Shown here in pieces: positions 1-64,000 of a stretch of 64,000 nucleotides of DNA. Source of the DNA: a bacterium. Lineage in GTDB: Bacteria; Patescibacteriota; Minisyncoccia; UBA6257; MFKM01. The notes under the pieces are model-generated. The model was not told the origin of the DNA and did not search any database. It worked only from the letters and a program-made list of their open reading frames with translations. Position 1 is the first letter of the stretch. Every line of letters starts with the position of its first letter. Where the stretch lies: NCBI GenBank assembly GCA_030693325.1, contig JAUYAV010000011.1:109603-173602 (forward strand). Reading direction: 5' to 3'. The position numbers and the translations under genes were made by a program.

Positions 1-920
1 AAGATAGCGCTTTTTATTTTCTCCTTGTTGTCCGGGTCAACTAAAATCCCCAATTTACCATTAAGAAGGGCGTCGCGCGAGCCGTCTTTGTTACCCGCGA
101 TAACAGGCGTACCGCAAGCCATGGCCTCTAAAAACACTATACCAAAACCCTCCTTTTTAGAAAGCATAGCAAAAACATCGGCTAAGTTGTAATAGTCAGC
201 CAACTCATCATCCGGTACGTATCCCGTCAATACAACATCCTTCTCAACTCCTACTTTTTTGATAAGTTTTTCAATTCTTTCTATATCGTCCCCTCCGCCG
301 ACTAAAAAGTATTTAATATTGCAATCTTCCTCTTTTATCTCCGGAAGTATTTCAATAATCTTATCATAACCTTTGCGCTGTTCAGTGGAATCCAACCTAG
401 CCACGGTTAAAATTATTTTACTATTGTTGCTCAAACCATATTTTCTAATTAAATCTTGGGGTCGTCTTGCAATAAAAAATTTATCTTCATCAAATGTGGG
501 TGATAAAAAGTATAATTTATTTTCAATATTCGGCAGGGTTGCTTTTAAAAATCCCGCCGTAAAATCAGATATAGTCACGACTACGTCCGCGCCGTTCAGC
601 CCCCTGATTGCAACCCGGTTTTTTAAATCCCAAACTTCTATGCCGTATGTAAAAACAATATATTTCAAACTAAAAAGATTGTTTAAAAGTATGCACAAGG
701 GGGCAAAATTAATGTGAGTGCAGAAAATAACATCCGGTTTTTTAAAAACAGCAGCGAAAATACTTTTCAAAACAAAAATTGGCTTACCTAAAAAATGGGA
801 CGGTCTTTCAACTAAAAAAACTTTGGCGTTATTGTTTTTTAAGGCCATTAGAAGGTCTTTATTATACCGCTGGATACCGCCGGTTTTGCTAAGGTCTGAA
901 GATAAAAATAGTATTTTCAT
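1..920 (-). CDS. Glycosyltransferase family 4 (GT1 group); start codon at 920, C-terminus runs off the window start
   Basis: Reverse-strand translation reads MKILFLSSDLSKTGGIQRYNKDL...EGFGIVFLEAMACGTPVIAGNKDGSRDALLNGKLGILVDP (EX7E-type GT4 C-terminal motif). It is not in the ORF track because it is cut by the window edge; the + strand ORFs 373..717 and 718..939 are its antisense. Confidence 0.7.
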   Translation of the reverse strand, partial: MKILFLSSDLSKTGGIQRYNKDLLMALKNNNAKVFLVERPSHFLGKPIFVLKSIFAAVFKKPDVIFCTHINFAPLCILLNNLFSLKYIVFTYGIEVWDLKNRVAIRGLNGADVVVTISDFTAGFLKATLPNIENKLYFLSPTFDEDKFFIARRPQDLIRKYGLSNNSKIILTVARLDSTEQRKGYDKIIEILPEIKEEDCNIKYFLVGGGDDIERIEKLIKKVGVEKDVVLTGYVPDDELADYYNLADVFAMLSKKEGFGIVFLEAMACGTPVIAGNKDGSRDALLNGKLGILVDPDNKEKIKSAI

Positions 921-944
921 ACTTGACGCAGTTCTTTAAGATAC

Positions 945-1754
945 CTATCGACGATGAGAATTCATCCGCAACTTCTCATTAGCCTCATCCACTTCTTTAA
1001 GCAAAGACAAATTAACCCGAAGTTTTTCGGCAAGCTGAACAAAGGACTTGGTGTCCTTGATAAGACAGCCGCCGCTATAGCCCCGATAACCGTCGGTAAA
1101 AATATTAAAATGGCTTGAGCCGATTCTCGGGTCCCAGCCGACGCATTCTTTTATCACTTCAAAATCTATTCCGCCGAGTTTCTGGCATAAATCATAAATT
1201 TGGTTGGCGAAAATAACCCGGGCAGCCAAAAAAGTGTTGGAAAAATATTTGATCATTTCCGTTTCCCGGGCCTTGATGATTTTCGAATGCGGCGCCTGAG
1301 GAAGAATTTTTAAAATTTTCGGCGCCAATCGCCTGCTTTTTAAGTTAGTGTAGCCGACGAGCTGTTTTTCAGGTTTCAAAAAATCCTTGATGGCGGTTTT
1401 AGCTCTTAAAAATTCGGGATTATGCAAAAGAATTTTCCGGGGATGCTGTTTTTGAAATTTATCGGTTGAGCCGGGGAGAATCGTTGATTTTAAAACCACG
1501 ATTTTTTTATCCCGGATATTTTCAAGAGCCTTCCCGACTTCGGAATCGTCATAGCCCCGGCCGTTGTCATAAAAAGGCGTCGGCACCGCCACAAAAATAA
1601 TTTCGGCCCGGTTGATTTCGTTTTCCGACCCGATATTTTTATATTTATCGTAAGAAAAAACCTCATATTTTCCGGGTTGTTTTTCAAACCAATGCCGCAA
1701 CGCGCCGCCGACATAACCCAAACCAATAATACCAACTTTTGTTTTTTTTGCCAT
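945..1754 (-). CDS. Nucleotide-sugar dehydrogenase family protein (UDP-glucose/GDP-mannose dehydrogenase-like, short form)
   Basis: N-terminal Rossmann motif GIIGLGYVGG and a central GGxCLxKD catalytic-Cys motif (GYSGGCLIKD). At 269 aa it is shorter than canonical UDPGDH. Confidence 0.6.
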   Translation of the reverse strand: MAKKTKVGIIGLGYVGGALRHWFEKQPGKYEVFSYDKYKNIGSENEINRAEIIFVAVPTPFYDNGRGYDDSEVGKALENIRDKKIVVLKSTILPGSTDKFQKQHPRKILLHNPEFLRAKTAIKDFLKPEKQLVGYTNLKSRRLAPKILKILPQAPHSKIIKARETEMIKYFSNTFLAARVIFANQIYDLCQKLGGIDFEVIKECVGWDPRIGSSHFNIFTDGYRGYSGGCLIKDTKSFVQLAEKLRVNLSLLKEVDEANEKLRMNSHRR

Positions 1755-1766
1755 TTTTATAATTAA

Positions 1767-2390
1767 TTATAACGACTGGATAATTGTTTTAATTTTTTCA
1801 TTGTCCGGCCAATATTTAAGAATAATTTCTCCTATTTCTTTTGTTTTTTCTTTATCCCCCGCCATTTGATAAATATTAAAAAGTCCTTCAAGGAAAATAA
1901 AACGATTGGAACTATTTTCTAAACCCAATTTTAGCATATCAACGCTTTTTTGAAGATAAACATTACTGTTTAATTTCTGGGCGGCTAATTCGTAAAGTCG
2001 GGCAAAGGCATAGAGATTCTGGCTATAGCCGAATCCTTTGCCTGCTTTAAGAATCGGCTCCATTGTATTTTCGGCCTGCTTGGTTAAAATTTCAATTATA
2101 TTTTTATCGGTCTGCTGGCTTATTACATTAGCCAGAATATTTAAATATTGAGAAGAAATCTCATCTTGGCCGATGGGTGAATAAAAATTTAAAGCCGACG
2201 CGAAAGCCGTATCAAAATCCTGGATGGAGCGAATTTTTCCCGATTGAAGGTCAGACATAGCTTTGATAAAAAGCTGGCTTTTTCTCAAGGGCAAATAAGA
2301 GCCAAAGTACATTACTGTGACGATCAGTAAAGATAATGTTGTTGCTATTATGAGTTTGTATGATTTAAACATAAATGTAATAATTTTCAA
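1767..2390 (-). CDS. Hypothetical membrane-anchored protein with helical repeats (TPR-like)
   Basis: N-terminal TM segment followed by an alpha-helical repeat region; no recognised catalytic motif. Confidence 0.4.
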   Translation of the reverse strand: MKIITFMFKSYKLIIATTLSLLIVTVMYFGSYLPLRKSQLFIKAMSDLQSGKIRSIQDFDTAFASALNFYSPIGQDEISSQYLNILANVISQQTDKNIIEILTKQAENTMEPILKAGKGFGYSQNLYAFARLYELAAQKLNSNVYLQKSVDMLKLGLENSSNRFIFLEGLFNIYQMAGDKEKTKEIGEIILKYWPDNEKIKTIIQSL

Positions 2391-2411
2391 TTTTGAATGA
2401 ATGCCTTAATT

Positions 2412-3734
2412 TTAAAATTTATTATTAAATTTGTAATTTGCAAAGGCCAAAAACAGGAAAAGATTAATGTAAATCGGCAAAACTTCAAAGAGAACAACGC
2501 CTTGAACCAAATAAGCTATAGGGAGAGCAAATATCAGCGCGGACTGATACGGACTTAACGCTGATTTGCGCATCTTTTTTAAAAATTGCCAATAGAAAAC
2601 AATAAAAATTGAAAGATAACTTAACAGCCCCAAAATGCCGGTTGTTGTCAAATAATCGAAAAAAATGTTGTGAGCGCGGTCGAACCAAACCGTAAATTGC
2701 GGCAGATGATATTTTTCAATAGCCGGACTGAAATTCTCCGGCCCCCAGCCGAGAATCGGCCTTTCTTCAAAAATTTTAATTGATTGTTTCCAGAGAAAAA
2801 ATCGCGTTTGTAAATTTTCGGTGCTTAAATTGATATCCAAAATTCTATTTCCACCCTGGCCTTCATTTTTACAAAAAGGCATTAGATCTATGGAACTGCG
2901 ATATTTGAATCCTAGCCATCCAAAAATTATCAAAACAATAATTACAAACAAAATTATTTTCCGGACGCGGCCGGATGGCAGACGGAAAAAGAGATAAGAC
3001 AAACCGGCTAAAACACCGGCGGCCAATCCCAAAAATGCTCCCCGGGTTCCGGAAAAAATCAGAATTATCAAAAATAAAACCATTAAACTCCCCCAAAGCC
3101 ATTTTTTCAAAGACGCAAACTTATGCGGACCGGACGCGGACTGGCGCAGGCCATTAATAAGCAGATAGCCGGCGTAGAACAAAGCGAAAATCATAAAAGT
3201 GCCGATGTAAGCCGAATTTCCCAAAGAACCGGCGAACCGCTCACAAATACCAGGACCTATAAAACCAGATATTTTCAAAGCGGCGGCGAATCCATAGGCA
3301 ATTACCAAAACCGCCACCAACGCCGAAACAATAAACATTCTCCGCCAGGCCTTTTCATCTCTAAAGAGTAAACCTAATAAAACGAAGAAAATAAAAAGAT
3401 GCAGCATCTGCAATCCGCCTTCTCCACGCTCAAAATTGGACCAGAAAGAAGCGGAAGGATCATAACCTAAAAATCCCGCCAGCAAAAATATCAAAGTAAA
3501 AACCGAAACCGCGATTACCAAGGGGGTTAAAATTTTTAATTTTAACTTTGAAAATTGAAATTCTCCCCTCACCCAAGCCCAAAGAAAAAATATCAGGGCT
3601 AATTCCACCACTACCCGGAAAAAGACATATTTGCCGACAATAAAAGGAAATAGAGTGCTTCGGGAAACAATCAAAACAGTAAAAGGCACCAAATAAAGGA
3701 AAAATTTTGAAAGTTTTGAAAATAAATTAATCAT
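2412..3734 (-). CDS. O-antigen ligase/polymerase-like polytopic membrane protein (Wzy_C-like)
   Basis: About 10 predicted TM helices with a large periplasmic loop; sits in a glycan locus. Confidence 0.5.
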   Translation of the reverse strand: MINLFSKLSKFFLYLVPFTVLIVSRSTLFPFIVGKYVFFRVVVELALIFFLWAWVRGEFQFSKLKLKILTPLVIAVSVFTLIFLLAGFLGYDPSASFWSNFERGEGGLQMLHLFIFFVLLGLLFRDEKAWRRMFIVSALVAVLVIAYGFAAALKISGFIGPGICERFAGSLGNSAYIGTFMIFALFYAGYLLINGLRQSASGPHKFASLKKWLWGSLMVLFLIILIFSGTRGAFLGLAAGVLAGLSYLFFRLPSGRVRKIILFVIIVLIIFGWLGFKYRSSIDLMPFCKNEGQGGNRILDINLSTENLQTRFFLWKQSIKIFEERPILGWGPENFSPAIEKYHLPQFTVWFDRAHNIFFDYLTTTGILGLLSYLSIFIVFYWQFLKKMRKSALSPYQSALIFALPIAYLVQGVVLFEVLPIYINLFLFLAFANYKFNNKF

Positions 3735-3741
3735 ATAACCA

Positions 3742-6066
3742 TCACAAGCCTAAATCTTCAATAATCGGCTTAACTGTTTCAAAAGACGGCGATTTTTTAA
3801 ATTCCGGCAAAGCGTCTAAGATCTGTTTTAGACGAAAGCGAGCATTACCTCGGTCGCCGGAATAAAAATAAACCATTCCCAGCTTAAGCTGCGAATCCAA
3901 ATCATCTTGATTATAGCTTATGGCGGTCAGATACATATAAATAGCTTTTTCGTAATCACCGGCGTCTCCATAATAATTACCAAGCACTCTCGCTTCTCCG
4001 TTGTTTTGCGGTCCGCGTCCCAATTTTTTGGCTCGTTCTATTTCGGCGAAGCCAAGTTCTCTTTCGCCGGCTTCAAGTAAAGTAAACCCGTAGTAAAAAT
4101 GCGGGTCAGCCGCTTCCGGGTCCAGCTCCACCGCTTTTTTCATCAATTCAACCGCCGCAGATTTTTCGCCTTCGATGACTTTAATTTTCGCCAAAGTGTA
4201 ATAAATTTCCTGCCGTTGAGGGCTCAATTTCAAGGATTGCGCGCCTTGCTCTTCCCCTGCTTTCAAATAAGCGGAATTGAAAACATAAAAGACTGAACTT
4301 AAATTGGCAAAAGTCAAACGCAAAGCACCATCATTCGGCTGGCTATTAATCGCTAAAGCCAATTCCGACATCGCTTTGGCGGAAACCTTTTCAATTTCGG
4401 GAATAAATATTCCTTGGGAATAAATATCGGAAACTGCTGAAGCAAAATCTTTTCTGATGTCATTGGTATACGGATTAGGGGTGGACAAAGACTGGGCGTA
4501 AGCAACAAGAGCCGAAGCAGACATACGGTTCAGAAAATAGTTTAATCCCCAGTATTGGCGATTATTGGCGTAAAGCGATTTGTAATTTACAAAATAAATG
4601 GGGATAAACGACACCAAAACCAACAAAACGATAACAATTGCTTTGATATAAGAATTCGGCAAATTTTGTTTTTTTTCTATTTTATTTTCGTTTGCGTCAT
4701 CTTTGTGTTTATAATTCCCATCTATAAAAGCCAGTAAAATAAAAAACATCAGATAAGAACCAAAGGTGTCAAAAAGAAAAAAATTCTGCGCTAAATAAGC
4801 TATCAACATCGCCATTAAAAATGGCGATGCGCTGATTAATGCCGATTCTGGCTGATTGATGCTGATATTTTTATCCGCATAAATCAGCTTTTTATCAGCA
4901 CCTATCAGCTTTTTAAACGCAACAATAAAAATTCCCAAGTAAGCCATAAAACCAAGAATACCGGTATTAATCAGATATTCCAAAAAAACATTATGGGGTT
5001 TGTCCCAATAAGTCCCGCTAAAATCAAACCTCAAAAGGCGGGGGTCATAATGGCGGTCAAATGGATACTTAAAATTCTCAAAACCGAATCCCAAAATTGG
5101 CCGCTCCAAAAACGATTGCCACCCTATTTTTAGGGCAATAAAACGCGGTTCCGTTTCTGCGGGCCGGCTCAAAGCGAAAAACTCGGTAGCCCGCCTTAAA
5201 CTGGGAATTTTTTCCCAGAAATGAGCGGTTCGGGTAAACCAAAAAACGCCGATGCAAACAATGATAATTACCAAAAAAAACGCTGATAATTTCCGAATAC
5301 TTAATTTGGAAAAAACCGGAATATCCGCGAAATTTTGCCGGCGGGAAACCGAAAAATAAATAAGCAAAAAAATAATTCCTATCATAACGCCCAGAAGCGC
5401 CGCTCTTGTTTCCGTTAGAAATATCGCCCAAACATTCAGCATGGTCAAAATCCCAATTAAAATTGGCATAATTTTATTGGCGCCTTTCCGCAAAAATTCA
5501 AAAAACAGCCAAAGGCCGATAAAAATATGGAAAAAAATGTAAGAAGCCGTGAAAGAAGAGTTGCCAAAAAAAACGCCGGGCCGGATATTGGAAGTTATAA
5601 ATAAATTGCCGTCTATTAATTTCAACCCAACGCCGATAGTGGTAAGGGCAATTATGGAACTTACTATAAAAGAAAAACCAAGATATTTTTTCCAATTAAT
5701 TTCCCGCCATAAACCGGAGAGAACGATAAACAGCGCTCCAAAATGAAAAAGCGCTATTAGCCCTAAAGCCCGGGCTTGAACCGACCATAAGCTCCGATGC
5801 CAATCAAGGCCAAAGATTGAGGAAATAATTAAAAGAATGAAAAACAAACCAAGGATTATTTTTAAGGGCGTGAATCGCGGCCGGTATTCTTTGTGAAAAA
5901 TAATCAAACCAAGCCACAAAGCGAAAATGATTTCCATCAGGGAGAAAAAAACAAAAACCTTGAGCGTATTAAAAGGGTACATCAAGCTCCGGCTAAAAAT
6001 TAAAGGGATAAAAAGAACGGCATAAAGCAAAAACTTAATAACCTTAATCAAAATTTCTTTTTTCAT
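3742..6066 (-). CDS. O-antigen ligase-like membrane protein with C-terminal TPR repeat domain
   Basis: Polytopic N-terminal half like the neighbouring gene; the C-terminal about 250 aa are TPR-like (AYMYLTAISYNQDDLDSQLKLGMVYFYSGD...). Confidence 0.5.
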   Translation of the reverse strand: MKKEILIKVIKFLLYAVLFIPLIFSRSLMYPFNTLKVFVFFSLMEIIFALWLGLIIFHKEYRPRFTPLKIILGLFFILLIISSIFGLDWHRSLWSVQARALGLIALFHFGALFIVLSGLWREINWKKYLGFSFIVSSIIALTTIGVGLKLIDGNLFITSNIRPGVFFGNSSFTASYIFFHIFIGLWLFFEFLRKGANKIMPILIGILTMLNVWAIFLTETRAALLGVMIGIIFLLIYFSVSRRQNFADIPVFSKLSIRKLSAFFLVIIIVCIGVFWFTRTAHFWEKIPSLRRATEFFALSRPAETEPRFIALKIGWQSFLERPILGFGFENFKYPFDRHYDPRLLRFDFSGTYWDKPHNVFLEYLINTGILGFMAYLGIFIVAFKKLIGADKKLIYADKNISINQPESALISASPFLMAMLIAYLAQNFFLFDTFGSYLMFFILLAFIDGNYKHKDDANENKIEKKQNLPNSYIKAIVIVLLVLVSFIPIYFVNYKSLYANNRQYWGLNYFLNRMSASALVAYAQSLSTPNPYTNDIRKDFASAVSDIYSQGIFIPEIEKVSAKAMSELALAINSQPNDGALRLTFANLSSVFYVFNSAYLKAGEEQGAQSLKLSPQRQEIYYTLAKIKVIEGEKSAAVELMKKAVELDPEAADPHFYYGFTLLEAGERELGFAEIERAKKLGRGPQNNGEARVLGNYYGDAGDYEKAIYMYLTAISYNQDDLDSQLKLGMVYFYSGDRGNARFRLKQILDALPEFKKSPSFETVKPIIEDLGL

Positions 6067-6087
6067 TAAAATTAATTATATCACAGG

Positions 6088-6123
6088 AAAACCAAAAGCC
6101 GCCTTTCGGCGGCTTTTGGTTCC
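6088..6123 (-). terminator. Rho-independent terminator (bidirectional hairpin) after the giant surface-protein gene
   Basis: aaccaaaagccgcctttcggcggcttttggtt: perfect GC-rich stem with flanking A/T runs. Confidence 0.6.
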
Positions 6124-6145
6124 TAAATCCGTCTCAAGGGTCGGA

Positions 6146-9100
6146 TTAGTATTGCGCGTCAGCAATAGTGAACGGAACAACGCTGGCTTCTATAGGAAGA
6201 CTGCCATTTATTCCATCATTCCATGTGACATCGGTGGCACCATTAATGGTTACTGACAGTGATTCACTCATACTGGCAACGTCATAGAAAGCGGAAGAAT
6301 CAACTCTCAATATAGTAGCCTGAGTAGCTCCTTTGGAAATAGTGAACGTAGGCGCAAAGGTAACATCGCAAGTGTTGCCGGCAGCCGGAGTACAGGTTTG
6401 CTGTGTGGCGCCGCCAAACGCTGTGGTGTCGCTCTTTAACAAGTCAACCTTGAATGCGGTTGAACCGCTGGAAACAGCAACGCCGGTAAATTTAACGGTA
6501 ACCGTTCCCAATATCACTGAACCGGCCGAATTGGCTGTCCAGTTTATGGTTGCCAAATTGTCAGTTGCTGTCCTGGTGCGGCCTGATGTCGCGCCAATTA
6601 AAGTGGAAGTAAAGGCCAATTTGGTTTTATACACCGTGATAGCGGTATCGCTGGCGGCCGAACCACTGATAGTGGCCGCGGTGTTAGAGTCGCTGCCAAT
6701 ACCGGTAATATCGGTTGAAGTAGCGTTAATTTTCCAGGTGTGAGTTGTGACAGATTTCGAACCTCCGGAATCATAGCTCGCCACATCGCCCTTAAGAGTT
6801 AAGGTAACAGTATCGTTCTTGGCAACAACCAACGGAGCGGCCAAACTGAAGAGCACCGTGGAAGTTGTCGTACCGACAACAGTCGCTCCCATCGGGCCGG
6901 CCAATAAAGTCGTACCGTTGTATAACTTCAGATTTTCAAATGAAGCTAATCCCGCGGTGTTTCCGGTAATGGTGTCGTAGAATTTGATGGCCGAAACCTT
7001 CATATCTTCGTAAGCATTACCAGCCAAGCTGATGGCGAACAAATCATTGTTGGTTTGCGACATTACCACCTGTTTTGCCGATGGCGTGGTTGAATCAAGC
7101 GCTAAAGTCAAAGTAGCGCCGGAAGCAATAGTTACATCCGGACCGGCAACTCCACCGGTTGGAGAAAAAGTAATGGCGCTGTTGGAAACCAAACCCGTGG
7201 CTGTCCAAGCAGTCAAGTCAATAGCAGTAGCTTCGGTTTCAGCAGTGGCAAGAAGGTCGGTATAAACATCAACTATTACCGAACCTCCGGCCGCAACCGT
7301 AATCGGGATAGCGCCTGAAAATTGCATCGCCGTTTCCGCGGCAGTCTTGCTGACTGTCGCCTTGGTCACGCCGAATTGAACGCCTCCAACCATTACTTTC
7401 AAGTTCTGGATGTGAAGGGTAAACGCGTCCTTGTCAAAAGTTAAGGTTGAAACTTTAGCGCCTTCAGCTGAAGAAGCGGTTAAAGTGAAAGAAGCGATTC
7501 TCTTGTTGTTGCCTCCAGCTACATAAGTCGGGGCGCCAAAAGCGGTGTTCAAAGCCGCTGTTAACGGTGAAGAAACAACCGTCAAAGTGCTACCGCTTCG
7601 TGAACCAGTGGTAGCAGTCGCGAAAGAGGTTTGACCCTCTAAGTTATTTGCATTACCAGGCAAAGAGCCGGTAAGTGAAGTAACGTCGGCAGAACTACCA
7701 ATATCAGCTTTAAGTGAAAGTATTCTGGTAGTGTTCGCTGGAACAATGTAATTGATTGCCGAAGCGCTGGTACCAAAGTGACACTTTATGGAAGTAGCCG
7801 CTAAGGTACATGTGCCGTTGGTGGTTCCGCCAGCAACTGTGCTGATGGTATTACCAACCTGATTGCCGGCATCGTCAATTATTTTGATGTTTTTAACATC
7901 ATCGGTGACATTACCGATGGTCTCCCAAGTGGCGCTACCAGCTTCGGTAATTGTCGCATCCAAAAATTTCACTTTTACAGCTTCACCCGCCGCATATACG
8001 GCGAATTTAGCCAAAGTGACATTAGAAGCGCCAATCGGAATACTTCCGGTTGGTGAGTCTGACGCCAAAGAAACTGTGATTGAGCCCGTACCAATGGTTA
8101 CTTGGGTTGAGTAGGTATCAGTAAAAGTGCCGGAGATTCCGGTGTTGTACTGGCTATCAACCAAATAAATATCATAGGGTCTCAAGACATACCAAGTCAT
8201 AGTCCGGCTTGGGCTGCCCATTACATCAACCGACACTCCCAAAGTGGAGTTACCGGTCGGTAACTTGACATCCGAGGAAGACAAGTCAAAAACAACTGTC
8301 CCATCGGAACCAACGCTGGCAACTGTTGAGCCAATCTGAGTACCGTTAAGGGTCAGTTTGGCATTCTTTAAATCACCCATACTGACTGAGCCAACAACGG
8401 TGTATTTGATTGTTTTAAGAGCAACCGCGCTGTTGTCGACAGTGACAGTGGCATTGCTAACATTGACGCCCATAGTACCGGCATCAACGGTCGCGCCCAC
8501 GGCCTGGTGATCAATAGTGACCGTCGCCAAAGAAGGATTAGTGACAGTAGTAACTGTCAAAGTGTTGGAGCTAACCGGCAAACCGCTGAAAGTAACGCCA
8601 GCCGCTGTGGCTGAAGTTAACTGCCAGGCGATATTGTTGCCCGCGCTCGCGCTTGTGGACAAATCCATTCTCAAAGCGATGGTGCGGGTAGCACCGGCGC
8701 TGATATCAAACAATTTAGTGGCTGAAAAAGTCGCCACTCCGCTTGACAGAGAATTGTATTGAGCGATAACCGCTCCGGTTTCATCCGCCAAGTAAAGGTT
8801 GTTGATATTGCTGTCGCTGGTTACACCAATTTTGGTGAGTTTTATTTCAGTAACAGTAGCAGCGCTTAAAGCTGAAAAAACAAATTTACCAACTACCATA
8901 TTCCCGGCTCCGGCAATAACGCTGCCAGTCGGGGAATCAGAAGCCAACGAAACGGATGTGTTCGTGACTGCTGGCGCGCCCGGAGTTGTCGGAGTGGTCG
9001 GGGTTGTTGGGGTTGTTGGAGTGGTTACAGCCACTGACGCAACATAAGCCCGAGTCTTGGGTCCAAAATATCCGGCTGGAGGAGTAATTCCTTTAGCCGC

Positions 9101-9460
9101 CTGATATTTCGCCAAAGCCGCCTGTGTCAATGAACCGAAATAAGTGGTTTCATTGCCAACTGAACCAGCTCCGGAAGCAGCTACCGCATATCCTGAAGCA
9201 TTCAAGAGCTGCTGCAAAGCCATAACATCATCGCCTTTTGAACCAAGGGTGAGGTCCTTAGTGAAAGTGTATGAAGTCGTTTGCGTGGTACCTTGAGCCG
9301 TAGCTAATTGAGTCTGTAATAACTGAATTGATGCCAATAAGGCATTGATCTGTGTTTGGAGTTCGCTAACGGTAGCTGCTCCTACCGGCATCATCAATGA
9401 ACCGGAAAGAAAAACAGCTGTCGTCAATGAAATCGCAATTGAACTAATTTTTCTACTCAT
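6146..9460 (-). CDS. Giant secreted/cell-surface protein: signal peptide, coiled coil, peptidoglycan-binding domain, (TPTTP)n linker, then about 900 aa of Thr/Ser/Ala/Val-rich Ig-like beta repeats
   Basis: N-terminus MSRKISSIAISLTTAVFLSGSLMMPVGAA is a signal peptide. LTLGSKGDDVMALQQLLNASGY...TQAALAKYQAAKGI matches PG_binding_1. TPTTPTTPTTPTTP linker. Internal repeats (SLASDSPTGSVIAGAGNMVVGKFVF vs SLASDSPTGSIPIGASNVTLAKFAV). Confidence 0.6.
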   Translation of the reverse strand: MSRKISSIAISLTTAVFLSGSLMMPVGAATVSELQTQINALLASIQLLQTQLATAQGTTQTTSYTFTKDLTLGSKGDDVMALQQLLNASGYAVAASGAGSVGNETTYFGSLTQAALAKYQAAKGITPPAGYFGPKTRAYVASVAVTTPTTPTTPTTPTTPGAPAVTNTSVSLASDSPTGSVIAGAGNMVVGKFVFSALSAATVTEIKLTKIGVTSDSNINNLYLADETGAVIAQYNSLSSGVATFSATKLFDISAGATRTIALRMDLSTSASAGNNIAWQLTSATAAGVTFSGLPVSSNTLTVTTVTNPSLATVTIDHQAVGATVDAGTMGVNVSNATVTVDNSAVALKTIKYTVVGSVSMGDLKNAKLTLNGTQIGSTVASVGSDGTVVFDLSSSDVKLPTGNSTLGVSVDVMGSPSRTMTWYVLRPYDIYLVDSQYNTGISGTFTDTYSTQVTIGTGSITVSLASDSPTGSIPIGASNVTLAKFAVYAAGEAVKVKFLDATITEAGSATWETIGNVTDDVKNIKIIDDAGNQVGNTISTVAGGTTNGTCTLAATSIKCHFGTSASAINYIVPANTTRILSLKADIGSSADVTSLTGSLPGNANNLEGQTSFATATTGSRSGSTLTVVSSPLTAALNTAFGAPTYVAGGNNKRIASFTLTASSAEGAKVSTLTFDKDAFTLHIQNLKVMVGGVQFGVTKATVSKTAAETAMQFSGAIPITVAAGGSVIVDVYTDLLATAETEATAIDLTAWTATGLVSNSAITFSPTGGVAGPDVTIASGATLTLALDSTTPSAKQVVMSQTNNDLFAISLAGNAYEDMKVSAIKFYDTITGNTAGLASFENLKLYNGTTLLAGPMGATVVGTTTSTVLFSLAAPLVVAKNDTVTLTLKGDVASYDSGGSKSVTTHTWKINATSTDITGIGSDSNTAATISGSAASDTAITVYKTKLAFTSTLIGATSGRTRTATDNLATINWTANSAGSVILGTVTVKFTGVAVSSGSTAFKVDLLKSDTTAFGGATQQTCTPAAGNTCDVTFAPTFTISKGATQATILRVDSSAFYDVASMSESLSVTINGATDVTWNDGINGSLPIEASVVPFTIADAQY

Positions 9461-9591
9461 TTTTAATTAATTTTTAAATCGACTTAGAATTATTAATTTT
9501 TAATTTTTGGAAGATTATCACTTTTATTCATCGACCCGCCGCTAAGCTTGTGAGGTTAGTTAGCGGAATAAATAGAAGAATAATCCTAGTA

Positions 9592-9852
9592 TCATTTTTT
9601 AAAACTCACTAATTGTCGAAAATCTGCTTGTAATTCTTTAAATTGATCTTCTAATCTTTCAATACGGTTTTTATACTCATGGAAAATAATTTCCTCTAAC
9701 TGATCAAATCTTTTATTCATTTCGTACTCTAATAAATCAAATTTTTTATCAACCTTGCTAAATTTTATATTCATCTCTTCAAATCCCGAGTTTACCATCT
9801 TAGCCAAATCATCAAGGGTGATATTTTTTTTTAATTTTATATTTTTTTTCAT
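9592..9852 (-). CDS. Hypothetical small coiled-coil protein (start probably MKKNIKLKK at 9852; the track ORF extends to 9954 through a repeat cluster)
   Basis: Charged, heptad-like sequence. The upstream 100 nt carry CATGA repeats and a hairpin plus T-run on the - strand just before this ATG. Confidence 0.35.
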   Translation of the reverse strand: MKKNIKLKKNITLDDLAKMVNSGFEEMNIKFSKVDKKFDLLEYEMNKRFDQLEEIIFHEYKNRIERLEDQFKELQADFRQLVSFKK

Positions 9853-10090
9853 TTTGTAAATAAAAAATCTCACTTTGAAAAGTGAGACTGATTTCGCTTC
9901 ATGAAACATTAAGCTTGAAACATGAAACATTAAAAAATACGCTTCATGATTCATGTTTTATGCTCCATGAAAATACCGTTCAGCCTCACTTCTGAACCTT
10001 TCTATTATACTACACGCCAAATATATATCAACTGAGCTACCACTAAACTTGAACATATCGTAATAGTGATAACTATTAAATAGAACGGAA

Positions 10091-10750
10091 TTATTGGCTG
10101 AAAGTTACGGCAGGTTTGAGCTGGTAATAAGTTCCGGGACCGCCGGGGCCAACCCGTTCAATCATCCCCTCTTCGCAAAATTTCTGAAGGTCGTAGCGGA
10201 GTGTTCTTTCGCTTGTGCATGGGAATGCGGCAACCAAATCTTTAATCCGGCAATTCTGAACTTGCCGCATTATATCTATAATTGCCGATTTCCTCATTAC
10301 CGCATTTTCCTTGTCTTTTTCCACCACGGCCGCCTCTTCTTGTCCTATTTCGTCTACTTTGTTATCAACTACCATTGGCATTGCCGATTTAGCTATAGAT
10401 TCATTATTATTCTGCGTTGGTGTTGAGGTTTGGAAAAACTCTTCTAAATTCAATTCGGCAATTGCCGAATTATTTTGCCTGACGGCCGTATTAAGATTGC
10501 CGATTTCCCGCAATAGCACCTGCGATTGAAGATAACTTATTTCTCCTATGCCTTGGCTGAAATTCATTAAAACTTCTAAAAGCGAAAGTGAATTGCTTAA
10601 AGACAAATTGTTATTTGAAGAACCGGCTTCCAAGAGATCAAGCCCCGCTTTTTCCAAACGAGTTCTTAAATCGGCATTTTTTATGCCGTCTCCCAAACGA
10701 AAAACGACATAACAAATTTCATAGGCCTTTTGAGTAAAATTAAATAACAT
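10091..10750 (-). CDS. DNA-binding protein with C-terminal DeoR-type winged HTH and N-terminal helical domain
   Basis: C-terminus RKSAIIDIMRQVQNCRIKDLVAAFPCTSERTLRYDLQKFCEEGMIERVG matches the DeoR-like wHTH pattern. Confidence 0.45.
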   Translation of the reverse strand: MLFNFTQKAYEICYVVFRLGDGIKNADLRTRLEKAGLDLLEAGSSNNNLSLSNSLSLLEVLMNFSQGIGEISYLQSQVLLREIGNLNTAVRQNNSAIAELNLEEFFQTSTPTQNNNESIAKSAMPMVVDNKVDEIGQEEAAVVEKDKENAVMRKSAIIDIMRQVQNCRIKDLVAAFPCTSERTLRYDLQKFCEEGMIERVGPGGPGTYYQLKPAVTFSQ

Positions 10751-10801
10751 TAAACTTCAGTATCCTATATTTGATGATTGAATGTCAAGAGGTTTCAAGC
10801 A

Positions 10802-10937
10802 AACCAAACTTGTCTGAGAAAATATCCCGCAGGCGTCCAAAGATTGGTCTCCGCGAAGCGGAGTTTGGACGCCGAGGGAAAAGAAAATTTTGCCGCTGGA
10901 GCAAAATTATTCTGGTTTTCGAAGGCAAGTTTGGTTT
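10802..10937. ncRNA. Candidate structured ncRNA, copy A (unclassified family; strand unresolved)
   Basis: Ends pair over about 20 bp (ccaaacttgtctgagaaaat / attctggttttcgaaggcaagtttgg). Nested hairpins gcgtccaaa-[gattggt]-ctccgc-GAA-gcggag-tttggacgc and aattttgc-cgctgga-gcaaaatt. Homologous to 27727..27942 with compensatory stem replacements. The track ORFs 10771..11067 and 10778..10984 are spurious. Confidence 0.55.
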
Positions 10938-10993
10938 GCGGAAAACCGAAAAGACTTTGGCTGGCGGAAAAAGTTTTGGAATGAAGTTGACAA

Positions 10994-11022
10994 CCGGTTT
11001 TAAATTGATTAGATTGATAAAT
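10994..11022 (+). promoter_or_regulatory. Sigma-70-like promoter for groES (TTGACA-N17-TAGATT) followed by a short palindrome in the 5' UTR
   Basis: ttgacaaccggttttaaattgattagatt, then atcaaaaaggtcgttttttgat (inverted repeat) before the ATG at 11064. No CIRCE consensus seen. Confidence 0.45.
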
Positions 11023-11063
11023 CAAAAAGGTCGTTTTTTGATATTTAATTTATTAAAATATTT

Positions 11064-13003
<1,940 letters not shown>

Positions 13004-13034
13004 ATTTCTCGGCTGGATTACTGAAAACATCTCA

Positions 13035-13063
13035 AAACGGAGGCGATTGCCTCCGTTTTTGTT
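13035..13063 (+). terminator. Rho-independent terminator of groESL
   Basis: aaacggaggcgattgcctccgtttttgtttttt. Confidence 0.7.
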
Positions 13064-13148
13064 TTTTACTCGGCATCTTTATTTGACAGCGCGGAATTTT
13101 TCTGTTTTTATGCTTGTAGCATTTTAAAAATAAAACTATAATGTTGTT

Positions 13149-13616
13149 ATGGAAAATAAAGGAAGAATAAGTTGGGATGATTTTTTTATGAGCGTTGCCC
13201 AATTATACGCGGAAAGGTCCGCCTGCAAACATTTCAAGGTTGGCGTTGTCTTCGCTAAAGACAAAAGAATTTTATCGGGAGGTTATAATGGCCCGCCGAG
13301 CGGCGAACCTCATTGCACTGAAGTCGGCTGCGCTAAAGAAGACAAAAACGGCAAAAGGTTGCCTGCCGGTTCCGGTTTATGCCGCGGCGCCCATGCCGAA
13401 ACAAACGCCATCGCCAATGCCTCGTCTGAAGGAATAAATCTGCGCGGTTCAACCGTCTACTGTATTTATTCGCCTTGCTACGATTGCGCCAAAGTGTTGG
13501 TGAATCTCGGCATTAAAGAATTCGTTTACCTCAAAGAATACGGCGACGAAGACAAAAGCCTCGCGAAAGAACTTTTTAGCCGCCACAAAATTTTGGTAAG
13601 AAAAAAGAAAATCTAA
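13149..13616 (+). CDS. dCMP deaminase (ComEB/cytidine-deoxycytidylate deaminase family)
   Basis: Zinc-binding HAETNAI and PCYDCAKVL motifs. Confidence 0.85.
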   Translation: MENKGRISWDDFFMSVAQLYAERSACKHFKVGVVFAKDKRILSGGYNGPPSGEPHCTEVGCAKEDKNGKRLPAGSGLCRGAHAETNAIANASSEGINLRGSTVYCIYSPCYDCAKVLVNLGIKEFVYLKEYGDEDKSLAKELFSRHKILVRKKKI

Positions 13617-13627
13617 GGAGGTGGGAA

Positions 13628-14443
13628 ATGGTTAATGGACAATTAGTAGCTCATGTGTTCGCTAGCGATCTTGACGATGCCTGGTATCAATGCGTAAAAA
13701 CGGTAATTGAGAAAGGAAGGATATATCTTATCAGCGCCGGAAGTTTTGAAAAAACGCACCGCGCGGGAATGCCGATTATTGCGGAAATTCATAATCCCGG
13801 TCATAGGCCGCTTGCCCCATTGATGCCCGAAGGGTCCTCTGTCATCCCGCCGACAAACGAAGAATACATCAACCAGTATTTTGATTATCTCTGCAGTCCG
13901 GACAAAACGGCGAGCGAACATTATACCTACGGCGAAGATATCTGGTGGCAAATTGAATGGCTAGTGGAATATTACAAAAAAGCGGGGCATGAAACTAATC
14001 ATGGCTATATGACCGTCGGCCGACCGGAATCAATACTGTTTTACGAACGCAAATTGGAGCTTGTTGAAAAAATTTCTGTTTACGACCCGGTAAAGAAAGA
14101 AATCTGGTGGGAGAGAGTAATTTCAAATGCCTGGAATAAAAACAACGAAATAAAAACCAGCTCGCAATGCCTGCGCGGAATTGACACCTGGATTGAAAAT
14201 AACAAACTGCATTTCTGGGTTTACTTCCGAAGCTGGGATTTATGGGCCGGCTTTCCTACTAATCTCGGCGGAATTCAGTTGCTGAAAGAACATATGGCTG
14301 AAAGAATAGGCGTAGAAGACGGCCAACTGGTCGTCTCAAGCAAGGATTTACATATCTACGAATATGCCTGGCCATACGCCTTGCTAAGACTGGGAAAAGA
14401 TGAAAAATTCCTGGAAAAGCGTTTGGCAGAAGAAAAGCGCTAA
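13628..14443 (+). CDS. Thymidylate synthase family protein (divergent ThyA-like)
   Basis: Aligns by eye to the ThyA catalytic core: SNAWN; catalytic Cys in SQCL (PCH in ThyA); [20 protein letters not shown] versus [28 protein letters not shown] versus GDTHLYSNH. N-terminal half divergent. Confidence 0.6.
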   Translation: [271 protein letters not shown]

Positions 14444-14553
14444 AAAATAGAAACAACGGCGCCGCAGATGAAAATCCGCGGCGCTTTTTAATTTCAAAAA
14501 TTTATGATAAGATAAACGCAAGGTCGCAACTTTTAATATTAAAATAAAAGAAT

Positions 14554-15117
14554 ATGAATTATTTTTCTTTAACCAATATTATTATCGCCATCGTCGCTGT
14601 TATTATTTTATGGATTATCCTGACTTATAACGGATTAATCAAAAAAAGTTACCGGATAAAAGAGGCCTGGTCGGATATTGAAGTTCAACTGAAACGGCGC
14701 TATGACCTTATTCCCAACTTAGTGGAAGCGGTCAAGGGCTATATGACCCACGAAAGAACGGTTTTTGAAAAAGTAACCGAAGCCCGGGCTCAAGCCATCA
14801 GCGCCAGCGGAAAAGACGAAAAAGCTAAAGCCGAAAATGCCCTTTCCGGCACCTTGAAAACGCTTTTCGCAGTGGCTGAAAATTATCCGGATTTGAAAGC
14901 CAACGCCAATTTTTTGGAGTTACAGCAAGAATTGACCGATACCGAAAATAAAATCCAAGCGGCCCGCCGGTTTTACAACGGCAATGTCAGGGATTTTGAC
15001 ACCGCCATTGAAACCTTTCCGGCTAATTTAATCGCCGGTTCGTTCGGATTCAAAAAAGAAGAATTCTTCGGCTTGGAATCGGAAACGGAAAAAGAACCGG
15101 TGAAAGTTAGTTTTTAG
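14554..15117 (+). CDS. LemA family protein
   Basis: N-terminal TM plus conserved RYDLIPNLVEAVKGY...ENYPDLKAN LemA core. Confidence 0.85.
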   Translation: MNYFSLTNIIIAIVAVIILWIILTYNGLIKKSYRIKEAWSDIEVQLKRRYDLIPNLVEAVKGYMTHERTVFEKVTEARAQAISASGKDEKAKAENALSGTLKTLFAVAENYPDLKANANFLELQQELTDTENKIQAARRFYNGNVRDFDTAIETFPANLIAGSFGFKKEEFFGLESETEKEPVKVSF

Positions 15118-15146
15118 CCACTAAGCATTAACGGCTCATAAGAATT

Positions 15147-16049
15147 ATGGCCTCTCTTTACTCTCATCAAGAATCCAATATTCGCCGAACCTGGTTTTTG
15201 TTCACGGGATTTTTAATTGTCGTCATCGGCCTCGGCTGGTTTTTTTCATATATTTTTGACAGCTCGGCGATTCTAATTTTTGCCGTTATTTTCAGCGTAT
15301 TAATGTCGCTGATAAGTTATTGGCAGTCGGATAAAATCGTCCTGGCGATGGCGCGGGCAATTCCGGTTGAGAGAAAAGACAACCCCGAACTCTATAATAT
15401 CGTGGAAAACTTAGCCATCACCGCCGGCCTGCCTACTCCAAAAATATATTTAGTCAATGAAGCGTCGCCTAACGCTTTCGCTACCGGCCGCAATCCTCAA
15501 CACAGCGTGATTGCGGTCACTTCAGGATTGCTCGCTAAATTAAACCGCGCGGAGCTGGAAGGCGTTATCGCCCATGAATTATCCCATGTCGGCAACCGGG
15601 ATATTTTACTTTCAACCGCCGTGGTGGTCTTGGTCGGTTTTGTTTCCTTGATTTCAAATATGTTTATCCGTTCAATGTTTTGGAACCGGGGCGGGCGCCG
15701 AAACAATCGCAATGAAGGCGGAGGAGTCTTATTTTTAATAGGAATAATATTTGCGATCTTGGCGCCCATAGCCGCCGCTTTGATGCAACTGGCGATTTCC
15801 CGAAAAAGAGAATTCCTAGCCGATGCTTCCGGCTCTCTCCTGACCCGCTACCCGGAGGGCCTAGCCCAGGCTTTGGAAAAAATATCGCAAGACCCTACGC
15901 CGATGAAAATAGCCAACAACACCACTTCGCATCTCTGGATTGAAAATCCTTTCAAGGGCAAAACCCGGGAATCCTGGTTTACTAAGCTTTTTATGACCCA
16001 TCCACCAGTAAAGGAACGAATCAAGGCATTACGCGAGATGAGCGTTTAA
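15147..16049 (+). CDS. htpX: Zinc metalloprotease HtpX (M48)
   Basis: HELSHV zinc motif (IAHELSHVGNRD) and four TM segments; the LemA-HtpX pairing is common. Confidence 0.85.
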   Translation: MASLYSHQESNIRRTWFLFTGFLIVVIGLGWFFSYIFDSSAILIFAVIFSVLMSLISYWQSDKIVLAMARAIPVERKDNPELYNIVENLAITAGLPTPKIYLVNEASPNAFATGRNPQHSVIAVTSGLLAKLNRAELEGVIAHELSHVGNRDILLSTAVVVLVGFVSLISNMFIRSMFWNRGGRRNNRNEGGGVLFLIGIIFAILAPIAAALMQLAISRKREFLADASGSLLTRYPEGLAQALEKISQDPTPMKIANNTTSHLWIENPFKGKTRESWFTKLFMTHPPVKERIKALREMSV

Positions 16050-16054
16050 TATTT

Positions 16055-16128
16055 GCTCCGACTTTGTCGAGAATCTCCCGATTGTATCGAGGACTCTCGA
16101 CAAAGTCGGAGCTCAATGAAATCGGGAA
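16055..16128. repeat. Long hairpin module (17-bp stem gctccgactttgtcgag/ctcgacaaagtcggagc plus tail atgaaatcggga); a partial homologous copy lies at 33005..33044
   Basis: Perfect 17-bp inverted repeat with a roughly 24-nt loop, directly after the htpX stop. The 5' arm and 3' tail recur inside the comEC 5' region. Confidence 0.5.
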
Positions 16129-16159
16129 TTTTTGATAAAGTATTTCCAGATAATAATAA

Positions 16160-16201
16160 TTTACTATTGTAATTCCACGATCGTGGAATTACAATAGTAA
16201 A
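16160..16201. repeat. 42-bp perfect palindrome tttactattgtaattccacga|tcgtggaattacaatagtaaa (copy 1 of 3)
   Basis: Exact reverse-complement symmetry. Copies are identical at 33214..33255 and near-identical at 47652..47693. Confidence 0.8.
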
Positions 16202-16208
16202 TGGCAAA

Positions 16209-16889
16209 ATGAACAAAAAAATCAACCTTACAAATAAAATAAAAGATTTGGAGAAATTAGTGAGGCTGCAGGAAACGGAAATCAAGGAACTTTCTGCCTT
16301 AGCCGAAAGAGATACTTTAACCGAGCTCTATAATCGCCGGGGATTTATCCGGGAGGCGGAAAAATTTTTAAAAGAAATCAAGATATTAAAAAAGATTTCT
16401 GAAAAACGTAAAATTTCTTTCAAATATTTTTCGTTGATTTTTATTGATCTTGATAATTTTAAAATGATCAATAATGAATACGGCCATAAATTCGGCGATA
16501 AAGTTTTAAAAACCGCGGCTAAAATCTTTCGGGATTCGGTAAGAGATTTGGATATTGTCGGCCGCTGGGGCGGCGATGAATTTGTCATCGGTTTGGCCGG
16601 CGCCAACGAAAAAACCGCTTACGGCATCGCGGAAAAATTAAAGAATAAGCTTAAAACGGTAAAAATAAAAAACAGACAAATGAGCGCCAGCTTCGGAATT
16701 GTAGGCTATCATAAAAAAACCCAGTTCCACGGCCTTTCTTCCGCGTCTTCTAAAAAACGTCAGGCGGAAGAAAAAGTTTTAAACCAACTCTACGAATTGA
16801 TTGAAAGAGCCGATATGACCATGTATGAAGCAAAAAAGAAAAAAGGCAAGGACTCGGTAGTTGTTTACAACAATAAAGACGTTATATAA
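16209..16889 (+). CDS. GGDEF-domain diguanylate cyclase with N-terminal coiled coil
   Basis: RGF...IFIDLDNFKMINNEYGHKFGDKVL...GRWGGDEFVIGLAG (GGDEF active-site motif). Confidence 0.8.
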   Translation: MNKKINLTNKIKDLEKLVRLQETEIKELSALAERDTLTELYNRRGFIREAEKFLKEIKILKKISEKRKISFKYFSLIFIDLDNFKMINNEYGHKFGDKVLKTAAKIFRDSVRDLDIVGRWGGDEFVIGLAGANEKTAYGIAEKLKNKLKTVKIKNRQMSASFGIVGYHKKTQFHGLSSASSKKRQAEEKVLNQLYELIERADMTMYEAKKKKGKDSVVVYNNKDVI

Positions 16890-16908
16890 TTGCTTTTGTG
16901 TTTGTAAT

Positions 16909-16996
16909 GGAAGGGTGCAGGAGCGGTTTAACTGGCGATCCTGGAAAGATCGTGTACCGCAAGGTACCGCGAGTTCGAATCTCGCCCCTTCCGCCA
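16909..16996 (+). tRNA. tRNA-Ser (anticodon GGA), class II with long variable arm, CCA encoded
   Basis: GGAAGGG-UG-CAG-GAGCGGUUUAA-CUG-G-CGAUC-CUGGAAA-GAUCG-[UGUACCGCAAGGUACC]-GCGAG-UUCGAAU-CUCGC-CCCUUCC-G-CCA. It closely parallels the E. coli tRNA-Ser architecture. The track ORF 16779..17036 (-) overlapping it is spurious. Confidence 0.9.
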
Positions 16997-17010
16997 CCAA
17001 TTTCTCTCTA

Positions 17011-17149
17011 TTGGCCCCGTTAGAAGTCTTTGGCAAAAAAATTTTCTATGAAAATTTTTTTGCTTCGCAATAGCGGGCTATAACTAAGAATAAAGCCTGT
17101 CTAAAATTAGCTTTATGCCACATAAAATCAGACTTCTAACGGGGTTGAC
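17011..17149. mobile_element. MITE-like internally deleted derivative of the GIY-YIG mini-element (15-bp terminal inverted repeats ccccgttagaagtct / agacttctaacgggg)
   Basis: Both ends are homologous to the ends of the 40615..40910 element (ctttggcRaaaaaRaatttt at the left; ccacataa..cag..ttctaacgggg at the right), with about 95 nt non-coding between. It sits 15 nt after the tRNA-Ser 3' end. Its right end ggggTTGACA supplies a -35 hexamer about 18 nt upstream of TAGTAT for the downstream gene. Confidence 0.6.
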
Positions 17150-17174
17150 AAAACAAAGCAATATATGTTAGTAT

Positions 17175-17699
17175 ATGCCTATATCCCTTAAACGGGGATT
17201 TTTTATTGGAAAAAACCCTGCCTGCGCAGGCAAAAAAAATATAAATATGAACAAACAACATAAGCTCTTGGCCTCATTAATCTTCTTTAATTTGGCACCT
17301 AGCCTGTTTTTGCCTAATTTGGCGCTTAAGGAAATGATTAGCAAAAACCTAGTAAAACCCGATTCCACGATAGAAGCCCAAGCAACCTCAATCCCCCAAA
17401 TTGACCCAAAAATCAATGTTATAATAATAACCGCTTACTCCAGCACGCCTGAACAGACCGACTCCACGCCATTTATCACCGCTTCTGGTTCTCTGGTTGA
17501 AGACGGCATCGTGGCCTGCAATTTTTTGGCATTTAACACTAGAATCAGACTTCCGGAGCTTTATGGCGATAAAATTTTCACGGTCAAAGACCGGATGGCC
17601 AAAAAAAACAGCCATAAAATTGATATCTGGTTCCCGACCACCGAGCAAGCCAAGCAATTCGGCGTCCAAAAAACCAGAATAGAAATTATAGAAAGCTAG
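17175..17699 (+). CDS. 3D-domain protein (MltA-like 3D domain, secreted; likely real start MNKQHK at 17247)
   Basis: Signal-like LLASLIFFNLAPSLFL, then the 3D-domain block ITAYSSTPEQTDSTPFITASGSLVEDGIVACNFLAFNTRIRLPELYGDKIFTVKDRMA. Confidence 0.7.
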   Translation: MPISLKRGFFIGKNPACAGKKNINMNKQHKLLASLIFFNLAPSLFLPNLALKEMISKNLVKPDSTIEAQATSIPQIDPKINVIIITAYSSTPEQTDSTPFITASGSLVEDGIVACNFLAFNTRIRLPELYGDKIFTVKDRMAKKNSHKIDIWFPTTEQAKQFGVQKTRIEIIES

Positions 17700-17722
17700 A
17701 AATCCCCTGTTTACCGGCAAAC

Positions 17723-17752
17723 GAACCCGCCGCTCTCGGCGGGATTTTAATT
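17723..17752 (+). terminator. Rho-independent terminator
   Basis: aacccgccgctctcggcgggatttt. Confidence 0.6.
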
Positions 17753-17860
17753 TTTGGCGTTTCTTGACTTTCCATCTATTTTATACTGTTATATAGGAAC
17801 AAGCTTAAAGATAAGCTTGAATTTGAAAACGCACATTAAAAACAGAAAAGGAGGTAATTA

Positions 17861-18841
17861 ATGGATACAAAAGGGAAGATTTATTTCAAGAACGAACCGT
17901 TTATGGCTGTAGTTGAGGGCAGAGGCGATAACCCGGTTAAATGCACCCCTATAGTGTATGACGGAAGGGATCCATCAAGCGCTTTCGGCAATGAATGCGG
18001 CGCCGGTATTCTTTTTGAAGACGGCAAAATATATTCTTGGGGACTTTGGCAACCTCGGAATCTCATCGTCTCTTGGCGCGCTACGGAAATACTTCGGCGT
18101 CTCAATGTTATAAAAAAACACGATTTTTGCGCCGCCTATTCCGCGGGATGCCATAGAATCAGCGATTCCGACAGAGAAAAATATGTTAAACCGATTATCG
18201 CAAAAATCGGAAATCAAACATATAAAGAAATTATGGCGATGCCGGTTCCTGAAACAATAATAAGAGCAATCCTTGATAACCAGGGACAGGATTTCTCACC
18301 AAGCCTTTTCCCGATCAGTTACGAAGTCAAAGCCGGAACAATTAAATGGCGGCAAGAGTTCGCTGATGCCGGGATTGAAAATCCCGATGAAGTTGACGCA
18401 AGAAAATTTAGACAAGATAAAAAAATCTCCAGATTTGAGCGCTTGCTGGTTTCTTACGCGAAATCTCAGGGTCTGCCGCGACACTGCATAAGAATGGATA
18501 AGGTTGAAAAAATCCTTTTAGATCTTATTGAAAAGGGCGCTGACGAAGCTTATTCCGACAACATAGTTGTCTCCATGGCAGGCACAGCAGCAGATTTTAT
18601 TGCTTCCGATTTCGCGAAGAGTATGCAGCTTGATCATGCCGGAACTCACGAAGCAATTTCTTGTTCCGCTCGTTGGCTCACTCTTTATATTTTGGGAAAG
18701 CCGCGATTTTTCCGAAGACGCGCGCATTTAGCAACGCTTTCTGATATTAAAAATAAAATAGTTGAGCCGTTGCTCTTACGGTTGCTTGAAGAATATTTTC
18801 CCGCCGCAAAAGCATCTTCGGCGACTACCTCCGCTCAGTAG
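17861..18841 (+). CDS. Hypothetical protein (326 aa), strong SD
   Basis: aaaaggagg 8 nt upstream of the ATG. No recognised domain. Its 5' leader is shared with the gene at 51874. Confidence 0.5.
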   Translation: MDTKGKIYFKNEPFMAVVEGRGDNPVKCTPIVYDGRDPSSAFGNECGAGILFEDGKIYSWGLWQPRNLIVSWRATEILRRLNVIKKHDFCAAYSAGCHRISDSDREKYVKPIIAKIGNQTYKEIMAMPVPETIIRAILDNQGQDFSPSLFPISYEVKAGTIKWRQEFADAGIENPDEVDARKFRQDKKISRFERLLVSYAKSQGLPRHCIRMDKVEKILLDLIEKGADEAYSDNIVVSMAGTAADFIASDFAKSMQLDHAGTHEAISCSARWLTLYILGKPRFFRRRAHLATLSDIKNKIVEPLLLRLLEEYFPAAKASSATTSAQ

Positions 18842-18979
18842 AAAAAATAAACAAATTCAACAACCCGTCATGTCGCAAGACCTCTGGCGGGTTATTTTTT
18901 TAAAAAAAATGCTATAATTATTTTGTAATAAATTACAAAGGTCGAAAATAGCTCTAGTTATTATAATTTTATAAAAAAC

Positions 18980-19426
18980 ATGAAAATTAACAAAAAAGGG
19001 TTATTAATTTTGATAATAGTGATTATAGTAGTAGCGTTGGGCGTAGGCGGGTATCTGCTGGTCAAAAATAGCAAACCAGTTGTTTGGGACGGCACTTATA
19101 CTATGACCGGAAACTTGGCTTGCCAGGGCAATTTCCCAAACCTTACCACTATTCCGATGGACACAATTATTATTGTCAGCGGCAATAAAATAGTGGATGA
19201 GCAAACCGGAAAGAGTTTTGATATTGATAAGCGCGGCAAAGCGACTCAAAGCGAGGAGATAACTAATCAAGGTATAACCACTAAGGTTACGGCCGATTAT
19301 AAATTCTCCAAATCAGGCAACGCCTATAAATATACTGCCAATGGCACAGCGACTATAAGCACAACCCAAAACGAGACAGACTACTCTTCAACCTGCACCG
19401 GAATTCTTAGCGGCGTTAAGCAATAA
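18980..19426 (+). CDS. Hypothetical membrane-anchored/secreted protein (148 aa)
   Basis: N-terminal TM LLILIIVIIVVALGVGGYLLV, then a Thr/Asn-rich domain. A bidirectional terminator hairpin follows at 19451..19480. Confidence 0.45.
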   Translation: MKINKKGLLILIIVIIVVALGVGGYLLVKNSKPVVWDGTYTMTGNLACQGNFPNLTTIPMDTIIIVSGNKIVDEQTGKSFDIDKRGKATQSEEITNQGITTKVTADYKFSKSGNAYKYTANGTATISTTQNETDYSSTCTGILSGVKQ

Positions 19427-19459
19427 TTGAATTCATAAAATTTAATCAAATAATCCGCC

Positions 19460-20035
19460 TTACAATTTAGGCGGATTATTTATTGGAACTGATAATAACG
19501 AAATAATATAATTAATTAAGGAGCCATGGCCCGAATCCCGGTTGAAAACCGAGCAATCAATAATATGGTCTGCGTTTAATTTATATATCGGGGCTCTTTC
19601 TTCAAATAAATTAACTATTCCTTTCTCCCTAAGACCTACGACCGCTTCTTTTTTTGAATGTCTCTCTATGCGTTTTTTAATATCTTTCAAAGGAGTTTCT
19701 AAATAAATAATCATTGTATCTTTTTTTAATTTTCCTATTGCTTCGTCTGAATAGATTATGCTGCCGCCCGGAGAGAATACGACATCGAAAAAATCTTGTC
19801 TTAACGTATAACTATTTTCTAATCGCAACAATTCTTTCTCGCCTTTTTGCTTAAGAATTTCGTTGACAGTCATTCCTTCTTCTTTTTTGATTAAATCATC
19901 CAAATCAATAAATCTCCATTTCAAACGTTCGGCCAACAGCTTTCCTATCGTTGATTTCCCCGAACTGGGCATTCCTATAAGAGTGATCCCTTTCATAATT
20001 AAGCTAATTTTAAATCCTTTAAAATAGTTTTTCAA
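19460..20035 (-). CDS. aroK: Shikimate kinase (likely start MKGITLIG at 19996)
   Basis: P-loop GMPSSGKSTIGKLLAERL plus the shikimate kinase core. Confidence 0.8.
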   Translation of the reverse strand: MKNYFKGFKISLIMKGITLIGMPSSGKSTIGKLLAERLKWRFIDLDDLIKKEEGMTVNEILKQKGEKELLRLENSYTLRQDFFDVVFSPGGSIIYSDEAIGKLKKDTMIIYLETPLKDIKKRIERHSKKEAVVGLREKGIVNLFEERAPIYKLNADHIIDCSVFNRDSGHGSLINYIISLLSVPINNPPKL

Positions 20036-20042
20036 TGAAAAG

Positions 20043-21809
20043 TTGATTTCTGCCGGCTTGAGGGCTAAAATTCATACAAATAACATGCTCACTCCTTTAG
20101 AAGAAATCAAGGGAAAAATTGATATTGTTGACTTTATTAAGTCCTATATTCCGCTTCAGCCGGCCGGCAAAAATTTCAAAGCTCCCTGCCCTTTTCATCA
20201 GGAAAAAATACCATCGTTTATTGTTTCCCCGGAGCGCCAAATCTGGCACTGCTTCGGTTCCTGCGGCGAGGGCGGCGATGTTGTTAAGTTTTTGATGAAA
20301 TATGAGAATCTGGAATTTTATGAAGCTCTGCGGGTTCTGGCGGAAAAAGCAGGGGTGGAGCTGAAGAGCCTTAATCTCCAGGACCAAAAAGAATTTAATA
20401 CTCTTTACGACCTCAACGAAAAAGCCAAAAATTTTTATAAAGAACAGCTGGCTAAATTTCCGGCCGTACTGGAATATCTGAAAAAACGGGCTCTTCAACA
20501 GAAAACCATTGAAGAATTTGAAATCGGATTCGCGCCGGCTGGCGGCGAAAATTTGATTTTATATCTGATTAATCTCGGCTATAATATCAATGATATTGCC
20601 AAAGCCGGCTTGGCCATTAAAACCGAAAAAGGAAAATATCTGGACAGATTCTATAACCGGATAATGTTCCCCATTTATAATAATTTCGGCAAGGTTATCG
20701 CTTTCACCGGCCGGATTCTGCCCCAGTTTGAAAGTCCGGAAATAGGCAAATACGTCAACAGCCCGGAAACCCCGCTCTTTAATAAATCCCGAGTTCTTTA
20801 CGGATTTCATAAAACCAAATCGGAAATCGGCCACACACAGACCGCTTTTTTGGTTGAGGGACAAATGGATTTTCTGATGGCCTGGCAGTCGGGTATTAAA
20901 AACGTGGTCGCCACTTCCGGCACCGCCTTGAGCCAAGACCAGCTGAAAAATCTGAAAAGGTTAGCCGAAAATTTAATTGTAAGTTTTGATAAAGATGAAG
21001 CCGGCATCAAAGCCCTGGAGCGCGGTTTGGATCTCTTTAGCGATTTTGATTTTAATGTTAAAGTTCTTGATCTAAACGGATACAAAGACCCGGCGGAAGC
21101 GGCGGAAAAAAATCCCGATTATCTCAAAACAGCCCTGGAAAAAACCCAGCTGGCCTTTATCTGCCTTTTTGATTTTTATTTTAAAAGCAATCTTGACTGG
21201 GCAGCCAAAAAAAGCAACATCCGCCATTTATTACGCCACATCAAGACCATTAAAAGCGCCATTGAGCAGGCACATTGGCTGAAAGAGCTCGCCTTGAAAT
21301 CCGGAATTGAAGAAAAAGTCCTAACCTACGAGCTGGTCACTATCAAAATCAAATCCTCCGCCTCAGCTGATATTGAAGAAGTCAATAATAAAGAAATTAT
21401 CAAACCCTCGCGATTGAATTTGCTTTGCCAAAAACTTTTGTCATTGATTCTATCCAAGCCCGAGTTCCTCCCTGATGTTATTCAAAACCGCAATTATTTT
21501 CCCGCTGATTGGCAAAAATTCTTGGACGACCCTTCATTGCTTCAGAGCGGGGCAAAAAACGAACTGATTTCCTTCTTGGATCTCCGTTCCAGTTATGAAT
21601 TTTCCGATCTTGATGAGCCGGCTTTGCAAAAAGAATCAGAAGAATTAATCAAACATTTAAAAATAGAATTTTTAAAAAACCAGGGTCATCAAATGCAAAA
21701 AGAAATAAAATCAGCCCAGGAAAAAAACGATAAAAACCTCCTGGATGATTCTTTGAAAAAATTTCAAAATATTTCCCAAGAAATTAATAATTTAAAAAAT
21801 AACAAATGA
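20043..21809 (+). CDS. dnaG: DNA primase DnaG
   Basis: Zinc-binding [11 protein letters not shown]...[44 protein letters not shown]. Confidence 0.9.
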
Positions 21810-23044
21810 AAAAATCAAAAAAAATAAAGAAAGTAAAAAAAACAAAAACAAGAAAAAATAAGCTCCCCGGGAAAAAAGCCAAGCTAAGATTGCGCCTTCG
21901 CTCAAAAGCTCAGCACGGCAAAAAATCTCCCAAAAAACAAAAAAAAATAATCCTATTTATTGAGGAAGATTTTGAATTTAAAGGAAAAGATAAAAAAAAG
22001 TTAGATACTTTAATCAAGAGGGGCAAGAGTAAAAAATATATCACTGATTTGGAAATCCTTTATTTCTTCCCCGATATTGAACACAACATTCCCCTTTTGG
22101 AAAAAATATATGAAATTTTAGAAAAAAGCAGCATCGGGGTAATTGAAACCGAACAATTCATCAAAACTTCGGAAGACCCGATTGAGAAAGAACACAGCAA
22201 TGTTCGTGAAACCCTGCCTGATGCCGTCCAGATGTATCTTAAGGAAATCGGCAAAACTCCCCTTTTAAAAGCCGAGGAAGAAGTGTCCTTGGCTAAAAGA
22301 AAGGAGAGAGGAGAAGAAGCAGCCAGGCAGCAACTGATGAAAGCCAATCTCCGGCTGGTGGTTTCTATCGCCAAAAAATACGTTCACCGCAGCCCCAATT
22401 TAAGCATCTTGGATTTGATTCAGGAAGGCAATATCGGGCTTTCCCGCGCCGTGGAAAAATTTGACTACCGCAAAGGTTTTAAATTTTCCACTTACGCCAC
22501 CTGGTGGATCCGCCAGGCCATCACCCGCGCCTTAGCCGACCAGTCCCGGACCATCCGTATTCCCGTTCATATGGTGGAAACCATTTCCAAATACACCCAG
22601 ATTAAAAGGAAGCTCACCCAGGAATTGGGACGGATGCCATTAGCGGAAGAAATCGCCAATGAGATGGGAATTGAAGTCAGCAAAATTCATTATATCCAAA
22701 AAATTTCCCAGGAAGTTATTTCTTTGGAAATGCCTTTGGATGAAAATGAGAGCGAAGGAGTCACTCTGTCTGATTTTATCCCGGATAACCAAAGTTTAAC
22801 GCCAGAACAATTAGCCAGCCATACGCTTTTAAGAAACCAGCTTAAGGAAATTATCAGCGACCTTTCGCCGAGGGAACAAAGGATTTTAAGCATGCGTTTT
22901 GGCTTGGAAGACAATGTCACCCACACCCTTGAAGAAGTCGGCAAGGAATTCGGGGTGACGAGGGAGCGAATCCGGCAGATTGAAGCTAAGTCCTTGGAAA
23001 AAATCCGCCAGCATAAAGAAATTGGAAAATTGGAGGGATACTAA
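21806..23044 (+). CDS. rpoD: RNA polymerase sigma factor RpoD (sigma-70) with Lys-rich N-terminal extension
   Basis: Regions 2-4: [40 protein letters not shown]...[24 protein letters not shown]. Classical dnaG-rpoD arrangement. Confidence 0.92.
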
Positions 23045-23051
23045 AAATCTA

Positions 23052-23129
23052 ATGACCAGCAAAGAAATACGAAATTTATTTCTGGAATTTTTTAAGGAAA
23101 AAGGACATACCATCGTCCCCTCTTCTTAA
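23052..23129 (+). pseudogene. Orphan 5' fragment of an alanyl-tRNA synthetase gene (25 codons then stop)
   Basis: MTSKEIRNLFLEFFKEKGHTIVPSS* matches the universally conserved AlaRS N-terminus (..EIR..F..FF..KGH..V.SSSL) better than the intact alaS at 25800 does. Nucleotide sequence diverges from the intact copy. Confidence 0.6.
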
Positions 23130-23372
23130 TATTAATATCATTGACAGATTTGATTAAAAATTCTATGCTGATGATAGAAAAAGTCGATAAAATTTATTTC
23201 TTTTAAAAATGAGAAAAAAAATACAAACTAAAATTGTGAAAGTTCGCCAAGCTAAGAAATGCTATCCTATAACAAGTAAAGCTAAGACTTTTATTTATAC
23301 TGCAGAAAGCGTTACGCCATTAATAGCGGCAGGAAAAACACCTAAAATCAAATAATAAAGTGAAATGGGTGA

Positions 23373-24836
23373 TTGATAGGCGATAAAATTCTGCCCAAAA
23401 AGGCGCGGAGGAAATTTTTAATTTTTATGAAAAAAAGAAAGCAAAAAGAGATACTAAGCAAAAAATTAACCCACCCGAATTATATATTCTGTTTAAAAAA
23501 GGAGAGGAATTGGTGTTTATATAACGCCTTAACCTTAAAAAAATGTTATGGAGGGAAGGAACTCTCGGCAGTTTATCGTTTGACAAACAAACTGATTGAA
23601 GAAGAAATTCTTGTTCGTAAATTAATAAATTGCGACCATGATCCAGAAGAAATAAAAAAACTCATCCGTGAATTGAAGAAAGAAAAATTTTTGGTTTACT
23701 CAAATTTTAGTGGAGAAAAATTCCGAGAAAAAATTAAAAATGGATTAAAAAAAATAAAATATCAACCGATGGGAATGTACCTCCTCGTTTCTACGGGATG
23801 TAATTATCGGTGTAAATATTGTTGCCTGGAACACAGTATCGATACTCATTCGCTCCAGCCAAAATTAATGTCTTTTAAAGTAGCGAGGGAAGCAGTCAAT
23901 TTTTTCTTTAAATCTTCTCCTAATCCTCAGTATATTTGTTTCTTTGGTGGCGAACCATTAATTAATTTTAAAATAATTAAAGAAATTGTTGAATATATTA
24001 ATACTGAATATCCAAATAAAAAAATCTTTTTCCGAATTAACACAAATGGTTCATTGGTCAATCAAGAAATCGCAGAATTTTTTGCTAAATATAATTTTGT
24101 TATTGGGGTATCTATTGATGGGACGAAAAAATATCATAATTCATGTAGAGTGTATCCAAATGATAAAGGCACTTTCGAAGATACTATTAAGGGTTGGCAT
24201 CTCCTTCAAAAAGCAGGATGTAAAAACTTAGGGACAGTAGCGGTCCTTAACTCTCAAAATATTGAAGCAGTTGAAAAGAATATCTTATTTTTCCTTGATG
24301 AATTAAAAGCTGATTCAATAAATTTTGAGCCAGTAGGAATAATAACAGAACCTCAATATTTATATCTTTATCCCTCTCCAAAGAAAGTTGCACAGGCTCT
24401 CGTCAAAAATTACGAAAATTTAGAATCTCGCGGAAAGTTAGATAATTATATTGCACGATTTCTAATTCATTTTTTAGGGGAAAAAGTTCTTTTTTGCCGC
24501 TGCGGCTCACGATACGGAAGTTTAATAATCGACCCCCAGGGGAACAAGGGTCCTTGTTTCAATTTTCTTGGAAGTGTTTATTTTTCTAAAAAAGGTATTA
24601 CTTATGCGAAAGAATGGAAAAACATTTCTCCGGTTAATATGCCCGAATGTACTAATTGTATTGCTATAGGAATTTGTGGTGGTATTTGCGCAGCCCATGC
24701 AAGAGCGGTGGGTGGAAATATTCGAAGCATTGACTTAGAATATTCTTGTGAGATTATGAAAGAAATCTTAAGATGGATGATTTGGGATCTAGAAAAAAGA
24801 TTAGCATCTAAGAATGAGGCAAAAAATAAACCGTAA
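23373..24836 (+). CDS. Radical SAM enzyme with C-terminal SPASM domain (peptide-maturase-like)
   Basis: CNYRCKYCC (CxxxCxxC) radical-SAM cluster motif. C-terminal Cys-rich SPASM-like pattern CRCGSRYG...GPCFNF...CTNCIAIGICGGICAAHA. About 130-aa N-terminal extension (possible RRE). Very AT-rich. Confidence 0.75.
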   Translation: MIGDKILPKKARRKFLIFMKKRKQKEILSKKLTHPNYIFCLKKERNWCLYNALTLKKCYGGKELSAVYRLTNKLIEEEILVRKLINCDHDPEEIKKLIRELKKEKFLVYSNFSGEKFREKIKNGLKKIKYQPMGMYLLVSTGCNYRCKYCCLEHSIDTHSLQPKLMSFKVAREAVNFFFKSSPNPQYICFFGGEPLINFKIIKEIVEYINTEYPNKKIFFRINTNGSLVNQEIAEFFAKYNFVIGVSIDGTKKYHNSCRVYPNDKGTFEDTIKGWHLLQKAGCKNLGTVAVLNSQNIEAVEKNILFFLDELKADSINFEPVGIITEPQYLYLYPSPKKVAQALVKNYENLESRGKLDNYIARFLIHFLGEKVLFCRCGSRYGSLIIDPQGNKGPCFNFLGSVYFSKKGITYAKEWKNISPVNMPECTNCIAIGICGGICAAHARAVGGNIRSIDLEYSCEIMKEILRWMIWDLEKRLASKNEAKNKP

Positions 24837-24842
24837 AATTTT

Positions 24843-25769
24843 ATGAAATTTAAACTGATATTGAATAAAAATGCGAATTTTTATTATTTTCTTCATAATC
24901 TTGCTGAAATTAAAGAACCCTTGCATTATCGAAAATGGAATATTATGCCTTGGAAGAAAGAACTAAATTTTCCATTTTCTTCCTCAGAAGCCACTGCTTT
25001 AAAAAAATTTAAAAAAAAATATTATGCTAATTTCCCAAAAATATATTTGGGTAGATTTTTTTTCTTGGAGAAAAATTCTTGGGAAACTCTTAAAAACGAA
25101 GTTGGGCAGGAAGAAATTAATATTTTGAACGATGTATTTCGAATATGGAAAAATAAATTCTTCTTGATTTATAGGAGAGATTTGCCAAATTTAAAAAAAT
25201 GGCGAAAAAAATTGGAAATAGAAATTCAAAAACTTAGCAAGTCTTCCTTAATAAACTTCATCAATACAAAACTTATTAAATTTTTTAATGCTCCTGTTCC
25301 ATTTAAAAAAAAATTAAAGATTTATTTAATGCTTTGCGGTACTTCAAATACTGCTAGCGGAGAAAGAGGAAGGGGTCTTGATGGAAAAAGTATCCTTATA
25401 GAAATTTCTCGTTGCCCAACCCATCAAATAAATTATGTTATAGGTGTTATTTGGCACGAATATGTTCATTGTTGTCTTGCATCTTATCATTTACGGCCAC
25501 TGCTTTTAAATTTTTTTAAAAACGACTCAAAAGTATTATTTGCTGAAGAAATTATTGTTAGATCATTATTTCCAACAGGAATTTTTGGTATAAAATTTTT
25601 TAAAATATGTCCACCTTCAACATTAACTTCCAGCAAATGGGAGACACTGCCCAAAATCAATAAAAAACAAACCAAAATGGTTATTGACCTTACAGACCAA
25701 TATCTGCAAAAAGAGAAAAAAATTGATACATTCTACGTAAAAAAAATAGGTCGAATATTAAAAATTTAA
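24843..25769 (+). CDS. Hypothetical protein with HExxH motif (WHEYVHCC), putative metallo-hydrolase
   Basis: Single HEYVH motif in an otherwise unrecognised Lys/Phe-rich 308-aa protein; co-located with the radical SAM gene. Confidence 0.4.
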   Translation: MKFKLILNKNANFYYFLHNLAEIKEPLHYRKWNIMPWKKELNFPFSSSEATALKKFKKKYYANFPKIYLGRFFFLEKNSWETLKNEVGQEEINILNDVFRIWKNKFFLIYRRDLPNLKKWRKKLEIEIQKLSKSSLINFINTKLIKFFNAPVPFKKKLKIYLMLCGTSNTASGERGRGLDGKSILIEISRCPTHQINYVIGVIWHEYVHCCLASYHLRPLLLNFFKNDSKVLFAEEIIVRSLFPTGIFGIKFFKICPPSTLTSSKWETLPKINKKQTKMVIDLTDQYLQKEKKIDTFYVKKIGRILKI

Positions 25770-25799
25770 AAAGAATTATTAAATCTTTATCAAAAAATT

Positions 25800-27659
25800 A
25801 TGAATTCAAATGAGATTAGAACAAAATTTATTGAATTTTTTAAACAAAATGACCATCTTAGGATACCCGGTTCGTCATTGATATCTGAGGATCCTACTCT
25901 TTTATTCGTGAATGCCGGCATGGTTCAATTCAAACCTTACTTTTTGGGTCTAAAAAAACCTCTATCAAAACGAATCACTGATTTTCAAAAATGCTTCAGG
26001 ATGATTGATATTGATAAAGTCGGTAATAATAATAGAACATTAACTTTCTTTGAGATGTTAGGAAATTGGTCTATTGGAGATTATGGAAGAAAAAAAGCAA
26101 TATCTTATGCTTGGGAATTACTTACTAAAATTTACAAAATTAACAAAGAAAGATTGTGGGTTAGTATTTTTAAAGGAGAGAAGAATATTCCCTACGACAG
26201 AGAAACACTGGAGGTCTGGATGGGTACAGGAATAAAAAGGGAAAGGATTGTGGAACTCGGCTTAGAAGATAATTTCTGGATAGGTGGGCCTACAGGCCCT
26301 TGTGGTCCTTGTAGTGAAATCTATTATGACCTAGGAGAGGATTTTGGTTGTGGCAAAAATAATTGCAAGCCCGGTTGTGATTGCAATCGCTTTTTAGAAA
26401 TTTGGAATTTAGTTTTTATAGAATATTGCAGAGACGAAAAAGGAAATACTGTCAATCTACCAATAAAAAGCATAGATACAGGAGCTGGGCTGGAAAGATT
26501 AGCTATAGTGCTTCAACAGAAATCCTCAATTTTTGAAACAGATTTGTTTGCTCCAATAATAGAAAAAATTCGAAATTGGAAATTCGAAATTGGAAATTCT
26601 GATTTGGCCGACCGAAGTGAACGAATTATCGCTGATCATACAAAAAGTGCTGTTTTTTTGATATCTGAAGGAGTTTTTCCTTCTAATGTTGAAAAAGGTT
26701 ATATCTTAAGAAGAATTTTAAGAAGAGCAATTAGATTTGGTAAATTATTAAAATTGCCAAAAAATTTTCTGATTACTTTGGCTCAAAAAGTTTTTGAAAT
26801 TTACAGAGAAGTCTATCCCGAACTTAAATCGAAAGGGGCTGATATTTTAACTATAATTCAAAAAGAAGAAGAAAAATTTGAAGAAACCTTAGACGAAGGA
26901 ATAAAAGCACTTAAAAAAATCTACGGAAGAGCCATAGGAGGAGTGGACCCCGAAAATTTACCAGAGGGAATGGTTATTAAAGATAATATAATAAGGGTTG
27001 ATGGGCAAGAGATTTTTCATATATACGAAACTTATGGTTTACCCCCAGAACTTTCTCAAGAAATTATGACCGAATGGGGAATCAGATTTGATGATCAAAC
27101 AATAAAAGAATGCGGGGAAGCCTTCAAAAAACACCAGGAAATTTCCCGGGCCGGGCTGGAAAAAAAATTCGGCGGGCACGGTTTGAAAGATGGCGGCGAA
27201 ATCACCGGCGCGACCGAGGAAGAAAAACAAAAAATAGTCCAGCTTCACACCGCCACTCACCTGCTCCACCAAGTGTTAGCTGATTTATTCGGCGAAAATA
27301 TAAAGCAGATGGGTTCGGATATAAACCCCGAACGCTTCCGCTTTGATTTTCCGTTTGAAAGAAAATTAACGCCGGAAGAAATCACTAAAATTGAAGAAAT
27401 CGTCAACCAAAAAATCAAAGAAAATTTACCTGTTAGATTTGAAGAAAAAACAAAAGAAGAAGCGATTGCCGAAGGAGCCAAGGCCTTTTTCAAAATTAAA
27501 TATCCGGATAAAGTAAAAATTTATTCCATCGGCGATTACAGTAAGGAAATCTGCAACGGCCCGCACGTGAAAAACACCTCCGAAATCGGTAAGTTCAAAA
27601 TAATCAAAGAAGAAGCGGTTGGGGCAGGCATCAGAAGAATTAAAGCAACTATTGATTAA
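25800..27659 (+). CDS. alaS: Alanine--tRNA ligase (short form lacking the C-Ala domain), compositionally chimeric
   Basis: N-terminus NEIRTKFIEFF..DH..IPGSSL...NAGM, editing-domain HTATHLLHQVL and CNGPHV motifs. About 30% GC up to roughly 27.05 kb, then about 45-50% GC to the stop. Confidence 0.9.
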   Translation: MNSNEIRTKFIEFFKQNDHLRIPGSSLISEDPTLLFVNAGMVQFKPYFLGLKKPLSKRITDFQKCFRMIDIDKVGNNNRTLTFFEMLGNWSIGDYGRKKAISYAWELLTKIYKINKERLWVSIFKGEKNIPYDRETLEVWMGTGIKRERIVELGLEDNFWIGGPTGPCGPCSEIYYDLGEDFGCGKNNCKPGCDCNRFLEIWNLVFIEYCRDEKGNTVNLPIKSIDTGAGLERLAIVLQQKSSIFETDLFAPIIEKIRNWKFEIGNSDLADRSERIIADHTKSAVFLISEGVFPSNVEKGYILRRILRRAIRFGKLLKLPKNFLITLAQKVFEIYREVYPELKSKGADILTIIQKEEEKFEETLDEGIKALKKIYGRAIGGVDPENLPEGMVIKDNIIRVDGQEIFHIYETYGLPPELSQEIMTEWGIRFDDQTIKECGEAFKKHQEISRAGLEKKFGGHGLKDGGEITGATEEEKQKIVQLHTATHLLHQVLADLFGENIKQMGSDINPERFRFDFPFERKLTPEEITKIEEIVNQKIKENLPVRFEEKTKEEAIAEGAKAFFKIKYPDKVKIYSIGDYSKEICNGPHVKNTSEIGKFKIIKEEAVGAGIRRIKATID

Positions 27660-27675
27660 AACGATCTCTACTAAA

Positions 27676-27716
27676 ATAAAAAGGAGTTGGCGTCGGCTAA
27701 CTCCTTTTTATTTTAA
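27676..27716. terminator. Bidirectional rho-independent terminator between alaS and the ncRNA/rpsI region
   Basis: aaaaaggagttggcgtcggctaactcctttttatttt (A-run, hairpin, T-run). Confidence 0.65.
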
Positions 27717-27726
27717 AATCTGACCT

Positions 27727-27942
27727 AACCAAACTTGTCTGAGAAAATATTCCATAGCCAAGCGCCGTAGGACTTACGCAGTTGCCTTGAAGAATATCCC
27801 GCAGTCCCGACGGGCTTGGTTTCCGATGAAATCGGAACCGTCGGGACGAGGGAAAAGAAAATTTTGTCGCTGGAGCAAAATTATTCTGGTTCTGAAAGGC
27901 AATTGCGGAAGTCCTGCTTCTGTTTTCGAAGGCAAGTTTGGC
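27727..27942. ncRNA. Candidate structured ncRNA, copy B (same family as 10802..10937, about 80 nt of insertions)
   Basis: Same terminal helix (ccaaacttgtctgagaaaat / ttcgaaggcaagtttgg). Homologous hairpin gtcccgacgg-[gcttggt]-ttccgat-GAA-atcggaa-ccgtcgggac with entirely different but still complementary stem sequences. Conserved core gagggaaaagaaaattttgYcgctggagcaaaattattctggtt. Lies between the alaS terminator and the rpsI stop. Track ORFs 27697..27969, 27787..28041 and 27816..28037 are spurious. Confidence 0.55.
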
Positions 27943-27953
27943 TGGGTCTATCC

Positions 27954-28421
27954 CTATCTCTTCGCCCATTGCGGCGCGCGACGGGCTTTCTTAAGACCGA
28001 ATTTCTTCCGCTCTACCATCCGGGGATCTCTTTTTAGATAACCCAAGCCCTTAATAAGGGCTTTTAAATTAGCATCAAACAAAACCAAAGCCCGTGATAA
28101 ACCATGGCGCACCGCTTCGGCTTGGCTGCTCATTCCCCCGCCTGAAACTCTGACAGTGACATCTGCCTTGCCATTCAGTTTTGTTTTTTCCAAAGGAGAA
28201 AAGGCCATTTGCTGAAGACGGGCTGTGGGGAAATATTTGAGATAATCTTTTTCATTCACCAAAACGCCGCCCGCGCGGTTGTAAAGCCGAACCCGGGCGA
28301 TGGCGGTTTTTCTTCTGCCAACCGCTTCAAAATAACGGTCTGTTTTAACTTTAACAGGCGAAGGCTTGCTTACTTTTTCAACTTTTTTTACTTTTGCTAC
28401 TTTTGTTATTTTTTCAGCCAT
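27954..28421 (-). CDS. rpsI: 30S ribosomal protein S9 (with N-terminal Lys/Val-rich extension)
   Basis: GRRKTAIARVRLY...VRVSGGGMSSQAEAVRHGLSRAL...KKARRAPQWAKR. Confidence 0.93.
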   Translation of the reverse strand: MAEKITKVAKVKKVEKVSKPSPVKVKTDRYFEAVGRRKTAIARVRLYNRAGGVLVNEKDYLKYFPTARLQQMAFSPLEKTKLNGKADVTVRVSGGGMSSQAEAVRHGLSRALVLFDANLKALIKGLGYLKRDPRMVERKKFGLKKARRAPQWAKR

Positions 28422-28428
28422 AAAAAAT

Positions 28429-28782
28429 TTATTCTATAATTAATCTTTTCATTCTTTTAATCTGTAATTTATTTTTGGGAAGCATTCTTAAAACCGCCAA
28501 CCGCAAAACCCTTGCCGGCTCTTTCGCGAAAACCTCACGATAAGTTTTTTTCTTCAAATGCCCGAGATAACCCGCAGTTTGATGATAGTAAATTTTCTGC
28601 TCTTCTTTTTTGCCGCTAACTTCTATCGCAGTGATGTTTTTTACTATCACCCTATCAGTACCAGGCAATCTTGGTTCATAGTCGGGATTTTTCTTTCCCT
28701 GAAGAATAATGGCGATTTCCGAAGCCAAGCGTCCCAATTTTTTATTTTTAGCGTCAAAAATGTAATCCATATTATTTAACAA
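28429..28782 (-). CDS. rplM: 50S ribosomal protein L13
   Basis: KKLGRLASEIAIILQGKKNPDYEP..DRVIVKN...VLRLAVLRMLPKNKL. Confidence 0.9.
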   Translation of the reverse strand: MLNNMDYIFDAKNKKLGRLASEIAIILQGKKNPDYEPRLPGTDRVIVKNITAIEVSGKKEEQKIYYHQTAGYLGHLKKKTYREVFAKEPARVLRLAVLRMLPKNKLQIKRMKRLIIE

Positions 28783-29080
28783 ACTCTACGGTAACAATTT
28801 TCGCTCCGTCATTTTTTCGGGTTAAAGAATGCTTAATAACCCGCAGATAACCGCCTTTGCGCTCTTTATAACGCGGGGCCAATTCATGATAAATTTTATC
28901 CGCGGCCGCTTCTGGTAATTTTTTTAATAACAAGCGATAAACGGCCAATTTTTGCTTTTTTCCGTAGGAAACTAAGTGTTCAACGAAAGGACGCAGTTCC
29001 CTTGCCCGACTTTCAGTGGTTTCGATTTTTTCCTGCAAAATAAGGTTATTGGCTAAAATTTTCAAAAATGGTTTTTCCAT
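28772..29080 (-). CDS. rplQ: 50S ribosomal protein L17
   Basis: TTESRARELRPFVEHLVS...YLRVIKHSLTRKNDGAKIVTVEFV. Confidence 0.9.
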   Translation of the reverse strand: MEKPFLKILANNLILQEKIETTESRARELRPFVEHLVSYGKKQKLAVYRLLLKKLPEAAADKIYHELAPRYKERKGGYLRVIKHSLTRKNDGAKIVTVEFVK

Positions 29081-29082
29081 GT

Positions 29083-29805
29083 TTATTTTTTTTCCTCATC
29101 CTCTTCGGCTAAAACAGCGGAAACTTTATCAAAATGGTCTTTCAGGACATCGGCTGTTTTATGCAAGGCCTCCGAAGGCGAGATAGAACCATCGGTTTCA
29201 ATTTCAATCTTTAATCGATTGTAGTCGGTTTTTTCACCAACACGCATATTCTCCACCAAGGTATTAACTTTAGTAACCGGCGAGAAAATAGCATCAAGAA
29301 CAATGGTGCCGATAGCCAAACGTTCAATTTTCCGGTCAGCCGACGGCAAATACCCCAACCCTTTTTCCACGGTCAACTCCATGTCCAACTCCACTTTTTT
29401 GTCGGTAAGACTGGCTAAATGAAGCCCGGGATTAACAATTTCCACCTGAGGATTGGTTTTGATATCATTGGCCTTAACTTCTTTTTCTCCTTTGACCTTA
29501 AGGGTTAAAACCTGGGGCTCATCGGCAAAAAACTTAAAGCGCACCTTTTTCAAATTGAGAGTCAATTCAACGATGTCCTCAACCACTCCGGGAATGGTAG
29601 TAAACTCATGATTAACACCTTTGATTTTTACCTGAGTAATGGCGGCTCCCGGCAAAGAAGAAAAAAGAGCCCGGCGCAAAGAGTTGCCTAAAGTCAAACC
29701 GAATCCGGTGTAAAGCCCTTCAATATGAAAAACGCCGGCTGTTCCGTCATCGGAAATTTTTTTAATCTTTACTGTCTCACTAAGATTGTGATAAAGTTTT
29801 TCCAT
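29083..29805 (-). CDS. rpoA: DNA-directed RNA polymerase alpha subunit, N-terminal domain only (240 aa; no alpha-CTD)
   Basis: Alpha-NTD sequence GFGLTLGNSLRRALFSSLPGAAIT...; the protein ends about where the NTD/linker ends in 329-aa E. coli alpha. Confidence 0.85.
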   Translation of the reverse strand: MEKLYHNLSETVKIKKISDDGTAGVFHIEGLYTGFGLTLGNSLRRALFSSLPGAAITQVKIKGVNHEFTTIPGVVEDIVELTLNLKKVRFKFFADEPQVLTLKVKGEKEVKANDIKTNPQVEIVNPGLHLASLTDKKVELDMELTVEKGLGYLPSADRKIERLAIGTIVLDAIFSPVTKVNTLVENMRVGEKTDYNRLKIEIETDGSISPSEALHKTADVLKDHFDKVSAVLAEEDEEKK

Positions 29806-29832
29806 AATTTTTATTAAAATTTGCGAACCTTT

Positions 29833-30444
29833 TTATCTTGAATAATACTCGGCGACTAAATCAAGGTCAAATGGCAAATTTATTTCCTGGGGGTTGTCAA
29901 TCAACTCGCCGGTCAAATTTTCTTTGTCCAAATTCAACCATTTCGGCTGCTCAAATTTTTTCATTTTTAATTCCAAACCGTCAAAAATTTTCAATTTTCG
30001 GGAATTGGAATTCAAGCCCACTTTTTCACCGATTTTAACCTGATAGGAAGGAGCGGACACTTTTTTATTTTTTACTAAAATATGTCCATGATTAACCAAT
30101 TGGCGCGCGATAATCCGCGAATCAGCCAAGCCTAAACGAAAAACGACATTGTCCAAGCGCTTTTCCAATGATTCCAAAACTTTTCCGGTTTCTTTTCTGC
30201 CGCGGAAAAGCTGTTGCATCTGGTGATTGCTGATGCCATAGGAAATCTGAACTTTTTGTTTTTCCTGGAGCTGTCGGCCGAATTCCGAAAGCGTTCTGCG
30301 GCCTTTACCTCCTTTTTTGTTGCCGTGAATTCCGGGTTTGGTAGGACGACGAACCAAGGCGCATTTCGGAGAATTGCAACGAAACGCTTTCAAAAAAAGT
30401 CTGGTTCCTAAAGCTCTTTCTTTTTTTTCGGTTATTCTTTGCAT
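29833..30444 (-). CDS. rpsD: 30S ribosomal protein S4
   Basis: S4 N-terminal Zn-ribbon-like region and S4 domain ([33 protein letters not shown]). Confidence 0.9.
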   Translation of the reverse strand: [203 protein letters not shown]

Positions 30445-30449
30445 AATTT

Positions 30450-30902
30450 TTAAACTCTTCTGGTTTTTCGCGGCCGGGGGCCGTTATGCGGAATCGGAGT
30501 TATGTCTTTAATGGCCACAATATCAAAACCGCGATTAGCCAACGCTTTGAGGGCGGAATCGCGGCCGCCGCCGATACCTTTTATGTAAACCTCAATACTG
30601 GAAGGACCGGATTGTCGGAGTTTTTCAGCTACGGCCTCAGCCACTTTACTGGCCGCGAAAGCCGTGGCTTTTTTGGGGCCGGAAAATCCCAAAGAACCGG
30701 CGGTAGCCCAAGCCAAAACATTTCCCTTCATATCAGTAGCCGTAATAACAGTGTTATTATAGCTAACTTGAATATAAATACGGCCGGACTCTACCCGCTG
30801 TTTAACTTTCCGGACTTTTTGACCGGCTAACGCTTTTTCAGCTGAAGCGCCTTCTTTTAAGGTCGCCTCTTCGGTTTTTGTGACTATTTTCTTTTTTCCC
30901 AT
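30450..30902 (-). CDS. rpsK: 30S ribosomal protein S11
   Basis: YIQVSYNNTVITATDMKGNVLAWATAGSLGFSGPKKATAFAAS...IKGIGGGRDSALKAL. Confidence 0.93.
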   Translation of the reverse strand: MGKKKIVTKTEEATLKEGASAEKALAGQKVRKVKQRVESGRIYIQVSYNNTVITATDMKGNVLAWATAGSLGFSGPKKATAFAASKVAEAVAEKLRQSGPSSIEVYIKGIGGGRDSALKALANRGFDIVAIKDITPIPHNGPRPRKTRRV

Positions 30903-30914
30903 GATAAATTAATT

Positions 30915-31298
30915 TTATGTCTTATCTAATTTTCTCCGACCACTACCTACCGTTTTTCGCACGTTGCCGCGAACCGTCCGGGAATTGGTCTTGGTCCGCT
31001 GTCCTCTTACCGGCAAACGTCTCAAATGGCGAGTGCCTCGGTAGCAAATAATTTCTTTCAGCCGATTAATATTCTGTTTGATTGCCAGGCGAAGTTCTCC
31101 TTCAATCTTGTATTTCTTTTCTATAAAATCTTTTAATTGACTGACTTCCTGAGCATTCAAATCTTTGACTCTTTTTTGCGGGTCAACTTTGGCGTCTTTA
31201 ATAATCTGACGCGCTGAAGACGGCCCTATGCCGTAAATATACGATAAAGAAATTTCCACTTTTTTATTGTCGGGAATGTTGACTCCTAAAAATCTCAT
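30915..31298 (-). CDS. rpsM: 30S ribosomal protein S13
   Basis: MRFLGVNIPDNKKVEISLSYIYGIG...CYRGTRHLRRLPVRGQRTKTNSRT. Confidence 0.93.
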   Translation of the reverse strand: MRFLGVNIPDNKKVEISLSYIYGIGPSSARQIIKDAKVDPQKRVKDLNAQEVSQLKDFIEKKYKIEGELRLAIKQNINRLKEIICYRGTRHLRRLPVRGQRTKTNSRTVRGNVRKTVGSGRRKLDKT

Positions 31299-31300
31299 AA

Positions 31301-31414
31301 TTATCCTTGTCTTTGTTTATGTTTGGGATTGGAACAGGTGATATAAAGCCGTCCGCGACGCCGGGCAGTTTTACATTTCAAACAAATTTTTTTGACTGAT
31401 GAACGAACTTTCAT
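31301..31414 (-). CDS. rpmJ: 50S ribosomal protein L36 (37 aa; absent from the ORF track)
   Basis: Reverse translation [37 protein letters not shown], with the classical position between infA and rpsM. Confidence 0.85.
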
Positions 31415-31416
31415 AA

Positions 31417-31638
31417 CTATAATCTTCTTGTAATTCTCCCCCGGTTGTCATCGTAAGAAGTAATATCAACGACAACGTGATCGCCGGGGATCACTTTTAT
31501 ATGATGGAGCTTCAACCGCCCACCCAAATAAGCCAAAATTTCCCGGTTATTTTCCTTTAACCGAACCCTAAAGGTTAAACCCGGCAAGGCCTCTTCAATG
31601 ATTCCTTCAACTTTAATCGTGTTTGATTCCGATGGCAT
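31417..31638 (-). CDS. infA: Translation initiation factor IF-1
   Basis: [66 protein letters not shown]. Confidence 0.93.
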
Positions 31639-31674
31639 TAATGTTTCCTATAATAGAGATATAACACTGAAAAG

Positions 31675-33192
31675 TCAAGCCTTATTCCTCACATAAACAA
31701 TAACCCGAGTTAAGAGCAAATAATACAGCAAAATGCCCCAAAAATTAAGATTGAAATTAACCGGTGCCGCCATTTTGGCGAAAAAATTAATGATAAAAAT
31801 TTCGTAAGTTAAGAGCAGAGAAACCAGCCAGCCGGAAAGCAAGGCCAAATAATAGGAAAATAAATGAAAAAAACCGATTAAAAACCCGAAGGCCATGGTT
31901 AAAGGAATAGCTATTAAAATTAAAATATTGGAAATTAAGGCCAGGAGAGAAAAATTTCCGAAAGCGATAATCAAAATGGGAGCGGTCGCCAATTGGGCGG
32001 ATAAAGTCATTAAAAAATTTTCCCGCCAGGCGAAAAATCCCGGTTTATCGCCGAATCTCAATATTTTTTTCAGCGCCGGCCGGAGATAAATAATTCCCAA
32101 AACCGCCAGAAAAGAAAGCTGGAATCCGACATCAAAAACCAATGATTTCGGATTAAAAAGCGTAATCAAAAAAGCGGCCAAGACGATGCTGTTTCTCGGT
32201 TCATAAATCCGGCCCGCCAAATTAGCCAGCAAAACAATAAAACCCATAATCGTGGCCCTGACGGCCGAGGGGTCAAAACCGGTCATGGCCACAAAACCTA
32301 AAATAACTAAAATGGTTATTGCAAAAGTCATGGACTGCGGAAAAATAAAACCAATAGCCGCGGCTATCGCCACAACAATAATAGTGATGTTCTGACCAGA
32401 AAGAGCCGTTAAATGAGTGGTACCGCTCAAACTCATGGCCTGCTTGAAATCCTTGTCTAAATTTCCGCGCTCACCAAAAATCAAGCCGGCTAAAAGGGCG
32501 GCTTGATTGGGAGGCAAAACTTTCTGGTAAGAATCAATGATTGAGTGTTTAAAATTAAAAAGAGCTGATTTGATTTTTGAGCCCATCCCGGATTTTTCCA
32601 ATTTGGCTTCGGGGAAACCGGATAAACCGTTAATTTTTTCTTTGGCTAAATAATTAACATAAGAGCTGTCTATTTGACCAATAAACGAATCTGAAGGTTT
32701 CTCAATTTTTCCCTTGAATATCAACTCATCTCCATAATGAAACTTGGGATAAAGCATTAATTTAACCGAGATTCTGCCTCGGCGTGGTTCGCCAAGCTGA
32801 ACGGTCAAATTTTGAGTGTTAGAACTATATTGAGGATCGTCAACCACTAATCCGCTGAAATTTATTTCTTTATTAAAATCTATTTTAATGTCTTTGAATT
32901 TTGAATCGTCCCATTTGTAGTAGCCGGCGCCGAGAAGAATAAAAACAGAAATAATCGCCAAAATCACCCACATTTTAGTAGGAGGATTTGTAGATTCGGA
33001 TAAATTTGCTCCGACTTCGTCGAGAGTCCTCGATGGAATCGGGATAGTTTGGACGCGGTCTAAAAACAAAAAAATCGCCGCTAAAAGCATAGTGGCGACA
33101 ATAATAATTAGAAACCTAATCCCAAAGCTGGCGGCTAAAACTCCAATCAAAAAGAAAACAATACCAAAAAAGAAAATGTCGTAGGAATGCAT
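31675..33192 (-). CDS. comEC: ComEC/Rec2-family DNA-uptake channel protein (start uncertain; an alternative start MWVILAI lies at 32973)
   Basis: Polytopic protein with the competence-domain block LSGTTHLTALSGQNITIIVVAIAAAIGF. The predicted N-terminal 73 aa run through a repeat-module copy (33005..33044). Confidence 0.7.
   Translation of the reverse strand: MHSYDIFFFGIVFFLIGVLAASFGIRFLIIIVATMLLAAIFLFLDRVQTIPIPSRTLDEVGANLSESTNPPTKMWVILAIISVFILLGAGYYKWDDSKFKDIKIDFNKEINFSGLVVDDPQYSSNTQNLTVQLGEPRRGRISVKLMLYPKFHYGDELIFKGKIEKPSDSFIGQIDSSYVNYLAKEKINGLSGFPEAKLEKSGMGSKIKSALFNFKHSIIDSYQKVLPPNQAALLAGLIFGERGNLDKDFKQAMSLSGTTHLTALSGQNITIIVVAIAAAIGFIFPQSMTFAITILVILGFVAMTGFDPSAVRATIMGFIVLLANLAGRIYEPRNSIVLAAFLITLFNPKSLVFDVGFQLSFLAVLGIIYLRPALKKILRFGDKPGFFAWRENFLMTLSAQLATAPILIIAFGNFSLLALISNILILIAIPLTMAFGFLIGFFHLFSYYLALLSGWLVSLLLTYEIFIINFFAKMAAPVNFNLNFWGILLYYLLLTRVIVYVRNKA
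33005..33044. repeat. Partial copy of the 16055..16128 hairpin module (5' arm tttgctccgacttcgtcgaga plus tail ggaatcggga, middle deleted), inside the annotated comEC 5' region
   Basis: Collinear with copy 1 and followed at 33214 by the same 42-bp palindrome, so the module order is the same as at 16.1 kb. Confidence 0.5.
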
Positions 33193-33213
33193 ATAAGTTT
33201 CTTGAATTTAAAA

Positions 33214-33255
33214 TTTACTATTGTAATTCCACGATCGTGGAATTACAATAGTAAA
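33214..33255. repeat. 42-bp perfect palindrome (copy 2 of 3), 22 nt upstream of the annotated comEC start
   Basis: Identical to 16160..16201. Confidence 0.8.
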
Positions 33256-33261
33256 TTAATT

Positions 33262-34440
33262 TTAGAATATTATTCCCCCGCCTAACATCTCGCCTGCTTT
33301 GCTGTAAAAAACCGCTGATTGGCCGGAAGCTACGAATTTGACGGGTTTAGCAAATAATAAACAGTAACTAGCAACTAGGGGTTTTCTATTCTTTCTAGTT
33401 ACTAATTCCTTGTTACTAATTACTAGTTCCGCTTTCGCTAACGGTTGTCTATATCGTACTCTTGCTAAAACTCCTATTCTCTTATTCGCGCGAATTAGAG
33501 AAGAAAAATAATCGGGGTTGATAAAATTCACGTCTTTTAATTTAATTTCTTTTTTATAAAGCGCCGGGTTATTTTCGCCCTCAGCCACGATTAAAACGTT
33601 GTTTTTGACGTCTTTAGCCGCCACGTAATAGGGTTTTTTGCCGGAAACCTCCAGGCCGTGCCGCTGACCGATGGTGAAATAAAAAATTCCCGGATGCCGG
33701 CCGACGACTTTACCTTCGGTAGTGATAATTTTGCCTGGCTTCTCCTTAATTTTCTTTTTCAGAAATTCCTTAAGTTTCACCTCGCCGATAAAACAAATAC
33801 CTGAAGTGCCTTTTTTCAAAGCATTTTGTAATCCTAATTTCTCCGCCATCTGCCGCACTTCAGATTTCAAATAATCGCCTATCGGAAAAAGGCAGTATTT
33901 TAATTGCTCTTGATTTAAGGTCCATAAAAAATAACTTTGGTCTTTTTCTTTATCTTTAGCTTGATAGGGTTTATAAAAAGTTTTTAGTTTTAAGTTTTTA
34001 GTTTTAAGTTTAATGTAGTGTCCGGTCGCGATGAAATCCGCGCCCATTTTTCTGGCTCGTTTCAAAAAAAGAGGAAATTTTATGAGTTTGTTGCATTGAA
34101 TATCAGGATTGGGAGTTCGGCCGGCTTTGTATCCCCGGAACATATAATCCACCACCCATTTCCGGTATTCTTTTTCAAAATTAAAAGTTAGAAGCGGAAT
34201 GCCGAGCTTGGCCGCGACTCTGATGGCGTCCCGTCTTTCGTCAATCCAGCAAAGAGATTTCTTCTTGGAATAAGTTTCCACCGGCTGGGTCCAGTTTTTC
34301 ATAAAGACGCCGGTCACATCATAGCCCTGTTTTTTCAACAGCGCCGCGGCTACGGAGCTGTCTACCCCGCCGGACATTGCCACGAAAACCTTATTTTTGG
34401 GAGATTTTGTCATAAAAGATTCTCCTATATAATTGCCCAA
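33262..34440 (-). CDS. mnmA: tRNA-specific 2-thiouridylase MnmA
   Basis: PP-loop VFVAMSGGVDSSVAA, catalytic Cys region, C-terminus GGGIIF. Contains a small internal tandem repeat (gttttaagtttttagttttaagttt) coding KLKTKNLKLK. Confidence 0.88.
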   Translation of the reverse strand: MGNYIGESFMTKSPKNKVFVAMSGGVDSSVAAALLKKQGYDVTGVFMKNWTQPVETYSKKKSLCWIDERRDAIRVAAKLGIPLLTFNFEKEYRKWVVDYMFRGYKAGRTPNPDIQCNKLIKFPLFLKRARKMGADFIATGHYIKLKTKNLKLKTFYKPYQAKDKEKDQSYFLWTLNQEQLKYCLFPIGDYLKSEVRQMAEKLGLQNALKKGTSGICFIGEVKLKEFLKKKIKEKPGKIITTEGKVVGRHPGIFYFTIGQRHGLEVSGKKPYYVAAKDVKNNVLIVAEGENNPALYKKEIKLKDVNFINPDYFSSLIRANKRIGVLARVRYRQPLAKAELVISNKELVTRKNRKPLVASYCLLFAKPVKFVASGQSAVFYSKAGEMLGGGIIF

Positions 34441-34557
34441 AAACCCTCAAAAATCAAGAAAATGACAAGCTTTTGAATCCTAGGGCCTATAGTAGAGGGG
34501 GCATAAAGGTCGCGGATAAATATTTCCGAAAAATAATTAAAAAACAATAAATAAATT

Positions 34558-35088
34558 ATGCTATATTTTAACCATGCAATCAGCAAAAACCTTAAGGAAA
34601 TTGGATGTAAAAACAGTAGCGGAAATTTTTGGAGAATAGTGGATAAATCCAATGAAAGGCCATATTATGAGCTTAGGGATTCCGGTGAGATTCCAGCTTT
34701 TTCTATTGATGATATTATTCTGAACGAAGAGAATGCAAAGAATATTTGGGGAATAAGAGAAGAAGCGTGGATGCTGAAAGTACTGCAAATTTTCAACCTC
34801 GCAAGGTTGGCGGAAGATAAAGAAAAGACGATAAATAATTTTATGGCCAATGAGTACGGCTATGAATCAGAAACGCAAATGATTTCGCCAGAAAAATTTA
34901 AAAACTCACCAGTGAATTACGACACACTAGAGGGGTTTACGATGGTTCTTAAACGAAAATTGGGAAGTTTAGCAACAAGAGCGAGCCAAAAAGAGGGACA
35001 GCCAGAAGATGCGAATAGGTTTCTGGTAAAGTTTATAAACTATCCTAAAAAACAAGAGAATCCGCCTTCGGATATCCCGAAAGAATAG
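34558..35088 (+). CDS. Hypothetical protein (176 aa), AT-rich block
   Basis: No recognised motif. Confidence 0.4.
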   Translation: MLYFNHAISKNLKEIGCKNSSGNFWRIVDKSNERPYYELRDSGEIPAFSIDDIILNEENAKNIWGIREEAWMLKVLQIFNLARLAEDKEKTINNFMANEYGYESETQMISPEKFKNSPVNYDTLEGFTMVLKRKLGSLATRASQKEGQPEDANRFLVKFINYPKKQENPPSDIPKE

Positions 35089-35136
35089 GAAAAATAATTA
35101 ATAAAATAGTCGCTTAAATCTTAAATTAAAAAATCT

Positions 35137-35379
35137 ATGAAAGAAAAAATTAAAAAAATTCTAATAAAGTACTGGAAGATAATTTCAATATTTCTAATAG
35201 TACTTGTATTATTTTATTGGTTGCAGATAAGACCATCACAGACTTATTCGTATTGTCACGAATCTGCCCAAAAAAAAGCCATAGAAGTTTGTTCTTATTG
35301 TGGCAATAATAAATTCGAAGTCGCCACGTACGAATCGTATTACAAACAATGTTTAAGGTCTAAGGGATTTAATAAATAA
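35137..35379 (+). CDS. Hypothetical small membrane protein with Cys pairs (80 aa)
   Basis: N-terminal TM, then CHESAQKKAIEVCSYCGNN. Confidence 0.4.
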   Translation: MKEKIKKILIKYWKIISIFLIVLVLFYWLQIRPSQTYSYCHESAQKKAIEVCSYCGNNKFEVATYESYYKQCLRSKGFNK

Positions 35380-35407
35380 ACCTATAAAGAAAAATAAATA
35401 AAATATT

Positions 35408-35869
35408 ATGAATCAGATTGATTTTGAGAATCAAATAAAAATTGCGATTTCTAATTTTATATATTTACATCACTTTCTTTTAGAAAAAGATGTGAACGAA
35501 CGCTCAATCACACATAAATTAGCCGAATGCTTAACACCATTATTCCCCGAATGGGATATTGATTGCGAATATAATCGCGTCGGAGACAAACTATACAACC
35601 CCAAAAAAATTGGTTTATTTCCCGAACCCGTAAGTAGCGATGATGGAAAAGCCGTGACTATTTATCCTGACATTATCATCCATCACAGAGGAAAAATTGG
35701 ACTAGACAATAATTTGGCGGTTATTGAATTAAAAAAGAACCCAAATAAAAAACAAAGCGATAAAGACATTGATAAAATAAGAAAGATTAAAAAAGAGTTA
35801 GAATATCAAATCGGAATATTTCTAAAATGCTCTATAGAAGATATAATCCCGATTTATTTTATCAACTAA
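35408..35869 (+). CDS. Hypothetical protein with putative PD-(D/E)xK nuclease signature
   Basis: TIYPDIIIHHRG ...(about 15 aa)... LAVIELKK resembles a PD...(E)xK restriction-endonuclease-fold core. Weak, single-sequence inference. Confidence 0.35.
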   Translation: MNQIDFENQIKIAISNFIYLHHFLLEKDVNERSITHKLAECLTPLFPEWDIDCEYNRVGDKLYNPKKIGLFPEPVSSDDGKAVTIYPDIIIHHRGKIGLDNNLAVIELKKNPNKKQSDKDIDKIRKIKKELEYQIGIFLKCSIEDIIPIYFIN

Positions 35870-36099
35870 AAGAGTAGAAAATATTTTCGCAACCAGCCTG
35901 TTGAAATGAGGTCATAAATTACCGAGTGAGGAGGAAGAAGTAGAAAAATATCGCTGTTTGAATCCCGAAGCGAAGCCCCGCTTAGCGGGGCGAAGCGGAG
36001 GTTGAGTTCGATATTTTTCGTCAACTTCTGACGACGAACGAGAATAATTTATCCGAATGGAAATGGCTGGCGGAAAAAAGATTTTCTACGATACCAACC

Positions 36100-36672
36100 T
36101 TAGGCCTTTTCAATTCTTTCCGCATATTCCCCTGTCTGGGTGTTTATTCTGATAGTATCCCCTTCTTCAATAAAAAGCGGAACAAGAATTTTGGCGCCGG
36201 TTTCAATGGTGACCGGCTTGTTGCCGCCCTGCGCCGTGTCGCCGCGGATAGAAGGCGGCGCTTCCAACACTTTGAAATCAACTTTAATCGGCAATTCAAT
36301 GCTAAGAATCTTATCCTGGAATTTCAGAGAGACAATTTCTAAATTGGGTTTTAAAAAATTGGTAATTTCATCGCCCAGCTCTTCTTTATTGAAAGAAAAA
36401 CGATTTTTAGGATTGTCAGTTTCATTAAACCAATAAATTCCGCGGCTTTCATAAAGAAAACGCGATTTCATTTTTTCAATTTCAGCTTCTTCAAAACTGT
36501 CGGCCGGCTTGAAATTCCGGCTGAAAAGCTGGCCGGTCTGAAGATTTTTTATTTTGGTCTGGACGCTGGAGCCGCCGCGACCCATGTGTAAATGCTTAAC
36601 CTCTGAAACCACAAAAGGACTTCCGTCGATTACGATAAAACTCCCGGTTTTCAAATCATTAATGGAAAGCAT
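36100..36672 (-). CDS. efp: Elongation factor P
   Basis: MLSINDLKTGSFIVIDGSPFVVSEVKHLHMGRGGSSVQTKIKNL..., three OB-domain EF-P. Confidence 0.92.
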   Translation of the reverse strand: MLSINDLKTGSFIVIDGSPFVVSEVKHLHMGRGGSSVQTKIKNLQTGQLFSRNFKPADSFEEAEIEKMKSRFLYESRGIYWFNETDNPKNRFSFNKEELGDEITNFLKPNLEIVSLKFQDKILSIELPIKVDFKVLEAPPSIRGDTAQGGNKPVTIETGAKILVPLFIEEGDTIRINTQTGEYAERIEKA

Positions 36673-36690
36673 AATTAATAAATTTTAAAC

Positions 36691-38241
36691 TTATTCGTGT
36701 TTTTCTTCTTTATCTTTTAGAGCCTCCTCTATCGCTTTTTGCAGGTCTCCAATATTTACTTCAGCTCTTTCCCGGACGGGTCTCTCTTGATTAGTCGCCG
36801 GCTGACTAAACTGACTCGCCGGACGTTGTGGTTTTTGCGTTTCAGCCGGCTGGCGAGGACCCAGAACTTTTTCCAAAGGCATTTCATCGCGGCGGACAAT
36901 TTTTTGTTCAATCGATTCTTTCTTGTTCATTTGATCGGCAATTTTTTGTTCAATAATCTCCTTGGGAAGACTATAACGATGACGGCAATTTTCAATTATA
37001 ACATCCCTAAGATTATCAGCCGGCGCCTTTTCCAAAGGCAGAGTTTCGGCGGAAAAAGCCCGGGAAGCGATTCCGTCAATCATTAATTTGGTGTAGATAT
37101 TGAATTTGGGAAGATTGACTAAATCATTGATCAAAAATTCCGGCTCAAATTCTTTTTCTAAAAATTCCGCGTCTTCCGCTCCCACGCGGAAAACAACAAT
37201 AGTTCCGACATTACCAAAAACCGCGTCTCGGACTTTTGTGCTTTTGTCGCTACCAACCAGTTGCCCGATATACTGATGCGCCAAAATCAAATCCAAACGG
37301 TATTTCCGGGCTTCGGATAATATATTAGCGAATGACTCGGTGGCGAAATTCTGGAACTCGTCAACATAAAGATAAAAATCTCTCCGCTTGTTTTCGGCAA
37401 TATCGCTCCGGGACATCGCCGCCAATTGTATTTTGGTAATCATCAAGGCCCCCAAAAGCCGCGAATTGTCTTCACCGATTCTCCCTTTGGAAAGATTGGC
37501 GATAAAAATTTTTCCTTCATCCATTATTTTCCTGATATCAAAAGTGGAATGCGGCTGGCCGATGATATTGCGGATTAAAGGATTAGCGATAAACTGACCG
37601 ACTTTATTTTGAATAGCCGCCACCGCTTCGGTTTCCAAGCGTTGGGTGTAGCGGGCGAATTCATCAACCCAGAAACTTTTGATAACCGGATCCTGAAGAT
37701 TTTCCACGACTTTTCTCCGATATTCTTTGTCGGCTAATAAATGCATAATCCCCAACAAAGTGGAGCCGGGATATTCCAGAAGGGTCAATAAAGAATTATT
37801 AAGAATGTATTCCATCCGGGCTGACCAAACATCGGGCCAGATTTTTTTAAACACGCTCATAATGCCCGAAGCGACCAGATGGCGCAATTCCGGGTCGGTT
37901 AATTCCAAGGGATTAAAAGCCATCGGAAAATTTATATCGGCGGGATTAAAATAAATCACGTCGTCCATCCGCGATTCCGGAATTAATTCCAAAATTTTTT
38001 CGGCAAATTCGCCGTGGGGATCAATAATACCTATTCCCCGACCGGCTTTAATATCGGCTAAAGCCATATTTTCCAACATTTCGGTTTTCCCCACGCCGGT
38101 TTTCCCGATAACATACATATGCCGTCTGCGGTCGTCGGTTTTTATGCCGAATTTCACCCGTTGATTACGGAAATTGGTTTGGGCAAACATTGTTACTTCA
38201 TTATTTTCCATGTCAAATTTATAAGCCGAAAGTGTAATCAA
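36691..38241 (-). CDS. TraD/VirD4-like (type IV coupling protein family) P-loop ATPase, soluble form
   Basis: Walker A YVIGKTGVGKTEMLENM, Walker B FYLYVDEFQNF, and the TrwB/TraD-type block GIGIIDPHGEFAEKILELIP; Glu/Gln/Pro-rich acidic C-terminal tail. Confidence 0.55.
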   Translation of the reverse strand: MITLSAYKFDMENNEVTMFAQTNFRNQRVKFGIKTDDRRRHMYVIGKTGVGKTEMLENMALADIKAGRGIGIIDPHGEFAEKILELIPESRMDDVIYFNPADINFPMAFNPLELTDPELRHLVASGIMSVFKKIWPDVWSARMEYILNNSLLTLLEYPGSTLLGIMHLLADKEYRRKVVENLQDPVIKSFWVDEFARYTQRLETEAVAAIQNKVGQFIANPLIRNIIGQPHSTFDIRKIMDEGKIFIANLSKGRIGEDNSRLLGALMITKIQLAAMSRSDIAENKRRDFYLYVDEFQNFATESFANILSEARKYRLDLILAHQYIGQLVGSDKSTKVRDAVFGNVGTIVVFRVGAEDAEFLEKEFEPEFLINDLVNLPKFNIYTKLMIDGIASRAFSAETLPLEKAPADNLRDVIIENCRHRYSLPKEIIEQKIADQMNKKESIEQKIVRRDEMPLEKVLGPRQPAETQKPQRPASQFSQPATNQERPVRERAEVNIGDLQKAIEEALKDKEEKHE

Positions 38242-38267
38242 ATTCTACCACAAAAAAAGAAAGCTCT

Positions 38268-39515
38268 TTATTCCACAATCGGCAATTCCGCCGGCGGCTC
38301 GCCTCTCCGGGATTCCAAACGGTGCAAGGTCGGCGCTTCCACGGAAGTCGTCGGGAAATGATAAACCGTGGCCAGTTCTTCGGTATTAAAAATTGAAAAT
38401 TTTTTAGGGAATGAACGAGCCTTATAGCCGTCAAAAATCCGGCGCTTGCGATAAAAAATCTTTTGGGCCTTGAAAGGAAAATCGGCTTTGGTAGTTACCG
38501 AGCCGTCAGCTTTAAAAGCGTTGAGATTCTGGGTGTTGAATTGCCAGAGCGCTCCCTGGATAGCGGAAACGTTGGAACGGGTAAAGGCATCGGCTTTGTC
38601 TATATAAACAAATCTCAAAGCCGCTTCAAATCCCAATTTGGAAATTTTTTCTTCCACGGCCTTAATCACGTCTTTTTCGCCGGGGGTCAAAGGACCGGCA
38701 GGCGATGACTCCTTATTTTCCTCAGACCAAACCGGATGGACAGCCGGCGCTTTTATCAAATTTAGAAAAAATTCTCCCAGCTCCTCCAGCAGAGTCCGTT
38801 CTTTGTCGGCTTTCCGGCCGATTAATTTGTCTGTTATTTTTTCTCCTTCCTTTTTCCATTCGTCTCCGGTCGGCCTGATCAAAAACTGAAGCCAAATCAT
38901 TTCGTCTTCTTTAAGTTTGGAAATCGTCTCAGTGATAGCCGCTATGGGGTCTAATCTTTGTTCTTCTACTTTTTCTTCAAAATAGGGGTAGGTCCGAATA
39001 GGATAAGCGTTTTCGCGGGCTAAAATAAAATTAGTCCCCCAAACGTCATAAACTTTATCGGGCAAAATTGACGGCAATAAGCCGTCATAGTCCTCCGATT
39101 CAACAATTTCCACATCCGGATATTGGGCATAAATGGCCGATTCCAAAAGATTCCGAAACGGTTCCGCGACTCTTATGTAAAAATGAATTTTGCCGGCGTT
39201 GCCAACCAGTTCAAAAGACATCCAATCATCCACTTTTCCTTTCCACCACTTATCCCAGAATTTCATCTTCCCGGAATAGATGGCGTGGGCGGCGGCAAAC
39301 ACCTGCTCCATGGCTTTCGGGGTTTTCAAAATCTCGCGGGGGATTTTAATTTCTAAAAGTTTCCATTTGATTTTAAGCATGTATCCCCGGCGGACAGTCA
39401 TCAGCCAGAAATCCAAAAAAATAAACAAAAGAACCAGCGGCAAAACTATCCACCAGCTCGCCGCCAAAATGCGAAAAACAATCTGGAGAATTCCATTTAA
39501 ATTATCGGCTGCCAT
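38268..39515 (-). CDS. Hypothetical membrane-anchored protein (415 aa), likely operon partner of the T4CP-like ATPase
   Basis: Single N-terminal TM (ILAASWWIVLPLVLLFIFLDFWLM), then a large soluble domain. It is 27 nt upstream of the ATPase on the same strand. Confidence 0.45.
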   Translation of the reverse strand: MAADNLNGILQIVFRILAASWWIVLPLVLLFIFLDFWLMTVRRGYMLKIKWKLLEIKIPREILKTPKAMEQVFAAAHAIYSGKMKFWDKWWKGKVDDWMSFELVGNAGKIHFYIRVAEPFRNLLESAIYAQYPDVEIVESEDYDGLLPSILPDKVYDVWGTNFILARENAYPIRTYPYFEEKVEEQRLDPIAAITETISKLKEDEMIWLQFLIRPTGDEWKKEGEKITDKLIGRKADKERTLLEELGEFFLNLIKAPAVHPVWSEENKESSPAGPLTPGEKDVIKAVEEKISKLGFEAALRFVYIDKADAFTRSNVSAIQGALWQFNTQNLNAFKADGSVTTKADFPFKAQKIFYRKRRIFDGYKARSFPKKFSIFNTEELATVYHFPTTSVEAPTLHRLESRRGEPPAELPIVE

Positions 39516-39540
39516 AAAATTAAGGTTTTGATTTTATTAA

Positions 39541-40566
39541 CTACGCCTCCTTAATTAAAGTATAACGATTATCGGGCAATTTCTCAAAGTAACGCTTATT
39601 CGAAAGATTCAAGAGAATGGTGTTTTCGCGAAGAAACCGTTCTTTTCGGACCAAGGCAACAATTTTTTGAGCATCAAGAGACCCGTGTTTTTTTAGAATC
39701 CGGATCAAAACCTCCCGTGCTGTTCCCGGCTCATAACCCTGTTCTTTCAAACCGTAAATTCCCCGCCCCACCAAAACAAAACGATTGTCTTTAATTAACT
39801 CATTATGAACCGTCTGGGGGTAGGCCTTTTTGTGGTCAAAAGCCAAATTATTGATTTTTTGGGTAAGTTCCCTAAAATGCAGGGGCTGGCTGTGTTTTTT
39901 GATAACCAAATATGCCTTGTCGCTGATGACTCTGGGATTGATTTCCGGCCAATGACTCAAGCCGAAATCTCCGAAAACATTAACATCAAAATTTTTTGAT
40001 AAGGACAAATAATTAACGGCGGATAAATCTTCAAAACGAGCCAAATGAATTTTTTTGTCAATTATTTTTTCCGGACCGAATTTTTCGCAAAAATCCGCAA
40101 CTTCTCTGATTTTTTTCAAAGCTTTATTTTTGATTTCTTCCTGAAGATACCAAAAATCGTGCATAGTTTCATCCGCTTCCGAAAACTTCGGCTCGCCATT
40201 CAAAGTAAAAATAAATCGCAATTTGCGCTCAAAAAATTTCGGCCAATTTTCTTTAGCGGTCAGATGTTTTAATTCCTGGATTAAAAGGTCATCGCGTTTC
40301 AAACCGCCGGCGGAAACCAAATGGTTTTTCACCGGTTCTATTAAATTGCTCACTTCCTCTTTGTTAAGATAACTTTTTAATTTCTCCATCCCCTGGTTTT
40401 CGATTTGTCTCACTCTTTCGCGGGTGATGTTAAAACTATCCCCGATTTCCTGGAGAGTTTTTCCTTCGCCGTCTCTCAAACCGAATCTTTCAATCAAAAT
40501 TTCCCGTTGGCGTTTTTCCAAACGGGCTAAAAGATTGTTTGTAAAATTGTCTAATTCTTTAACCAT
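39541..40566 (-). CDS. Sigma-70 region-4-like HTH fused to C-terminal HARE-HTH-like domain (transcription-associated)
   Basis: N-terminus LEKRQREILIERFGL..GEGKTLQEIGDSFNITRERVRQIENQGMEKLK resembles sigma70_r4. C-terminus HFRELTQKIN...VHNELIKDNRFVLVGRGIYGL is HARE-HTH-like. Confidence 0.5.
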   Translation of the reverse strand: MVKELDNFTNNLLARLEKRQREILIERFGLRDGEGKTLQEIGDSFNITRERVRQIENQGMEKLKSYLNKEEVSNLIEPVKNHLVSAGGLKRDDLLIQELKHLTAKENWPKFFERKLRFIFTLNGEPKFSEADETMHDFWYLQEEIKNKALKKIREVADFCEKFGPEKIIDKKIHLARFEDLSAVNYLSLSKNFDVNVFGDFGLSHWPEINPRVISDKAYLVIKKHSQPLHFRELTQKINNLAFDHKKAYPQTVHNELIKDNRFVLVGRGIYGLKEQGYEPGTAREVLIRILKKHGSLDAQKIVALVRKERFLRENTILLNLSNKRYFEKLPDNRYTLIKEA

Positions 40567-40614
40567 ATTAAATAATTTACTACTATGGTAAAGAATACCA
40601 CTTCTAAAAAAAAA

Positions 40615-40910
40615 GTCAACCCCGTTAGAAACCTTTGGCGAAAAAGAATTTTAGGCGATTTTTTAAGTATCTTCTACCCATTCCCGATTTAAGATATTTT
40701 TCTCTGGCTCGAGCATCTTGTTTATTTAAAGAAACCTCACAATAAATAAGCTTCCAGGGTATACCATATTTTGTAGATTTATTCTTGCCTGAATTATGCC
40801 TTAAAATTCTTTTTCGCAAATCCTTGGTTGAGCCAATATACCAATGCCCCTTTTGATTTTGTAAGACATAGACGTACCACATAAGCAGGTTTCTAACGGG
40901 GTCAACCCCG
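40615..40910. mobile_element. Compact GIY-YIG mini-element (about 300 bp) bounded by terminal inverted repeats gtcaaccccgttagaaacctttggc / ggtttctaacggggtcaaccccg
   Basis: 13-bp perfect TIR core ccccgttagaaac/gtttctaacgggg. The GIY-YIG ORF fills the element and its stop codon lies inside the left IR. The right IR overlaps the stop of the upstream CaCA gene. The deleted derivative is at 17011..17149. Confidence 0.6.
40625..40882 (-). CDS. GIY-YIG nuclease family protein (about 85 aa; the track ORF extends to 40933 through the right IR)
   Basis: VYVLQNQKGHWYIGSTKDLRKRILRHN...ARAREKYLKS matches the GIY-YIG motif pattern (GIY...YIG...R...E). Confidence 0.7.
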   Translation of the reverse strand: MWYVYVLQNQKGHWYIGSTKDLRKRILRHNSGKNKSTKYGIPWKLIYCEVSLNKQDARAREKYLKSGMGRRYLKNRLKFFFAKGF

Positions 40911-41867
40911 TAAAAATAATGCGGCCAAAACAAAAGCGATATAAATCAAAATAAGAAAAAAGGCCTCTCTTTTAGTGATTTGGCGGTCAGTGCGGACAAA
41001 AAAGAAGAAAAAGAGAGCGGAAATCATCACAAAAAATCCGGCAACCGCAAGGGGCGCAAAATTCAAAATTTTAATTGGAGAAATCAAAGCCACTGTTCCC
41101 AAAATTAGAGTTGCCGGCACTATCACCGCTCCCATCAAATCTCCCAAAATCATCCAGGTCTCGTCTCTTTTGGCCGAAACAACGGCAAAATAAATTTCGG
41201 GCAAGGCGCTGCCAAAACCGGTAATTAAAAGACCAATTAAAACTAAGGGCACCTTAAAAGTTAAAGCAAAAAATTGGGCCGAGGCCACAATCCCCTGAGC
41301 CGAAATCACCAAAAGAATTATTCCTAAAACTAATTTCCCTATATCTTTAAAAAAAGTTTTTAATTCTTTAACGAAAGGTTTTTTATGTTCATCATAAATT
41401 TTAGTGAATCTTTCTTTTTTGCTAAAAAGCCAGAAGAGATAAAAAACAAAAAAGGCAATCAGTAATAGCCCATCTATCCTTGAGAGTTCGCCGTCAAAAA
41501 TTAAAAACAAAGGCAAAAGCGCCGCGGCGATGGTGAAAATTGAAGTGGTTTGCACCGTTCGGCTTTCGGCCGGAATGGATTTTCCTTTAGCAAACAAAAC
41601 CGCCAAAGCCACGGCCAAAGTCAAAGCAATTATATTATTCCCGACAACATCGCCGAAAGAGAGTTGTGGGGTCCCTTTTAAAGCCGAGGTCACCCCGATA
41701 AAAAGGTTGGGTAAGGAAGCGGCAAAAGCCATCACGAAAAAGGCGACGACAAATTCCCGCCAACCCAGGAATCTGGCCATTCTCATTAATCCTCCAACAA
41801 CCCACTCACCGGAGAAATAAAGCAAAACGCAGCAAATCGCAAAAATTAAAATAAAAAACCAAATCAT
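40902..41867 (-). CDS. Na+/Ca2+ exchanger family (CaCA) membrane protein
   Basis: Two alpha-repeat motifs GDVVGNNIIALTLAVAL and GFGSALPEIYFAVVSAK. Confidence 0.75.
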   Translation of the reverse strand: MIWFFILIFAICCVLLYFSGEWVVGGLMRMARFLGWREFVVAFFVMAFAASLPNLFIGVTSALKGTPQLSFGDVVGNNIIALTLAVALAVLFAKGKSIPAESRTVQTTSIFTIAAALLPLFLIFDGELSRIDGLLLIAFFVFYLFWLFSKKERFTKIYDEHKKPFVKELKTFFKDIGKLVLGIILLVISAQGIVASAQFFALTFKVPLVLIGLLITGFGSALPEIYFAVVSAKRDETWMILGDLMGAVIVPATLILGTVALISPIKILNFAPLAVAGFFVMISALFFFFFVRTDRQITKREAFFLILIYIAFVLAALFLRG

Positions 41868-41868
41868 A

Positions 41869-44547
41869 TTATATTTTTGCCTGCCCCGCAGACTCCAACG
41901 CCATGTCGGAATCCTTCGAGGATTTTATTTTAAAATACCATTTTGTGATTTCAATTAAAACCATATTTATCATCCCCAATCCCAAAAGCAGCATCCAGTC
42001 GAAAAGATTTAAGGGCACGGTTTTTAATAAATTTTGGAAGAAAGGAAAATAAATGGCCAAAATCAACATCCCAATACTGAAAATCATACAGCCGACCAAA
42101 TATAAATTGGAAAATGGGTTGTACTGCCAAATATTTTTTCTTAAATTTTTACAGGAGAAAGCGTAAAAAACGGAATCAATGGCTAAAGCGGCAAAAATTA
42201 TGGTTCGGATTTCAGCTAATGGTACTCTACGACTCAAAAGCCATAAAAATACCCCCAGGAGAATAAAGCTAGTAAAGATGCCGAAACCAAAAATTATTGT
42301 CTTCATCTGACGGGTTAAAAGCGGAAGGTTTGGGTGTTCCGGTTTTCTCCCCATAACAGCTTCCTCTTTCGGTTCAAAGGCCAAAGCAATCCCTTGAGGG
42401 CTACCCTCAATTAAATTCTCCCACAAAATTTGAGTGGGAAGAATCGGCAAAGGCAATCCCGCGATAATACTCGCGCCGATTAAAATTATTTCAGAAAAAC
42501 ATTGAGAAACCAACAAAGTGGCCGTCTTTCTTATATTATCAATAATCACCCGGCCTTCTTCAACCGCGGCGACGATGATTGAAAAATTATCGGTTAAAAG
42601 AATTAAATCAGAGGCCCCTTTTGCCACATCCGTCCCAGAGCCGAGAGCCACCCCAATGTCGGCTTTTTTAAGAGCCGGAGCGTCATTTATTCCATCGCCG
42701 GTCATAGCTACCACTTCTCCCATTTCCTGCCAGGCCTTAACAATTCTTAATTTCTGAGCCGGTTCCACTCGGGCGTAAATTTCAATCTCTTTTAATCTCC
42801 TTTTAAACTCTTCCTCGCTTAATTTTTCCAATTCGCTTCCTTCAATAATATTTTTCTCCTCCGTGGAAAATCCCAGTTCCTCCGCGATCGCTTTAGCGGT
42901 TAACTTGTGGTCGCCCGTTACGATAATCGGCCTCATTCCGGCTTTTCGGCAAATCTTAATCGCCTCTTTGACTTCTTTCCGAATTGGGTCATGAAGAGTA
43001 ATAAAAGCCACGAAGGTCATTTCCTGAAAATCGGAATCTTGGATATTACTGCCGGACGCCGGCAACATTTTATAAGCGCATCCCAAAACACGGGAACCGC
43101 GGGAAGCCAGTTCGTCAATTTTTTGCGAAAGCTGTGATGATTTCGCTTCCGCCAATTTTGACATTTTTAAAATTATTTCCGGCGCTCCCAAAATATATAA
43201 AACATTGGCTTCGTTTGAATAATGATGAAGGGCTGCCGAATATTTATAAACCGGGTCAAAAAAAACCTCGTCAAGTTTTGGCTGTTTTTCTTCAAGCTCT
43301 TTTTTTGAAAATCCGGCCTGAATGCCCGCCAAAAGCAAAGATTTCTCCATCGGCCTCCCCCGAATAATCCATCTATGAAGTTCATCTTCCGGATTTTCAA
43401 TAAAGGCCTCGGTGCAAAACATTCCGATTTTTAAAGCCAAAATATGGGACTCGGAACCGTTTTTGTTAATTGTTTCCGAAAATTTTTTGCCATCGCTGAA
43501 AAGTTCTTTACTCTCGGTAAAAATCCCCGCCACCTGCATTTTCGCTTCGGTAAGAGTGCCGGTTTTGTCGGTACAAATAACCGAAGTGCTGCCCAAGGTT
43601 TCAGCCGCGACCATTTTTCTGACCAAGCCCCGCTTTTTTAAAATTCTTTGCATTCCGATGGCTAAAATAACAGTGACTGCCACCGGCAAGCCCTGGGGAA
43701 TAGCCGCCACGGCTACGGCCACGGCCGTCAAAAACATCTCAAATACTTCTCGGCCAACCGCGAGTCCTAAAACAAAGATTAAAAGCGAGAGAAAAACTAT
43801 AGAAATTCCGATGATTTTGCTTAAATGAATTACTTTTTTCTGATAAGGCGTTTTTTCTTCTTTAGCTCCCCTGATCATTTCCGCCACCTTGCCGATTTCC
43901 GTTTTTAATCCGGTTTCGGTTACTATTACTTTTCCCCTGCCGTCTTCGATCACGCAGCCCATAAAGACCATATTGTCCCGGTCAGCCAATGGCGTTTTCT
44001 CCGGCAAAACTTCGATAATTTTTTCGGACGGAAACCATTCCCCAGTCAAAGGGGCTTCGTTGATTTTTAAATTAAAAGATTCAATCAATCTTCCGTCAGC
44101 CGGAATCTTGTTTCCCGGATATAATAAGATAATGTCGCCCGGCGCTAATTCTTCCTGGCCAATTTCTTTTTCATCGCCGTCTCTGATGACATAGGCCTTG
44201 ATTTTTGTTAATTTTTTTAGTTCCGATAAAATTTTTGAAGTTTTATTCTCTTGAAAAAATCCAAAAATGGTATTTAAAAAAACCGCGCCGAAAATAACAA
44301 CGGCATCGGTAAACTCTCTCAAAACTAAAGTAATAATGCCAGCGATGACTAAAATATAAATTAATGGGCTTTTTAATTGCTCCAAAAATATTTTTAGTTT
44401 AGATAAGGGCTTTTCTTCCGGAAGGTTATTGAAGCCGAATTCCTTCTGCCTGATTTTTACTTCTTCTTCCGATAAACCAAAACGTGGGTCGCTTCTAAAA
44501 TTTTTAACAACCTCGTCAACTGAAAGAGTATGCCAATTTTTTATCAT
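41869..44547 (-). CDS. P-type cation-transporting ATPase (Ca2+-ATPase-like, P2 type)
   Basis: CTDKTGTLT phosphorylation motif, TGDHKLTA, VAMTGDGINDAPALKKADIGVALG, 10 TM layout. Confidence 0.88.
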   Translation of the reverse strand: MIKNWHTLSVDEVVKNFRSDPRFGLSEEEVKIRQKEFGFNNLPEEKPLSKLKIFLEQLKSPLIYILVIAGIITLVLREFTDAVVIFGAVFLNTIFGFFQENKTSKILSELKKLTKIKAYVIRDGDEKEIGQEELAPGDIILLYPGNKIPADGRLIESFNLKINEAPLTGEWFPSEKIIEVLPEKTPLADRDNMVFMGCVIEDGRGKVIVTETGLKTEIGKVAEMIRGAKEEKTPYQKKVIHLSKIIGISIVFLSLLIFVLGLAVGREVFEMFLTAVAVAVAAIPQGLPVAVTVILAIGMQRILKKRGLVRKMVAAETLGSTSVICTDKTGTLTEAKMQVAGIFTESKELFSDGKKFSETINKNGSESHILALKIGMFCTEAFIENPEDELHRWIIRGRPMEKSLLLAGIQAGFSKKELEEKQPKLDEVFFDPVYKYSAALHHYSNEANVLYILGAPEIILKMSKLAEAKSSQLSQKIDELASRGSRVLGCAYKMLPASGSNIQDSDFQEMTFVAFITLHDPIRKEVKEAIKICRKAGMRPIIVTGDHKLTAKAIAEELGFSTEEKNIIEGSELEKLSEEEFKRRLKEIEIYARVEPAQKLRIVKAWQEMGEVVAMTGDGINDAPALKKADIGVALGSGTDVAKGASDLILLTDNFSIIVAAVEEGRVIIDNIRKTATLLVSQCFSEIILIGASIIAGLPLPILPTQILWENLIEGSPQGIALAFEPKEEAVMGRKPEHPNLPLLTRQMKTIIFGFGIFTSFILLGVFLWLLSRRVPLAEIRTIIFAALAIDSVFYAFSCKNLRKNIWQYNPFSNLYLVGCMIFSIGMLILAIYFPFFQNLLKTVPLNLFDWMLLLGLGMINMVLIEITKWYFKIKSSKDSDMALESAGQAKI

Positions 44548-45449
44548 TTCTTATTCTTATGATGCCATATATACAAAAGAGGGCTGGCGATAAAAATTGA
44601 AGAATAGGTGCCGACAATAATTCCCAGCATCAAAGTCAGCATGAAATATTTCAGGGAAAGCGGCCCGATTAAATAAAGGGGCAATATCGCTAAAACTGTC
44701 GTCAAAGAAGTAATGACCGAGCGGCTGAAAGTTTGCATGACGGCTGAATTAATCACGCCGCCGAAATCAAAATTTCCTTTGTTGTGGGTCAAAAACAAAT
44801 TTTCCCTTATCCGGTCAAAAACAACGATGGTGTCATTAATCGAATAGCCTAAAATAAACATAAGAGCAACGATAAAATTAGTATCTATCTCTACGCCCTG
44901 GCGCCAACCCAAAAAAGCCATTACGCCAAAAGGAACAATAACGTCGTGGAAAGCGCAAAAGATGACAATAAATCCGTATTTCCAGGCTTTAACCGGATAG
45001 GAAACCCTTCTAAAAGCCCAAGCTATGTAAAGCAGGACGCTTAATAATCCGAGAGCAAATGCCCAAATAAATTTTTGTCTCAATTCCTGGCCGATGGTCG
45101 GACCGATGCTTTCAAAACTTTGTTCCCCGACTTCCCCGAACTTTTCTTTCAATGCTTGATAATATTTTTGATGATCCTCCTCGGAAATGCTCGGAAATCT
45201 TACAATGAAATTCCCGTCGGGCAAAGATTTGACCATCAAATCGGAATAGCCCGATATTTCTCCCAAAGCCGATTTTAAATCGCCGCCCCTGACTGCTTGA
45301 TTTTGTATCTGAATCTGCCAATTAGTGCCGCCAACCAAATCAATCCCCTGCTTAACGCCGAAAAAGAAAAAGGCGAAAATACTGGCCGAAATCAAAATGC
45401 CGGAAAAGATGAAAAAAATATTGCGATATTTAATAATGTCTATTTTCAT
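44544..45449 (-). CDS. secF: Protein translocase subunit SecF
   Basis: SecD/SecF C-terminal 6-TM domain (FDFGGVINSAVMQTFSRSVITSLTTVLAILPLYLIG). Confidence 0.88.
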   Translation of the reverse strand: MKIDIIKYRNIFFIFSGILISASIFAFFFFGVKQGIDLVGGTNWQIQIQNQAVRGGDLKSALGEISGYSDLMVKSLPDGNFIVRFPSISEEDHQKYYQALKEKFGEVGEQSFESIGPTIGQELRQKFIWAFALGLLSVLLYIAWAFRRVSYPVKAWKYGFIVIFCAFHDVIVPFGVMAFLGWRQGVEIDTNFIVALMFILGYSINDTIVVFDRIRENLFLTHNKGNFDFGGVINSAVMQTFSRSVITSLTTVLAILPLYLIGPLSLKYFMLTLMLGIIVGTYSSIFIASPLLYIWHHKNKK

Positions 45450-46756
45450 TTATTTTTTGGTTCCTTCACAAATATCTCCAATAACGACTTGGTGACCGTG
45501 ATGGCCGAAAACATGCTCATCAAAACGCCGATAAAAAGCGTCAGGGCGAATCCTTTGACAAAACTGGTTGTAAAATAAAACAGAATCACGGCGATAATGA
45601 TAGTTGTGATATTGGAATCTCTGATGGACGGCCAGGCGCGGCGGAATCCTTCTTCAACCGCCGCTCTTTTTGATAGACCCTTTTTCAATTCTTCTTTCAT
45701 CCTGGCAAAAATCAGAACATTGGCGTCAACCGCCATTCCGATTGAAAGGATGAAGCCGGCGATGCCCGCCAAAGTCAAAGTTACGGGGATAACTTTGAAA
45801 ATACCCAAAGTCAAAACCGCGTAAATTATCAGCGCCAACGAAGATACCAATCCGAGACCCCGGTAAAACCCAATCATAAGCAAAATCACCAAAATAAAGC
45901 CGATAAGGCCGCTTAAAATTGTTTTATTCAAAGAATCAAAACCCAAGCTGGCGCCAATGGTCTGCTGGCTTAACAATTTAATAGGCGCGGGCAGGGCGCC
46001 GGCGTTAAACCTCTCCACTAATTTTCGGGCGGAATCAGGAGTAAAATTTCCGGAAATCTGGGCTTTGCCACCGCTGATTTTTTCTTTAACAGTCGGCATC
46101 TCAATGGGCTGATTATCCAAAAAAATTGCCAGGGGTTTGCCGATATTCCGGCCGGTCAAATCTTCAAAAATTTTCGCGCCTTCGTCAGTAAAGGTAATAT
46201 CAACCACGGGTTTGCCTAAATTATCAAAATTCACCTGAGCGCTTTTGACATAGCGGCCGGTTAAAGTGGTGGGAATAAATTTATAATTTGAATCTTCGCC
46301 GGCAAATTGTCCGGTGCTGGTCGCGGTTGCGGCTACCGGCTGTATTTCCACTTCACGAAAATCCAAAAGCGGCGTCTCGCCGATCATTTTAATGGCTTGA
46401 TTAATGTCTTTGATGCCGGCCAACTCCACGATTAAGCGCTGGTCTGCTCCGGCTTTGGCGATATAAATCTGCGGCTCGCTAACACCAAAAAGATTAACCC
46501 TTTTTTCAATGACGTCCCGCAACCCGTTCACCACCGAATCCCGGTCCGTGGCCGCCACTTGAGCTAAATCAATGTTGTAAGTCAAAATACTGCCGCCCAC
46601 CAAATCCAGGCCCAGGCGCCAATCGCGGCTGAAAACCGGAGGCAAGTGGATTTTAGAAACCACCTTTGACCAAACCGGTTGATAATCAAAAAATCCGGCT
46701 ACAATCGCCAGTAAGATTATGAATATAACGTATGTCGGAAATTTATTTTTCTTCAT
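45446..46756 (-). CDS. secD: Protein translocase subunit SecD
   Basis: LGLDLVGGSILTY...periplasmic domain...GFRRAWPSIRDSNITTIIIAVILF; overlaps secF by 4 nt. Confidence 0.88.
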   Translation of the reverse strand: MKKNKFPTYVIFIILLAIVAGFFDYQPVWSKVVSKIHLPPVFSRDWRLGLDLVGGSILTYNIDLAQVAATDRDSVVNGLRDVIEKRVNLFGVSEPQIYIAKAGADQRLIVELAGIKDINQAIKMIGETPLLDFREVEIQPVAATATSTGQFAGEDSNYKFIPTTLTGRYVKSAQVNFDNLGKPVVDITFTDEGAKIFEDLTGRNIGKPLAIFLDNQPIEMPTVKEKISGGKAQISGNFTPDSARKLVERFNAGALPAPIKLLSQQTIGASLGFDSLNKTILSGLIGFILVILLMIGFYRGLGLVSSLALIIYAVLTLGIFKVIPVTLTLAGIAGFILSIGMAVDANVLIFARMKEELKKGLSKRAAVEEGFRRAWPSIRDSNITTIIIAVILFYFTTSFVKGFALTLFIGVLMSMFSAITVTKSLLEIFVKEPKNK

Positions 46757-46851
46757 TGTCTAAAATTAATTATCGCGCAGGTTAAGTATTTATTATCTAT
46801 AGTTAGAGATTAAGAGTCAAGCAACTTAATAAAGATAATTTTTCCGCCGAC

Positions 46852-46879
46852 TTGACAAAATAATTTAATTTGTTATAAT
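46852..46879 (+). promoter_or_regulatory. Near-consensus sigma-70 promoter (TTGACA-N16-TATAAT)
   Basis: cttgacaaaataatttaatttgttataatg. Confidence 0.55.
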
Positions 46880-46898
46880 GATAATATTAATTAAAGGA

Positions 46899-46920
46899 CT
46901 TTCGGTTGGCCAACTGAAAG
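46899..46920 (+). promoter_or_regulatory. 5'-UTR hairpin with TGGTTGGCCAAC loop motif (ctttc-ggttggccaact-gaaag); a related hairpin lies at 47396..47421 in the 3' UTR
   Basis: Both hairpins present the near-identical loop tggttggccaRc. A second GC hairpin gagggctgtccttatagaactgcggccctc follows in the leader. Confidence 0.4.
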
Positions 46921-46998
46921 CAGTAAACAAAACGAGGGCTGTCCTTATAGAACTGCGGCCCTCAATAATGTTCTTTAACAACAGCAAAAGGAGATAAG

Positions 46999-47385
46999 AT
47001 GTTAAAAAAGAGAAGTCGTGCAAAGAGAATTTGCAGATGGAGAGAAAAAGAGAAAAATTGTAAGACGGTGAAAAAATGTAAAACGATTTTAACGTCTTAT
47101 AATAAGGAACCTTATTGCTTCGCGCATCAAAAAAAAGCGTTGATGGATGAAGCAATGAAAACCAATTTTAAATTGCTGAAAGAATCAAAAAAATTTGCGC
47201 AAATCAGCAGTTGGGTAGAAGATTGGAAAAAATTAAGGCATTTTAAGCAAACACCTCCAACTCTTTTGCTTTGCCAGAGGAAAAATAAAAGCAAGCAATG
47301 CATTGAATATGCTGTTTTTGCCAAAACATCAGAAAAAGGCGTTGAGCTTAAAAAACTGAAATTGGCAAAAAAGATACAATTCTAA
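46999..47385 (+). CDS. Hypothetical small Lys/Arg-rich protein with multiple Cys (128 aa)
   Basis: SD aaaaggag 6 nt upstream. RICRW..NCKTVKKCKT..YCFAH Cys cluster. Strong promoter and terminator. Confidence 0.5.
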   Translation: MLKKRSRAKRICRWREKEKNCKTVKKCKTILTSYNKEPYCFAHQKKALMDEAMKTNFKLLKESKKFAQISSWVEDWKKLRHFKQTPPTLLLCQRKNKSKQCIEYAVFAKTSEKGVELKKLKLAKKIQF

Positions 47386-47427
47386 AAAACTACGGACTAT
47401 TGGTTGGCCAGCCGATAGTTCATAAAC

Positions 47428-47468
47428 AAAACCCCGCTTCTATTTAATAATTAGAGCGGGGTTTTTTA
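47428..47468 (+). terminator. Rho-independent terminator
   Basis: aaaaccccgcttctatttaataattagagcggggtttttt. Confidence 0.75.
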
Positions 47469-47521
47469 ATTTCTGTTTTAATTTAAAATTCGCCTTTTAT
47501 GTCAAAATTACACTACTATTG

Positions 47522-47594
47522 TGCGCCCAGAGGGATTCGAACCCCCGACCATCTCCTTAAAAGGGAGCTGCTCTACCAACTGAGCTATGGGCGC
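47522..47594 (-). tRNA. tRNA-Lys (anticodon UUU), no encoded CCA
   Basis: Reverse complement GCGCCCA-UA-GCUC-AGUUGGUA-GAGC-A-GCUCC-CUUUUAA-GGAGA-UGGUC-GGGGG-UUCGAAU-CCCUC-UGGGCGC-A; cloverleaf intact apart from one 27:43 mismatch. Confidence 0.88.
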
Positions 47595-47651
47595 ATGAGC
47601 TACGGACGAATTTTTATATTATACACTACCGTTTTAATTTTCAAAATATAA

Positions 47652-47693
47652 TTTACTATTGTAATTCTGCGATCGTGGAATTACAATAGTAAA
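47652..47693. repeat. 42-bp palindrome (copy 3 of 3; 2 mismatches in the left arm), 58 nt from tRNA-Lys
   Basis: tttactattgtaattctgcgatcgtggaattacaatagtaaa. Confidence 0.75.
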
Positions 47694-47786
47694 TTGTTTT
47701 CATCCGGTTCTGCTTGGTTTTCCTTACCAACAAACAAAAATAGTTTGAAGTATTGATTTTTTATAGATATTTTCGAGATGAAGCTT

Positions 47787-48269
47787 TCATAGTTCCATTC
47801 TTAAGGTTTCCGGCAAATATTTATTCTTTGGATATTTTTTTATTCCAGCTTTAACAAATCCGCATTTCTCGTAAGCTTTGATGGCTCTTAAATTCGTGGG
47901 GCGAACCTCAAGAAAAATTTTTGAAATGCCGAGTTGTTCCGCTTTTTTTATAAGTATTTGAATAGTTTTTGTGCCATAACCTTTATTCCAATATTTTTTC
48001 TCTCCGATAACGATTTGGGTCTCATGCCATTTATTATTTCTTTTTACCAACGAAATATGGCCGATAGCTTTTTTATTTAAAGTTAATATAAAGTTGTAAT
48101 CGGTTTTACTATTTAAAATATTCAGAAAATATTTTTCCACTTTTTTGTCCGAGATTGAATCTAAAATACCGCTTGTTAATTTAAGCAGTTCCTTATTTCT
48201 CCACCATTTTGCGAAATATTTTTTATCTGTTTTTTTAATTTTTCTTAAAAAGAATTTGGGCATATACAA
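47787..48269 (-). CDS. GNAT family N-acetyltransferase
   Basis: Acetyl-CoA motif block ...QIVIGEKKYWNKGYGTKTIQILIKKAEQLGISKIFLEV. Confidence 0.75.
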   Translation of the reverse strand: MYMPKFFLRKIKKTDKKYFAKWWRNKELLKLTSGILDSISDKKVEKYFLNILNSKTDYNFILTLNKKAIGHISLVKRNNKWHETQIVIGEKKYWNKGYGTKTIQILIKKAEQLGISKIFLEVRPTNLRAIKAYEKCGFVKAGIKKYPKNKYLPETLRMEL

Positions 48270-48429
48270 TTATTATATAAGTTTTTTCACGATATTTTTG
48301 AATATTTTTTTACTATGGATAGCTATGTTTTACAATTTATATTGTGGGAATATGGTTTTTAATTTTGTTTCAATGAAAAACAAATCAACTATCCCTTCCA
48401 TTTGTTTATAATTCAATTTTAATTTTACT

Positions 48430-48717
48430 CTACTCGCCTTTACGATTAGACTCGTATTCAATTTTTTCAATCATGCCGTGGGGAATATATAAAAAAGTAG
48501 CCTTTCTTTTTTTCTGCTCGCGTGAGTCCCTTTTTCTGTCATCCACAGTGATAGTGCGCGGATTCTGTACTATCACCCATTCCGCACCTTCTTTAAATAG
48601 AATACCCTCTGTTACTTTACGCGTTGGTTTCAGTTCTAATTTTTGAGGCACTGATGAAGCAGAATAAATAACCGCGTCTATCCAATGCACTTTCACATTC
48701 TTTAATTTATTCTCCAT
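48430..48717 (-). CDS. Hypothetical small protein (95 aa), tandem paralogue of 48707..49006
   Basis: Shares with its neighbour the pattern V(H/W)W.DA.YS...L.P......G..........N......D......I...P....V.K (KVHWIDAVIYSASS versus AVWWHDAAYSYEE). Confidence 0.45.
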   Translation of the reverse strand: MENKLKNVKVHWIDAVIYSASSVPQKLELKPTRKVTEGILFKEGAEWVIVQNPRTITVDDRKRDSREQKKRKATFLYIPHGMIEKIEYESNRKGE

Positions 48718-49006
48718 GGAGTAATCCTATCCTTTTAAACTTCACGACTGTTTTTTGAGGAATTACAAGTCCATCAATTGGCCAAATAGTGTCATCTGTT
48801 TCATCATAGCTGACGTTCATTGCTATGTTCATATGATCGTCTGTTGCCACCATCACGAATCCTACCGCAAGCTGGGCGTGTGGTAATTCGTCCGGTAATT
48901 TTTCCTCATAGGAATAAGCTGCGTCATGCCACCACACCGCGCACACGGGCGGATTCTTTTTCGGTTTTTTGGATTTTTCACTTGAAAAACTTAATTGCTT
49001 TTCCAT
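48707..49006 (-). CDS. Hypothetical small protein (99 aa), paralogue of 48430..48717
   Basis: See the paralogue. The two ORFs overlap by 11 nt in different frames. Confidence 0.45.
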   Translation of the reverse strand: MEKQLSFSSEKSKKPKKNPPVCAVWWHDAAYSYEEKLPDELPHAQLAVGFVMVATDDHMNIAMNVSYDETDDTIWPIDGLVIPQKTVVKFKRIGLLHGE

Positions 49007-49085
49007 GTATTAAATAATAAACTTTGCGCCATTGAAAAGCAAAAGGAGGATTGTTTTCACAACCCTCCTTGTCAATCAATGAACT

Positions 49086-49262
49086 TTATTACTTATTTGC
49101 CGGAATCTCCACCGTCATTATCTCCGTGACGATTTTCCGGAACTCCTTGGTCTTTTGCCTCCGCCGCATCGTTACGAGCCGTATGAAACGCTTCGCTCGT
49201 CTTTTTCATACTATCGCCCGTTTCTCTTGCGGTATCTTTCTCTGTCCACTTATTAGCCATTT
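49086..49262 (-). CDS. Hypothetical hydrophilic 58-aa protein (not in the ORF track)
   Basis: Strong SD ggaggtgaggg before the ATG; MANKWTEKDTARETGDSMKKTSEAFHTARNDAAEAKDQGVPENRHGDNDGGDSGK*. Confidence 0.45.
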
Positions 49263-49283
49263 CCCTCACCTCCTCGTTGTTTT

Positions 49284-49844
49284 TTATTTCAGTTTATTCA
49301 GGAATTCTGATATTCTCGGGATGTTCTCTCTGAACAGAGCATAACGGATTACATCATACCTCGCGCCGTTAAACAGTCGTTGCTTTTTGAATTTACCTTC
49401 CTCTATAAAACCTCCTCTTAGAGCGGCTGAAATAGCCTCTCGGTTGTATTCATACATTTCCATATAAATTTTGAAAAGCTTAAACTTTTCAAAAAGATAC
49501 ATCAGGAAAAGCGCGTCTGCTTCAGCGCCATATCCTCTTTTACGAAATCCATCGGCAATGAAAGTGGTGATAAACGCATATCCATCAACGCGTTTGTAAT
49601 CATAGGAATAAATCGTACCGATAGGCTCGCCGTCGAATTTTCGCTCAATCATAAACTGAAGATGCCTATCTCGTTCAAAATCCCTTTTAAGCTCCGCAAC
49701 AAATTCATTGCAATTCGTTGCGCTTCTTCTATGAGAGCAATTCTGAAGAAATTGTTGATCATTTCTCCACTTAAAAAGCGTAGCTGCGTTATTGCTTGTT
49801 AATGGACGCAATTTAATATGACGAGTTTCAAGAGAATAATCCAT
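49284..49844 (-). CDS. GNAT family N-acetyltransferase (RimJ/RimL-like); start MDYSLE at 49844 preceded by aaggagg
   Basis: ITTFIADGFRKRGYGAEADALFLMYLFEKFKLFKIYMEMYEYNREAISAALRGGF. Confidence 0.75.
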   Translation of the reverse strand: MDYSLETRHIKLRPLTSNNAATLFKWRNDQQFLQNCSHRRSATNCNEFVAELKRDFERDRHLQFMIERKFDGEPIGTIYSYDYKRVDGYAFITTFIADGFRKRGYGAEADALFLMYLFEKFKLFKIYMEMYEYNREAISAALRGGFIEEGKFKKQRLFNGARYDVIRYALFRENIPRISEFLNKLK

Positions 49845-49995
49845 CTGATTGCCTCCTTTCTTTTTCAATTTTTAATGTTCAATCCAATATTTATACTGAT
49901 ACTAATATCTAATAAATGAATTATTTTGTCAAATTTATATTCAATCCTCAACCTTTTAAAATCGGTCAGAGATTCCGAATTTCCCGTTATTTTAT

Positions 49996-51783
49996 CTATC
50001 TGTTTTTCAAGATAGTGAAAAAGGCCTCCTGCGGAATATCCACTGTTCCGATTCTTTTCAGTTTCTCTTTGCCGGCTTTTTGTTTTTTCCAAAGTTTTTG
50101 TTTGCGCGTTCTGTCGCCACCGTGCAGTTTGGCGATTACATTTTTTTTCATCGCCGGCACGGTTTCGCGGCTGATAATCTGGGCGCCGACAGTCGCCTGA
50201 ATGGCAATTTCAAACATCTGCCGCGGAATTACTTTTTTCAATTCAATGGCCAATCTTTTTCCTTCGGAAGAAATTTCGTCCTTGGGAATTATAAATGACA
50301 TCGCCTCAACTCTTTTTCCGGCAATCACAATATCCATTTTTACTAAATCGCCGCAACGGTAATCAATAAAATAATAGTTCAAAGAAGCATAGCCGGCGCT
50401 TATATTTTTCAAGCCGTTGTAAAAATTATCCAAAAAAGAAGACAGCGGCATTTCATAAAACAGAATCACCTCTTCGGCCAGATAATCGGTTTTTTTGTAA
50501 ATGCCCCGGAAATTTTTAACCAAATCCATTATCGGGCTGAGATATTTAACCGGAGAAAATATTTCCAAGCTTACCCAGGGTTCCTGAATTTCTTTTATTT
50601 CTCCGGCATCGGGAAATTCTTGGGGCGAATGAATAAATTTTTCTTTATCGTCATTTAAAACCACTTTGTAAGAAACGCTGGGCGCGGTGATAATCAAATT
50701 CAGATTATATTCCCTTTCCAATCTTTCCTTGATTATTTCCATGTGAAGCATCCCCAGAAATCCGCAGCGGAAACCGAAACCCAAATCGGAAAAAACTTCC
50801 GACTTGAAAGTGAAAGCGGCGTCGTTTAAAGACAATTTTTCCAAGGCCTCTTTGAATTTCAGATAATCGCTGGCGTCAACGCAGTAAAAACTGGCGAAAA
50901 CCATCGGCTGGGGTTCTTTATATCCTTTGAGCGGCTCAACCTTGGGTTCGGAAATTTTGGAAACAGTGTCGCCCACCCGGCAATCCCGAATGCCTTTAAA
51001 ACCGGTGATAATATAACCCGCCTCACCAGCTGATAAATTTTCTTTCGGAAAAAAATCCGGTTTGAAAATCCCGACATCCAAAACCGTGGAAATTTCGCCG
51101 GTGCCCAAAAGTTTTATTTCCTCGCCTTTTTTTATTTGGCCGTCAAAAATTCTGACAAAAGCGATGACGCCGCGGTGCCGGTCAAAAAGAGAATCAAAAA
51201 CCAAAGCCCGCAAAGGCTTATCGACGTCTCCGACCGGCGCCGGAATTTTTCTGACAATCGCTTCCAAAACTTTTTCAACATTAATTCCTGATTTGGCGGA
51301 AATAAAAATCACTTCCTTTTCTTCCACGCCGACCAGTTCCGCTAATTCCCGTCCGACTTTTTCCAATTGAGCATTGGGTAAATCTATTTTGTTGACCACC
51401 GGAATAATCACCAAGCCCTCATGTTTGGCTAAATAATAATTCGCCAGGGTCTGCGCTTGGATTCCCTGGGTGGCGTCGCAAAGCAAAATCGCGCCTTCGC
51501 AGGCATTTAAACTTCGGGAAACCTCATAAGAAAAATCAACGTGGCCGGGAGTATCCACCAAATTCAAAATATATTTCAAACCTTCAAATTCAAAATCCAT
51601 CCGGCAAGGATGGAGCTTGATGGTTATCCCCCGCTCTCGTTCCAAAGACATCCGGTCAAGATATTGCGCCTGCTGCAATTTTTCTTTAGATATGGTTTTG
51701 GTTATTTCCAAAAACCGGTCCGCCAAAGTGGACTTCCCGTGGTCTATGTGGGCCACGATGCAAAAATTTCTGATGTTTTTCAT
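49996..51783 (-). CDS. lepA: Elongation factor 4 (LepA)
   Basis: NFCIVAHIDHGKSTLADRFLE...DTPGHVDFSYEVSRSL, LepA-specific C-terminal domain. Confidence 0.95.
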   Translation of the reverse strand: MKNIRNFCIVAHIDHGKSTLADRFLEITKTISKEKLQQAQYLDRMSLERERGITIKLHPCRMDFEFEGLKYILNLVDTPGHVDFSYEVSRSLNACEGAILLCDATQGIQAQTLANYYLAKHEGLVIIPVVNKIDLPNAQLEKVGRELAELVGVEEKEVIFISAKSGINVEKVLEAIVRKIPAPVGDVDKPLRALVFDSLFDRHRGVIAFVRIFDGQIKKGEEIKLLGTGEISTVLDVGIFKPDFFPKENLSAGEAGYIITGFKGIRDCRVGDTVSKISEPKVEPLKGYKEPQPMVFASFYCVDASDYLKFKEALEKLSLNDAAFTFKSEVFSDLGFGFRCGFLGMLHMEIIKERLEREYNLNLIITAPSVSYKVVLNDDKEKFIHSPQEFPDAGEIKEIQEPWVSLEIFSPVKYLSPIMDLVKNFRGIYKKTDYLAEEVILFYEMPLSSFLDNFYNGLKNISAGYASLNYYFIDYRCGDLVKMDIVIAGKRVEAMSFIIPKDEISSEGKRLAIELKKVIPRQMFEIAIQATVGAQIISRETVPAMKKNVIAKLHGGDRTRKQKLWKKQKAGKEKLKRIGTVDIPQEAFFTILKNR

Positions 51784-51873
51784 TAATGATATTTATATTT
51801 AGTTGCTTGACAAAATTTTAAAATAAAATACCATTATCGTCAAACGGCACATTAAAAACAAAAGGAGGAAATC

Positions 51874-52335
51874 ATGGAAAAAATTCAGAAGATTCTTGAG
51901 AAGATAAACGGCAAAGGATGGAACTTGTATTACCGCGGCAAACCCGACGAAAAAATCGGCTTACCGGAAACCTACCAATTGGGACCGGCCAAAATTTTAG
52001 AAAAAGGAATATCCTATATAATCCTTCCCCGCGTTGAAAAGCCAACCGACCAAACCATGATTGAGTCCTTTAAAGCCAAACATCAAATCCTGCCCAAAAT
52101 CAGCCTGCCGCGAAAAGGATTCCCGTATTCTCTCGGGACAAAAATACTCGGATCCGAAGGCGGACCCCAAGAAGAAATTGACCTTCGCCCCGGAGAAGAA
52201 ATTTTTTTCATCGGGATTGAACTCCAAAATGAAGCAATCCGGCTGATTACACAGCAAAAAACATTTATACCTTATGATGTTTTTCTGGAGGCGCTAAACG
52301 CTCTTCAGGACATTACCTCCTTGACGGCTGTTTAA
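51874..52335 (+). CDS. Hypothetical protein (153 aa)
   Basis: Strong SD aaaaggagg. Its 5' leader is about 85% identical over 35 nt to that of 17861..18841. Confidence 0.45.
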   Translation: MEKIQKILEKINGKGWNLYYRGKPDEKIGLPETYQLGPAKILEKGISYIILPRVEKPTDQTMIESFKAKHQILPKISLPRKGFPYSLGTKILGSEGGPQEEIDLRPGEEIFFIGIELQNEAIRLITQQKTFIPYDVFLEALNALQDITSLTAV

Positions 52336-52350
52336 TGAGTATTATTAAAC

Positions 52351-52386
52351 AAAAAACCGTTCCGATGCGCATCGGAACGGTTTTTA
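52351..52386 (+). terminator. Rho-independent terminator
   Basis: aaaaccgttccgatgcgcatcggaacggttttt. Confidence 0.7.
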
Positions 52387-52448
52387 CTTGATTAAATTTT
52401 ATTTCTATTGATTTGCCTTTCAAATTTTATTTCTATAAAATGAAGTCA

Positions 52449-52750
52449 TTCCGACGTAGCTCAGTGGTAGAGCGACTCCCTGTAAATTTAAAATTGCAGC
52501 TTTCCCGAGTAATCGGGATTGAAAAACGAGGTGAATTCGGGGAAACCCTATAAAAGGGCAATCCCGAGCCAAGCCCCGACTTAACGTCGAGGAAGGTGTA
52601 GAGACTATCCCGAAAGGGAGTACTCCAAATAAAATTGGGGGAAGCGCCTCGCACCCTCTAAAAAAGAGGGTGATGATATAGTCCGTCCCCAATGGAAACT
52701 TTGGGATAAACGTAAGGAGACGGTCGTAGGTTCGAATCCTACCGTCGGAG
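52449..52750 (+). tRNA. tRNA-Asn (anticodon GUU) interrupted by a group I intron between anticodon-loop positions 35 and 36
   Basis: Exons: UCCGACG-UA-GCUC-AGUGGUA-GAGC-G-ACUCC-CUGU | UAA-GGAGA-CGGUC-GUAGG-UUCGAAU-CCUAC-CGUCGGA-G. The spliced anticodon loop CUGUUAA is the canonical tRNA-Asn loop. The 5' exon ends in U and can pair with an intron GCAG guide; the intron ends in G. Track ORFs 52420..52692 and 52433..52654 are spurious. Confidence 0.8.
52483..52712 (+). ncRNA. Group I self-splicing intron (230 nt, no ORF) within tRNA-Asn
   Basis: Conserved core elements: P-like AAAUUGCAGC, R-like GUGUAGAGACUAUCC (P7 5' strand), S-like GAUGAUAUAGUCCGUCC (P7 3' strand / P9.0). Size and anticodon-loop location resemble the compact bacterial tRNA introns (Anabaena tRNA-Leu, Azoarcus tRNA-Ile). 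Confidence 0.8.
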
Positions 52751-52754
52751 CAAA

Positions 52755-52783
52755 CAAAAAATCGCCTATTGGGCGATTTTTTG
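52755..52783 (+). terminator. Rho-independent terminator after tRNA-Asn (near-duplicate at 57846..57872)
   Basis: caaacaaaaaatcgcctattgggcgattttttgg versus caaacaaaaatcgccaatacggcgattttttgg. Confidence 0.65.
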
Positions 52784-52956
52784 GTAGAATAAATTTATAT
52801 TAAATCAAATATAGTCGGAATTATTTTCATCGTACTTGGTATACTATTAGCCACAATCAACAAGGGATTGGTAGGCACATTTCTTGGATCAGGAATAACA
52901 ATTACTGTAATAAACATTCTTAAATATTACAAAACAAAGAAAAAAGGATAACTTTT

Positions 52957-53886
52957 ATGAAGGAGTATTTTTTTGATGCCGATGGTGTTAGGTTAAACTA
53001 TGTTAAAGGGGATAATAATGGCCCTGCCTTAGTATTAATTCCTGGACAGAGCACTACATGGCAAAGTTACGAACCCGTTTTTAAGGGTTTGAGTAAAAAT
53101 TTTCAAGTATATTCTTTAAGTATCAGGGGTCATGGTAAAAGTGATTGGACTACTGGCGATTATAATTTTGATAGCATAGGAAAGGATGTAACGCTTTTTT
53201 TGGAAAAAATTATTAAACGCCCCACAATCCTTGTTGGCAATTCTAGCGGAGGTTTGATTAGTTTATGGATAGGTGTTAATAAACCAGAATTAGTAACTGG
53301 TGTTATTTTGGAAGACGCTCCTTTATTTAGCGCTGATTGGCCGCGGATAAAAAAAGAATTTGTATATGAAGTATTAAGTAAAACTGCTAAGTATTTGGGC
53401 AAAGAAGGTGGTGCTGATTATGTGGGTTTTTTAAATAGCATAGAAAGGCCATTGCTCAACGGCAAAACCAAAACCTTGCCTAAGTTATTAAGCAAGGGTT
53501 TAGCTTGGTTAATATATAATAGAGAATATAGACCAGGAAAAGTTATTATTAATACTCTTCCCAGGATTTTAAAAATGTTGGTTCGTATTATTCCTACTTT
53601 TGATCCTGATTTTTCAAGAGCGTGGGTTGATGGCAGGATTTATAAGGGATTAGATCACGAGGATGCTTTGAAAAAAATTAAAGTTCCTTTGCTAATTATT
53701 CATGCTAATTGGTTTAGAACAGAGAAGGGCTTGGTTGGGGCTATGGATGACAATGACGCAGAAAAGGCTAAAAGATTAGCGCCTCATGCCAAATATATCC
53801 GGATAAAAACACAACACTCGATTCACTCCGGAAAACCGAAAGAGTTTATCAGAATTATTAACGAATTCAAGAAAGATATAAAATAA
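52957..53886 (+). CDS. Alpha/beta-fold hydrolase
   Basis: Nucleophile elbow GNSSGG, HG oxyanion motif (SIRGHGKSD). Confidence 0.7.
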   Translation: MKEYFFDADGVRLNYVKGDNNGPALVLIPGQSTTWQSYEPVFKGLSKNFQVYSLSIRGHGKSDWTTGDYNFDSIGKDVTLFLEKIIKRPTILVGNSSGGLISLWIGVNKPELVTGVILEDAPLFSADWPRIKKEFVYEVLSKTAKYLGKEGGADYVGFLNSIERPLLNGKTKTLPKLLSKGLAWLIYNREYRPGKVIINTLPRILKMLVRIIPTFDPDFSRAWVDGRIYKGLDHEDALKKIKVPLLIIHANWFRTEKGLVGAMDDNDAEKAKRLAPHAKYIRIKTQHSIHSGKPKEFIRIINEFKKDIK

Positions 53887-54590
53887 TGCCGAATAAATAT
53901 TTAATAGGAATAGATATTGGGGGGACAAAAACGAGAGGAGTTCTTTTGGATGGAAGAAAAATTATCAGGACTCTGGAAATTCCCACCACCAAAAACAAAG
54001 AAGGACTCAAAAGAGAACTTAAAAAAATTGTTAAAAAATTAAAACCAGAAAAAAGAAATTTTTCAATTGGAATTGGGGTAGCCGGGATAATTAAAAAAAC
54101 TACTCTTCTTTTTGCTCCTAATATTGGGATTAAAAATTTTAATTTCAAAAAAATTTTTTCAGGCATTCCCTTGAAGATTGATAACGATGCCCGTTCTTTT
54201 TTAAGAGGAGAAATTTTATTAGGAATAGCTAAAGAAGCAAAAAATGCCTTTGGTTTTACCATTGGTACGGGAATTGGTCGGGCTTATGCCCAAAAAGGAG
54301 TCGTAAAGAAAATAAAAAAATTTGAATATCCGGAAAAATGGGAAAAAGAATATCAAAAAATTCGAGACCAGAAGAACGACTTAAAACTTATCAAATTTTT
54401 AGGGGTTAAACTCTCAAATTTATTGAAGCAATATAGAGCTGAAACGATTATAATAGGTGGAGGTCTAATAGAACAGAAAGATTTTTTTAAAAAACTTACA
54501 AAAGAACTCCGAAAACAAGGGATAAAAAGCAAAATCAAACCTTCTAACCTTGGAAGAAATTCTGCCGCAATTGGCGCTACTTTAATTTAA
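53886..54590 (+). CDS. ROK family sugar kinase (glucokinase-like)
   Basis: IGIDIGGTKTRGVLLDG, second glycine-rich motif GIGVAG; overlaps the previous gene at the stop/start. Confidence 0.7.
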   Translation: MPNKYLIGIDIGGTKTRGVLLDGRKIIRTLEIPTTKNKEGLKRELKKIVKKLKPEKRNFSIGIGVAGIIKKTTLLFAPNIGIKNFNFKKIFSGIPLKIDNDARSFLRGEILLGIAKEAKNAFGFTIGTGIGRAYAQKGVVKKIKKFEYPEKWEKEYQKIRDQKNDLKLIKFLGVKLSNLLKQYRAETIIIGGGLIEQKDFFKKLTKELRKQGIKSKIKPSNLGRNSAAIGATLI

Positions 54591-55863
54591 TGTTTCCCAA
54601 AATATAAAGTTTTAAGTTGTCTAAAATATACCTGGGCATTAAAAAATGCCGTTTTACCGATTCTCTGGCTCTTCTTCCAAGTTTTTCTCTTAACTTTTCG
54701 TCTTTTAACAGACGGACAATCCATTTGGCCATTTCCTCGGGTGAAGTAACTAAAATTCCGTTTTTCTTATTTTCTATCTGAAGCCGAGAACCAGCCGTTA
54801 TTCCGGCAATTATTGGTTTTCCTTTCCACATTGCCTCGGTTATTGTTAAACCAAAACCTTCGCGAATGCTTCCCTGAACCATTATCGGACTTGCAGTACA
54901 AAAAGCGTTGATTAAAATATCATCTGAAATATTTTTTAATTGCTTTGGATTATAAAAAAAATGAATATTGAGGTCTCCTTTCTCATGTTTTCTTATCTGT
55001 TTAAAAGACGAAATCGCTTCGGGATCGTCCTGGGCTTCAAAAAATCCCACCTGAACCAATTGAAGATCGGGAATTTTATTTTTAGCTAAATAGTAGGCCT
55101 GAATTACTCCCAACTGTCCTTTCCAGGGATCAAACCGGGAAACTTGAACGATGATCGGTTTTGTAGGAGTAATACCATGATCCACAATAATTTCTCTTGC
55201 CACCTCTGGGCTCATTGATTTGTTTTTGTCTGAAAAAGGGTCAATGGCCGGATAAATAATTTTAAGTTTTGATTTTTTAATCCAGGGCAAAGCTAAGGCA
55301 TAATCTTTATTGCTTATAATAACCTGGTCGTAATTAATGATAAAAGGTCTTAAAAATTCAAGCACCGATGGATTTGGCAATGATAAATCAATATGGAGAC
55401 GCAATAAGGAAGAAAAATTTTTAGGGACTATCTTTATTAACGGAAGCGGCTGTGGATCGTGAATTATGACAATACCATTTTTAAATCGCTTCAGAAACTC
55501 AGCCAATTCTCTTCCCAGCTCGCGATTTACAGAAAGAAAAAATTCTTTTTCTTTCTCTGAAAGAAATCCAACCTTCCCTTGTAAAAGATTGTGAATTTTT
55601 TTGGTAATAACAAAAAATCGACGCTCTGCTTTAATAACAAGCCAGTGGCTTTCAATCCCCAAAGATTTTTCTAAAGGTATTTGGCTTCTTAATATTTCTG
55701 CCACTCCGCCTCCGGATGAAGTTGAGTTAATATGAATGATTGCTTTTTTTCTTATTTTCTTTGCGCGAGTCAAAACTTCATGACAGGTTTTAGGGTCCAG
55801 CTTTTGATATTCTTTAATGCTTTTTGAAGCCCAATCTAATTTAATTTCTTCAAGTTCAGCCAT
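54577..55863 (-). CDS. GT4 glycosyltransferase, trehalose-synthase (TreT)-like
   Basis: N-terminal HINSTSSGGGVAEIL (cf. the TreT VNST..GGGVAEIL signature) and C-terminal GT4 REGFGLTITEAMWKGKPIIAG. Confidence 0.55.
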   Translation of the reverse strand: MAELEEIKLDWASKSIKEYQKLDPKTCHEVLTRAKKIRKKAIIHINSTSSGGGVAEILRSQIPLEKSLGIESHWLVIKAERRFFVITKKIHNLLQGKVGFLSEKEKEFFLSVNRELGRELAEFLKRFKNGIVIIHDPQPLPLIKIVPKNFSSLLRLHIDLSLPNPSVLEFLRPFIINYDQVIISNKDYALALPWIKKSKLKIIYPAIDPFSDKNKSMSPEVAREIIVDHGITPTKPIIVQVSRFDPWKGQLGVIQAYYLAKNKIPDLQLVQVGFFEAQDDPEAISSFKQIRKHEKGDLNIHFFYNPKQLKNISDDILINAFCTASPIMVQGSIREGFGLTITEAMWKGKPIIAGITAGSRLQIENKKNGILVTSPEEMAKWIVRLLKDEKLREKLGRRARESVKRHFLMPRYILDNLKLYILGNIKLK

Positions 55864-56029
55864 AAAATTTTTTCTGCCAAAGATTTCTAACGAGGTTAAC
55901 CTATTTTATTTTATACTATTGCGCTTTCTAAAGAAAGCGCTTCGGAAGCTCAAAAACCCGAAAAAACAAAGTGACCTTAAAACAAAAACCGCCTTTTAAT
56001 CAAAGACAGTTTTTGTTATGATAATTTAA

Positions 56030-56884
56030 ATGACAGATTTTATTGATAAAATTGCAAAACTTCTAATTCCATGGCTTCTTTCCCAAGGGATAAAAATTAT
56101 AGGCATAATTATTATTGCCTATTTGGTCAGAAGATTTAGCAAGGTCTTTATTGAAAAAGCAATCAGGACAGCAGTGGTGGCTAATCATTATTTATCAAAA
56201 GAGGCCGAGAAAAAAAGAGAAGATACATTGATTAGAATTTTCTCCGGCGGGATTGGAATAGTAATTTTAATCATTGCTCTATTGATGGTTTTACAGGAAA
56301 TTGGAATTGCCACCGGACCGATTTTGGCGGCGGCAGGAATTGCCGGTTTAGCTTTCGGTTTTGGCGGACAGTATCTAATCCGCGATATTATTTCAGGGAT
56401 TTTTATCATTCTAGAAAATCAATATCGAATTGGCGACGTGGCTTGTTTTGACGGCACTTGCGGTCTAGTTGAGGATATCAGTATGAGAATGACTACTTTA
56501 AGAGATTTAGACGGCACCGTTCATCACGTTCCCCACGGTGAGATTAAAAAAGTTTCCAATCTCACAAAACATTTTGCCAGAGTCAATCTTAACGTCGGCG
56601 TTGCCTATAGTTCAGATTTAGAAAAAGTGATTGAGGTGGTAAATCAAGTCGGCCAGGAACTGGCCGTCGACCCCCAATGGAAGGATTTCGTCATCAAGCC
56701 GCCCCAGTTTTTGCGCGTTGACGATTTTGCCGAATCGGCGATTATAATCAAAATTCTTGGCGAGACACAGCCCATCAAGCAATGGGACGTGACTGGCGAA
56801 CTCCGCAAACGGCTCAAAATCGCTTTTGATAAAGAAGGAATTGAAATCCCGTTCCCCCAGCGGGTAATCCACCAACAGAAATAA
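56030..56884 (+). CDS. Small-conductance mechanosensitive channel (MscS family)
   Basis: Three TM helices, then GIAGLAFGFGGQYLIRDIISGIFIILENQYRIGDVACFDGTCGLVEDISMRMTTLRDLDGTVHHVPHGEI. Confidence 0.8.
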   Translation: MTDFIDKIAKLLIPWLLSQGIKIIGIIIIAYLVRRFSKVFIEKAIRTAVVANHYLSKEAEKKREDTLIRIFSGGIGIVILIIALLMVLQEIGIATGPILAAAGIAGLAFGFGGQYLIRDIISGIFIILENQYRIGDVACFDGTCGLVEDISMRMTTLRDLDGTVHHVPHGEIKKVSNLTKHFARVNLNVGVAYSSDLEKVIEVVNQVGQELAVDPQWKDFVIKPPQFLRVDDFAESAIIIKILGETQPIKQWDVTGELRKRLKIAFDKEGIEIPFPQRVIHQQK

Positions 56885-57028
56885 AGACAAATATTTAAGA
56901 ACGAAAACTTAACCAAAAAGCAACGATTGATTTTCGTATCTAATCGATTACCTTTGTGGGATTAGAACTTTTTCCACTCTTTTAGTATAATGAATATGGA
57001 TATTTATTATTAAATTAATTACCAAAAT

Positions 57029-57736
57029 ATGAAAAACAAAATTTTAGTAACTAGCGTCTTGGCACTTGCTTTCATTTTTGCATTTAATGCTTATGCCATA
57101 GGTCAAAATAGCACGGGCGGAGCTGGAGCTGGCAACCAAGTCCAGCAACAAACCCAAACCGCCAATCAAGGCGAAGACAGCCAAATCCAAGCGCAAAATA
57201 ATAAACAGGTTCAAAGCGGAAATACAACGGGAACAAATACAGGAACGCAAACACAGCAACAAAATCAGGGAGAAGCTAATCAGATAAAAAATGAAGAACA
57301 GAAGGAGCAAATCAATGCCGAACAGCATCGCAGTACTGTAGCAAATTTTGTTCAGGGCGTTTTGAAAACAGCCAGCAGCACCGAAGGCGGGATAGGACAA
57401 CAGATTAGGGTTATCGCTCAGCAGCAAAATCAGTCGGAAAACACAACAATTCAGGCAATGGAAAAAATTCAGACAAGAAGCAAAATAAAAACATTCTTTT
57501 TAGGTTCTGATTATAAAAACTTGGGATCATTGAGAAGCGAAACGGTTCAAACCAAAAACAGATTGGAGCAATTAAACAGATTAATGGAGAATATTCAGAA
57601 TGAAGGAGATAAAACAGAACTTCAAAATCAAATTCAGACATTGGAGCAGGAACAAACAAAGATTGAAAGTTTTATAAAAGCGCAGGAAGGCAAATTTAGT
57701 TTATTTGGCTGGGTATTCAGATTGTTTGCCGAATAA
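57029..57736 (+). CDS. Hypothetical secreted protein, Gln/Asn/Thr-rich low complexity plus coiled coil
   Basis: Signal peptide MKNKILVTSVLALAFIFAFNAYA. Confidence 0.45.
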   Translation: MKNKILVTSVLALAFIFAFNAYAIGQNSTGGAGAGNQVQQQTQTANQGEDSQIQAQNNKQVQSGNTTGTNTGTQTQQQNQGEANQIKNEEQKEQINAEQHRSTVANFVQGVLKTASSTEGGIGQQIRVIAQQQNQSENTTIQAMEKIQTRSKIKTFFLGSDYKNLGSLRSETVQTKNRLEQLNRLMENIQNEGDKTELQNQIQTLEQEQTKIESFIKAQEGKFSLFGWVFRLFAE

Positions 57737-57773
57737 TTTCTTAAACTCGGTATTTTTATGCCCGTGGCCTCAA

Positions 57774-57845
57774 AGCAGGTATGTAAATATACTCATTTCC
57801 CCTCTCAAAGATAGTTCTAACGTTATCCACAACGCGGAGCCAAAC
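57774..57845. repeat. Intergenic repeat R1 (caggtatgtaaatatactcattt ... agttctaacgttatccacaacgcggagcc); paralogue at 59067..59133
   Basis: About 70% identity over about 65 nt between the two copies. Each begins with a near-palindrome gtatRtaaatatac and sits directly 3' of a + strand gene. Confidence 0.5.
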
Positions 57846-57872
57846 AAAAATCGCCAATACGGCGATTTTTTG
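57846..57872 (+). terminator. Rho-independent terminator (near-duplicate of the one after tRNA-Asn)
   Basis: aaatcgccaatacggcgattttttgg. Confidence 0.6.
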
Positions 57873-57946
57873 GTACACTAAAGCGATAAAAGGTCAATAA
57901 AAATGCTATAATGATTACTACCAATCTTGATTAAAAAATATGAAAT

Positions 57947-58135
57947 ATGAAAATTTTTAGAGCAAGGACATTTCGGTGGTGGGAAATAGGTTTAATAAAA
58001 GTCTGCCTTATTCCATTGGGTATTATATTGGGCATATATTTCCATACTTACCTTGCGGGTTTTTTGTGGCTTTGGTGGATGTTATTTATAACAACGGCAA
58101 TCTATTTTATTACTCGATTTGTGTACGAAAAATAA
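57947..58135 (+). CDS. Hypothetical small membrane protein (62 aa, 2 TM)
   Basis: Hydrophobic, Trp-rich. Confidence 0.4.
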   Translation: MKIFRARTFRWWEIGLIKVCLIPLGIILGIYFHTYLAGFLWLWWMLFITTAIYFITRFVYEK

Positions 58136-58186
58136 AAGTAGACTTTCTGGTCTTAATTTAGTTATAGCCATAACAATATATTATTT

Positions 58187-58429
58187 ATGAACCCCTTTGA
58201 CAAAATAGAAGAAACGAAAAAAGAGGCAAAAGAAAAAATGCTAACCTTAATTTTAGCCGGCTTTGGGTTAGTAGCGGCTTTGGCATGGAATGATGCTATT
58301 CAAACCTTGTTCAGGCTTCTTTTCCTAGAAAGCGATGGGGTAATTGGAAAATTTATTTACGCGGTAATTGTGACAATTTTTATAGTTTTTATTTCTTCGC
58401 ATTTGAAAAAAATCAGTGAAAAAATCTAG
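58187..58429 (+). CDS. Hypothetical small membrane protein (80 aa, 2 TM)
   Basis: Charged N-terminal helix then two TM segments. Confidence 0.45.
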   Translation: MNPFDKIEETKKEAKEKMLTLILAGFGLVAALAWNDAIQTLFRLLFLESDGVIGKFIYAVIVTIFIVFISSHLKKISEKI

Positions 58430-58461
58430 TAATAAAATTAAAGTTCTGTTATAATGTAATT

Positions 58462-59037
58462 ATGAAGTGTCCAAAGTGCAAAAAAGAATTATCGGAAAAA
58501 ATTAAAATCGGCGATGTCAAAATTGACCGTTGTTCCGGGTGCGGCGGACTTTGGTTTGAAAAAGACGAATTGCGTCTGGCTAAAGATAAAAAAGCTCCGG
58601 AAGCCAAATGGGTGGATGCCGAGATTAAAGACAAAAGCATTAATTGGTTCCAATTTGAATTCTGGAAAGATAAAATAAAATTTAAAATTAAGAAAGGGTT
58701 AAAATACTGCCCGACTGACGATATACCTCTTTATCAGCTTAATTATGATGATACGCCGATTGAAATTGATGTTTGCGGCATCTGTTTCGGTATCTGGCTT
58801 GATAAGGGCGAGTTTAAAAAAATTATTGATTATGTAAAAAATAAAGCCGACTACGAAGTGCTTTATAATTACGCGAAAAATCTAGCCGAGGAAACAAAAG
58901 AAATTTTTATAGGGCCGGAAAGCGTCAAATCCGAAGTAGTGGACTTATTGATGCTTATCAAGCTCCTGAAGTATAAATTAATGGTACAGCACCCGGAATT
59001 GGTTAAATTAATTTCCATTATTCCGTTACCAAAGTAG
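58462..59037 (+). CDS. Tandem zinc-ribbon protein (two CxxC...CxxCxGxWxDxxEL units)
   Basis: CPKCKKEL...CSGCGGLWFEKDEL and CPTDDIPL...CGICFGIWLDKGEF. Confidence 0.6.
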   Translation: MKCPKCKKELSEKIKIGDVKIDRCSGCGGLWFEKDELRLAKDKKAPEAKWVDAEIKDKSINWFQFEFWKDKIKFKIKKGLKYCPTDDIPLYQLNYDDTPIEIDVCGICFGIWLDKGEFKKIIDYVKNKADYEVLYNYAKNLAEETKEIFIGPESVKSEVVDLLMLIKLLKYKLMVQHPELVKLISIIPLPK

Positions 59038-59066
59038 AATAAAAAAGTTAGGCCGTTAACGCCAAG

Positions 59067-59133
59067 TCAGGTATATAAATATACTCATTTTTTCGCTGGA
59101 TAATGATTCTAATGTCGTTCACAATGCGAAGTC
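59067..59133. repeat. Intergenic repeat R2 (paralogue of R1)
   Basis: caggtatataaatatactcatttt...gattctaatgtcgttcacaatgcgaagtc. Confidence 0.5.
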
Positions 59134-59205
59134 AAGAAGGACATTTTCCTTTACCGGTATTTTCTGCTACACTCAGAATATTATTAACTAATAAATAAAA
59201 GCTAT

Positions 59206-59328
59206 ATGGCAAGAAGAAGAAAGAGGATAGGAGAGCATAAAAAATCGCATTCCCATAAAACCAAGAAACGATTGGGAATAAAGAGGCTTATGCTCCAAGC
59301 TAAAGCGAATAAAAGAAAGCAAAAATAG
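59206..59328 (+). CDS. Hypothetical very basic 40-aa protein (not in the ORF track)
   Basis: MARRRKRIGEHKKSHSHKTKKRLGIKRLMLQAKANKRKQK*. Resembles r-protein-like basic peptides but matches none I can name; followed by a strong bidirectional terminator. Confidence 0.35.
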   Translation: MARRRKRIGEHKKSHSHKTKKRLGIKRLMLQAKANKRKQK

Positions 59329-59344
59329 TATTAGGATTGTAATA

Positions 59345-59385
59345 AAAGCAAAGACGCCCACCGTGGGCGTCTTTGCTTTTATACT
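59345..59385. terminator. Bidirectional rho-independent terminator
   Basis: aaaagcaaagacgcccaccgtgggcgtctttgctttt. Confidence 0.7.
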
Positions 59386-59397
59386 ATCTGAAAAATA

Positions 59398-59679
59398 TTA
59401 GGAAAGATGTTTGGAAACGAGTTTTGTCATTTCAAACATATTGACGACTTCTTTCCCGCCAAATACTTTTTTCAAATTTTCGTCAGCAACGATATTCCGC
59501 TTGTCCTTGGTGTCCTGAAGGTTGTGTCCTTTGATATACACCCAAAGTTTTTTAACAACCTCGGATCTGGGCATGGGGCCATTGCCGACTACCGCCGCTA
59601 ACTCCGCGCTGACATTCAGCGGCTTCATAAACGCAGAATTGATTTTTTTCTCCATAAAATTGTTTATTAATTTATTCAA
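59398..59679 (-). CDS. SWIB/MDM2-domain protein
   Basis: PLNVSAELAAVVGNGPMPRSEVVKKLWVYIKGHNLQD...NIVADENLKKVFGGKEVVNMFEMTKLVSKHL. Confidence 0.75.
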   Translation of the reverse strand: MNKLINNFMEKKINSAFMKPLNVSAELAAVVGNGPMPRSEVVKKLWVYIKGHNLQDTKDKRNIVADENLKKVFGGKEVVNMFEMTKLVSKHLS

Positions 59680-60006
59680 ATACGACCTTTATGCAATTAT
59701 ACATAATTTACGGGTAAATAGTAAGCCCCCAGAATCAAGCGGGGTTTTGTTTACTCCGAACGCTGAACGAAATCCGCCCTGCCCGTCCGTAGCCCTGCCT
59801 GCTGGCGAGGCAGGTTGTATATAGTATTCGCCAAGATTTTTTGGGTTCAATCGCCACCTTTTGCGAAAGCAAAACGCGGTTCGAGCCAATGATTGCCGTT
59901 TCGCTCAAAATCCTTTTTTGAGGAAAAATTATAGTTTTCAAAAAAATTACCGGGAAATATCCCTAAAATAAAGCCTTTTAGAGCTTTATTACAATTTGCT
60001 TGTTTA

Positions 60007-61155
60007 GTGGCAATTTGCTACAATATTTACATGAAGATATTTAAACGTGATCTTGAAGAGAAAATTACTCCCGTATTATTCAAGGGAAAGTTAGTGGTCA
60101 TCTTAGGCCCGAGGCAGTCGGGGAAGACCACGCTGGCTAAAAAAATTATTAACGAATATGGCGAGGATGGAGAGTATTACGATTGTCAGATAGCAGATGT
60201 GCGAGCGCATTTTGTATTGGGCGAACCGGATAAGCTTTTACCATTAACTAAAATGAAGAAAATCGTAGTATTTGATGAAGCCCAGACAATCCAAAATATT
60301 GGGAGTATTCTTAAGGCATATCATGATACATATCCTGAAATACAAATAATCGCTACCGGCTCTTCATCGTTTGATCTTGCAAATAAAATCAAAGAGCCGA
60401 TGACTGGCCGAGCCTACGAATTTACTCTTTTGCCGCTTTCTTTGAATGAAATAACTTCTGCATATCCAGATTTTTGCGAGGCGGATCTTTTCAATATTAT
60501 GCAGTTTGGGTCATACCCCGCCACTATCGCGGCTGAAACGATTGAAGATAAATTGTTTTCAATACGAAATATTGCCACCAATTATCTGTATAAAGATATT
60601 TTCGTTTTTGAGGTCATTCGTAACCCAAAGATTTTTGAAGATTTGCTCAAAATGCTGGCATTGCAAATTGGTTCCACGGTATCGATCAATGAGCTATCTC
60701 AAGGCCTCGGTGTCACGCGGGCAACAGTAAATCGCTATTTGCGGCTTCTTGAACAATCTTTCATCATCAAAAGAATTTATTCCTTTTCCAATAATCCGCG
60801 CAATGAGATTAAGAAAGGTTTTAAAATATTTTTTCTAGATATAGGGGTTCGTAATGCGCTAGTGGATATTGTTTCGTCTATGCCAGAACGCAGTGACAAG
60901 GGAGTAATTTTTGAAAACTTTTTTGTCAGCGAGCGAATGAAAAAAGGTTCTTTGGAAATTTTCCCTCCGGAAATTATGTTTTGGCGGACACGGACGGGCC
61001 AAGAGATTGATGTGATAGAAAAAAACGGACCAAATATTTCCGCCTTTGAGTGTAAGTGGAAAGACGTTGTCTCGGCTCCGAAGCAGTTTTTGAAAGCGTA
61101 CCCGAATGTCACATTTGTACCAGTTAATATCAATAATATCCTTTCGCATGTTTAA
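60007..61155 (+). CDS. AAA+ superfamily ATPase (COG1373/DUF4143-type)
   Basis: Walker A VILGPRQSGKTTLAKK, Walker B IVVFDEAQ, plus the C-terminal DUF4143-like region. Flanked by 20-nt GC-rich direct repeats (59775..59794 and 61195..61213). Confidence 0.7.
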   Translation: MAICYNIYMKIFKRDLEEKITPVLFKGKLVVILGPRQSGKTTLAKKIINEYGEDGEYYDCQIADVRAHFVLGEPDKLLPLTKMKKIVVFDEAQTIQNIGSILKAYHDTYPEIQIIATGSSSFDLANKIKEPMTGRAYEFTLLPLSLNEITSAYPDFCEADLFNIMQFGSYPATIAAETIEDKLFSIRNIATNYLYKDIFVFEVIRNPKIFEDLLKMLALQIGSTVSINELSQGLGVTRATVNRYLRLLEQSFIIKRIYSFSNNPRNEIKKGFKIFFLDIGVRNALVDIVSSMPERSDKGVIFENFFVSERMKKGSLEIFPPEIMFWRTRTGQEIDVIEKNGPNISAFECKWKDVVSAPKQFLKAYPNVTFVPVNINNILSHV

Positions 61156-61295
61156 CCAAGCTATGGACACATTAGAAAAACTAGCCAAAGCCCTCGCCTG
61201 CCCGTCCGTAGCCTTATGGCGAAGGCGGGGCGTGCTTGCCCTTCCGAAGCCGAAAGGCGAAGGAGTACCGGTAGCTGAATTATTTAAATAAAAAT

Positions 61296-62300
61296 ATGGG
61301 AACAAAAAAGTCATTATATAAAGCAAATAAGGTTAAGGACGATGAGTTTTATACTCTTTTTGAGGATATTGCCAATGAAGTTTCTCTTTATAAAGAACAA
61401 CTAAAAGGGAAAAGAATTTTATGTCCTTGCGATTGGGATGAAAGTTATAACGAAGAACTTGTCTATAAAGAAGAAGGGTTTGTCGCCTCGTCTAATTTAT
61501 TAGATGCTGGAGGCACAATAAAAAAAATAGATATAAAGGCCTCTAAAGAAAAAGTAGAAAAAGATTTAGCTTTGATTAAATGCAATTTTGTAAAATTTTT
61601 AGTTGCCCATGCCGATGCTTATGGCATAACTTCAATTTCAGTGAGTGGGTATAATCCTGCTACAGGTAAAGGTGTGAAATTTCAAGATGTTAATTATTCA
61701 AAATACGATATTGTCATAACAAACCCGCCATTTAGCAAATTTAGAGAATTTATTGATACGATGTTCAAAAATGAAATGAAGTTTTTAGTTATCGGACCAC
61801 TCACGGCTATAACTTATAGGGACATTTTTACTCACATAGAAAGCAATGAAATGTGGCTTGGTTACGCGAAGCAATTGTCCGGATTTAGATTGTTAGATGG
61901 CACGCTTGTTCTTTCTAAAAACCCCGAAGGTTCAGTTTCCAGAGCCTGTAAGTGGTATACAAATTTTGATGTTGCTTATAGGCATGATAAAATGATTTTA
62001 ACTGAGAGCTATAGCCCTGAAAAATATCCAAAATATTATAATTACAACGGCATAGACGTCGAAAAAACACTTAAAATACCATTCGATTATGTCGGCGTGA
62101 TGGGAGTGCCAATAACATTTTTACAGAAATTTAATCCCAATCAATTTAAAATAATTGGTAAGGGTGTGCAGGTAAAAAAAACGATAAGATTTAAGGGCGA
62201 TAAAGCAACCCTTTGGATTGAAAAAGATGGTAAGCCATTTAAGGCTCCCTTTGAAAGAATATTAATAAAAAATAAAAAAGTAATTAAGAACGACAAATAA
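61296..62300 (+). CDS. Adenine-specific DNA methyltransferase-like protein (NPPF motif IV)
   Basis: DIVITNPPFSKF catalytic motif of N6-adenine (gamma-type) MTases; N-terminal DEFYT. Confidence 0.6.
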   Translation: MGTKKSLYKANKVKDDEFYTLFEDIANEVSLYKEQLKGKRILCPCDWDESYNEELVYKEEGFVASSNLLDAGGTIKKIDIKASKEKVEKDLALIKCNFVKFLVAHADAYGITSISVSGYNPATGKGVKFQDVNYSKYDIVITNPPFSKFREFIDTMFKNEMKFLVIGPLTAITYRDIFTHIESNEMWLGYAKQLSGFRLLDGTLVLSKNPEGSVSRACKWYTNFDVAYRHDKMILTESYSPEKYPKYYNYNGIDVEKTLKIPFDYVGVMGVPITFLQKFNPNQFKIIGKGVQVKKTIRFKGDKATLWIEKDGKPFKAPFERILIKNKKVIKNDK

Positions 62301-62301
62301 T

Positions 62302-63375
62302 ATGAATATCAAAAATTTATACGAACAAGTTAGAGATGGAAAAATTATCAGCGATATAGAACTTCAGAGAGAAATTGTTTATGACGCTGAAAAACAAATG
62401 CTGGTAATAGATAGCATTGTAAATGGAATTCCTTTGCCAGCATTTTATTTTTGGAAAAATAAAGATGGCATTTTGGAAGTTTTAGATGGTAAGCAAAGAA
62501 TAGAATCTATTAAGAAATTTGTTGAGAATGATATTCAATATCAAGATAAATTGTGGAAACAAACCGACAAGAAAATTCAAAATATAATAAATGATACCGA
62601 GCTTTCAATTATTATTTGTGAGGGGAAAGAGCAACTAAAAAGAGAAATATTTAGAAGAATTAATACTTTAGGCGTGCCACTTTCTCCTTATGAAGTATTA
62701 AATGGTCTTTTCCATGGCGAGTATTTAAGGGGTTTAACCGCTTATGTTGGGCAAGACAGAGATGCGTTAAGGGTTTTTGGTTCTAATAGCCGCGGTAAAA
62801 ATCAGTATAGAACTTTGCAATTATTAATGACATTGAAGGATTTAGCAAAAGACGCTCATACTATAAATGATTATGTGAATAAATGTCAGAATAATACTTT
62901 CGCTGATAACCAAATAGAAATTGGCAAATATATCAAATTTGTTAGTGAAATATTTGAAGAATATGGTCAGTTAGATGTTTATTTTAATTTGGCGAGAAAA
63001 TATTTTAAAGATGCAGTTATTTGGAAACAGAATAAGGATGAAATTAACTCTCGTGTTAAAAGATATTTGAAGAGCGATGATGCTAAACTTACAGATAAAT
63101 CAAAAGAAATAGAAGATATTATTCAAGCTATTGTAAATAATATTAGCGTTGATGATAAACGATTATTTTCAAGCGATGATAAAAAAGAATTTTTAAGAAA
63201 AAAGAAACCGAACAAAGAAAATAAATATCAATGCGCCGATTGCAAAAAGTATTTTTACGTAGAAGAATTGACAATGGATCATAAAGACCCGTGGAGTAAG
63301 GGTGGTAGAACCGAACTTTCAAACGCAGAATTACGGTGTCGCCCATGTAATATTAAAAAGGGAAATAGAAGTTAG
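62302..63375 (+). CDS. DUF262 (ParB/GmrSD N-terminal-like) - HNH fusion nuclease
   Basis: N-terminus LQREIVY...IDSIVNGIPLPAFYFW...LDGKQRIESI (DUF262 DGQQR-type motif). C-terminus CADCKKYF...MDHKDPWSKGG...CRPCNIKKGN (HNH). Starts 2 nt after the MTase stop. Confidence 0.7.
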   Translation: MNIKNLYEQVRDGKIISDIELQREIVYDAEKQMLVIDSIVNGIPLPAFYFWKNKDGILEVLDGKQRIESIKKFVENDIQYQDKLWKQTDKKIQNIINDTELSIIICEGKEQLKREIFRRINTLGVPLSPYEVLNGLFHGEYLRGLTAYVGQDRDALRVFGSNSRGKNQYRTLQLLMTLKDLAKDAHTINDYVNKCQNNTFADNQIEIGKYIKFVSEIFEEYGQLDVYFNLARKYFKDAVIWKQNKDEINSRVKRYLKSDDAKLTDKSKEIEDIIQAIVNNISVDDKRLFSSDDKKEFLRKKKPNKENKYQCADCKKYFYVEELTMDHKDPWSKGGRTELSNAELRCRPCNIKKGNRS

Positions 63376-63436
63376 TATGTAAATTGTTTTGAGTAATGGA
63401 AACTCTAAAAAAAAATTATGATAATAAGCGAATAAT

Positions 63437-64000
63437 ATGGGTAAGGTTTATTTAAAAAATAATTGGGCAGAAACTTTTGTTTTCGGTGATAAAACACCCG
63501 GAGTTTATGTCGGCCGTGAGGATGAACTACAAAACCTAAAATTTACTTTAGTAAATAATAATTCAGCCTCTATTTTAATTTCTTCCGTGCGGGGAGTTGG
63601 GAAAACATCTTTTGTCCATAAGGCATTGAGTGAGGCTACCAAAGATGTTTATCCGATTTTTGTAAATGCCGGCCATGTTATGAGTTGTTGTGGGAAAGAA
63701 GGCTTGCCCAAGAGAGAACTTTTGAACTCTTTGATTCGTTCTGCGTATTTTGAATTTAAGGACAAAGATTCTGAAATTAAGGATTTATATTATAAAACCT
63801 TAGGAAAATTTAAAGAATATAAATTCATCCAAGAATCTGAAGAAAAAGTTTCTGAAAAAGAAGTTGGCTTAACAAAGGAGTTTAATATAAGGCACATTTT
63901 TGCTATTTCAGGCTCCGTTTTAGCTACTGTAGGAATAATGAATGAAATTTGGTGGGTTAAAGTTATTGGTATTTTGGGCACAATAAGTATACCGGTATCT
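63437..64000 (+). CDS. P-loop NTPase (AAA_16/STAND-like N-terminus); the gene runs off the window end
   Basis: ILISSVRGVGKTSFVHKAL Walker A preceded by VYVGREDEL; not in the ORF track because no stop occurs within the window. Confidence 0.5.
   Translation, partial: MGKVYLKNNWAETFVFGDKTPGVYVGREDELQNLKFTLVNNNSASILISSVRGVGKTSFVHKALSEATKDVYPIFVNAGHVMSCCGKEGLPKRELLNSLIRSAYFEFKDKDSEIKDLYYKTLGKFKEYKFIQESEEKVSEKEVGLTKEFNIRHIFAISGSVLATVGIMNEIWWVKVIGILGTISIPVS

Follow-up and report, generated by a model that had tools for sequence, protein, structure and literature searches.

A candidate palindromic repeat family with a conserved branched core in Patescibacteria

Two related elements, here called copy A and copy B, lie in the window, by which we mean the whole 64-kb stretch of DNA analysed (Table 1). 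Copy A is located between a divergent HTH gene and groES, and copy B between alaS and rpsI. Pfam searches of the flanking genes returned HTH_DeoR, Cpn10, AlaRS and S9, and the groES promoter-like site, the alaS terminator and the rpsI stop codon were all located, in agreement with the contexts given in an earlier note on this DNA. With this terminator hairpin separating it from alaS, copy B is beyond the alaS terminator when read on the + strand; its − strand falls within the rpsI 3′ UTR. GC skew across the window tracks gene orientation. A group I intron at 52480-52705, the only intron match in the window, is unrelated to the elements.

Both elements were found on the + strand at the positions where the earlier note had placed them. 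A 42-nt core, GAGGGAAAAGAAAATTTTGYCGCTGGAGCAAAATTATTCTGG, has exactly two occurrences in the window (10874-10915 and 27848-27889), with one base different between the copies, and had none in 100 shuffles. When the family covariance model was run on the 64 kb, only copy A (129.1 bits) and copy B (128.4 bits) were recovered, the next match scoring 14 bits. The + strand is the better-folding one in both: the RNA fold of copy A reached −66.3 kcal/mol (z = −7.6 against shuffles) compared with −56.7 kcal/mol for the − strand, and that of copy B −106.8 kcal/mol (z = −11.3) compared with −84.7 kcal/mol. In the pairwise alignment, the flank and junction segments around a two-tier hairpin are identical and the stems of the hairpin share no sequence, each being perfectly paired, just as had been described. 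The hairpin reads GGCGTCCAAA / GATTGGT / CTCCGC-GAA-GCGGAG / TTTGGACGCC in copy A and GTCCCGACGG / GCTTGGT / TTCCGAT-GAA-ATCGGAA / CCGTCGGGAC in copy B.

Table 1. Genes, elements and structural parts around the two copies in the window
Feature	Position	Strand	Basis
HTH_DeoR gene, divergent, upstream of copy A	10091..10750	-	Pfam
Copy A, complete element, 141 nt, subtype-T1 terminal stem	10799..10939	+	Covariance-model match 10808-10929, 129.1 bits; P1 pairing extends ends to 10799/10939
Copy A P1 5′ arm, GCAAACCAAACTTGTCT-GA-GAAAAT; pairs with 10915-10939; tandem G·A/A·G internal loop	10799..10823	+	Sequence, fold
Copy A P2 domain	10825..10879	+	Sequence, fold; family counts for helices 2 and 3
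Copy A P2 base UCCC/GGGA, then internal loop GCA/GA	in 10825..10879	+	Sequence, fold
Copy A P2a, 10 bp	10832-10841 with 10864-10873	+	Sequence, fold
Copy A bulge GATTGGT	10842-10848	+	Sequence, fold
Copy A P2b hairpin	10849-10863	+	Sequence, fold
Copy A P3 hairpin: invariant base AGAA/UUCU, variable middle	10882..10913	+	Sequence, fold
Copy A P3 conserved apex CCGCUGGAG	10893-10901	+	Sequence, fold
Copy A P1 3′ arm, GTTTTC-GA-AGGCAAGTTTGGTTTGC	10915..10939	+	Sequence, fold, P1 extension
groES promoter-like site	10987-11015	+	Promoter scan
groES (Cpn10 by Pfam), downstream of copy A	11064-11354	+	Pfam
alaS terminator-like hairpin, bidirectional, between alaS and copy B	27677-27709	.	Sequence; hairpin matches 27670-27717
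Copy B, composite (nested) element, 215 nt	27727..27941	+	Fold, alignment
Copy B outer 5′ remnant: T1-type P1 arm, degenerate junction (AAAATATTCCATAG, cf. AAAATATCCCGCAG), spacer	27727..27766	+	Alignment; like arrangement in L034, L067, L039
Copy B inner complete element, subtype T2, 151 nt	27767..27917	+	Covariance-model match 27780-27903, 128.4 bits; P1 extension
Copy B inner P2; its bulge at 27814-27820	27797-27853	+	
Copy B inner P3	27856-27887	+	
Copy B outer 3′ remnant, TTCTG-TTTTC-GA-AGGCAAGTTTGG: T1-type junction and P1 3′ arm	27918..27941	+	Sequence, alignment, fold
rpsI (S9), convergent; stop codon 27954-27956, 12 nt from copy B 3′ end	27954..28421	-	Sequence, Pfam

All members of the family share one consensus fold, a three-way junction in which a terminal stem (P1) closes two hairpins (P2 and P3). 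P1 is long, often contains a tandem G·A/A·G internal loop, and has an invariant closing U·G pair. It is followed by one purine, a 4-bp UCCC/GGGA stem and a GCA/GA internal loop, then by P2a, which has 10 bp in nearly all copies, a 5′-side bulge of the form G(C/A/U)UUGGU, and the P2b hairpin, whose length and sequence are free. The strand AA connects P2 with P3; the latter consists of an AGAA/UUCU base, a variable middle and the apex CCGCUGGAG, and one G ends the junction. The junction strands therefore measure 1, 2 and 1 nt and enclose no central bubble. The almost invariant unpaired and junction nucleotides are AUAUCCCGCAG, the GNUUGGU bulge exactly 10 bp up P2, CGAGGGAAAAGAA, the P3 apex and AUUCUGG. 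Several details of the earlier description had to be revised under this fold. AUUCUGG, which had been assigned to the terminal helix, rather makes up the P3 hairpin base and one junction nucleotide, and the core hairpin thought to have 8 bp has 13 pairs with two bulged A residues. Copy B, said to carry about 80 extra nt as insertions, is rather a complete element within the P1 arms and junction remnants of another subtype, an arrangement that recurs in other genomes (L034/L039, L063, L066 and L038). With the full P1 pairing included, the extent of copy A had to be widened (Table 1).

Elements of the family are 121-180 nt long, with P1 running 10-26 bp beyond the core model; in P1 the 5′ arm is rich in A and the 3′ arm in U, most clearly so in Kerfeldbacteria, and element length modulo 3 showed no bias. 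In an alignment of 38 sequences, 96.2% of the pair cells are canonical, compared with 35-55% when the 3′ partners were slid, and 27 of the 40 pairs changed on both sides. The observation that structure is kept while the stems change was thus borne out across the family. The strand carrying GAGGGAAAAG (the + strand) gave the better RNA fold in 46 of the 47 full copies, by a mean difference of −9.6 kcal/mol. Counts of G·U against A·C were 87 to 8 in P1, where 47 of the 87 are the invariant closing pair, and 5/6 in P2a, 3/5 in P2b and 5/2 in P3, so that P2 and P3 are nearly pure Watson-Crick helices with G·U at ~1% at most. With DNA parameters the two strands of copy A folded nearly equally well (−46.8 versus −43.1 kcal/mol). 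Because P2 and P3 lack a G·U excess and the DNA-parameter folds are nearly equal, the RNA-type strand signature is confined to P1. A pseudoknot between the bulge and the loop (UUGG with CUGG) was considered and rejected; the divergent L030 copy offers one suggestive case of compensation, but L032, L057 and the divergent L023 copy do not bear it out.

Two collection scans, each using a different anchor motif, were carried out to obtain the family. A degenerate pattern anchored on the junction and the P3 loop gave 21 true matches in 10 Patescibacteria/CPR MAGs, and a pattern anchored on the P2 side gave 29 true matches in groundwater and sediment metagenomes. Both scans demanded exact motifs, which biases the distribution obtained for the family as well as how invariant its anchored positions look. 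The unanchored segments were conserved in each scan nonetheless. A covariance model built from 38 sequences scored 47 full copies at 80-133 bits and two divergent copies at 25.5 and 19.9 bits. About 50 copies were obtained in total, from Patescibacteria/CPR MAGs and from groundwater and sediment metagenomes, with the pairing preserved. The hosts are assigned to four NCBI candidate phyla (Kerfeldiibacteriota, Harrisoniibacteriota, Paceibacterota and Saccharimonadota), and even CPR lineages that are very distant from one another have nearly the same strict core. Up to seven copies were present per MAG, the maximum being six standard copies and one divergent copy in a Kerfeldbacteria MAG.

The expectation that the elements belong to no known family agreed with searches of Rfam 15, which gave no match to either locus at the gathering threshold and no consistent match at E ≤ 10 for both loci and 10 related loci. 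Scattered sub-threshold Rfam matches, such as Clostridiales-1 at 16 bits and PrrB/RsmZ at 12-18 bits, were discarded. No description of the family was found in a literature search for CPR RNA motifs or repeats or for the motif strings, and collections of phages and plasmids, searched with blastn, contained no match. A scan of viral contigs returned eight matches, all of which were chance matches in coding DNA. When the variable hairpin arms were treated as guides and targets were sought in the window, only self matches appeared. We consider it somewhat probable that copies A and B are intact members of an undescribed family of small (about 120-220 nt), non-coding palindromic repeats specific to Patescibacteria/CPR.

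How the stems vary bears on whether their pairing is evidence for an RNA. In the clade of the window's organism, nearly every combination of two P1 types, three or four P2a alleles and three P3 alleles was observed. Two Kerfeldbacteria copies have identical P2 and P3 helices and different P1 arms, each set of which is nevertheless self-complementary. Because alleles are recombined in this manner and P1 is swapped in Kerfeldbacteria, the 'covariation' of the stems is largely reshuffling of whole helices. Nested, chimeric and solo-half copies were also common (copy B, L033, L037, L057 and L030). Arms of inverted repeats can be homogenised at the DNA level, and template switching or arm-to-arm conversion can keep the arms complementary and can invert the spacer (PMC8794818, PMC8604942). 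The scarcity of G·U pairs in P2 and P3 suggests that helix swaps and DNA-level arm homogenisation were at work. The argument of the earlier note that covariation marks a functional RNA and not a repeat was therefore too strong, given that helix alleles are reshuffled and P2 and P3 are almost without G·U.

Orthologous sites may be filled by the element or empty. The alaS-rpsI spacer is occupied in the window and in L022, L058, L059 and L067, with differing subtypes, and is empty in L073-L076 and in L077/L078, relatives whose S9 proteins are 71-79% identical. The empty spacers measure 54-104 nt; that of L077/L078 has 75 nt and contains only a bidirectional terminator. Logan contigs of the window's organism end within the core. 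The termini go by lineage (T1, GCAAACCAAAC; T2, GGACTTCCGC; variable arms in Kerfeldbacteria), there are no family-wide conserved ends, and termini differ even where the cores are identical, as in L024 and L030. Inspection of 47 flank pairs revealed no consistent target-site duplication, TA or target motif. No transposase, reverse transcriptase, Y1/HUH, integrase or other partner gene was seen in the flanks, and no recurrent neighbouring protein family was found within about 4 kb of 23 copies, which agrees with the independence from neighbours that had been proposed. Upstream −10 sequences (TAnnnT) were not enriched, being present in 17 of 45 copies and 17 and 15 times in control windows.

Copies are concentrated at gene ends. 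In 37 of the 47 copies a stop codon lies within 45 nt on one side or the other. The stop codon of a convergent gene is ≤45 nt from the P1 3′ end in 28-29 of the 47 (median, 11 nt), three stop codons of convergent genes fall inside P1, and in nine copies a co-oriented upstream gene ends ≤45 nt from the element's 5′ end. Behind stop codons there is a 3:1 excess of antisense over sense orientation. Read in antisense, P3 precedes the complement of the invariant GGGAAAAGAA. In L022 a terminator scanner called P3 on both strands, and in L013 on the antisense strand; in the window copies, whose P3 stems are A+U-rich, P3 was not called. The P3 calls and the antisense excess together suggest that a resident copy works as the terminator of the gene next to it, or is tolerated in that role. 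Such a role leaves the conserved junction, bulge and loop without explanation, and divergent copies keep these parts while lacking the A/U tracts.

Four of about 50 copies are in frame and stop-free within conserved genes, namely twice in a cysteine desulfurase gene and in Wzy_C genes of two genomes. In L023, one ORF of 487 aa runs across two elements, a standard one in antisense to the gene and a divergent one in sense. It encodes a cysteine desulfurase, which Pfam recognised as Aminotran_5 (2.5e-66) in three stretches. When aligned with the structure 9wep_A, residues 4-91, 146-224 and 280-485 of the query correspond to residues 5-93, 99-177 and 182-384 of the chain, and the two insertions of about 50 residues coincide with the two elements. 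In L029 and L034, which have orthologous Wzy_C genes, the element occupies the same residue position but is inverted in one relative to the other; both reading frames remain open, and the Wzy_C sequence is conserved on either side. Stops are depleted in the six frames (mean of 0.5-1.1 per frame versus 2.2 in composition shuffles) and 2.3 frames per element are open versus 0.67 in the shuffles, a test that is rough because the copies are not independent. A profile search with the element-encoded peptide gave one match, and an exhaustive phmmer search of 1.84 billion representative proteins found it in three proteins. In-gene insertion is thus far rarer than for the RPE elements of Rickettsia, as judged from the four intragenic copies among about 50 and the three proteins with the peptide.

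Bacterial small repeats of 100-200 bp have ends that pair into long stem-loops and are found intergenically or fused in frame to ORFs, and RPE elements in particular form in-frame fusions within conserved genes (PMC2229807, PMC10969869). RPE-1 to RPE-10 of Rickettsia resemble the present family in being 105-150-bp palindromic repeats of host-dependent bacteria with small genomes, in having ends that form a long stem, in residing either between genes or in frame within conserved genes with the frame kept open, and in having neither a known transposase nor a clear target-site duplication (PMC2229807, PMC10969869). The likeness is one of behaviour and not of membership, as the host clades are unrelated. 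The intragenic share is about 8% in this family versus nearly half for some RPE families. Unlike RPE, the family has a conserved internal three-way junction with invariant loops, variable termini, both orientations in genes, and hosts in several candidate phyla. ERIC/IRU, Correia/NEMIS, RUP and YPAL are likewise about 100-200 bp long, form very stable stem-loops by pairing of their 5′ and 3′ ends, are situated mostly at gene ends and co-transcribed with their neighbours, and have some open frames as well as filled and empty sites (PMC2229807). In that group, however, terminal inverted repeats are conserved, TA duplications are usual and some members are tied to IS transposases, whereas here no target-site duplication occurs, the ends are unconserved, the core is branched and conserved, and stems differ completely between copies and have not decayed.

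Other systems share fewer features. REP/BIME/REPIN sequences are also extragenic palindromes past stop codons and possible terminators or stabilisers, and strand-specific hairpin recognition is plausible for both; REPs, however, are simple hairpins of 20-40 nt with hundreds of copies, whereas the family has a three-way junction of 120-220 nt and no RAYT was seen. Bidirectional intrinsic terminators resemble some copies in the G+C-rich stem between A and U tracts (P3, and in some lineages P1), but they are unbranched and lack conserved sequences in loop, bulge or junction. Of the features of classical MITEs, conserved terminal inverted repeats are absent, as is target-site duplication in the 47 flank pairs. 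Integron attC sites carry R″/R′ core sites (RYYYAAC ... GTTRRRY) at their ends and are located directly after the cassette ORF. The T1 ends (CCAAAC...GTTTGG) are one base off this consensus each, but the ends in other lineages are unrelated, and the family's neighbours are housekeeping genes and not cassettes. A 6S RNA, which the earlier note had raised as a possibility, would have a similar size range, a long terminal stem and, in some bacteria, two paralogues; it has a central bubble where this family has a three-way junction, and the latter occurs in up to seven copies per genome, without a promoter and with copies in ORFs. No 6S match was found, and a branched fold is not a rod with a central bubble, so that this identification no longer fits.

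We lean towards reading the family as new, Patescibacteria-wide and made up of structured palindromic repeats with the behaviour of RPE, ERIC or Correia elements, and, with similar modest confidence, as a selfish, non-autonomous insertion or recombination element and not a host sRNA gene. Its propagation presumably proceeds via a folded single strand recognised in trans. A combination of variable ends and an invariant branched core is unusual. Conservation in the family is internal, unlike that in classical MITEs, and this counts against the selfish-repeat reading, as do the failure to find a partner enzyme or a target-site duplication and the small number of intragenic copies. The core may have a genuine host function, because its conservation, the exact 10-bp spacing of the bulge and the invariant U·G pair would fit a tertiary fold or a protein partner. 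The earlier note had left a choice between an independent sRNA and a mobile RNA, with a degenerate MITE as fallback. The sRNA half looks weak, as promoters are not enriched. The MITE-like part of the fallback comes closer to the evidence; the copies are intact, however, so 'degenerate' does not apply.

Four other explanations deserve to be weighed against the mobile palindromic repeat. Transcription of the GAGGGAAAAG strand could give rise to structured RNAs that are paralogous and act in trans, for instance as RNP scaffold, protein sponge or 6S/Y-RNA-like regulator, and this would account for unpaired nucleotides that are strongly conserved across candidate phyla while all stems vary, for the fixed 10 bp of P2a and the invariant U·G pair, for the better + strand fold in 46/47 copies, and for the tandem G·A loop and the G·U pairs in P1 on the + strand only. 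Such RNAs would bind through the junction, bulge and P3 loop, with the P1 stem serving for processing or stability, a division of labour that we regard as doubtful, like the explanation as a whole. Copy A does stand outside both adjoining transcription units and has a weak + strand promoter-like site at 10744-10771, but promoters are not enriched across the family and the element brings no terminator along; many copies reach or overrun a stop codon at one end and leave no space for a promoter at the other, and others are within ORFs in both orientations. The patchy distribution with empty orthologous sites, the chimeric and half copies, and the absence of a 6S, SRP or Y RNA match in Rfam also argue against it, and the case for an independent sRNA gene is weak, with no −10 enrichment, copies that abut or overlap stops, and some within ORFs. 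About equally doubtful is a host cis-element, in which an elaborate, possibly factor-binding terminator or 3′-UTR stabiliser is stationed at CPR gene ends and its multiplication is secondary. The proximity of 37/47 copies to a stop codon (≤45 nt, either side), the terminator-like order of P3 and UUCUUUUCCC on the antisense strand (on both strands in T1 copies), the A-rich 5′ and U-rich 3′ arms of P1, most pronounced in Kerfeldbacteria, and the L022 element, which is the sole hairpin between convergent alaS and rpsI, are what one would expect of it. A terminator, however, requires no conserved three-way junction, bulge or loop sequence, and divergent members without A/U tracts retain all three; the window's alaS-rpsI spacer has an ordinary bidirectional terminator beside copy B, copy A is away from any gene end, intragenic copies would be harmful as terminators, and the better-folding strand is antisense to the adjoining gene.

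At the DNA level, a strand-specific recombinase or an HUH-type nuclease may act on folded single-stranded DNA (hairpins or a cruciform), in the manner of REP/RAYT, IS200/IS605 ends or attC sites. This we hold to be very unlikely, even though the nearly pure Watson-Crick pairing of P2 and P3 (G·U about 1% at most, on a par with A·C), the near-equal DNA-parameter folds of the two strands (−46.8 versus −43.1 kcal/mol), the lack of any target-site duplication and the occurrence of opposite orientations at one site all fit it, and the conserved G(C/T)AG that precedes the P2 hairpin on its 5′ side is reminiscent of the GTAG of REPs. The flanks contain no Y1/HUH or integrase gene, the asymmetry of P1 is of the RNA type, with G·U and tandem G·A on one strand, and the ends have no conserved target tetranucleotide or attC R-box. 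The least probable in our estimation is a catalytic or self-processing RNA carried by the repeat, that is, a new self-cleaving ribozyme or small intron-like element. The hallmarks of a ribozyme family are there, with a multi-stem junction, about 45 near-invariant unpaired nucleotides, free stems and multiple copies; the lack of conserved gene context and the patchy phylogeny are as in small ribozyme families, and the antisense excess near genes could mean selection against host mRNA cleavage. On the other hand, no ribozyme or intron family in Rfam matched even at E ≤ 10, no cleavage-site logic was identified, and intragenic copies are found in both orientations, with four of four keeping the host frame open, which would be needless if they were spliced.

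Returning to the mobile palindromic repeat, its life cycle may be outlined as follows. The element would multiply within genomes and be gained and lost at given sites, recombining module by module with its paralogues and flipping orientation in place. It would survive where harm is small, either just past stop codons or as an in-frame, stop-free insert in tolerant protein loops. The folded single strand of GAGGGAAAAG polarity, whether RNA or ssDNA, would be the target of a trans-acting enzyme for propagation; that this folded strand is the recognised form would follow from the conservation of junction, bulge and loop and from the consistently better folding of the GAGGGAAAAG strand. Near-perfect Watson-Crick stems of differing sequence would be maintained by arm homogenisation or template switching, whole-helix exchange, and selection that favours an intermediate able to fold. 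An element settled behind a gene could then act as its terminator or 3′-end hairpin, with antisense P3 followed by the invariant UUCUUUUCCC, and this would account for the 3:1 antisense excess. A further-reaching proposal, which is unlikely, is that the family represents a new class of structured single-strand mobile element that spreads across candidate phyla and inserts itself past stop codons as well as in frame into essential genes, its three-way-junction core being the active part, whether itself catalytic or the site recognised by a CPR-wide enzyme.

The stems of these elements also hold a caution for RNA discovery, since compensatory changes of textbook-like quality may arise by helix swapping or inverted-repeat homogenisation in a selfish element. 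CPR/Patescibacteria genomes are tiny and streamlined and are usually called repeat-poor. A multi-copy, cross-phylum repeat that breaks assemblies in such genomes matters for MAG quality and for gene calling, where the element extends or splits ORFs and adds about 49 residues to enzymes such as cysteine desulfurase. With junction, bulge and loop all invariant, a specific recognition or catalytic mechanism is indicated, and on this account RPE-like palindrome mobility becomes testable in a second, much broader lineage. The family might also be a new functional RNA fold, and if the elements do prove to be structured single-strand mobile elements, it would offer a tractable model for the mobility of the 'protein-coding palindromes' of the RPE type.

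The alaS-rpsI spacer of the related loci L070 and L072, where S9 is 77% identical, lacks the full three-armed element. In L070 this 104-nt spacer contains a hairpin, TCTGC-CGCTGGA-GCAGA, that carries the P3 loop motif of the family and is bracketed by GCGGCA...TGCCG, a pair resembling the inner P1 of Kerfeldbacteria copies. The spacer hairpin of L070/L072 escapes the family covariance model; it could represent a relative in minimal or decayed form. Another element-free, S9-adjacent spacer, that of the related locus L076, retains TTTTAAAATCTAACCAAAC, a near-match to the left flank of copy B (the window's alaS-rpsI copy) together with the first bases of that copy. This sequence may represent either a scar or a favoured target.

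In the related locus L030, the divergent Kerfeldbacteria copy (25.5 bits) directly adjoins, on its downstream side, a solo 3′ half from a standard element (GGTGCCGCGTGAAAGATGTGCTCAGCTTTTCCCTCTT). Homology links its flanks with the flanks around the copy in L011, and the arrangement points to a rearrangement between copies.

In the window, a second repeat family consists of a ~44-bp near-perfect palindrome, AATTTACTATTGTAATTCCACGATCGTGGAATTACAATAGTAAATT, whose three copies are all intergenic; it is unrelated to the three-armed element. A pair of related terminator-like hairpins (CAAAAAATCGCC...GGCGATTTTTTGG) shows 76% identity across 63 nt.

Repeats, hairpins and intron-split tRNA gene in the window, and spacers and adjoining copies in related loci
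Feature	Sequence	Coordinates	Strand	Rfam score (bits)
AATTTACTATTGTAATTCCACGATCGTGGAATTACAATAGTAAATT palindrome	window	16148-16208
AATTTACTATTGTAATTCCACGATCGTGGAATTACAATAGTAAATT palindrome	window	33202-33262
AATTTACTATTGTAATTCCACGATCGTGGAATTACAATAGTAAATT palindrome	window	47640-47700
Terminator-like hairpin	window	52746-52808
Terminator-like hairpin	window	57835-57897
Intron-split tRNA gene	window	52446-52760	+
Intron_gpI	window	52480-52705	+	83.4
Spacer with hairpin	L070	2954-3057
Spacer retaining TTTTAAAATCTAACCAAAC	L076	2969-3051
Divergent copy and solo 3′ half	L030	1990-2220

A group I intron splits a tRNA gene of the window at the anticodon loop. ARAGORN called no tRNA gene at this locus, despite recognisable exon halves on both sides of the intron. 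Group I introns within Patescibacteria tRNA genes were recently described (PMC13011429), and the split gene fits that description. Separately, in the related locus L069, upstream of 1469 (− strand), the 3′ end of a tRNA (GGTTCGAATCCCGTCCACCGCGCA) is followed by an element at a distance of ~20 nt.

Additional hairpins were also observed within copies of the element. In the P3 region of two metagenome copies (L044 and L068), a perfect hairpin, CCTGCCTGCCGGCAGGCAGG or CCTGTCTGCGGCAGGCAGG, directly follows GAGGGAAAAGA, and in L051 another, CCGTCAGCTGACGG, is located after P3. The element is itself a recipient of small palindrome insertions.

Follow-up and report, generated by a model that had tools for sequence, protein, structure and literature searches.

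The 42-bp palindrome TTTACTATTGTAATTCCACGATCGTGGAATTACAATAGTAAA, which occurs three times in the window (the whole 64,000-nucleotide stretch of DNA analysed here), belongs to a conserved and previously undescribed family of cis-elements, and is best supported as a PaaX-type operator, of long-dyad layout, that has become dispersed in a REP-like manner. Related 42-bp palindromes always bracket a gene for a PaaX-like protein, and are therefore most likely the binding site of that protein. On balance, we think that the 42-mer is probably an operator-type site of this protein that became amplified genome-wide in one clade. Throughout, the dispersed 42-mer is called type C, and the sites that bracket the PaaX-like gene are called type R; sequences from relatives carry L numbers.

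The first-pass annotation of the window had described the palindrome as exactly self-complementary and present at three places, and both statements were borne out:
16160..16201, no strand assigned: palindrome copy 1, type C, 42/42 with 0 mismatches, between htpX and a GGDEF gene
33214..33255, no strand assigned: palindrome copy 2, type C, 42/42 with 0 mismatches, between mnmA and comEC
47652..47693, no strand assigned: palindrome copy 3, 40/42, between a GNAT gene and tRNA-Lys

The mismatches in copy 3 are adjacent transitions (CA to TG at 47668-47669), which give its left arm the triplet CTG instead of CCA. All three copies lie in short spacers between co-directional genes. Copy 1 is flanked by htpX (15147-16049, +) and the GGDEF gene (16209-16889, +), whose ATG is 7 nt downstream of the palindrome. 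Copy 2 follows the mnmA stop (33262) by 6 nt and precedes the comEC ATG (33192) by 21 nt, both genes being on the minus strand. Copy 3 does lie near tRNA-Lys, as previously noted, at 57 nt upstream of tRNA-Lys(UUU) (47521-47594, -) and 93 nt past the GNAT gene. The chance expectation for the 42-mer was 0 matches (100 shuffles), and when the whole window was searched with a covariance model of the family, without filters, no members beyond copies 1 to 3 were revealed. No solitary half-sites were found, and no Rfam family matched at the palindromes.

Outside the window, type C was found in a small group of related genomes. A scan of a single genome from each species, in which the arms were held constant and the 12-bp core was left open, yielded 51 loci. 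Those with a CGATCG centre all came from four Patescibacteria metagenome-assembled genomes (MAGs): Jorgensenbacteria RIFCSPLOWO2_12_FULL_42_11 (MFKM), Paceibacterota WB02no9_41_8 (JAVHOD), H52-bin014_1 (JBBTRS) and H32-bin045_1 (JBBTUZ). The rest were single hits with unrelated cores and were rejected as chance. Metagenomes, scanned for the 20-bp core with any arms, added 18 canonical copies, and a core match inside uvrC (L063), which showed no insertion, was also taken as chance. In total, type C occupies at least 46 distinct sites in at least five related Patescibacteria genomes, all of them intergenic. Its density is about 1 per 20 kb, with 3 copies in the 64-kb window. IMG/VR scans gave no viral match that would indicate a phage origin, and the phage-like contig L052/L070 carries the 20-bp core only. 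A literature search on CPR palindromic repeats or promoters returned nothing relevant and no description of the 42-bp element.

The sequence of type C is strongly conserved. Positions 4-15, 19-24 and 28-39 showed 5 changes in 1104 site-positions, and the triplets at 16-18/25-27 showed 24 in 276; the outermost three positions of each end are variable too. The triplets alternate between CCA/TGG and CTG/CAG, with hybrids and one fully compensated copy (L043). Coding DNA of the window genome is about 85-90% identical to that of JAVHOD, and about 75-83% identical to that of MFKM and JBBTRS. Orthologues of copy 1 are present in L025 (JAVHOD) and L065, those of copy 2 in L036/L087 (JAVHOD) and L082, and perfect orthologues of copy 3 in L011 (MFKM) and L021 (JBBTRS). 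Overall, orthologous type C positions occur upstream of tRNA-Lys, comEC, the GGDEF gene, ychF, tatD and a small ORF. At these orthologous sites the palindrome is identical over 42/42 positions, compared to 70-89% identity in the flanks, which have both substitutions and indels, and it is kept in about 85% of cross-species comparisons. The perfect repetition had been attributed to recent spread or strong constraint; since the orthologous copies are unchanged despite their diverged flanks, constraint is the better explanation, and recent spread finds no support.

Three empty orthologous sites were found in cross-species comparisons, and these differ by 95-130 bp of unalignable spacer. Thus, neither a clean insertion signature nor a target duplication is visible at them. 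Nor did inspection of the flanks reveal the target duplications for which a check had been proposed: the consensus of the flanks, TAA|..|TTA, has mirror symmetry and lacks the direct repetition of a target duplication, and there is only a modest extension beyond this outer consensus.

GATC is strongly under-represented in the window and related loci (72 observed compared to 195 expected), as are TCGA and GGCC, which suggests restriction-modification pressure. GATC at the type C dyad is nevertheless retained in 46/46 sites, despite its genome-wide avoidance. The rarity of CGATCG outside the element was rejected as a special signal, because it follows from the genome-wide avoidance of GATC and TCGA. 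A different perfect palindrome, of 41 bp with a TGACGTC centre, is present on an MFKM-like contig (L054 12711-12751).

It had also been claimed that a hairpin module precedes the palindrome, in the same order, at two of its copies. This holds for copy 1, where the module is real, but its counterpart at 33.0 kb is not as described:
16053..16126, +: hairpin module with a 17-bp stem (fold z = -7.2), a window-specific insertion separate from the palindrome
33008..33044, -: one-armed fragment of the hairpin module in comEC, in frame, encoding IPIPSRTLDEVG

The best alignment of the 33.0-kb fragment is to the reverse complement of one arm, over 37 nt at 92%. The fragment, which is within comEC and separated from the palindrome by 170 bp, is unable to form a hairpin (z = -1.0). 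The full module is missing from the orthologous spacers of the closest relative (L025) and of L065, and a second full copy was not found in about 0.5 Mb of related DNA. As the module is absent at the orthologous site in L025, we conclude that module and palindrome are independent.

The hydrophilic 'linker' seen earlier in the ComEC N-terminus is indeed a repeat fragment inserted in frame. An alignment of ComEC placed the IPIPSRTLDEVG insertion between membrane helices, in the window and JAVHOD only. The doubt that this linker had cast on the comEC start was not upheld. The long N-terminus is conserved in frame across four lineages, including the membrane helices N-terminal of the insertion. 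The alternative Met proposed before (MWVILAI) is Lys in 2/3 of the compared relatives (JAVHOD and L082) and has no counterpart in L085. Since it is not conserved, the long annotated start stands. The in-frame fragment can be likened to the palindromic-element insertions of Rickettsia, where such in-frame insertions are known.

Further features of the window lie apart from the palindromes. Immediately after a group I intron (52480-52705; Rfam RF00028, 83 bits) comes a tRNA-like 3' end (52713-52739), and as ARAGORN called no tRNA here, this is probably an intron-interrupted tRNA gene. A 56-nt direct repeat (10873-10928 and 27847-27902) is 93% identical over its two copies, 17 kb apart. The motif CCCCGTTAGAAG...TTTGGC... 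occurs after tRNA-Ser and at two other places (17010-17059, 40615-40664, 40901-40930). Compared to MFKM and JBBTRS, the window has an insertion of 2.2 kb between lepA and copy 3 (47751-50003), with genes for two GNAT acetyltransferases as well as two small ORFs.

The type C copies are found in 28 tandem, 7 divergent and 4 convergent gene contexts, about as random intergenic placement predicts. The genes beside them are unrelated housekeeping genes that do not form a coherent regulon, so type C was rejected as a regulon marker, and Pfam searches detected no transposase or transcription-factor genes adjoining the dispersed copies. Every copy has TTGTAA-N17-TACAAT on both strands, a 9/12 match to the sigma-70 consensus and a consensus match only. 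In the window, the relevant matches are:
16167..16195, +: sigma-70-like match in copy 1, TTGTAA-N17-TACAAT (9/12), reading into the GGDEF gene
33220..33248, -: sigma-70-like match in copy 2, TTGTAA-N17-TACAAT, reading into comEC
47658..47686, -: sigma-70-like match in copy 3, TTGTAA-N17-TACAAT, directed towards tRNA-Lys
47618..47625, -: extended -10 of tRNA-Lys, TGTATAAT, conserved in three genomes and downstream of the palindrome

The mirror-image match of copy 2, on the plus strand, would run antisense into mnmA. As tRNA-Lys has its own extended -10, the palindrome is not the sole promoter there. Among the sites that could be classified, about 90% have at least one gene or tRNA start in front of them, usually at 7-100 nt, and the distance is 7-8 nt in four unrelated genes (the GGDEF gene, an RF-like gene, tatD and a 185-aa ORF). 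Many copies begin 4-13 nt past a stop codon. An activator geometry was rejected, as the spacing from palindrome to downstream promoter varies between orthologs. At the L043/L049/L051 site, a canonical terminator precedes the element and a canonical TTGACA-N17-TAAAAT promoter follows it, so that it is probably untranscribed there.

We also made some observations on the genes that neighbour type C. In many genes (for example in L072, L055, L030 and L027), TATAAT or TAAAAT occurs only 6-13 nt before the start codon with no Shine-Dalgarno sequence. Very short leaders thus seem normal in this lineage, where mRNAs with such leaders, or with none, may be frequent. The release-factor-like (RF-like) protein (L013 5029-5781; PCRF + RF-1) starts 7 nt after the palindrome and is without the first ~100 PCRF positions (its Pfam match begins at profile position 100); L089 and L091 also have a short RF-like gene of this kind, close to the PaaX-like gene. 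Between the convergent genes gatB and miaA, the palindrome at L018 1104-1145 supplies the final four codons and the stop of miaA (TTT TTA CTA TTG TAA).

The link between the palindrome and a protein came from more distant relatives, whose contigs were retrieved via LepA homologs. In L085 (a 585-kb contig, LepA 73% identical), two diverged 42-bp palindromes of the form TTTACTAAAGTT-N5-ACGATCGT-N5-AACTTTAGTAAA bracket one gene, which encodes a protein of 197 aa. The type R architecture as a whole is TTTACTAAAGTT-N5-ACGNNCGT-N5-AACTTTAGTAAA, over 42 bp, and it brackets the PaaX-like gene in 6/6 lineages: L085, L087/L088, L089, L090, L091/L092 and L093+L082. L087/L088 is JAVHOD, which has the gene on the same contig as the comEC palindrome, and L091/L092 is from Wolfebacteria. 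In all six, one palindrome is 8-31 nt before the ATG and the second 0-53 nt past the stop. In lineages without the dispersed 42-mer, together with relatives lacking the gene, all ten family members are at the PaaX-like gene. This count covers L085, L089-L092 and L095 (about 103 kb), together with L083, L084 and L086 (about 65 kb), which have neither the gene nor any palindrome copy. By sequence prediction, a promoter (TTGACG-N18-TAAA(C/A)T) lies inside the upstream type R palindrome in 4/4 lineages.

Types C and R have the same length, the same ends (TTTACTA/TAGTAAA, giving the common outer boxes TTTACTA-N28-TAGTAAA) and the same centre (ACGNNCGT), and agree at 28/42 consensus positions. The site L093:901 (TTTACTAAACATAATTAACGATCGTTAATTATGTTTAGTAAA) is intermediate between them. 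In type R, positions 4-9 and 18-20 are invariant and the central dinucleotide is variable. Its 5-nt linkers have 12 sequences at 13 sites and are 77% complementary, with several sites having unpaired linkers. In JAVHOD, type C is unlike both type R sites at about one-third of positions and may therefore have a different reader. JAVHOD and the L082/L093 population were the only ones in which element and gene were seen together; going by the names of the homolog clusters, none could be assigned to MFKM, JBBTRS or JBBTUZ. In a genome of 59% GC (L095), the long palindromes on either side of a 48%-identical homolog are different ones, sharing a CAATTG centre; a 54-bp perfect palindrome with a GCAATTGC centre follows this distant homolog (L095 10833-10886).

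Relatives carry the PaaX-like gene and its two type R palindromes between efp and mnmA. In the window this place is taken by unrelated sequence:
34441..36099, +: segment between mnmA and efp (efp at 36100-36672, -), with three unrelated ORFs that have no significant Pfam match

A gene-free gap of about 340 bp is conserved 3' of the PaaX-like gene and its downstream palindrome (L087 1346-1652; L089-L092). It contains a tRNA in L089-L092 and, in JAVHOD, a TTGACA-N17-TAAAAT promoter and terminator unit, which could specify a small RNA or small ORF.

The bracketed protein combines a winged helix with a PaaX_M domain. The 197-aa protein of L085 matched PaaX_M (PF20803) with E = 1e-16 and 61.2 bits, against a cut-off of 24, and PF20803 was found in all 98 homolog clusters, which are all from Patescibacteria where named. 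Its N-terminal winged helix gave weak Pfam matches to PadR/HTH families (E = 0.007-0.03, below cut-off). An AF2 model, calculated for the JAVHOD protein, had a mean pLDDT of 76.8, rising to >90 over residues 120-190 in the C-terminal domain, with a helix-wing topology at residues 55-111 for which Foldseek found PadR, MarR and RosR matches at a probability of about 1.0. The best PDB match of the model was E. coli PaaX (8a39, E = 1.8e-4), followed by 3l09, Rv0674, PadR/MarR regulators and Cas2. The protein ends after PaaX_M and is missing PaaX_C, it scored 27.7 bits with the PaaX equivalog model TIGR02277 (cut-off 264.55), and there are no paa genes near its gene. The Cas2 model passed its cut-off only over beta1-alpha1, D130 is invariant, and neither Cas1 nor a CRISPR array was present at any of seven loci. 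Therefore, with no PaaX_C, a low equivalog score and no Cas1 or array, we conclude that the protein would act like a PaaX-type winged-helix dimer, and that it is not a PaaX ortholog and probably not a CRISPR Cas2.

How would such a protein use the palindrome? E. coli PaaX, which has an N-terminal winged helix and a dimerisation motif, binds TGATTC(N27)GAATCA and represses its own promoter, Px, by hindering RNA polymerase (PMC9493321). Modelled on PaaX at its site, the PaaX-like dimer would contact TTTACTA and TAGTAAA, the outer boxes, with one winged helix each at a separation of about 34-35 bp, and its dimerisation domains would cover the conserved ACGNNCGT centre. In the proposed ancestral state, the gene for the protein is flanked by two type R sites, of which the one upstream covers the predicted promoter and would allow autorepression. 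In the clade that includes the window, the variant type C may then have been copied into dozens of intergenic spacers. As type C has TTGTAA-N17-TACAAT on both strands, occupancy by the same protein would shut or block a two-way promoter. Of the three candidates originally put forward (a recombinase or resolvase site, an operator for a dimeric regulator, and a REP/BIME-like element), the operator is the one favoured by the bracketing in 6/6 lineages, the overlap with a predicted promoter and the long-dyad layout of PaaX.

Several observations count against an operator. No PaaX-like homolog is present in the window and its 9-kb extension, and at efp-mnmA the gene and its type R pair have been replaced, yet the type C copies are intact. 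The four sites between convergent genes are in places where promoter control makes no sense. The same 20-bp core occurs with other arms, without TTTACTA, in L057 and L061/64/79. The genes beside type C make up no coherent regulon, and the protein is missing PaaX_C and falls far short of the PaaX equivalog cut-off. Finally, the 77% complementarity of the type R linkers could reflect selection for a hairpin. The symmetric variants and complementary variable linkers can be explained by template switching, without such selection: in Ripley's model and later E. coli work, template switching during replication reportedly turns quasi-palindromes perfect.

The alternative that survives best, which we still regard as fairly unlikely, is a pair similar to REP elements and RAYTs, with the repeats made, moved or maintained by the bracketed gene, the Cas2-like domain acting as a nuclease and regulation being secondary or absent. 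As in RAYTs, a single-copy syntenic gene has its repeats on either side; the copy number of type C differs several-fold among related genomes, its dispersal is clade-specific, and decayed, partial and tandem copies exist (L059, L078, L091). The near-random intergenic placement, including the copy that overlaps a gene end in L018, the match to Cas2 over beta1-alpha1 and the invariant D130 fit this reading as well. However, no Y1_Tnp (HUH/Y1) transposase was found among the examined neighbour genes, the bracketed gene itself being wHTH + PaaX_M, and PaaX_M normally serves for dimerisation in a genuine repressor. Neither a target duplication nor a clean filled/empty site was seen, and copying to new sites does not explain why orthologous copies are unchanged over long divergence. 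As for the REP/BIME-like element suggested initially, its defining features (a RAYT, GTAG or clusters) fail here, and what may remain is a REP-like life history. A bolder proposal is that the winged-helix/Cas2-like protein and the 42-bp palindromes form an undescribed protein-repeat partnership, a REP-RAYT analogue on a Cas2/PaaX scaffold, in which the protein makes or maintains its own sites and the dispersed sites serve as genome-wide transcription punctuation. We consider this unlikely.

Distinctly unlikely, in our view, is that the palindrome acts as an RNA or single-strand hairpin, with its 20-bp stem serving within operons as a terminator or attenuator, a stabiliser of mRNA ends or an RNase III site. 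A perfect palindrome gives identical RNA in both orientations, and this one folds strongly (-27 kcal/mol, z = -8.4). Across the family, two-sided changes were found in 14/19 pairs with 93% of cells paired, and both the fully compensated variant and the linker covariation are as expected for a hairpin, as are the many copies just after stop codons, some with U-rich tails. Pairing does not account for the invariance of the arm sequence itself across species, and pairing is imperfect in the transcribed strand of copy 3, which bears A-C mismatches, and in the unpaired linkers of several type R sites. Seven sites are between divergent genes, and the L043/L049/L051 element is probably not transcribed. 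An intrinsic terminator was rejected, as the stem is 29% GC and the oriented flanks have no consistent T-run; ordinary A-tract/GC-stem/T-tract terminators of unique sequence are present in these genomes.

A simple two-way sigma-70 promoter cassette that no dedicated protein binds would fit the hexamers on both strands, the placement of most sites in front of gene starts with a spike at 7-8 nt, and the short-leader mRNAs that seem common in this lineage. It is very unlikely, since the invariant spacer, centre and ends are not required of a promoter, and neither is perfect symmetry at tandem sites, whose antisense half would serve no purpose. In addition, several downstream genes have their own conserved promoters, convergent sites exist, and the hexamer positions differ in type R.

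Least probable is a recombination site, a DNA-uptake sequence or a parS/Noc-type chromosome-organising site: the dyad symmetry with a central AT, the hybrid CCA/CTG half-sites as possible crossover products and the resemblance of the core half TTCCACG to a parS half-site are outweighed by the lack of an adjacent recombinase, of solitary or coding half-sites and of any canonical parS in the window. The recombinase or resolvase site first envisaged is unlikely, given that synteny is kept on both flanks in about 85% of cross-species comparisons. A parS/ParB centromere (16-bp TGTTNCACGTGAAACA-type) had no match at <=3 mismatches, and the 42-mer core has 4 extra central bp, which puts the spacing off by 4 bp. 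Uptake sequences (DUS/USS) occur at about 1 per kb and also in coding DNA, and were rejected for intergenic copies at the density seen here. DnaA-box clusters were absent.

The operator reading matters because of where the element occurs. Patescibacteria (CPR) are ultra-small bacteria with tiny genomes and very few recognisable regulators, and to our knowledge almost no cis-elements have been experimentally defined in them. A defined 42-bp site and a candidate partner (PF20803, annotated as hypothetical or mis-named Cas2) provide a testable regulator-operator pair, whose architecture is defined in terms of outer boxes, centre and autoregulatory setting. It is unusual for an operator-like site to be amplified, in one clade, to dozens of housekeeping spacers and to be identical across species. 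What this amplification could reveal is a circuit for global control within a reduced genome, or else a new route by which binding sites spread. Annotation is also corrected, in that CRISPR Cas2 is probably the wrong name for the PF20803 proteins of this family and the annotated comEC start can be kept.

Among known systems, the Correia elements of Neisseria and promoter-carrying MITEs are likewise small palindromic intergenic repeats, which can provide outward promoter hexamers, fold into an RNA hairpin and extend over gene ends. In contrast, the element described here is much shorter (42 bp), with no sequence between its inverted repeats, no TA or TTAA target duplication and no clean insertion polymorphism found. 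It resembles REP/REPIN-RAYT systems in that the repeat is short, palindromic and intergenic, one 'master' sequence dominates, repeats flank a gene that is single-copy and inherited vertically, and copy number varies between relatives. However, REPs are imperfect, 20-40 bp long and number hundreds per genome, whereas the element here is a perfect 42 bp, numbers dozens and is conserved across species; its copies are solitary, with no HUH/Y1 transposase, GTAG head, clusters or doublets.

The protein resembles Cas2 in its C-terminal ferredoxin-like beta-alpha-beta-beta-alpha-beta fold with the beta1 'FDI...QxSVW' signature, and some databases label the family Cas2. It differs in that the loci seen have no Cas1, array or repeat-spacer organisation, and in that the domain, like that of PaaX, carries a fused winged helix. 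The likeness to E. coli PaaX extends to a winged helix with a PaaX_M (Cas2-like) dimerisation domain, a long dyad of ~40 bp read via short outer inverted boxes, and an operator that overlaps the regulator's promoter, here by prediction. The 197-aa protein lacks the PaaX_C ligand (phenylacetyl-CoA) domain of E. coli PaaX and has no phenylacetate genes nearby. Its site is also different, being a near-perfect palindrome with a conserved centre that is present on both sides of the gene, and of which one variant is dispersed to dozens of unrelated intergenic regions.

Follow-up and report, generated by a model that had tools for sequence, protein, structure and literature searches.

The window analysed here, a stretch of 64,000 nucleotides, comes from the metagenome-assembled genome of a Patescibacteria (candidate phyla radiation) bacterium. 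After rpoD it carries an AlaRS stub and then a low-GC block with genes for a 48-aa peptide, a radical-SAM/SPASM enzyme, an HExxH protein and alaS, in that order. The features are as follows.

21806..23044, plus strand: rpoD, the native left flank, GC3 0.47, with Sigma70 regions 1.1-4 (Pfam)
23052..23129, plus strand: 'type B' alaS 5' stub, ATG at 23052, 25 codons (MTSKEIRNLFLEFFKEKGHTIVPSS), TAA at 23127-23129
23141..23169, plus strand: promoter-like site at the cassette's left end, TTGACA and TATGCT spaced by 17 nt
23209..23355, plus strand: 48-aa basic peptide, candidate RiPP precursor (MRKKIQTKIVKVRQAKKCYPITSKAKTFIYTAESVTPLIAAGKTPKIK)
23373..24836, plus strand: radical-SAM/SPASM peptide maturase, PF04055 at E = 3e-22
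24843..25769, plus strand: 308-aa HExxH (zincin-like) metalloenzyme of an uncharacterised family
25800..27659, plus strand: complete, mosaic alaS, 619 aa, NCBIfam PRK01584 at 620 bits against a cut-off of 529
25800..26879, plus strand: alaS codons 1-360, putatively imported part for aminoacylation and tRNA recognition, of 'type A' and with low GC3
26880..27110, plus strand: alaS codons 361-437, 'M module' (GGVDPENLPEG...), low GC3, within the low-divergence block
27111..27659, plus strand: alaS codons 438-619, editing domain, host-like composition, GC3 0.46
27672..27715, no strand assigned: hairpin, 20-bp perfect stem between A/T runs (inverted repeat I8, 95% complementary)

A preliminary description had placed a 25-codon AlaRS N-terminal fragment right after rpoD, ending in a stop at 23129, and this is confirmed, with the ATG of the stub 7 nt past the rpoD stop. 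The stub shares 84% identity with the N-terminus of AlaRS P0075 and, as had also been claimed, lies closer to the general AlaRS N-terminus than does the intact gene: compared with 118 Patescibacteria AlaRS N-termini it averages 59% identity, versus 46% for the first 25 residues of the intact gene, and it matches 92 of the 118 more closely. Over 30 nt of DNA the stub agrees with the alaS 5' end at only ~70% identity, which excludes a recent duplication. On sequence grounds, the view that the stub is a remnant of the resident alaS is supported.

The four genes that follow are tightly spaced, with intergenic gaps of 6-30 nt. The promoter-like site was the top score of a promoter scan (10/12), is kept in the closest relative, L002, with TATACT there, and may act as the cassette promoter; the hairpin is probably a bidirectional terminator that closes the operon. 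We infer the transcription of the operon as well as the roles of peptide modification and of the HExxH enzyme.

No convincing precursor ORF had been recognised earlier in 23130..23373, yet a conserved candidate exists at 23209-23355 (annotated by NCBI as hypothetical protein MDP3052583.1). Its homologues adjoin the radical-SAM gene in L002, L003 (on the opposite strand), L011, L022 and L020, its dN/dS versus L002 is 0.11, and it carries the conserved motif [YF]P....[TS][FLV][IV][YF][TS]A[EK][SK][VI]. The single Cys of the peptide is not conserved, being Ala in L022 and absent at that position in L020, so that a thioether is not the conserved chemistry. The peptide would be the substrate of the neighbouring maturase, whose RiPP-type radical-SAM/SPASM character was confirmed by HMM searches: it has CX3CX2C at C143/C147/C150 and seven invariant C-terminal Cys, its best NCBIfam models are PapB (3e-46), CcpM and SCIFF, every one below cut-off, and its closest solved structure is CteB 5wgg (E = 3e-30). 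While the SPASM enzyme stands as first described, its long N-terminal extension is partly an artefact of the TTG start; the homologues begin at an ATG equivalent to that at 23427, which is the probable true start. In the 308-aa protein HExxH is indeed the recognisable feature, to which profile searches added a sole, sub-threshold match to DUF5700. Its family shares an invariant Glu 27 residues past the motif and a GGGAN-like strand, resembling gluzincin peptidases, features that do not make it demonstrably a peptidase, and the alpha-KG-HExxH NCBIfam models were matched by none of 81 family members.

Base composition sets the block apart. The GC content is 29.9% over 23130-25799, 33.0% over alaS 25800-27110 and 42.1% over alaS 27111-27659, with flanks at 40.9% and 41.6%; GC3 is 0.20, 0.26 and 0.21 for the peptide, radical-SAM and HExxH genes versus 0.40-0.52 in adjoining native genes. 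Windowed analysis revealed a sharp and significant shift in alaS, where the best single GC3 change point falls at codon 437 (nt 27111, against an earlier guess of ~27050) with a step from 0.24 to 0.46 (2dLL = 27, equalled in 0 of 2000 permutations). The 3' rise in GC noted before thus exists, but its mean is 42%, with a peak of 45.7% in one 300-nt window, rather than 45-50%. Within-gene GC3 steps are also seen in rpoD and dnaG (2dLL 16-17), and composition by itself is therefore not decisive.

Synonymous divergence (dS) between the window and L002 follows the same block. It is 0.92 for rpoD and 0.93 for the stub, and about three-fold lower inside the block (peptide 0.32, radical-SAM 0.28, HExxH 0.35, alaS codons 1-437 0.28); for alaS codons 438-619 it is 0.58, intermediate between block and rpoD, so that the right crossover can be located only to the interval 27060-27370. 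By maximum likelihood the low-divergence block spans 23094-27369, with 9.3% divergence inside versus 16.3% outside (2dLL = 48.6), its left edge inside the stub and its right edge at 27369, with a first step near 27060-27120. The two stubs differ at 13 positions in the first 54 nt (the host rate) and at 1 in the final 24 nt, and counted from the stub start the 13 differences in 54 nt give way to 5 over the following 103 nt (Fisher p = 9e-4). In L002 the rpoD terminator and 174 nt of native context lie ahead of the stub, and the junction after stub codon 25 is identical to that of the window.

Separate trees for the parts of alaS are incongruent, as the preliminary description had expected of a chimera. 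In every one of 200 NJ bootstraps (100%) residues 1-300 come out as sister to the low-GC 'type A' AlaRS clade, whereas residues 437-619 group with type A in just 8.5% and show no clade affinity, joining neither type A nor the M group. The latter comprises nine otherwise distant AlaRS, to which residues 361-436 are sister in 91.5% of bootstraps; the M module is 75% identical to these nine and 24% to type A. Judged by these affinities the imported part of alaS is itself mosaic, with a third affinity for residues 361-436. Composition and dS, the basis of this assignment, indicate that codons 438-619 are probably the resident alaS 3' end; the best match to this C-terminal part reaches at most 68% identity. 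The cassette-linked AlaRS form no clade within type A, and the cassette is missing from their nearest relatives, P0011 and P0003, from which it follows that cassette and alaS have also recombined relative to each other.

The same layout of stub, cassette and chimeric alaS recurs, with another crossover at codon ~280, in a distant lineage represented by three separate assemblies from different samples (L003, L004, L012). The stub there has 57 codons, is of type B and matches PF01411, and the low-GC3 island of L003 ends at alaS codon ~280. Compared with the cassette-free relative L005, alaS codons 1-280 of this lineage have a pS of 0.53, against saturated values of 0.70-0.80 in the remainder of the gene and in every flanking gene. 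The L003 stub has an island-like GC3 of 0.24 and the 3' part of its alaS is type A; this stub probably came in with the island as the scar of an earlier host, so that a stub is not always the mark of a local event. Between the window and L003/L005 the proteins S11, S4, RpoA and L17 are 42-56% identical, and between the two cassette lineages identity reaches 75% in the radical-SAM enzyme, ~70% in the peptide and 65-69% in the N-part of alaS.

In the databases searched only about six cassette lineages were found (orthologues at 70% identity or more), all of them Patescibacteria. Cassette-free type A alaS genes are present in the low-GC genomes L005, L026 and L027. The same insert beside a uniformly low-GC alaS had been regarded beforehand as speaking against a replacement, and L019 has it, its GC3 being uniformly low over cassette, alaS and downstream gene; the whole L019 contig is, however, low in GC, and the best reading is that it represents the donor-type state rather than evidence against the replacement. 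Among close relatives of the window lineage no cassette-free genome was found, so the ancestral rpoD-alaS (type B) state is reconstructed from the stub and L002 rather than observed.

We consider it probable, at roughly three chances in four, that an RiPP-type operon linked to alaS spreads by recombination within alaS. The GC3 shift, the segment trees, dS and the cross-host identities all support the allelic replacement proposed at the outset, in which recombination in alaS imports the 5' part of the gene. In home genomes the operon (peptide, radical-SAM/SPASM, HExxH) would directly precede a type A alaS. The transferred block, some 4 kb with its left end within the stub (about 23094-23130) and its right end at about 27110-27370, would have come from a low-GC Patescibacteria donor into a recipient with a type B alaS directly after rpoD, both crossovers falling in alaS-derived sequence. 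On the left the resident gene would have been reduced to its first 25 codons, and on the right the catalytic and tRNA-binding part brought in, the first ~70% of another alaS, would have been fused to the resident editing-domain end with the reading frame kept. The chimeric alaS would now stand at the end of the incoming operon, transcribed from the cassette promoter as far as the hairpin at 27672, an arrangement that would make the cargo hard to lose without damage to an essential gene. The finished structure could pass between relatives by double crossover, in which the stub and the 3' end of alaS would serve as homology arms, and DNA may be taken up by natural transformation and integrated by homologous or homology-facilitated illegitimate recombination. 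Cargo genes would thus ride into genomes on an essential gene, and the second lineage has its own, separate alaS crossover.

It is rather unlikely that the linkage to alaS is biochemical, with a modified peptide that might act on or with AlaRS or tRNA-Ala and a cassette that must bring its own aminoacylation domain; the peptide might, for example, be an AlaRS inhibitor with the linked catalytic domain as immune copy, or require AlaRS activity. Such a linkage is compatible with the recombination history. In L022 a maturase 46% identical to that of the window, with a homologous 71-aa peptide, lies head-to-head and 62 nt from a 443-aa AlaRS that consists of the catalytic and tRNA-binding part only, so that the alaS adjacency has survived rearrangement and a swap of the accessory gene from HExxH to GNAT; the imported alaS segment of the window ends at the same domain boundary (codon ~437), and the close packing of the four genes points the same way. 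Resistant aaRS copies occur in antibiotic clusters. Translation-fidelity genes also have precedent as self-protection in biosynthetic clusters, where AlaX deacylases are embedded (PMC13149037). Against this, no residue is common to the four cassette-linked AlaRS yet rare elsewhere, the single hit, G162, being frequent in type A, and the closest type A AlaRS come without the cassette. No AlaRS lies within 10 kb of the L020/L021 maturase, which is 42% identical and accompanied by a homologous peptide, HExxH homologues exist without alaS, no exporter gene is visible with the cassette, and the chimeric alaS is the sole copy visible in the window. The L003 crossover at codon ~280, moreover, cuts through the catalytic region, where none would be expected if the foreign catalytic domain had to stay intact.

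Recombination within alaS also has to be weighed against readings that dispense with it. That nothing was transferred, the low GC being intrinsic heterogeneity (weakly expressed accessory genes in an AT-rich genome) and the stub a decayed old local duplication of the alaS 5' end, is highly improbable: although further low-GC3 genes lie in the window (e.g. 9592-9954, 47787-48269, 52957-55863, 61296-63375) alongside the GC3 steps of rpoD and dnaG, the stub and the alaS 5' end are of different AlaRS types, and the reading is already contradicted by the conflicting segment phylogenies, the lower dS and a cross-host similarity of cassette proteins far above that of ribosomal proteins. A site-specific integrative element that targets the alaS 5' end and supplies a replacement, as phage-like islands do at tRNA genes, would account for a truncated target copy on one side, an intact gene on the other and recurrence in two lineages, but there is very little chance of it: no integrase, recombinase or transposase lies in or adjoining the block, no flanking direct or att-like repeat was found around it, the viral contigs searched hold no copies, and the stubs break at codon 25 versus ~50 and the right crossovers at codon ~437 versus ~280. 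Although a metagenome-assembled genome might join reads from two populations in conserved alaS, such an assembly chimera is the most improbable origin of all, as a Logan contig (L001) of independent assembly has the identical stretch, which reaches from the 3' end of rpoD across stub, cassette and alaS as far as the beginning of the rod-like element downstream, L002, 9-16% diverged, has the same junction and GC3 step in another assembly, and the second lineage was assembled three times.

Every part of the locus is of an already known kind. The maturase resembles the SCIFF/ranthipeptide maturases CteB, PapB and CcpM in its CX3CX2C core and seven-Cys SPASM C-terminus, its N-terminal domain of ~115 aa can be aligned to the N-terminal region by which CteB and 8vpo bind peptides, and a small peptide gene directly adjoins it as in those systems; it differs in falling far under the cut-off of the family models (PapB, 158 vs 340 bits) and, from thioether-type peptides, in the non-conserved lone Cys. 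In triceptide-type RiPP pathways radical-SAM enzymes are combined with alpha-KG-HExxH enzymes (ChlB/ChlH; PflC, PosC, BpmH; IPR026337/TIGR04267) (PMC12636437). The cassette shares with these a zincin-like-fold HExxH protein encoded beside, or fused to, a radical-SAM/SPASM maturase, as well as methyltransferase or GNAT genes that recur at related loci (L003, L019, L024, L022), but its HExxH family has gluzincin-like features in place of a match to the alpha-KG-HExxH models. As with AlaX self-protection genes, an alanine translation enzyme is tied to a natural-product-like cluster, a tie that persists in L022; here the likeness is sequence-based, and unlike AlaX or resistant aaRS the linked alaS is the only visible copy, a housekeeping gene rather than an extra one, without cassette-specific substitutions.

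Aminoacyl-tRNA synthetase genes are known for homeoallelic replacement and mosaicism by biased gene transfer (PMC3191353), and natural transformation inserts foreign DNA via one- or two-sided homology (e.g. PMC3410848). As in the former, two divergent AlaRS types within one phylum swap by recombination; as in the latter, cargo enters beside a conserved anchor gene and mobility genes are unnecessary. In contrast to both, only part of alaS is replaced, the outcome is an intragenic chimera whose junction falls at or near a domain boundary, a readable 5' stub is left behind and a complete biosynthetic operon is dragged along, in uncultivated, reduced-genome Patescibacteria and with two separate crossovers.

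The strong AlaRS matches of this locus all come from Patescibacteria (candidate phyla radiation), where a short AlaRS of 580-640 aa is usual, and on this evidence the window is a Patescibacteria contig. The proteins of the locus have the NCBI MAG entries MDP3052583-MDP3052586, and its features are as follows.

21806-23044, + strand: rpoD
23052-23129, + strand: AlaRS N-terminal stub of 25 codons, starting 7 nt after rpoD
23209-23355, + strand: 48-aa ORF
23373-24836, + strand: radical-SAM enzyme (rSAM; Radical_SAM HMM match)
24843-25769, + strand: 308-aa HExxH protein
25800-27659, + strand: complete alaS, passing the PRK01584 equivalog cut-off
27672-27715: 20-bp hairpin closing alaS

A preliminary description had proposed a low-GC insertion here with a switch of composition inside alaS, and both are borne out. 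The GC content is 29.9% in the cassette, i.e. the three genes between stub and alaS (23130-25799), 33.0% in alaS from 25800 to 27110 and 42.1% from 27111 to 27659, with 40.9% and 41.6% in the flanks of the island. GC at third codon positions (GC3) separates the classes better than GC, at 0.20-0.26 in the three cargo genes versus 0.40-0.52 in neighbouring native genes, and its best single change point in alaS falls at codon 437 (nt 27111; 0.24 to 0.46), with 0 of 2000 permutations as strong. Since weaker within-gene GC3 steps also occur in rpoD and dnaG, composition was not relied on alone. Cargo-like low GC3 (0.23-0.31) recurs in the window in genes at 9592-9954, 35408-35869, 47787-48269, 52957-55863 and 61296-63375, which may be further imported islands of the same genome.

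The window alaS encodes an alanine--tRNA ligase of the short (~590-620 aa) kind, matching the equivalog model PRK01584 at 620 bits against a cut-off of 529 and both PF01411 (catalytic) and PF07973 (tRNA_SAD editing). Among 120 homologues there are two N-terminal types: type A (…EIPG…NAGMVQFKPY…), which occurs in low-GC genomes, and the commoner type B (…IVPSSSL…AGMQQF…). The intact window gene is type A and the stub type B; as the preliminary description had noticed, the stub lies nearer the universal AlaRS N-terminus, fitting 92 of 118 AlaRS N-termini better than the intact gene's own N-terminus does. Separate phylogenies of the parts of alaS also disagree, as had been anticipated. Residues 1-300 are 64% identical to type A versus 52% to the rest and are sister to type A in 200/200 NJ bootstraps; residues 361-436 (the M module, GGVDPENLPEG…) are 75% identical to nine otherwise distant AlaRS and 24% to type A, grouping with the former in 91.5% of NJ bootstraps; residues 437-619 are equidistant from all homologues (57-58%), with type A as sister in only 8.5%. 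To judge from these conflicting affinities, at least three histories are combined in the gene. GC3 is still low in the M module, which falls within a block of low divergence from a sister genome and thus arrived with the imported DNA; the donor's own alaS was therefore a mosaic beforehand.

Among AlaRS that otherwise share 45-55% identity, the M module (26880-27110; …KALKKIYGRAIGGVDPENLPEGMVIKDNIIRVDGQEIFHIYETYGLPPELSQEIM…) reaches 70-86% and takes the place of a shorter, unrelated-looking linker found in most homologues, a pattern that suggests a segment exchanged on its own. Many Patescibacteria contigs (17-71 kb) encode 'alanine--tRNA ligase-related' proteins of just 166-450 aa that match the C-terminal part of AlaRS (for example P0146, P0158, P0179, P0189 and P0207), and in these bacteria a split of alaS at the catalytic/editing boundary may be frequent. 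Domain-level mosaicism of alaS is extensive, which matters for the use of aaRS genes as phylogenetic markers in Patescibacteria.

The sister genome (L002, GCA_017973895.1), with an AlaRS 89% identical to that of the window, matches the window in architecture and GC3 step, and retains the rpoD terminator and a 174-nt spacer ahead of its stub (MTSKKIRELFLNFFKEKGHTIVPSSQY, ending in a stop). The stub-cassette junction, directly after codon 25, is identical in the two. Synonymous divergence (dS) between them is 0.92 in rpoD and 0.93 in the stub; it is 0.32 in the peptide gene, 0.28 in rSAM, 0.35 in the HExxH gene, 0.28 in alaS codons 1-437 and 0.58 in codons 438-619. A two-boundary likelihood scan placed the low-divergence block at 23094-27369 (9.3% inside, 16.3% outside, 2dLL = 48.6), with its left edge inside the stub (13 differences over the first 54 nt against 5 over the 103 nt that follow; Fisher p = 9e-4). 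The lower divergence indicates a younger common ancestor for the cassette region than for the host flanks, and the position of the edges in stub and alaS indicates that alaS-derived sequence delimited the exchange at either end. Synteny stops just past the alaS stop, where the sister genome has a GspE/PilB-like gene, so that the 3' end of alaS is the sole right-hand homology.

The exact point where synteny stops is marked by a GC-rich, rod-like element of 238 nt (27716-27953) between the alaS terminator and rpsI, with a + strand MFE of -116.7 kcal/mol (z = -10.8) and no Rfam match. A second, shorter copy upstream of groEL (~10800-10935) has conserved ends and a different central hairpin; two readings fit the element, a MITE-like repeat and a family of small structured RNAs. 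No credible Rfam match to a T-box or riboswitch was obtained at E <= 1 in 22500-28200.

A comparable arrangement occurs in three assemblies of one distant lineage (L003, L004 and L012), whose ribosomal proteins are 42-56% identical to those of the window but whose rSAM is 75% and peptide ~70% identical. Their locus comprises a 57-codon type B AlaRS stub, a methyltransferase gene, the peptide gene on the opposite strand, rSAM, the HExxH gene and alaS. The low-GC3 island of L003 extends from ~5383 to the first ~280 codons of alaS, with host-level GC3 beyond. In comparison with the cassette-free relative L005, pS is 0.53 over alaS codons 1-280 of this lineage but saturated, at 0.70-0.80, over the remainder of alaS and every flanking gene. 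The lineage has a second crossover within alaS, at another position. In L003 the stub belongs to type B and has island-like composition, whereas the alaS 3' end belongs to type A; the stub was probably carried in with the island, a scar of an earlier host. Immediately before that stub, at 5383-5852 in the low-GC island, lie genes of 74 and 82 aa that overlap by stop and start codon; the 82-aa product bears a weak resemblance to HigB/YoeB toxins, and the two are possibly a toxin-antitoxin pair travelling with the cassette.

The preliminary description had held that the same insert beside a uniformly low-GC alaS would count against a replacement. Such an arrangement does exist, as rSAM-HExxH-alaS in a uniformly low-GC context on contig L019, but we read it as the donor-type state. 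The rSAM gene of this contig (159-1543) is broken into ORFs of 116 and 351 aa in different frames, which a frameshift, a sequencing error or the onset of maturase decay in the donor-type genome could explain. Three low-GC genomes with type A alaS (L005, L026 and L027) are without the cassette; in L010 and L011 the cassette is present on contigs too short to show alaS. Maturase orthologues at least 70% identical are confined to the six cassette lineages named so far in a 5.8-billion-protein collection; GTDB representative genomes scanned with rSAM yielded distant paralogues only and no orthologue, and viral contigs scanned with rSAM and the HExxH protein yielded no match.

Composition, the segment trees, the dS comparison with the sister genome and recurrence in the L003-type lineage all support allelic replacement by recombination inside alaS, much as the preliminary description had proposed, and as an evolutionary mechanism this is well supported by the sequences. 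In low-GC type A lineages a peptide-rSAM-HExxH operon lies directly upstream of alaS, and DNA covering both would have entered another Patescibacterium, presumably by natural transformation. On the right it would have recombined with the resident alaS, at codon ~437-520 in the window lineage and ~280 in L003. The left-hand join, inside the first codons of the resident alaS, would have been illegitimate at the first event and homologous, via the existing stub, in later spread, as between the window and sister lineages. The resident alaS promoter would now drive the stub alone, and in the window even the spacer ahead of the stub appears to have been deleted. The chimeric alaS starts 30 nt after the HExxH gene, and the best promoter-like site in the region (TTGACA-17-TATGCT), kept in the sister genome, lies at the left end of the cassette; the essential alaS is probably co-transcribed with its cargo, which would thereby be stabilised.

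The window arrangement was assembled independently in a Logan contig, and the layout is reproduced by the diverged sister version and the three L003-type assemblies. We rejected a site-specific integrative element, as no integrase, recombinase or transposase ORF and no att direct repeat was found at the junctions, and likewise tRNA/att-type integration, there being no tRNA gene near the block and no flanking repeats. A recent duplication of the alaS 5' end was discarded because DNA identity is just ~70% over 30 nt and stub and gene are different AlaRS types. No further alaS pseudogene pieces were found by tblastn between stub and cassette, and AlaRS residues 361-619, used as a query for a cassette-free genome close to the recipient, matched nothing at more than 68% identity.

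The region 23130-23373, in which the preliminary description could recognise no convincing precursor, in fact holds the conserved 48-aa ORF. A homologous ORF of 48-71 aa adjoins the maturase in six lineages, on either strand, and is conserved wherever the flank is visible; the locus therefore has a small adjacent candidate precursor gene, co-varying with the enzyme, of the sort that marks the superfamily. The C-terminus of the peptide, KTFIYTAESVTPLI(V/A)AGKTPK, is invariant across Patescibacteria copies, its dN/dS against the sister genome is 0.11, and recognisable homologues sharing the motif [YF]P....[TS][FLV][IV][YF][TS]A[EK][SK][VI] precede maturases of 46% (contig L022) and 42% (contig L020) identity. 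The single Cys of the Patescibacteria peptides is replaced in L022 and so not conserved, which argues against a sacti-/ranthipeptide thioether as the common chemistry. L020 is a non-Patescibacteria-like contig on which the maturase homologue (regions 6456-9560 and 11600-14400) lies amid many IS21 and transposase fragments, with RND efflux and TetR genes nearby; the module thus also exists outside an alaS context.

The assignment of the maturase as a radical SAM enzyme with a SPASM domain was upheld. It matches PF04055 Radical_SAM at E = 3e-22, and in three orthologues both the CX3CX2C cysteines (C143, C147 and C150) and the C-terminal SPASM residues (C377, G390, C395, C426, C429, C435, C439 and C459) are invariant. 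The latter follow the seven-Cys pattern C-x(9-15)-G-x4-C ... C-x2-C-x5-C-x3-C ... C, with the gap before G-x4-C slightly above canonical (C377-x12-G390, so C377-x17-C395). On rSAM and its sub-regions no Pfam SPASM match at E = 0.01 was obtained; NCBIfam SPASM maturase models align there, and rSAM matches many RiPP maturase models (PapB at 3e-46, CcpM, SCIFF, FibroRumin and others), all far under their family cut-offs. CteB is the nearest solved relative, with phmmer aligning residues 29-474 with 8vpo and 89-471 with CteB. Homologues begin at the ATG equivalent to 23427, so that the long N-terminal extension described earlier stands at ~115 aa, shorter than claimed if this is the start. This region aligns with the N-terminal regions of CteB and 8vpo, that of CteB being a peptide-binding domain; residues 1-139 gave no match to a PqqD-type/RRE Pfam domain even at E = 10. 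From its family membership, the enzyme would modify the peptide by radical chemistry, with a cross-link or otherwise.

The HExxH protein belongs to an uncharacterised family of ~150 clusters, whose 81-sequence alignment shows H205, E206 and E236 without variation and H209 conserved to at least 90%. It thus shares with gluzincin metallopeptidases the HExxH motif and a conserved third-ligand Glu, but falls below the curated family (DUF5700, 19.7 bits versus a cut-off of 25, matching 2/81 members), of which no description was found in the literature searched. The alpha-KG-HExxH hydroxylase model (IPR026337/TIGR04267) matched 0/81 members, even at E = 1. A PDB profile search reached an M1 peptidase at E 0.33, and Foldseek against PDB gave no significant match; the AF2 model rose from pLDDT 36 with a single sequence to 96 with the 81-sequence alignment. 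By family membership the enzyme would trim or hydroxylate the peptide; it may be a leader-removing Zn peptidase or an Fe/alpha-KG hydroxylase, with the HExxH…E pattern together with a GAMEN-like strand slightly favouring the peptidase. Relatives occur alone (L023 and L025) or with a methyltransferase and a different, 365-aa rSAM/SPASM enzyme (L024). Class I SAM methyltransferase genes recur beside HExxH and rSAM genes (L024 447-3426, L003 6312-6863, L019 4252-5052) and may encode an optional third tailoring enzyme of the module.

The linkage to alaS could also be functional, the peptide product inhibiting or regulating AlaRS, or being made with its help, and the module travelling with a compatible catalytic domain that overwrites the host's. 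On L022, which also has a GNAT gene, the pair of homologous peptide and 46%-identical maturase lies head-to-head with, and 62 nt from, a gene for a 443-aa AlaRS that stops exactly at the catalytic/editing boundary, which is also the boundary of the window crossover. As split alaS genes appear to be present in many Patescibacteria, that gene may be a plain housekeeping N-terminal half. Against a functional tie, the AlaRS sequences showed no residues specific to the cassette, and cassette-linked AlaRS are unsupported as a clade, the nearest type A relatives (L026 and L027) carrying no cassette; the homologue on L020 and L021 has no alaS nearby, and the L003 crossover falls inside the catalytic region. 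Persistent linkage is also expected if only cassettes welded to a conserved gene cross between divergent genomes, and we consider a functional tie unlikely. Were it real, the locus would represent a RiPP cluster that secures its own retention in reduced-genome symbionts through replacement of an essential enzyme of translation, and would provide target-directed access to a new peptide natural product.

The locus is an unusually legible record of cargo entry into the streamlined, mobile-element-poor genomes of Patescibacteria, with scar, cargo, intragenic crossover and donor-type state all preserved, and the process has taken place with separate crossovers at least twice. Both homology arms for an operon can be supplied by an essential conserved gene, and the cargo ends up transcriptionally upstream of that gene, where it should be hard to lose. 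To the few candidate RiPP systems listed for the candidate phyla radiation, the locus adds an uncharacterised rSAM/SPASM-peptide family and the HExxH family. The literature searched, represented mostly by titles and abstracts, holds no apparent description of an rSAM-alaS linkage in Patescibacteria.

Compared with known systems, the locus differs from biosynthetic clusters with a self-resistance aaRS in having no distinguishing substitutions and one alaS within the 64-kb window. It differs from PapB-type ranthipeptide and SCIFF (CteB) systems in that rSAM scores 158 versus 340 bits for PapB and 134 versus 425 bits for SCIFF, and in that its one-Cys peptide lacks a Cys-rich core (Cys-x3-Asp/Glu repeats, or six Cys in 45 residues). 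Precedents exist for each component, namely rSAM/SPASM RiPP clusters, HExxH partners, aaRS homeoallele replacement (PMC3191353) and homology-anchored insertion of foreign DNA (PMC3410848). Two of the protein/peptide families are undescribed, and the novelty lies in how the components combine, with intragenic alaS recombination repeatedly bringing a biosynthetic operon, its scar preserved, into the genomes of reduced-genome bacteria.
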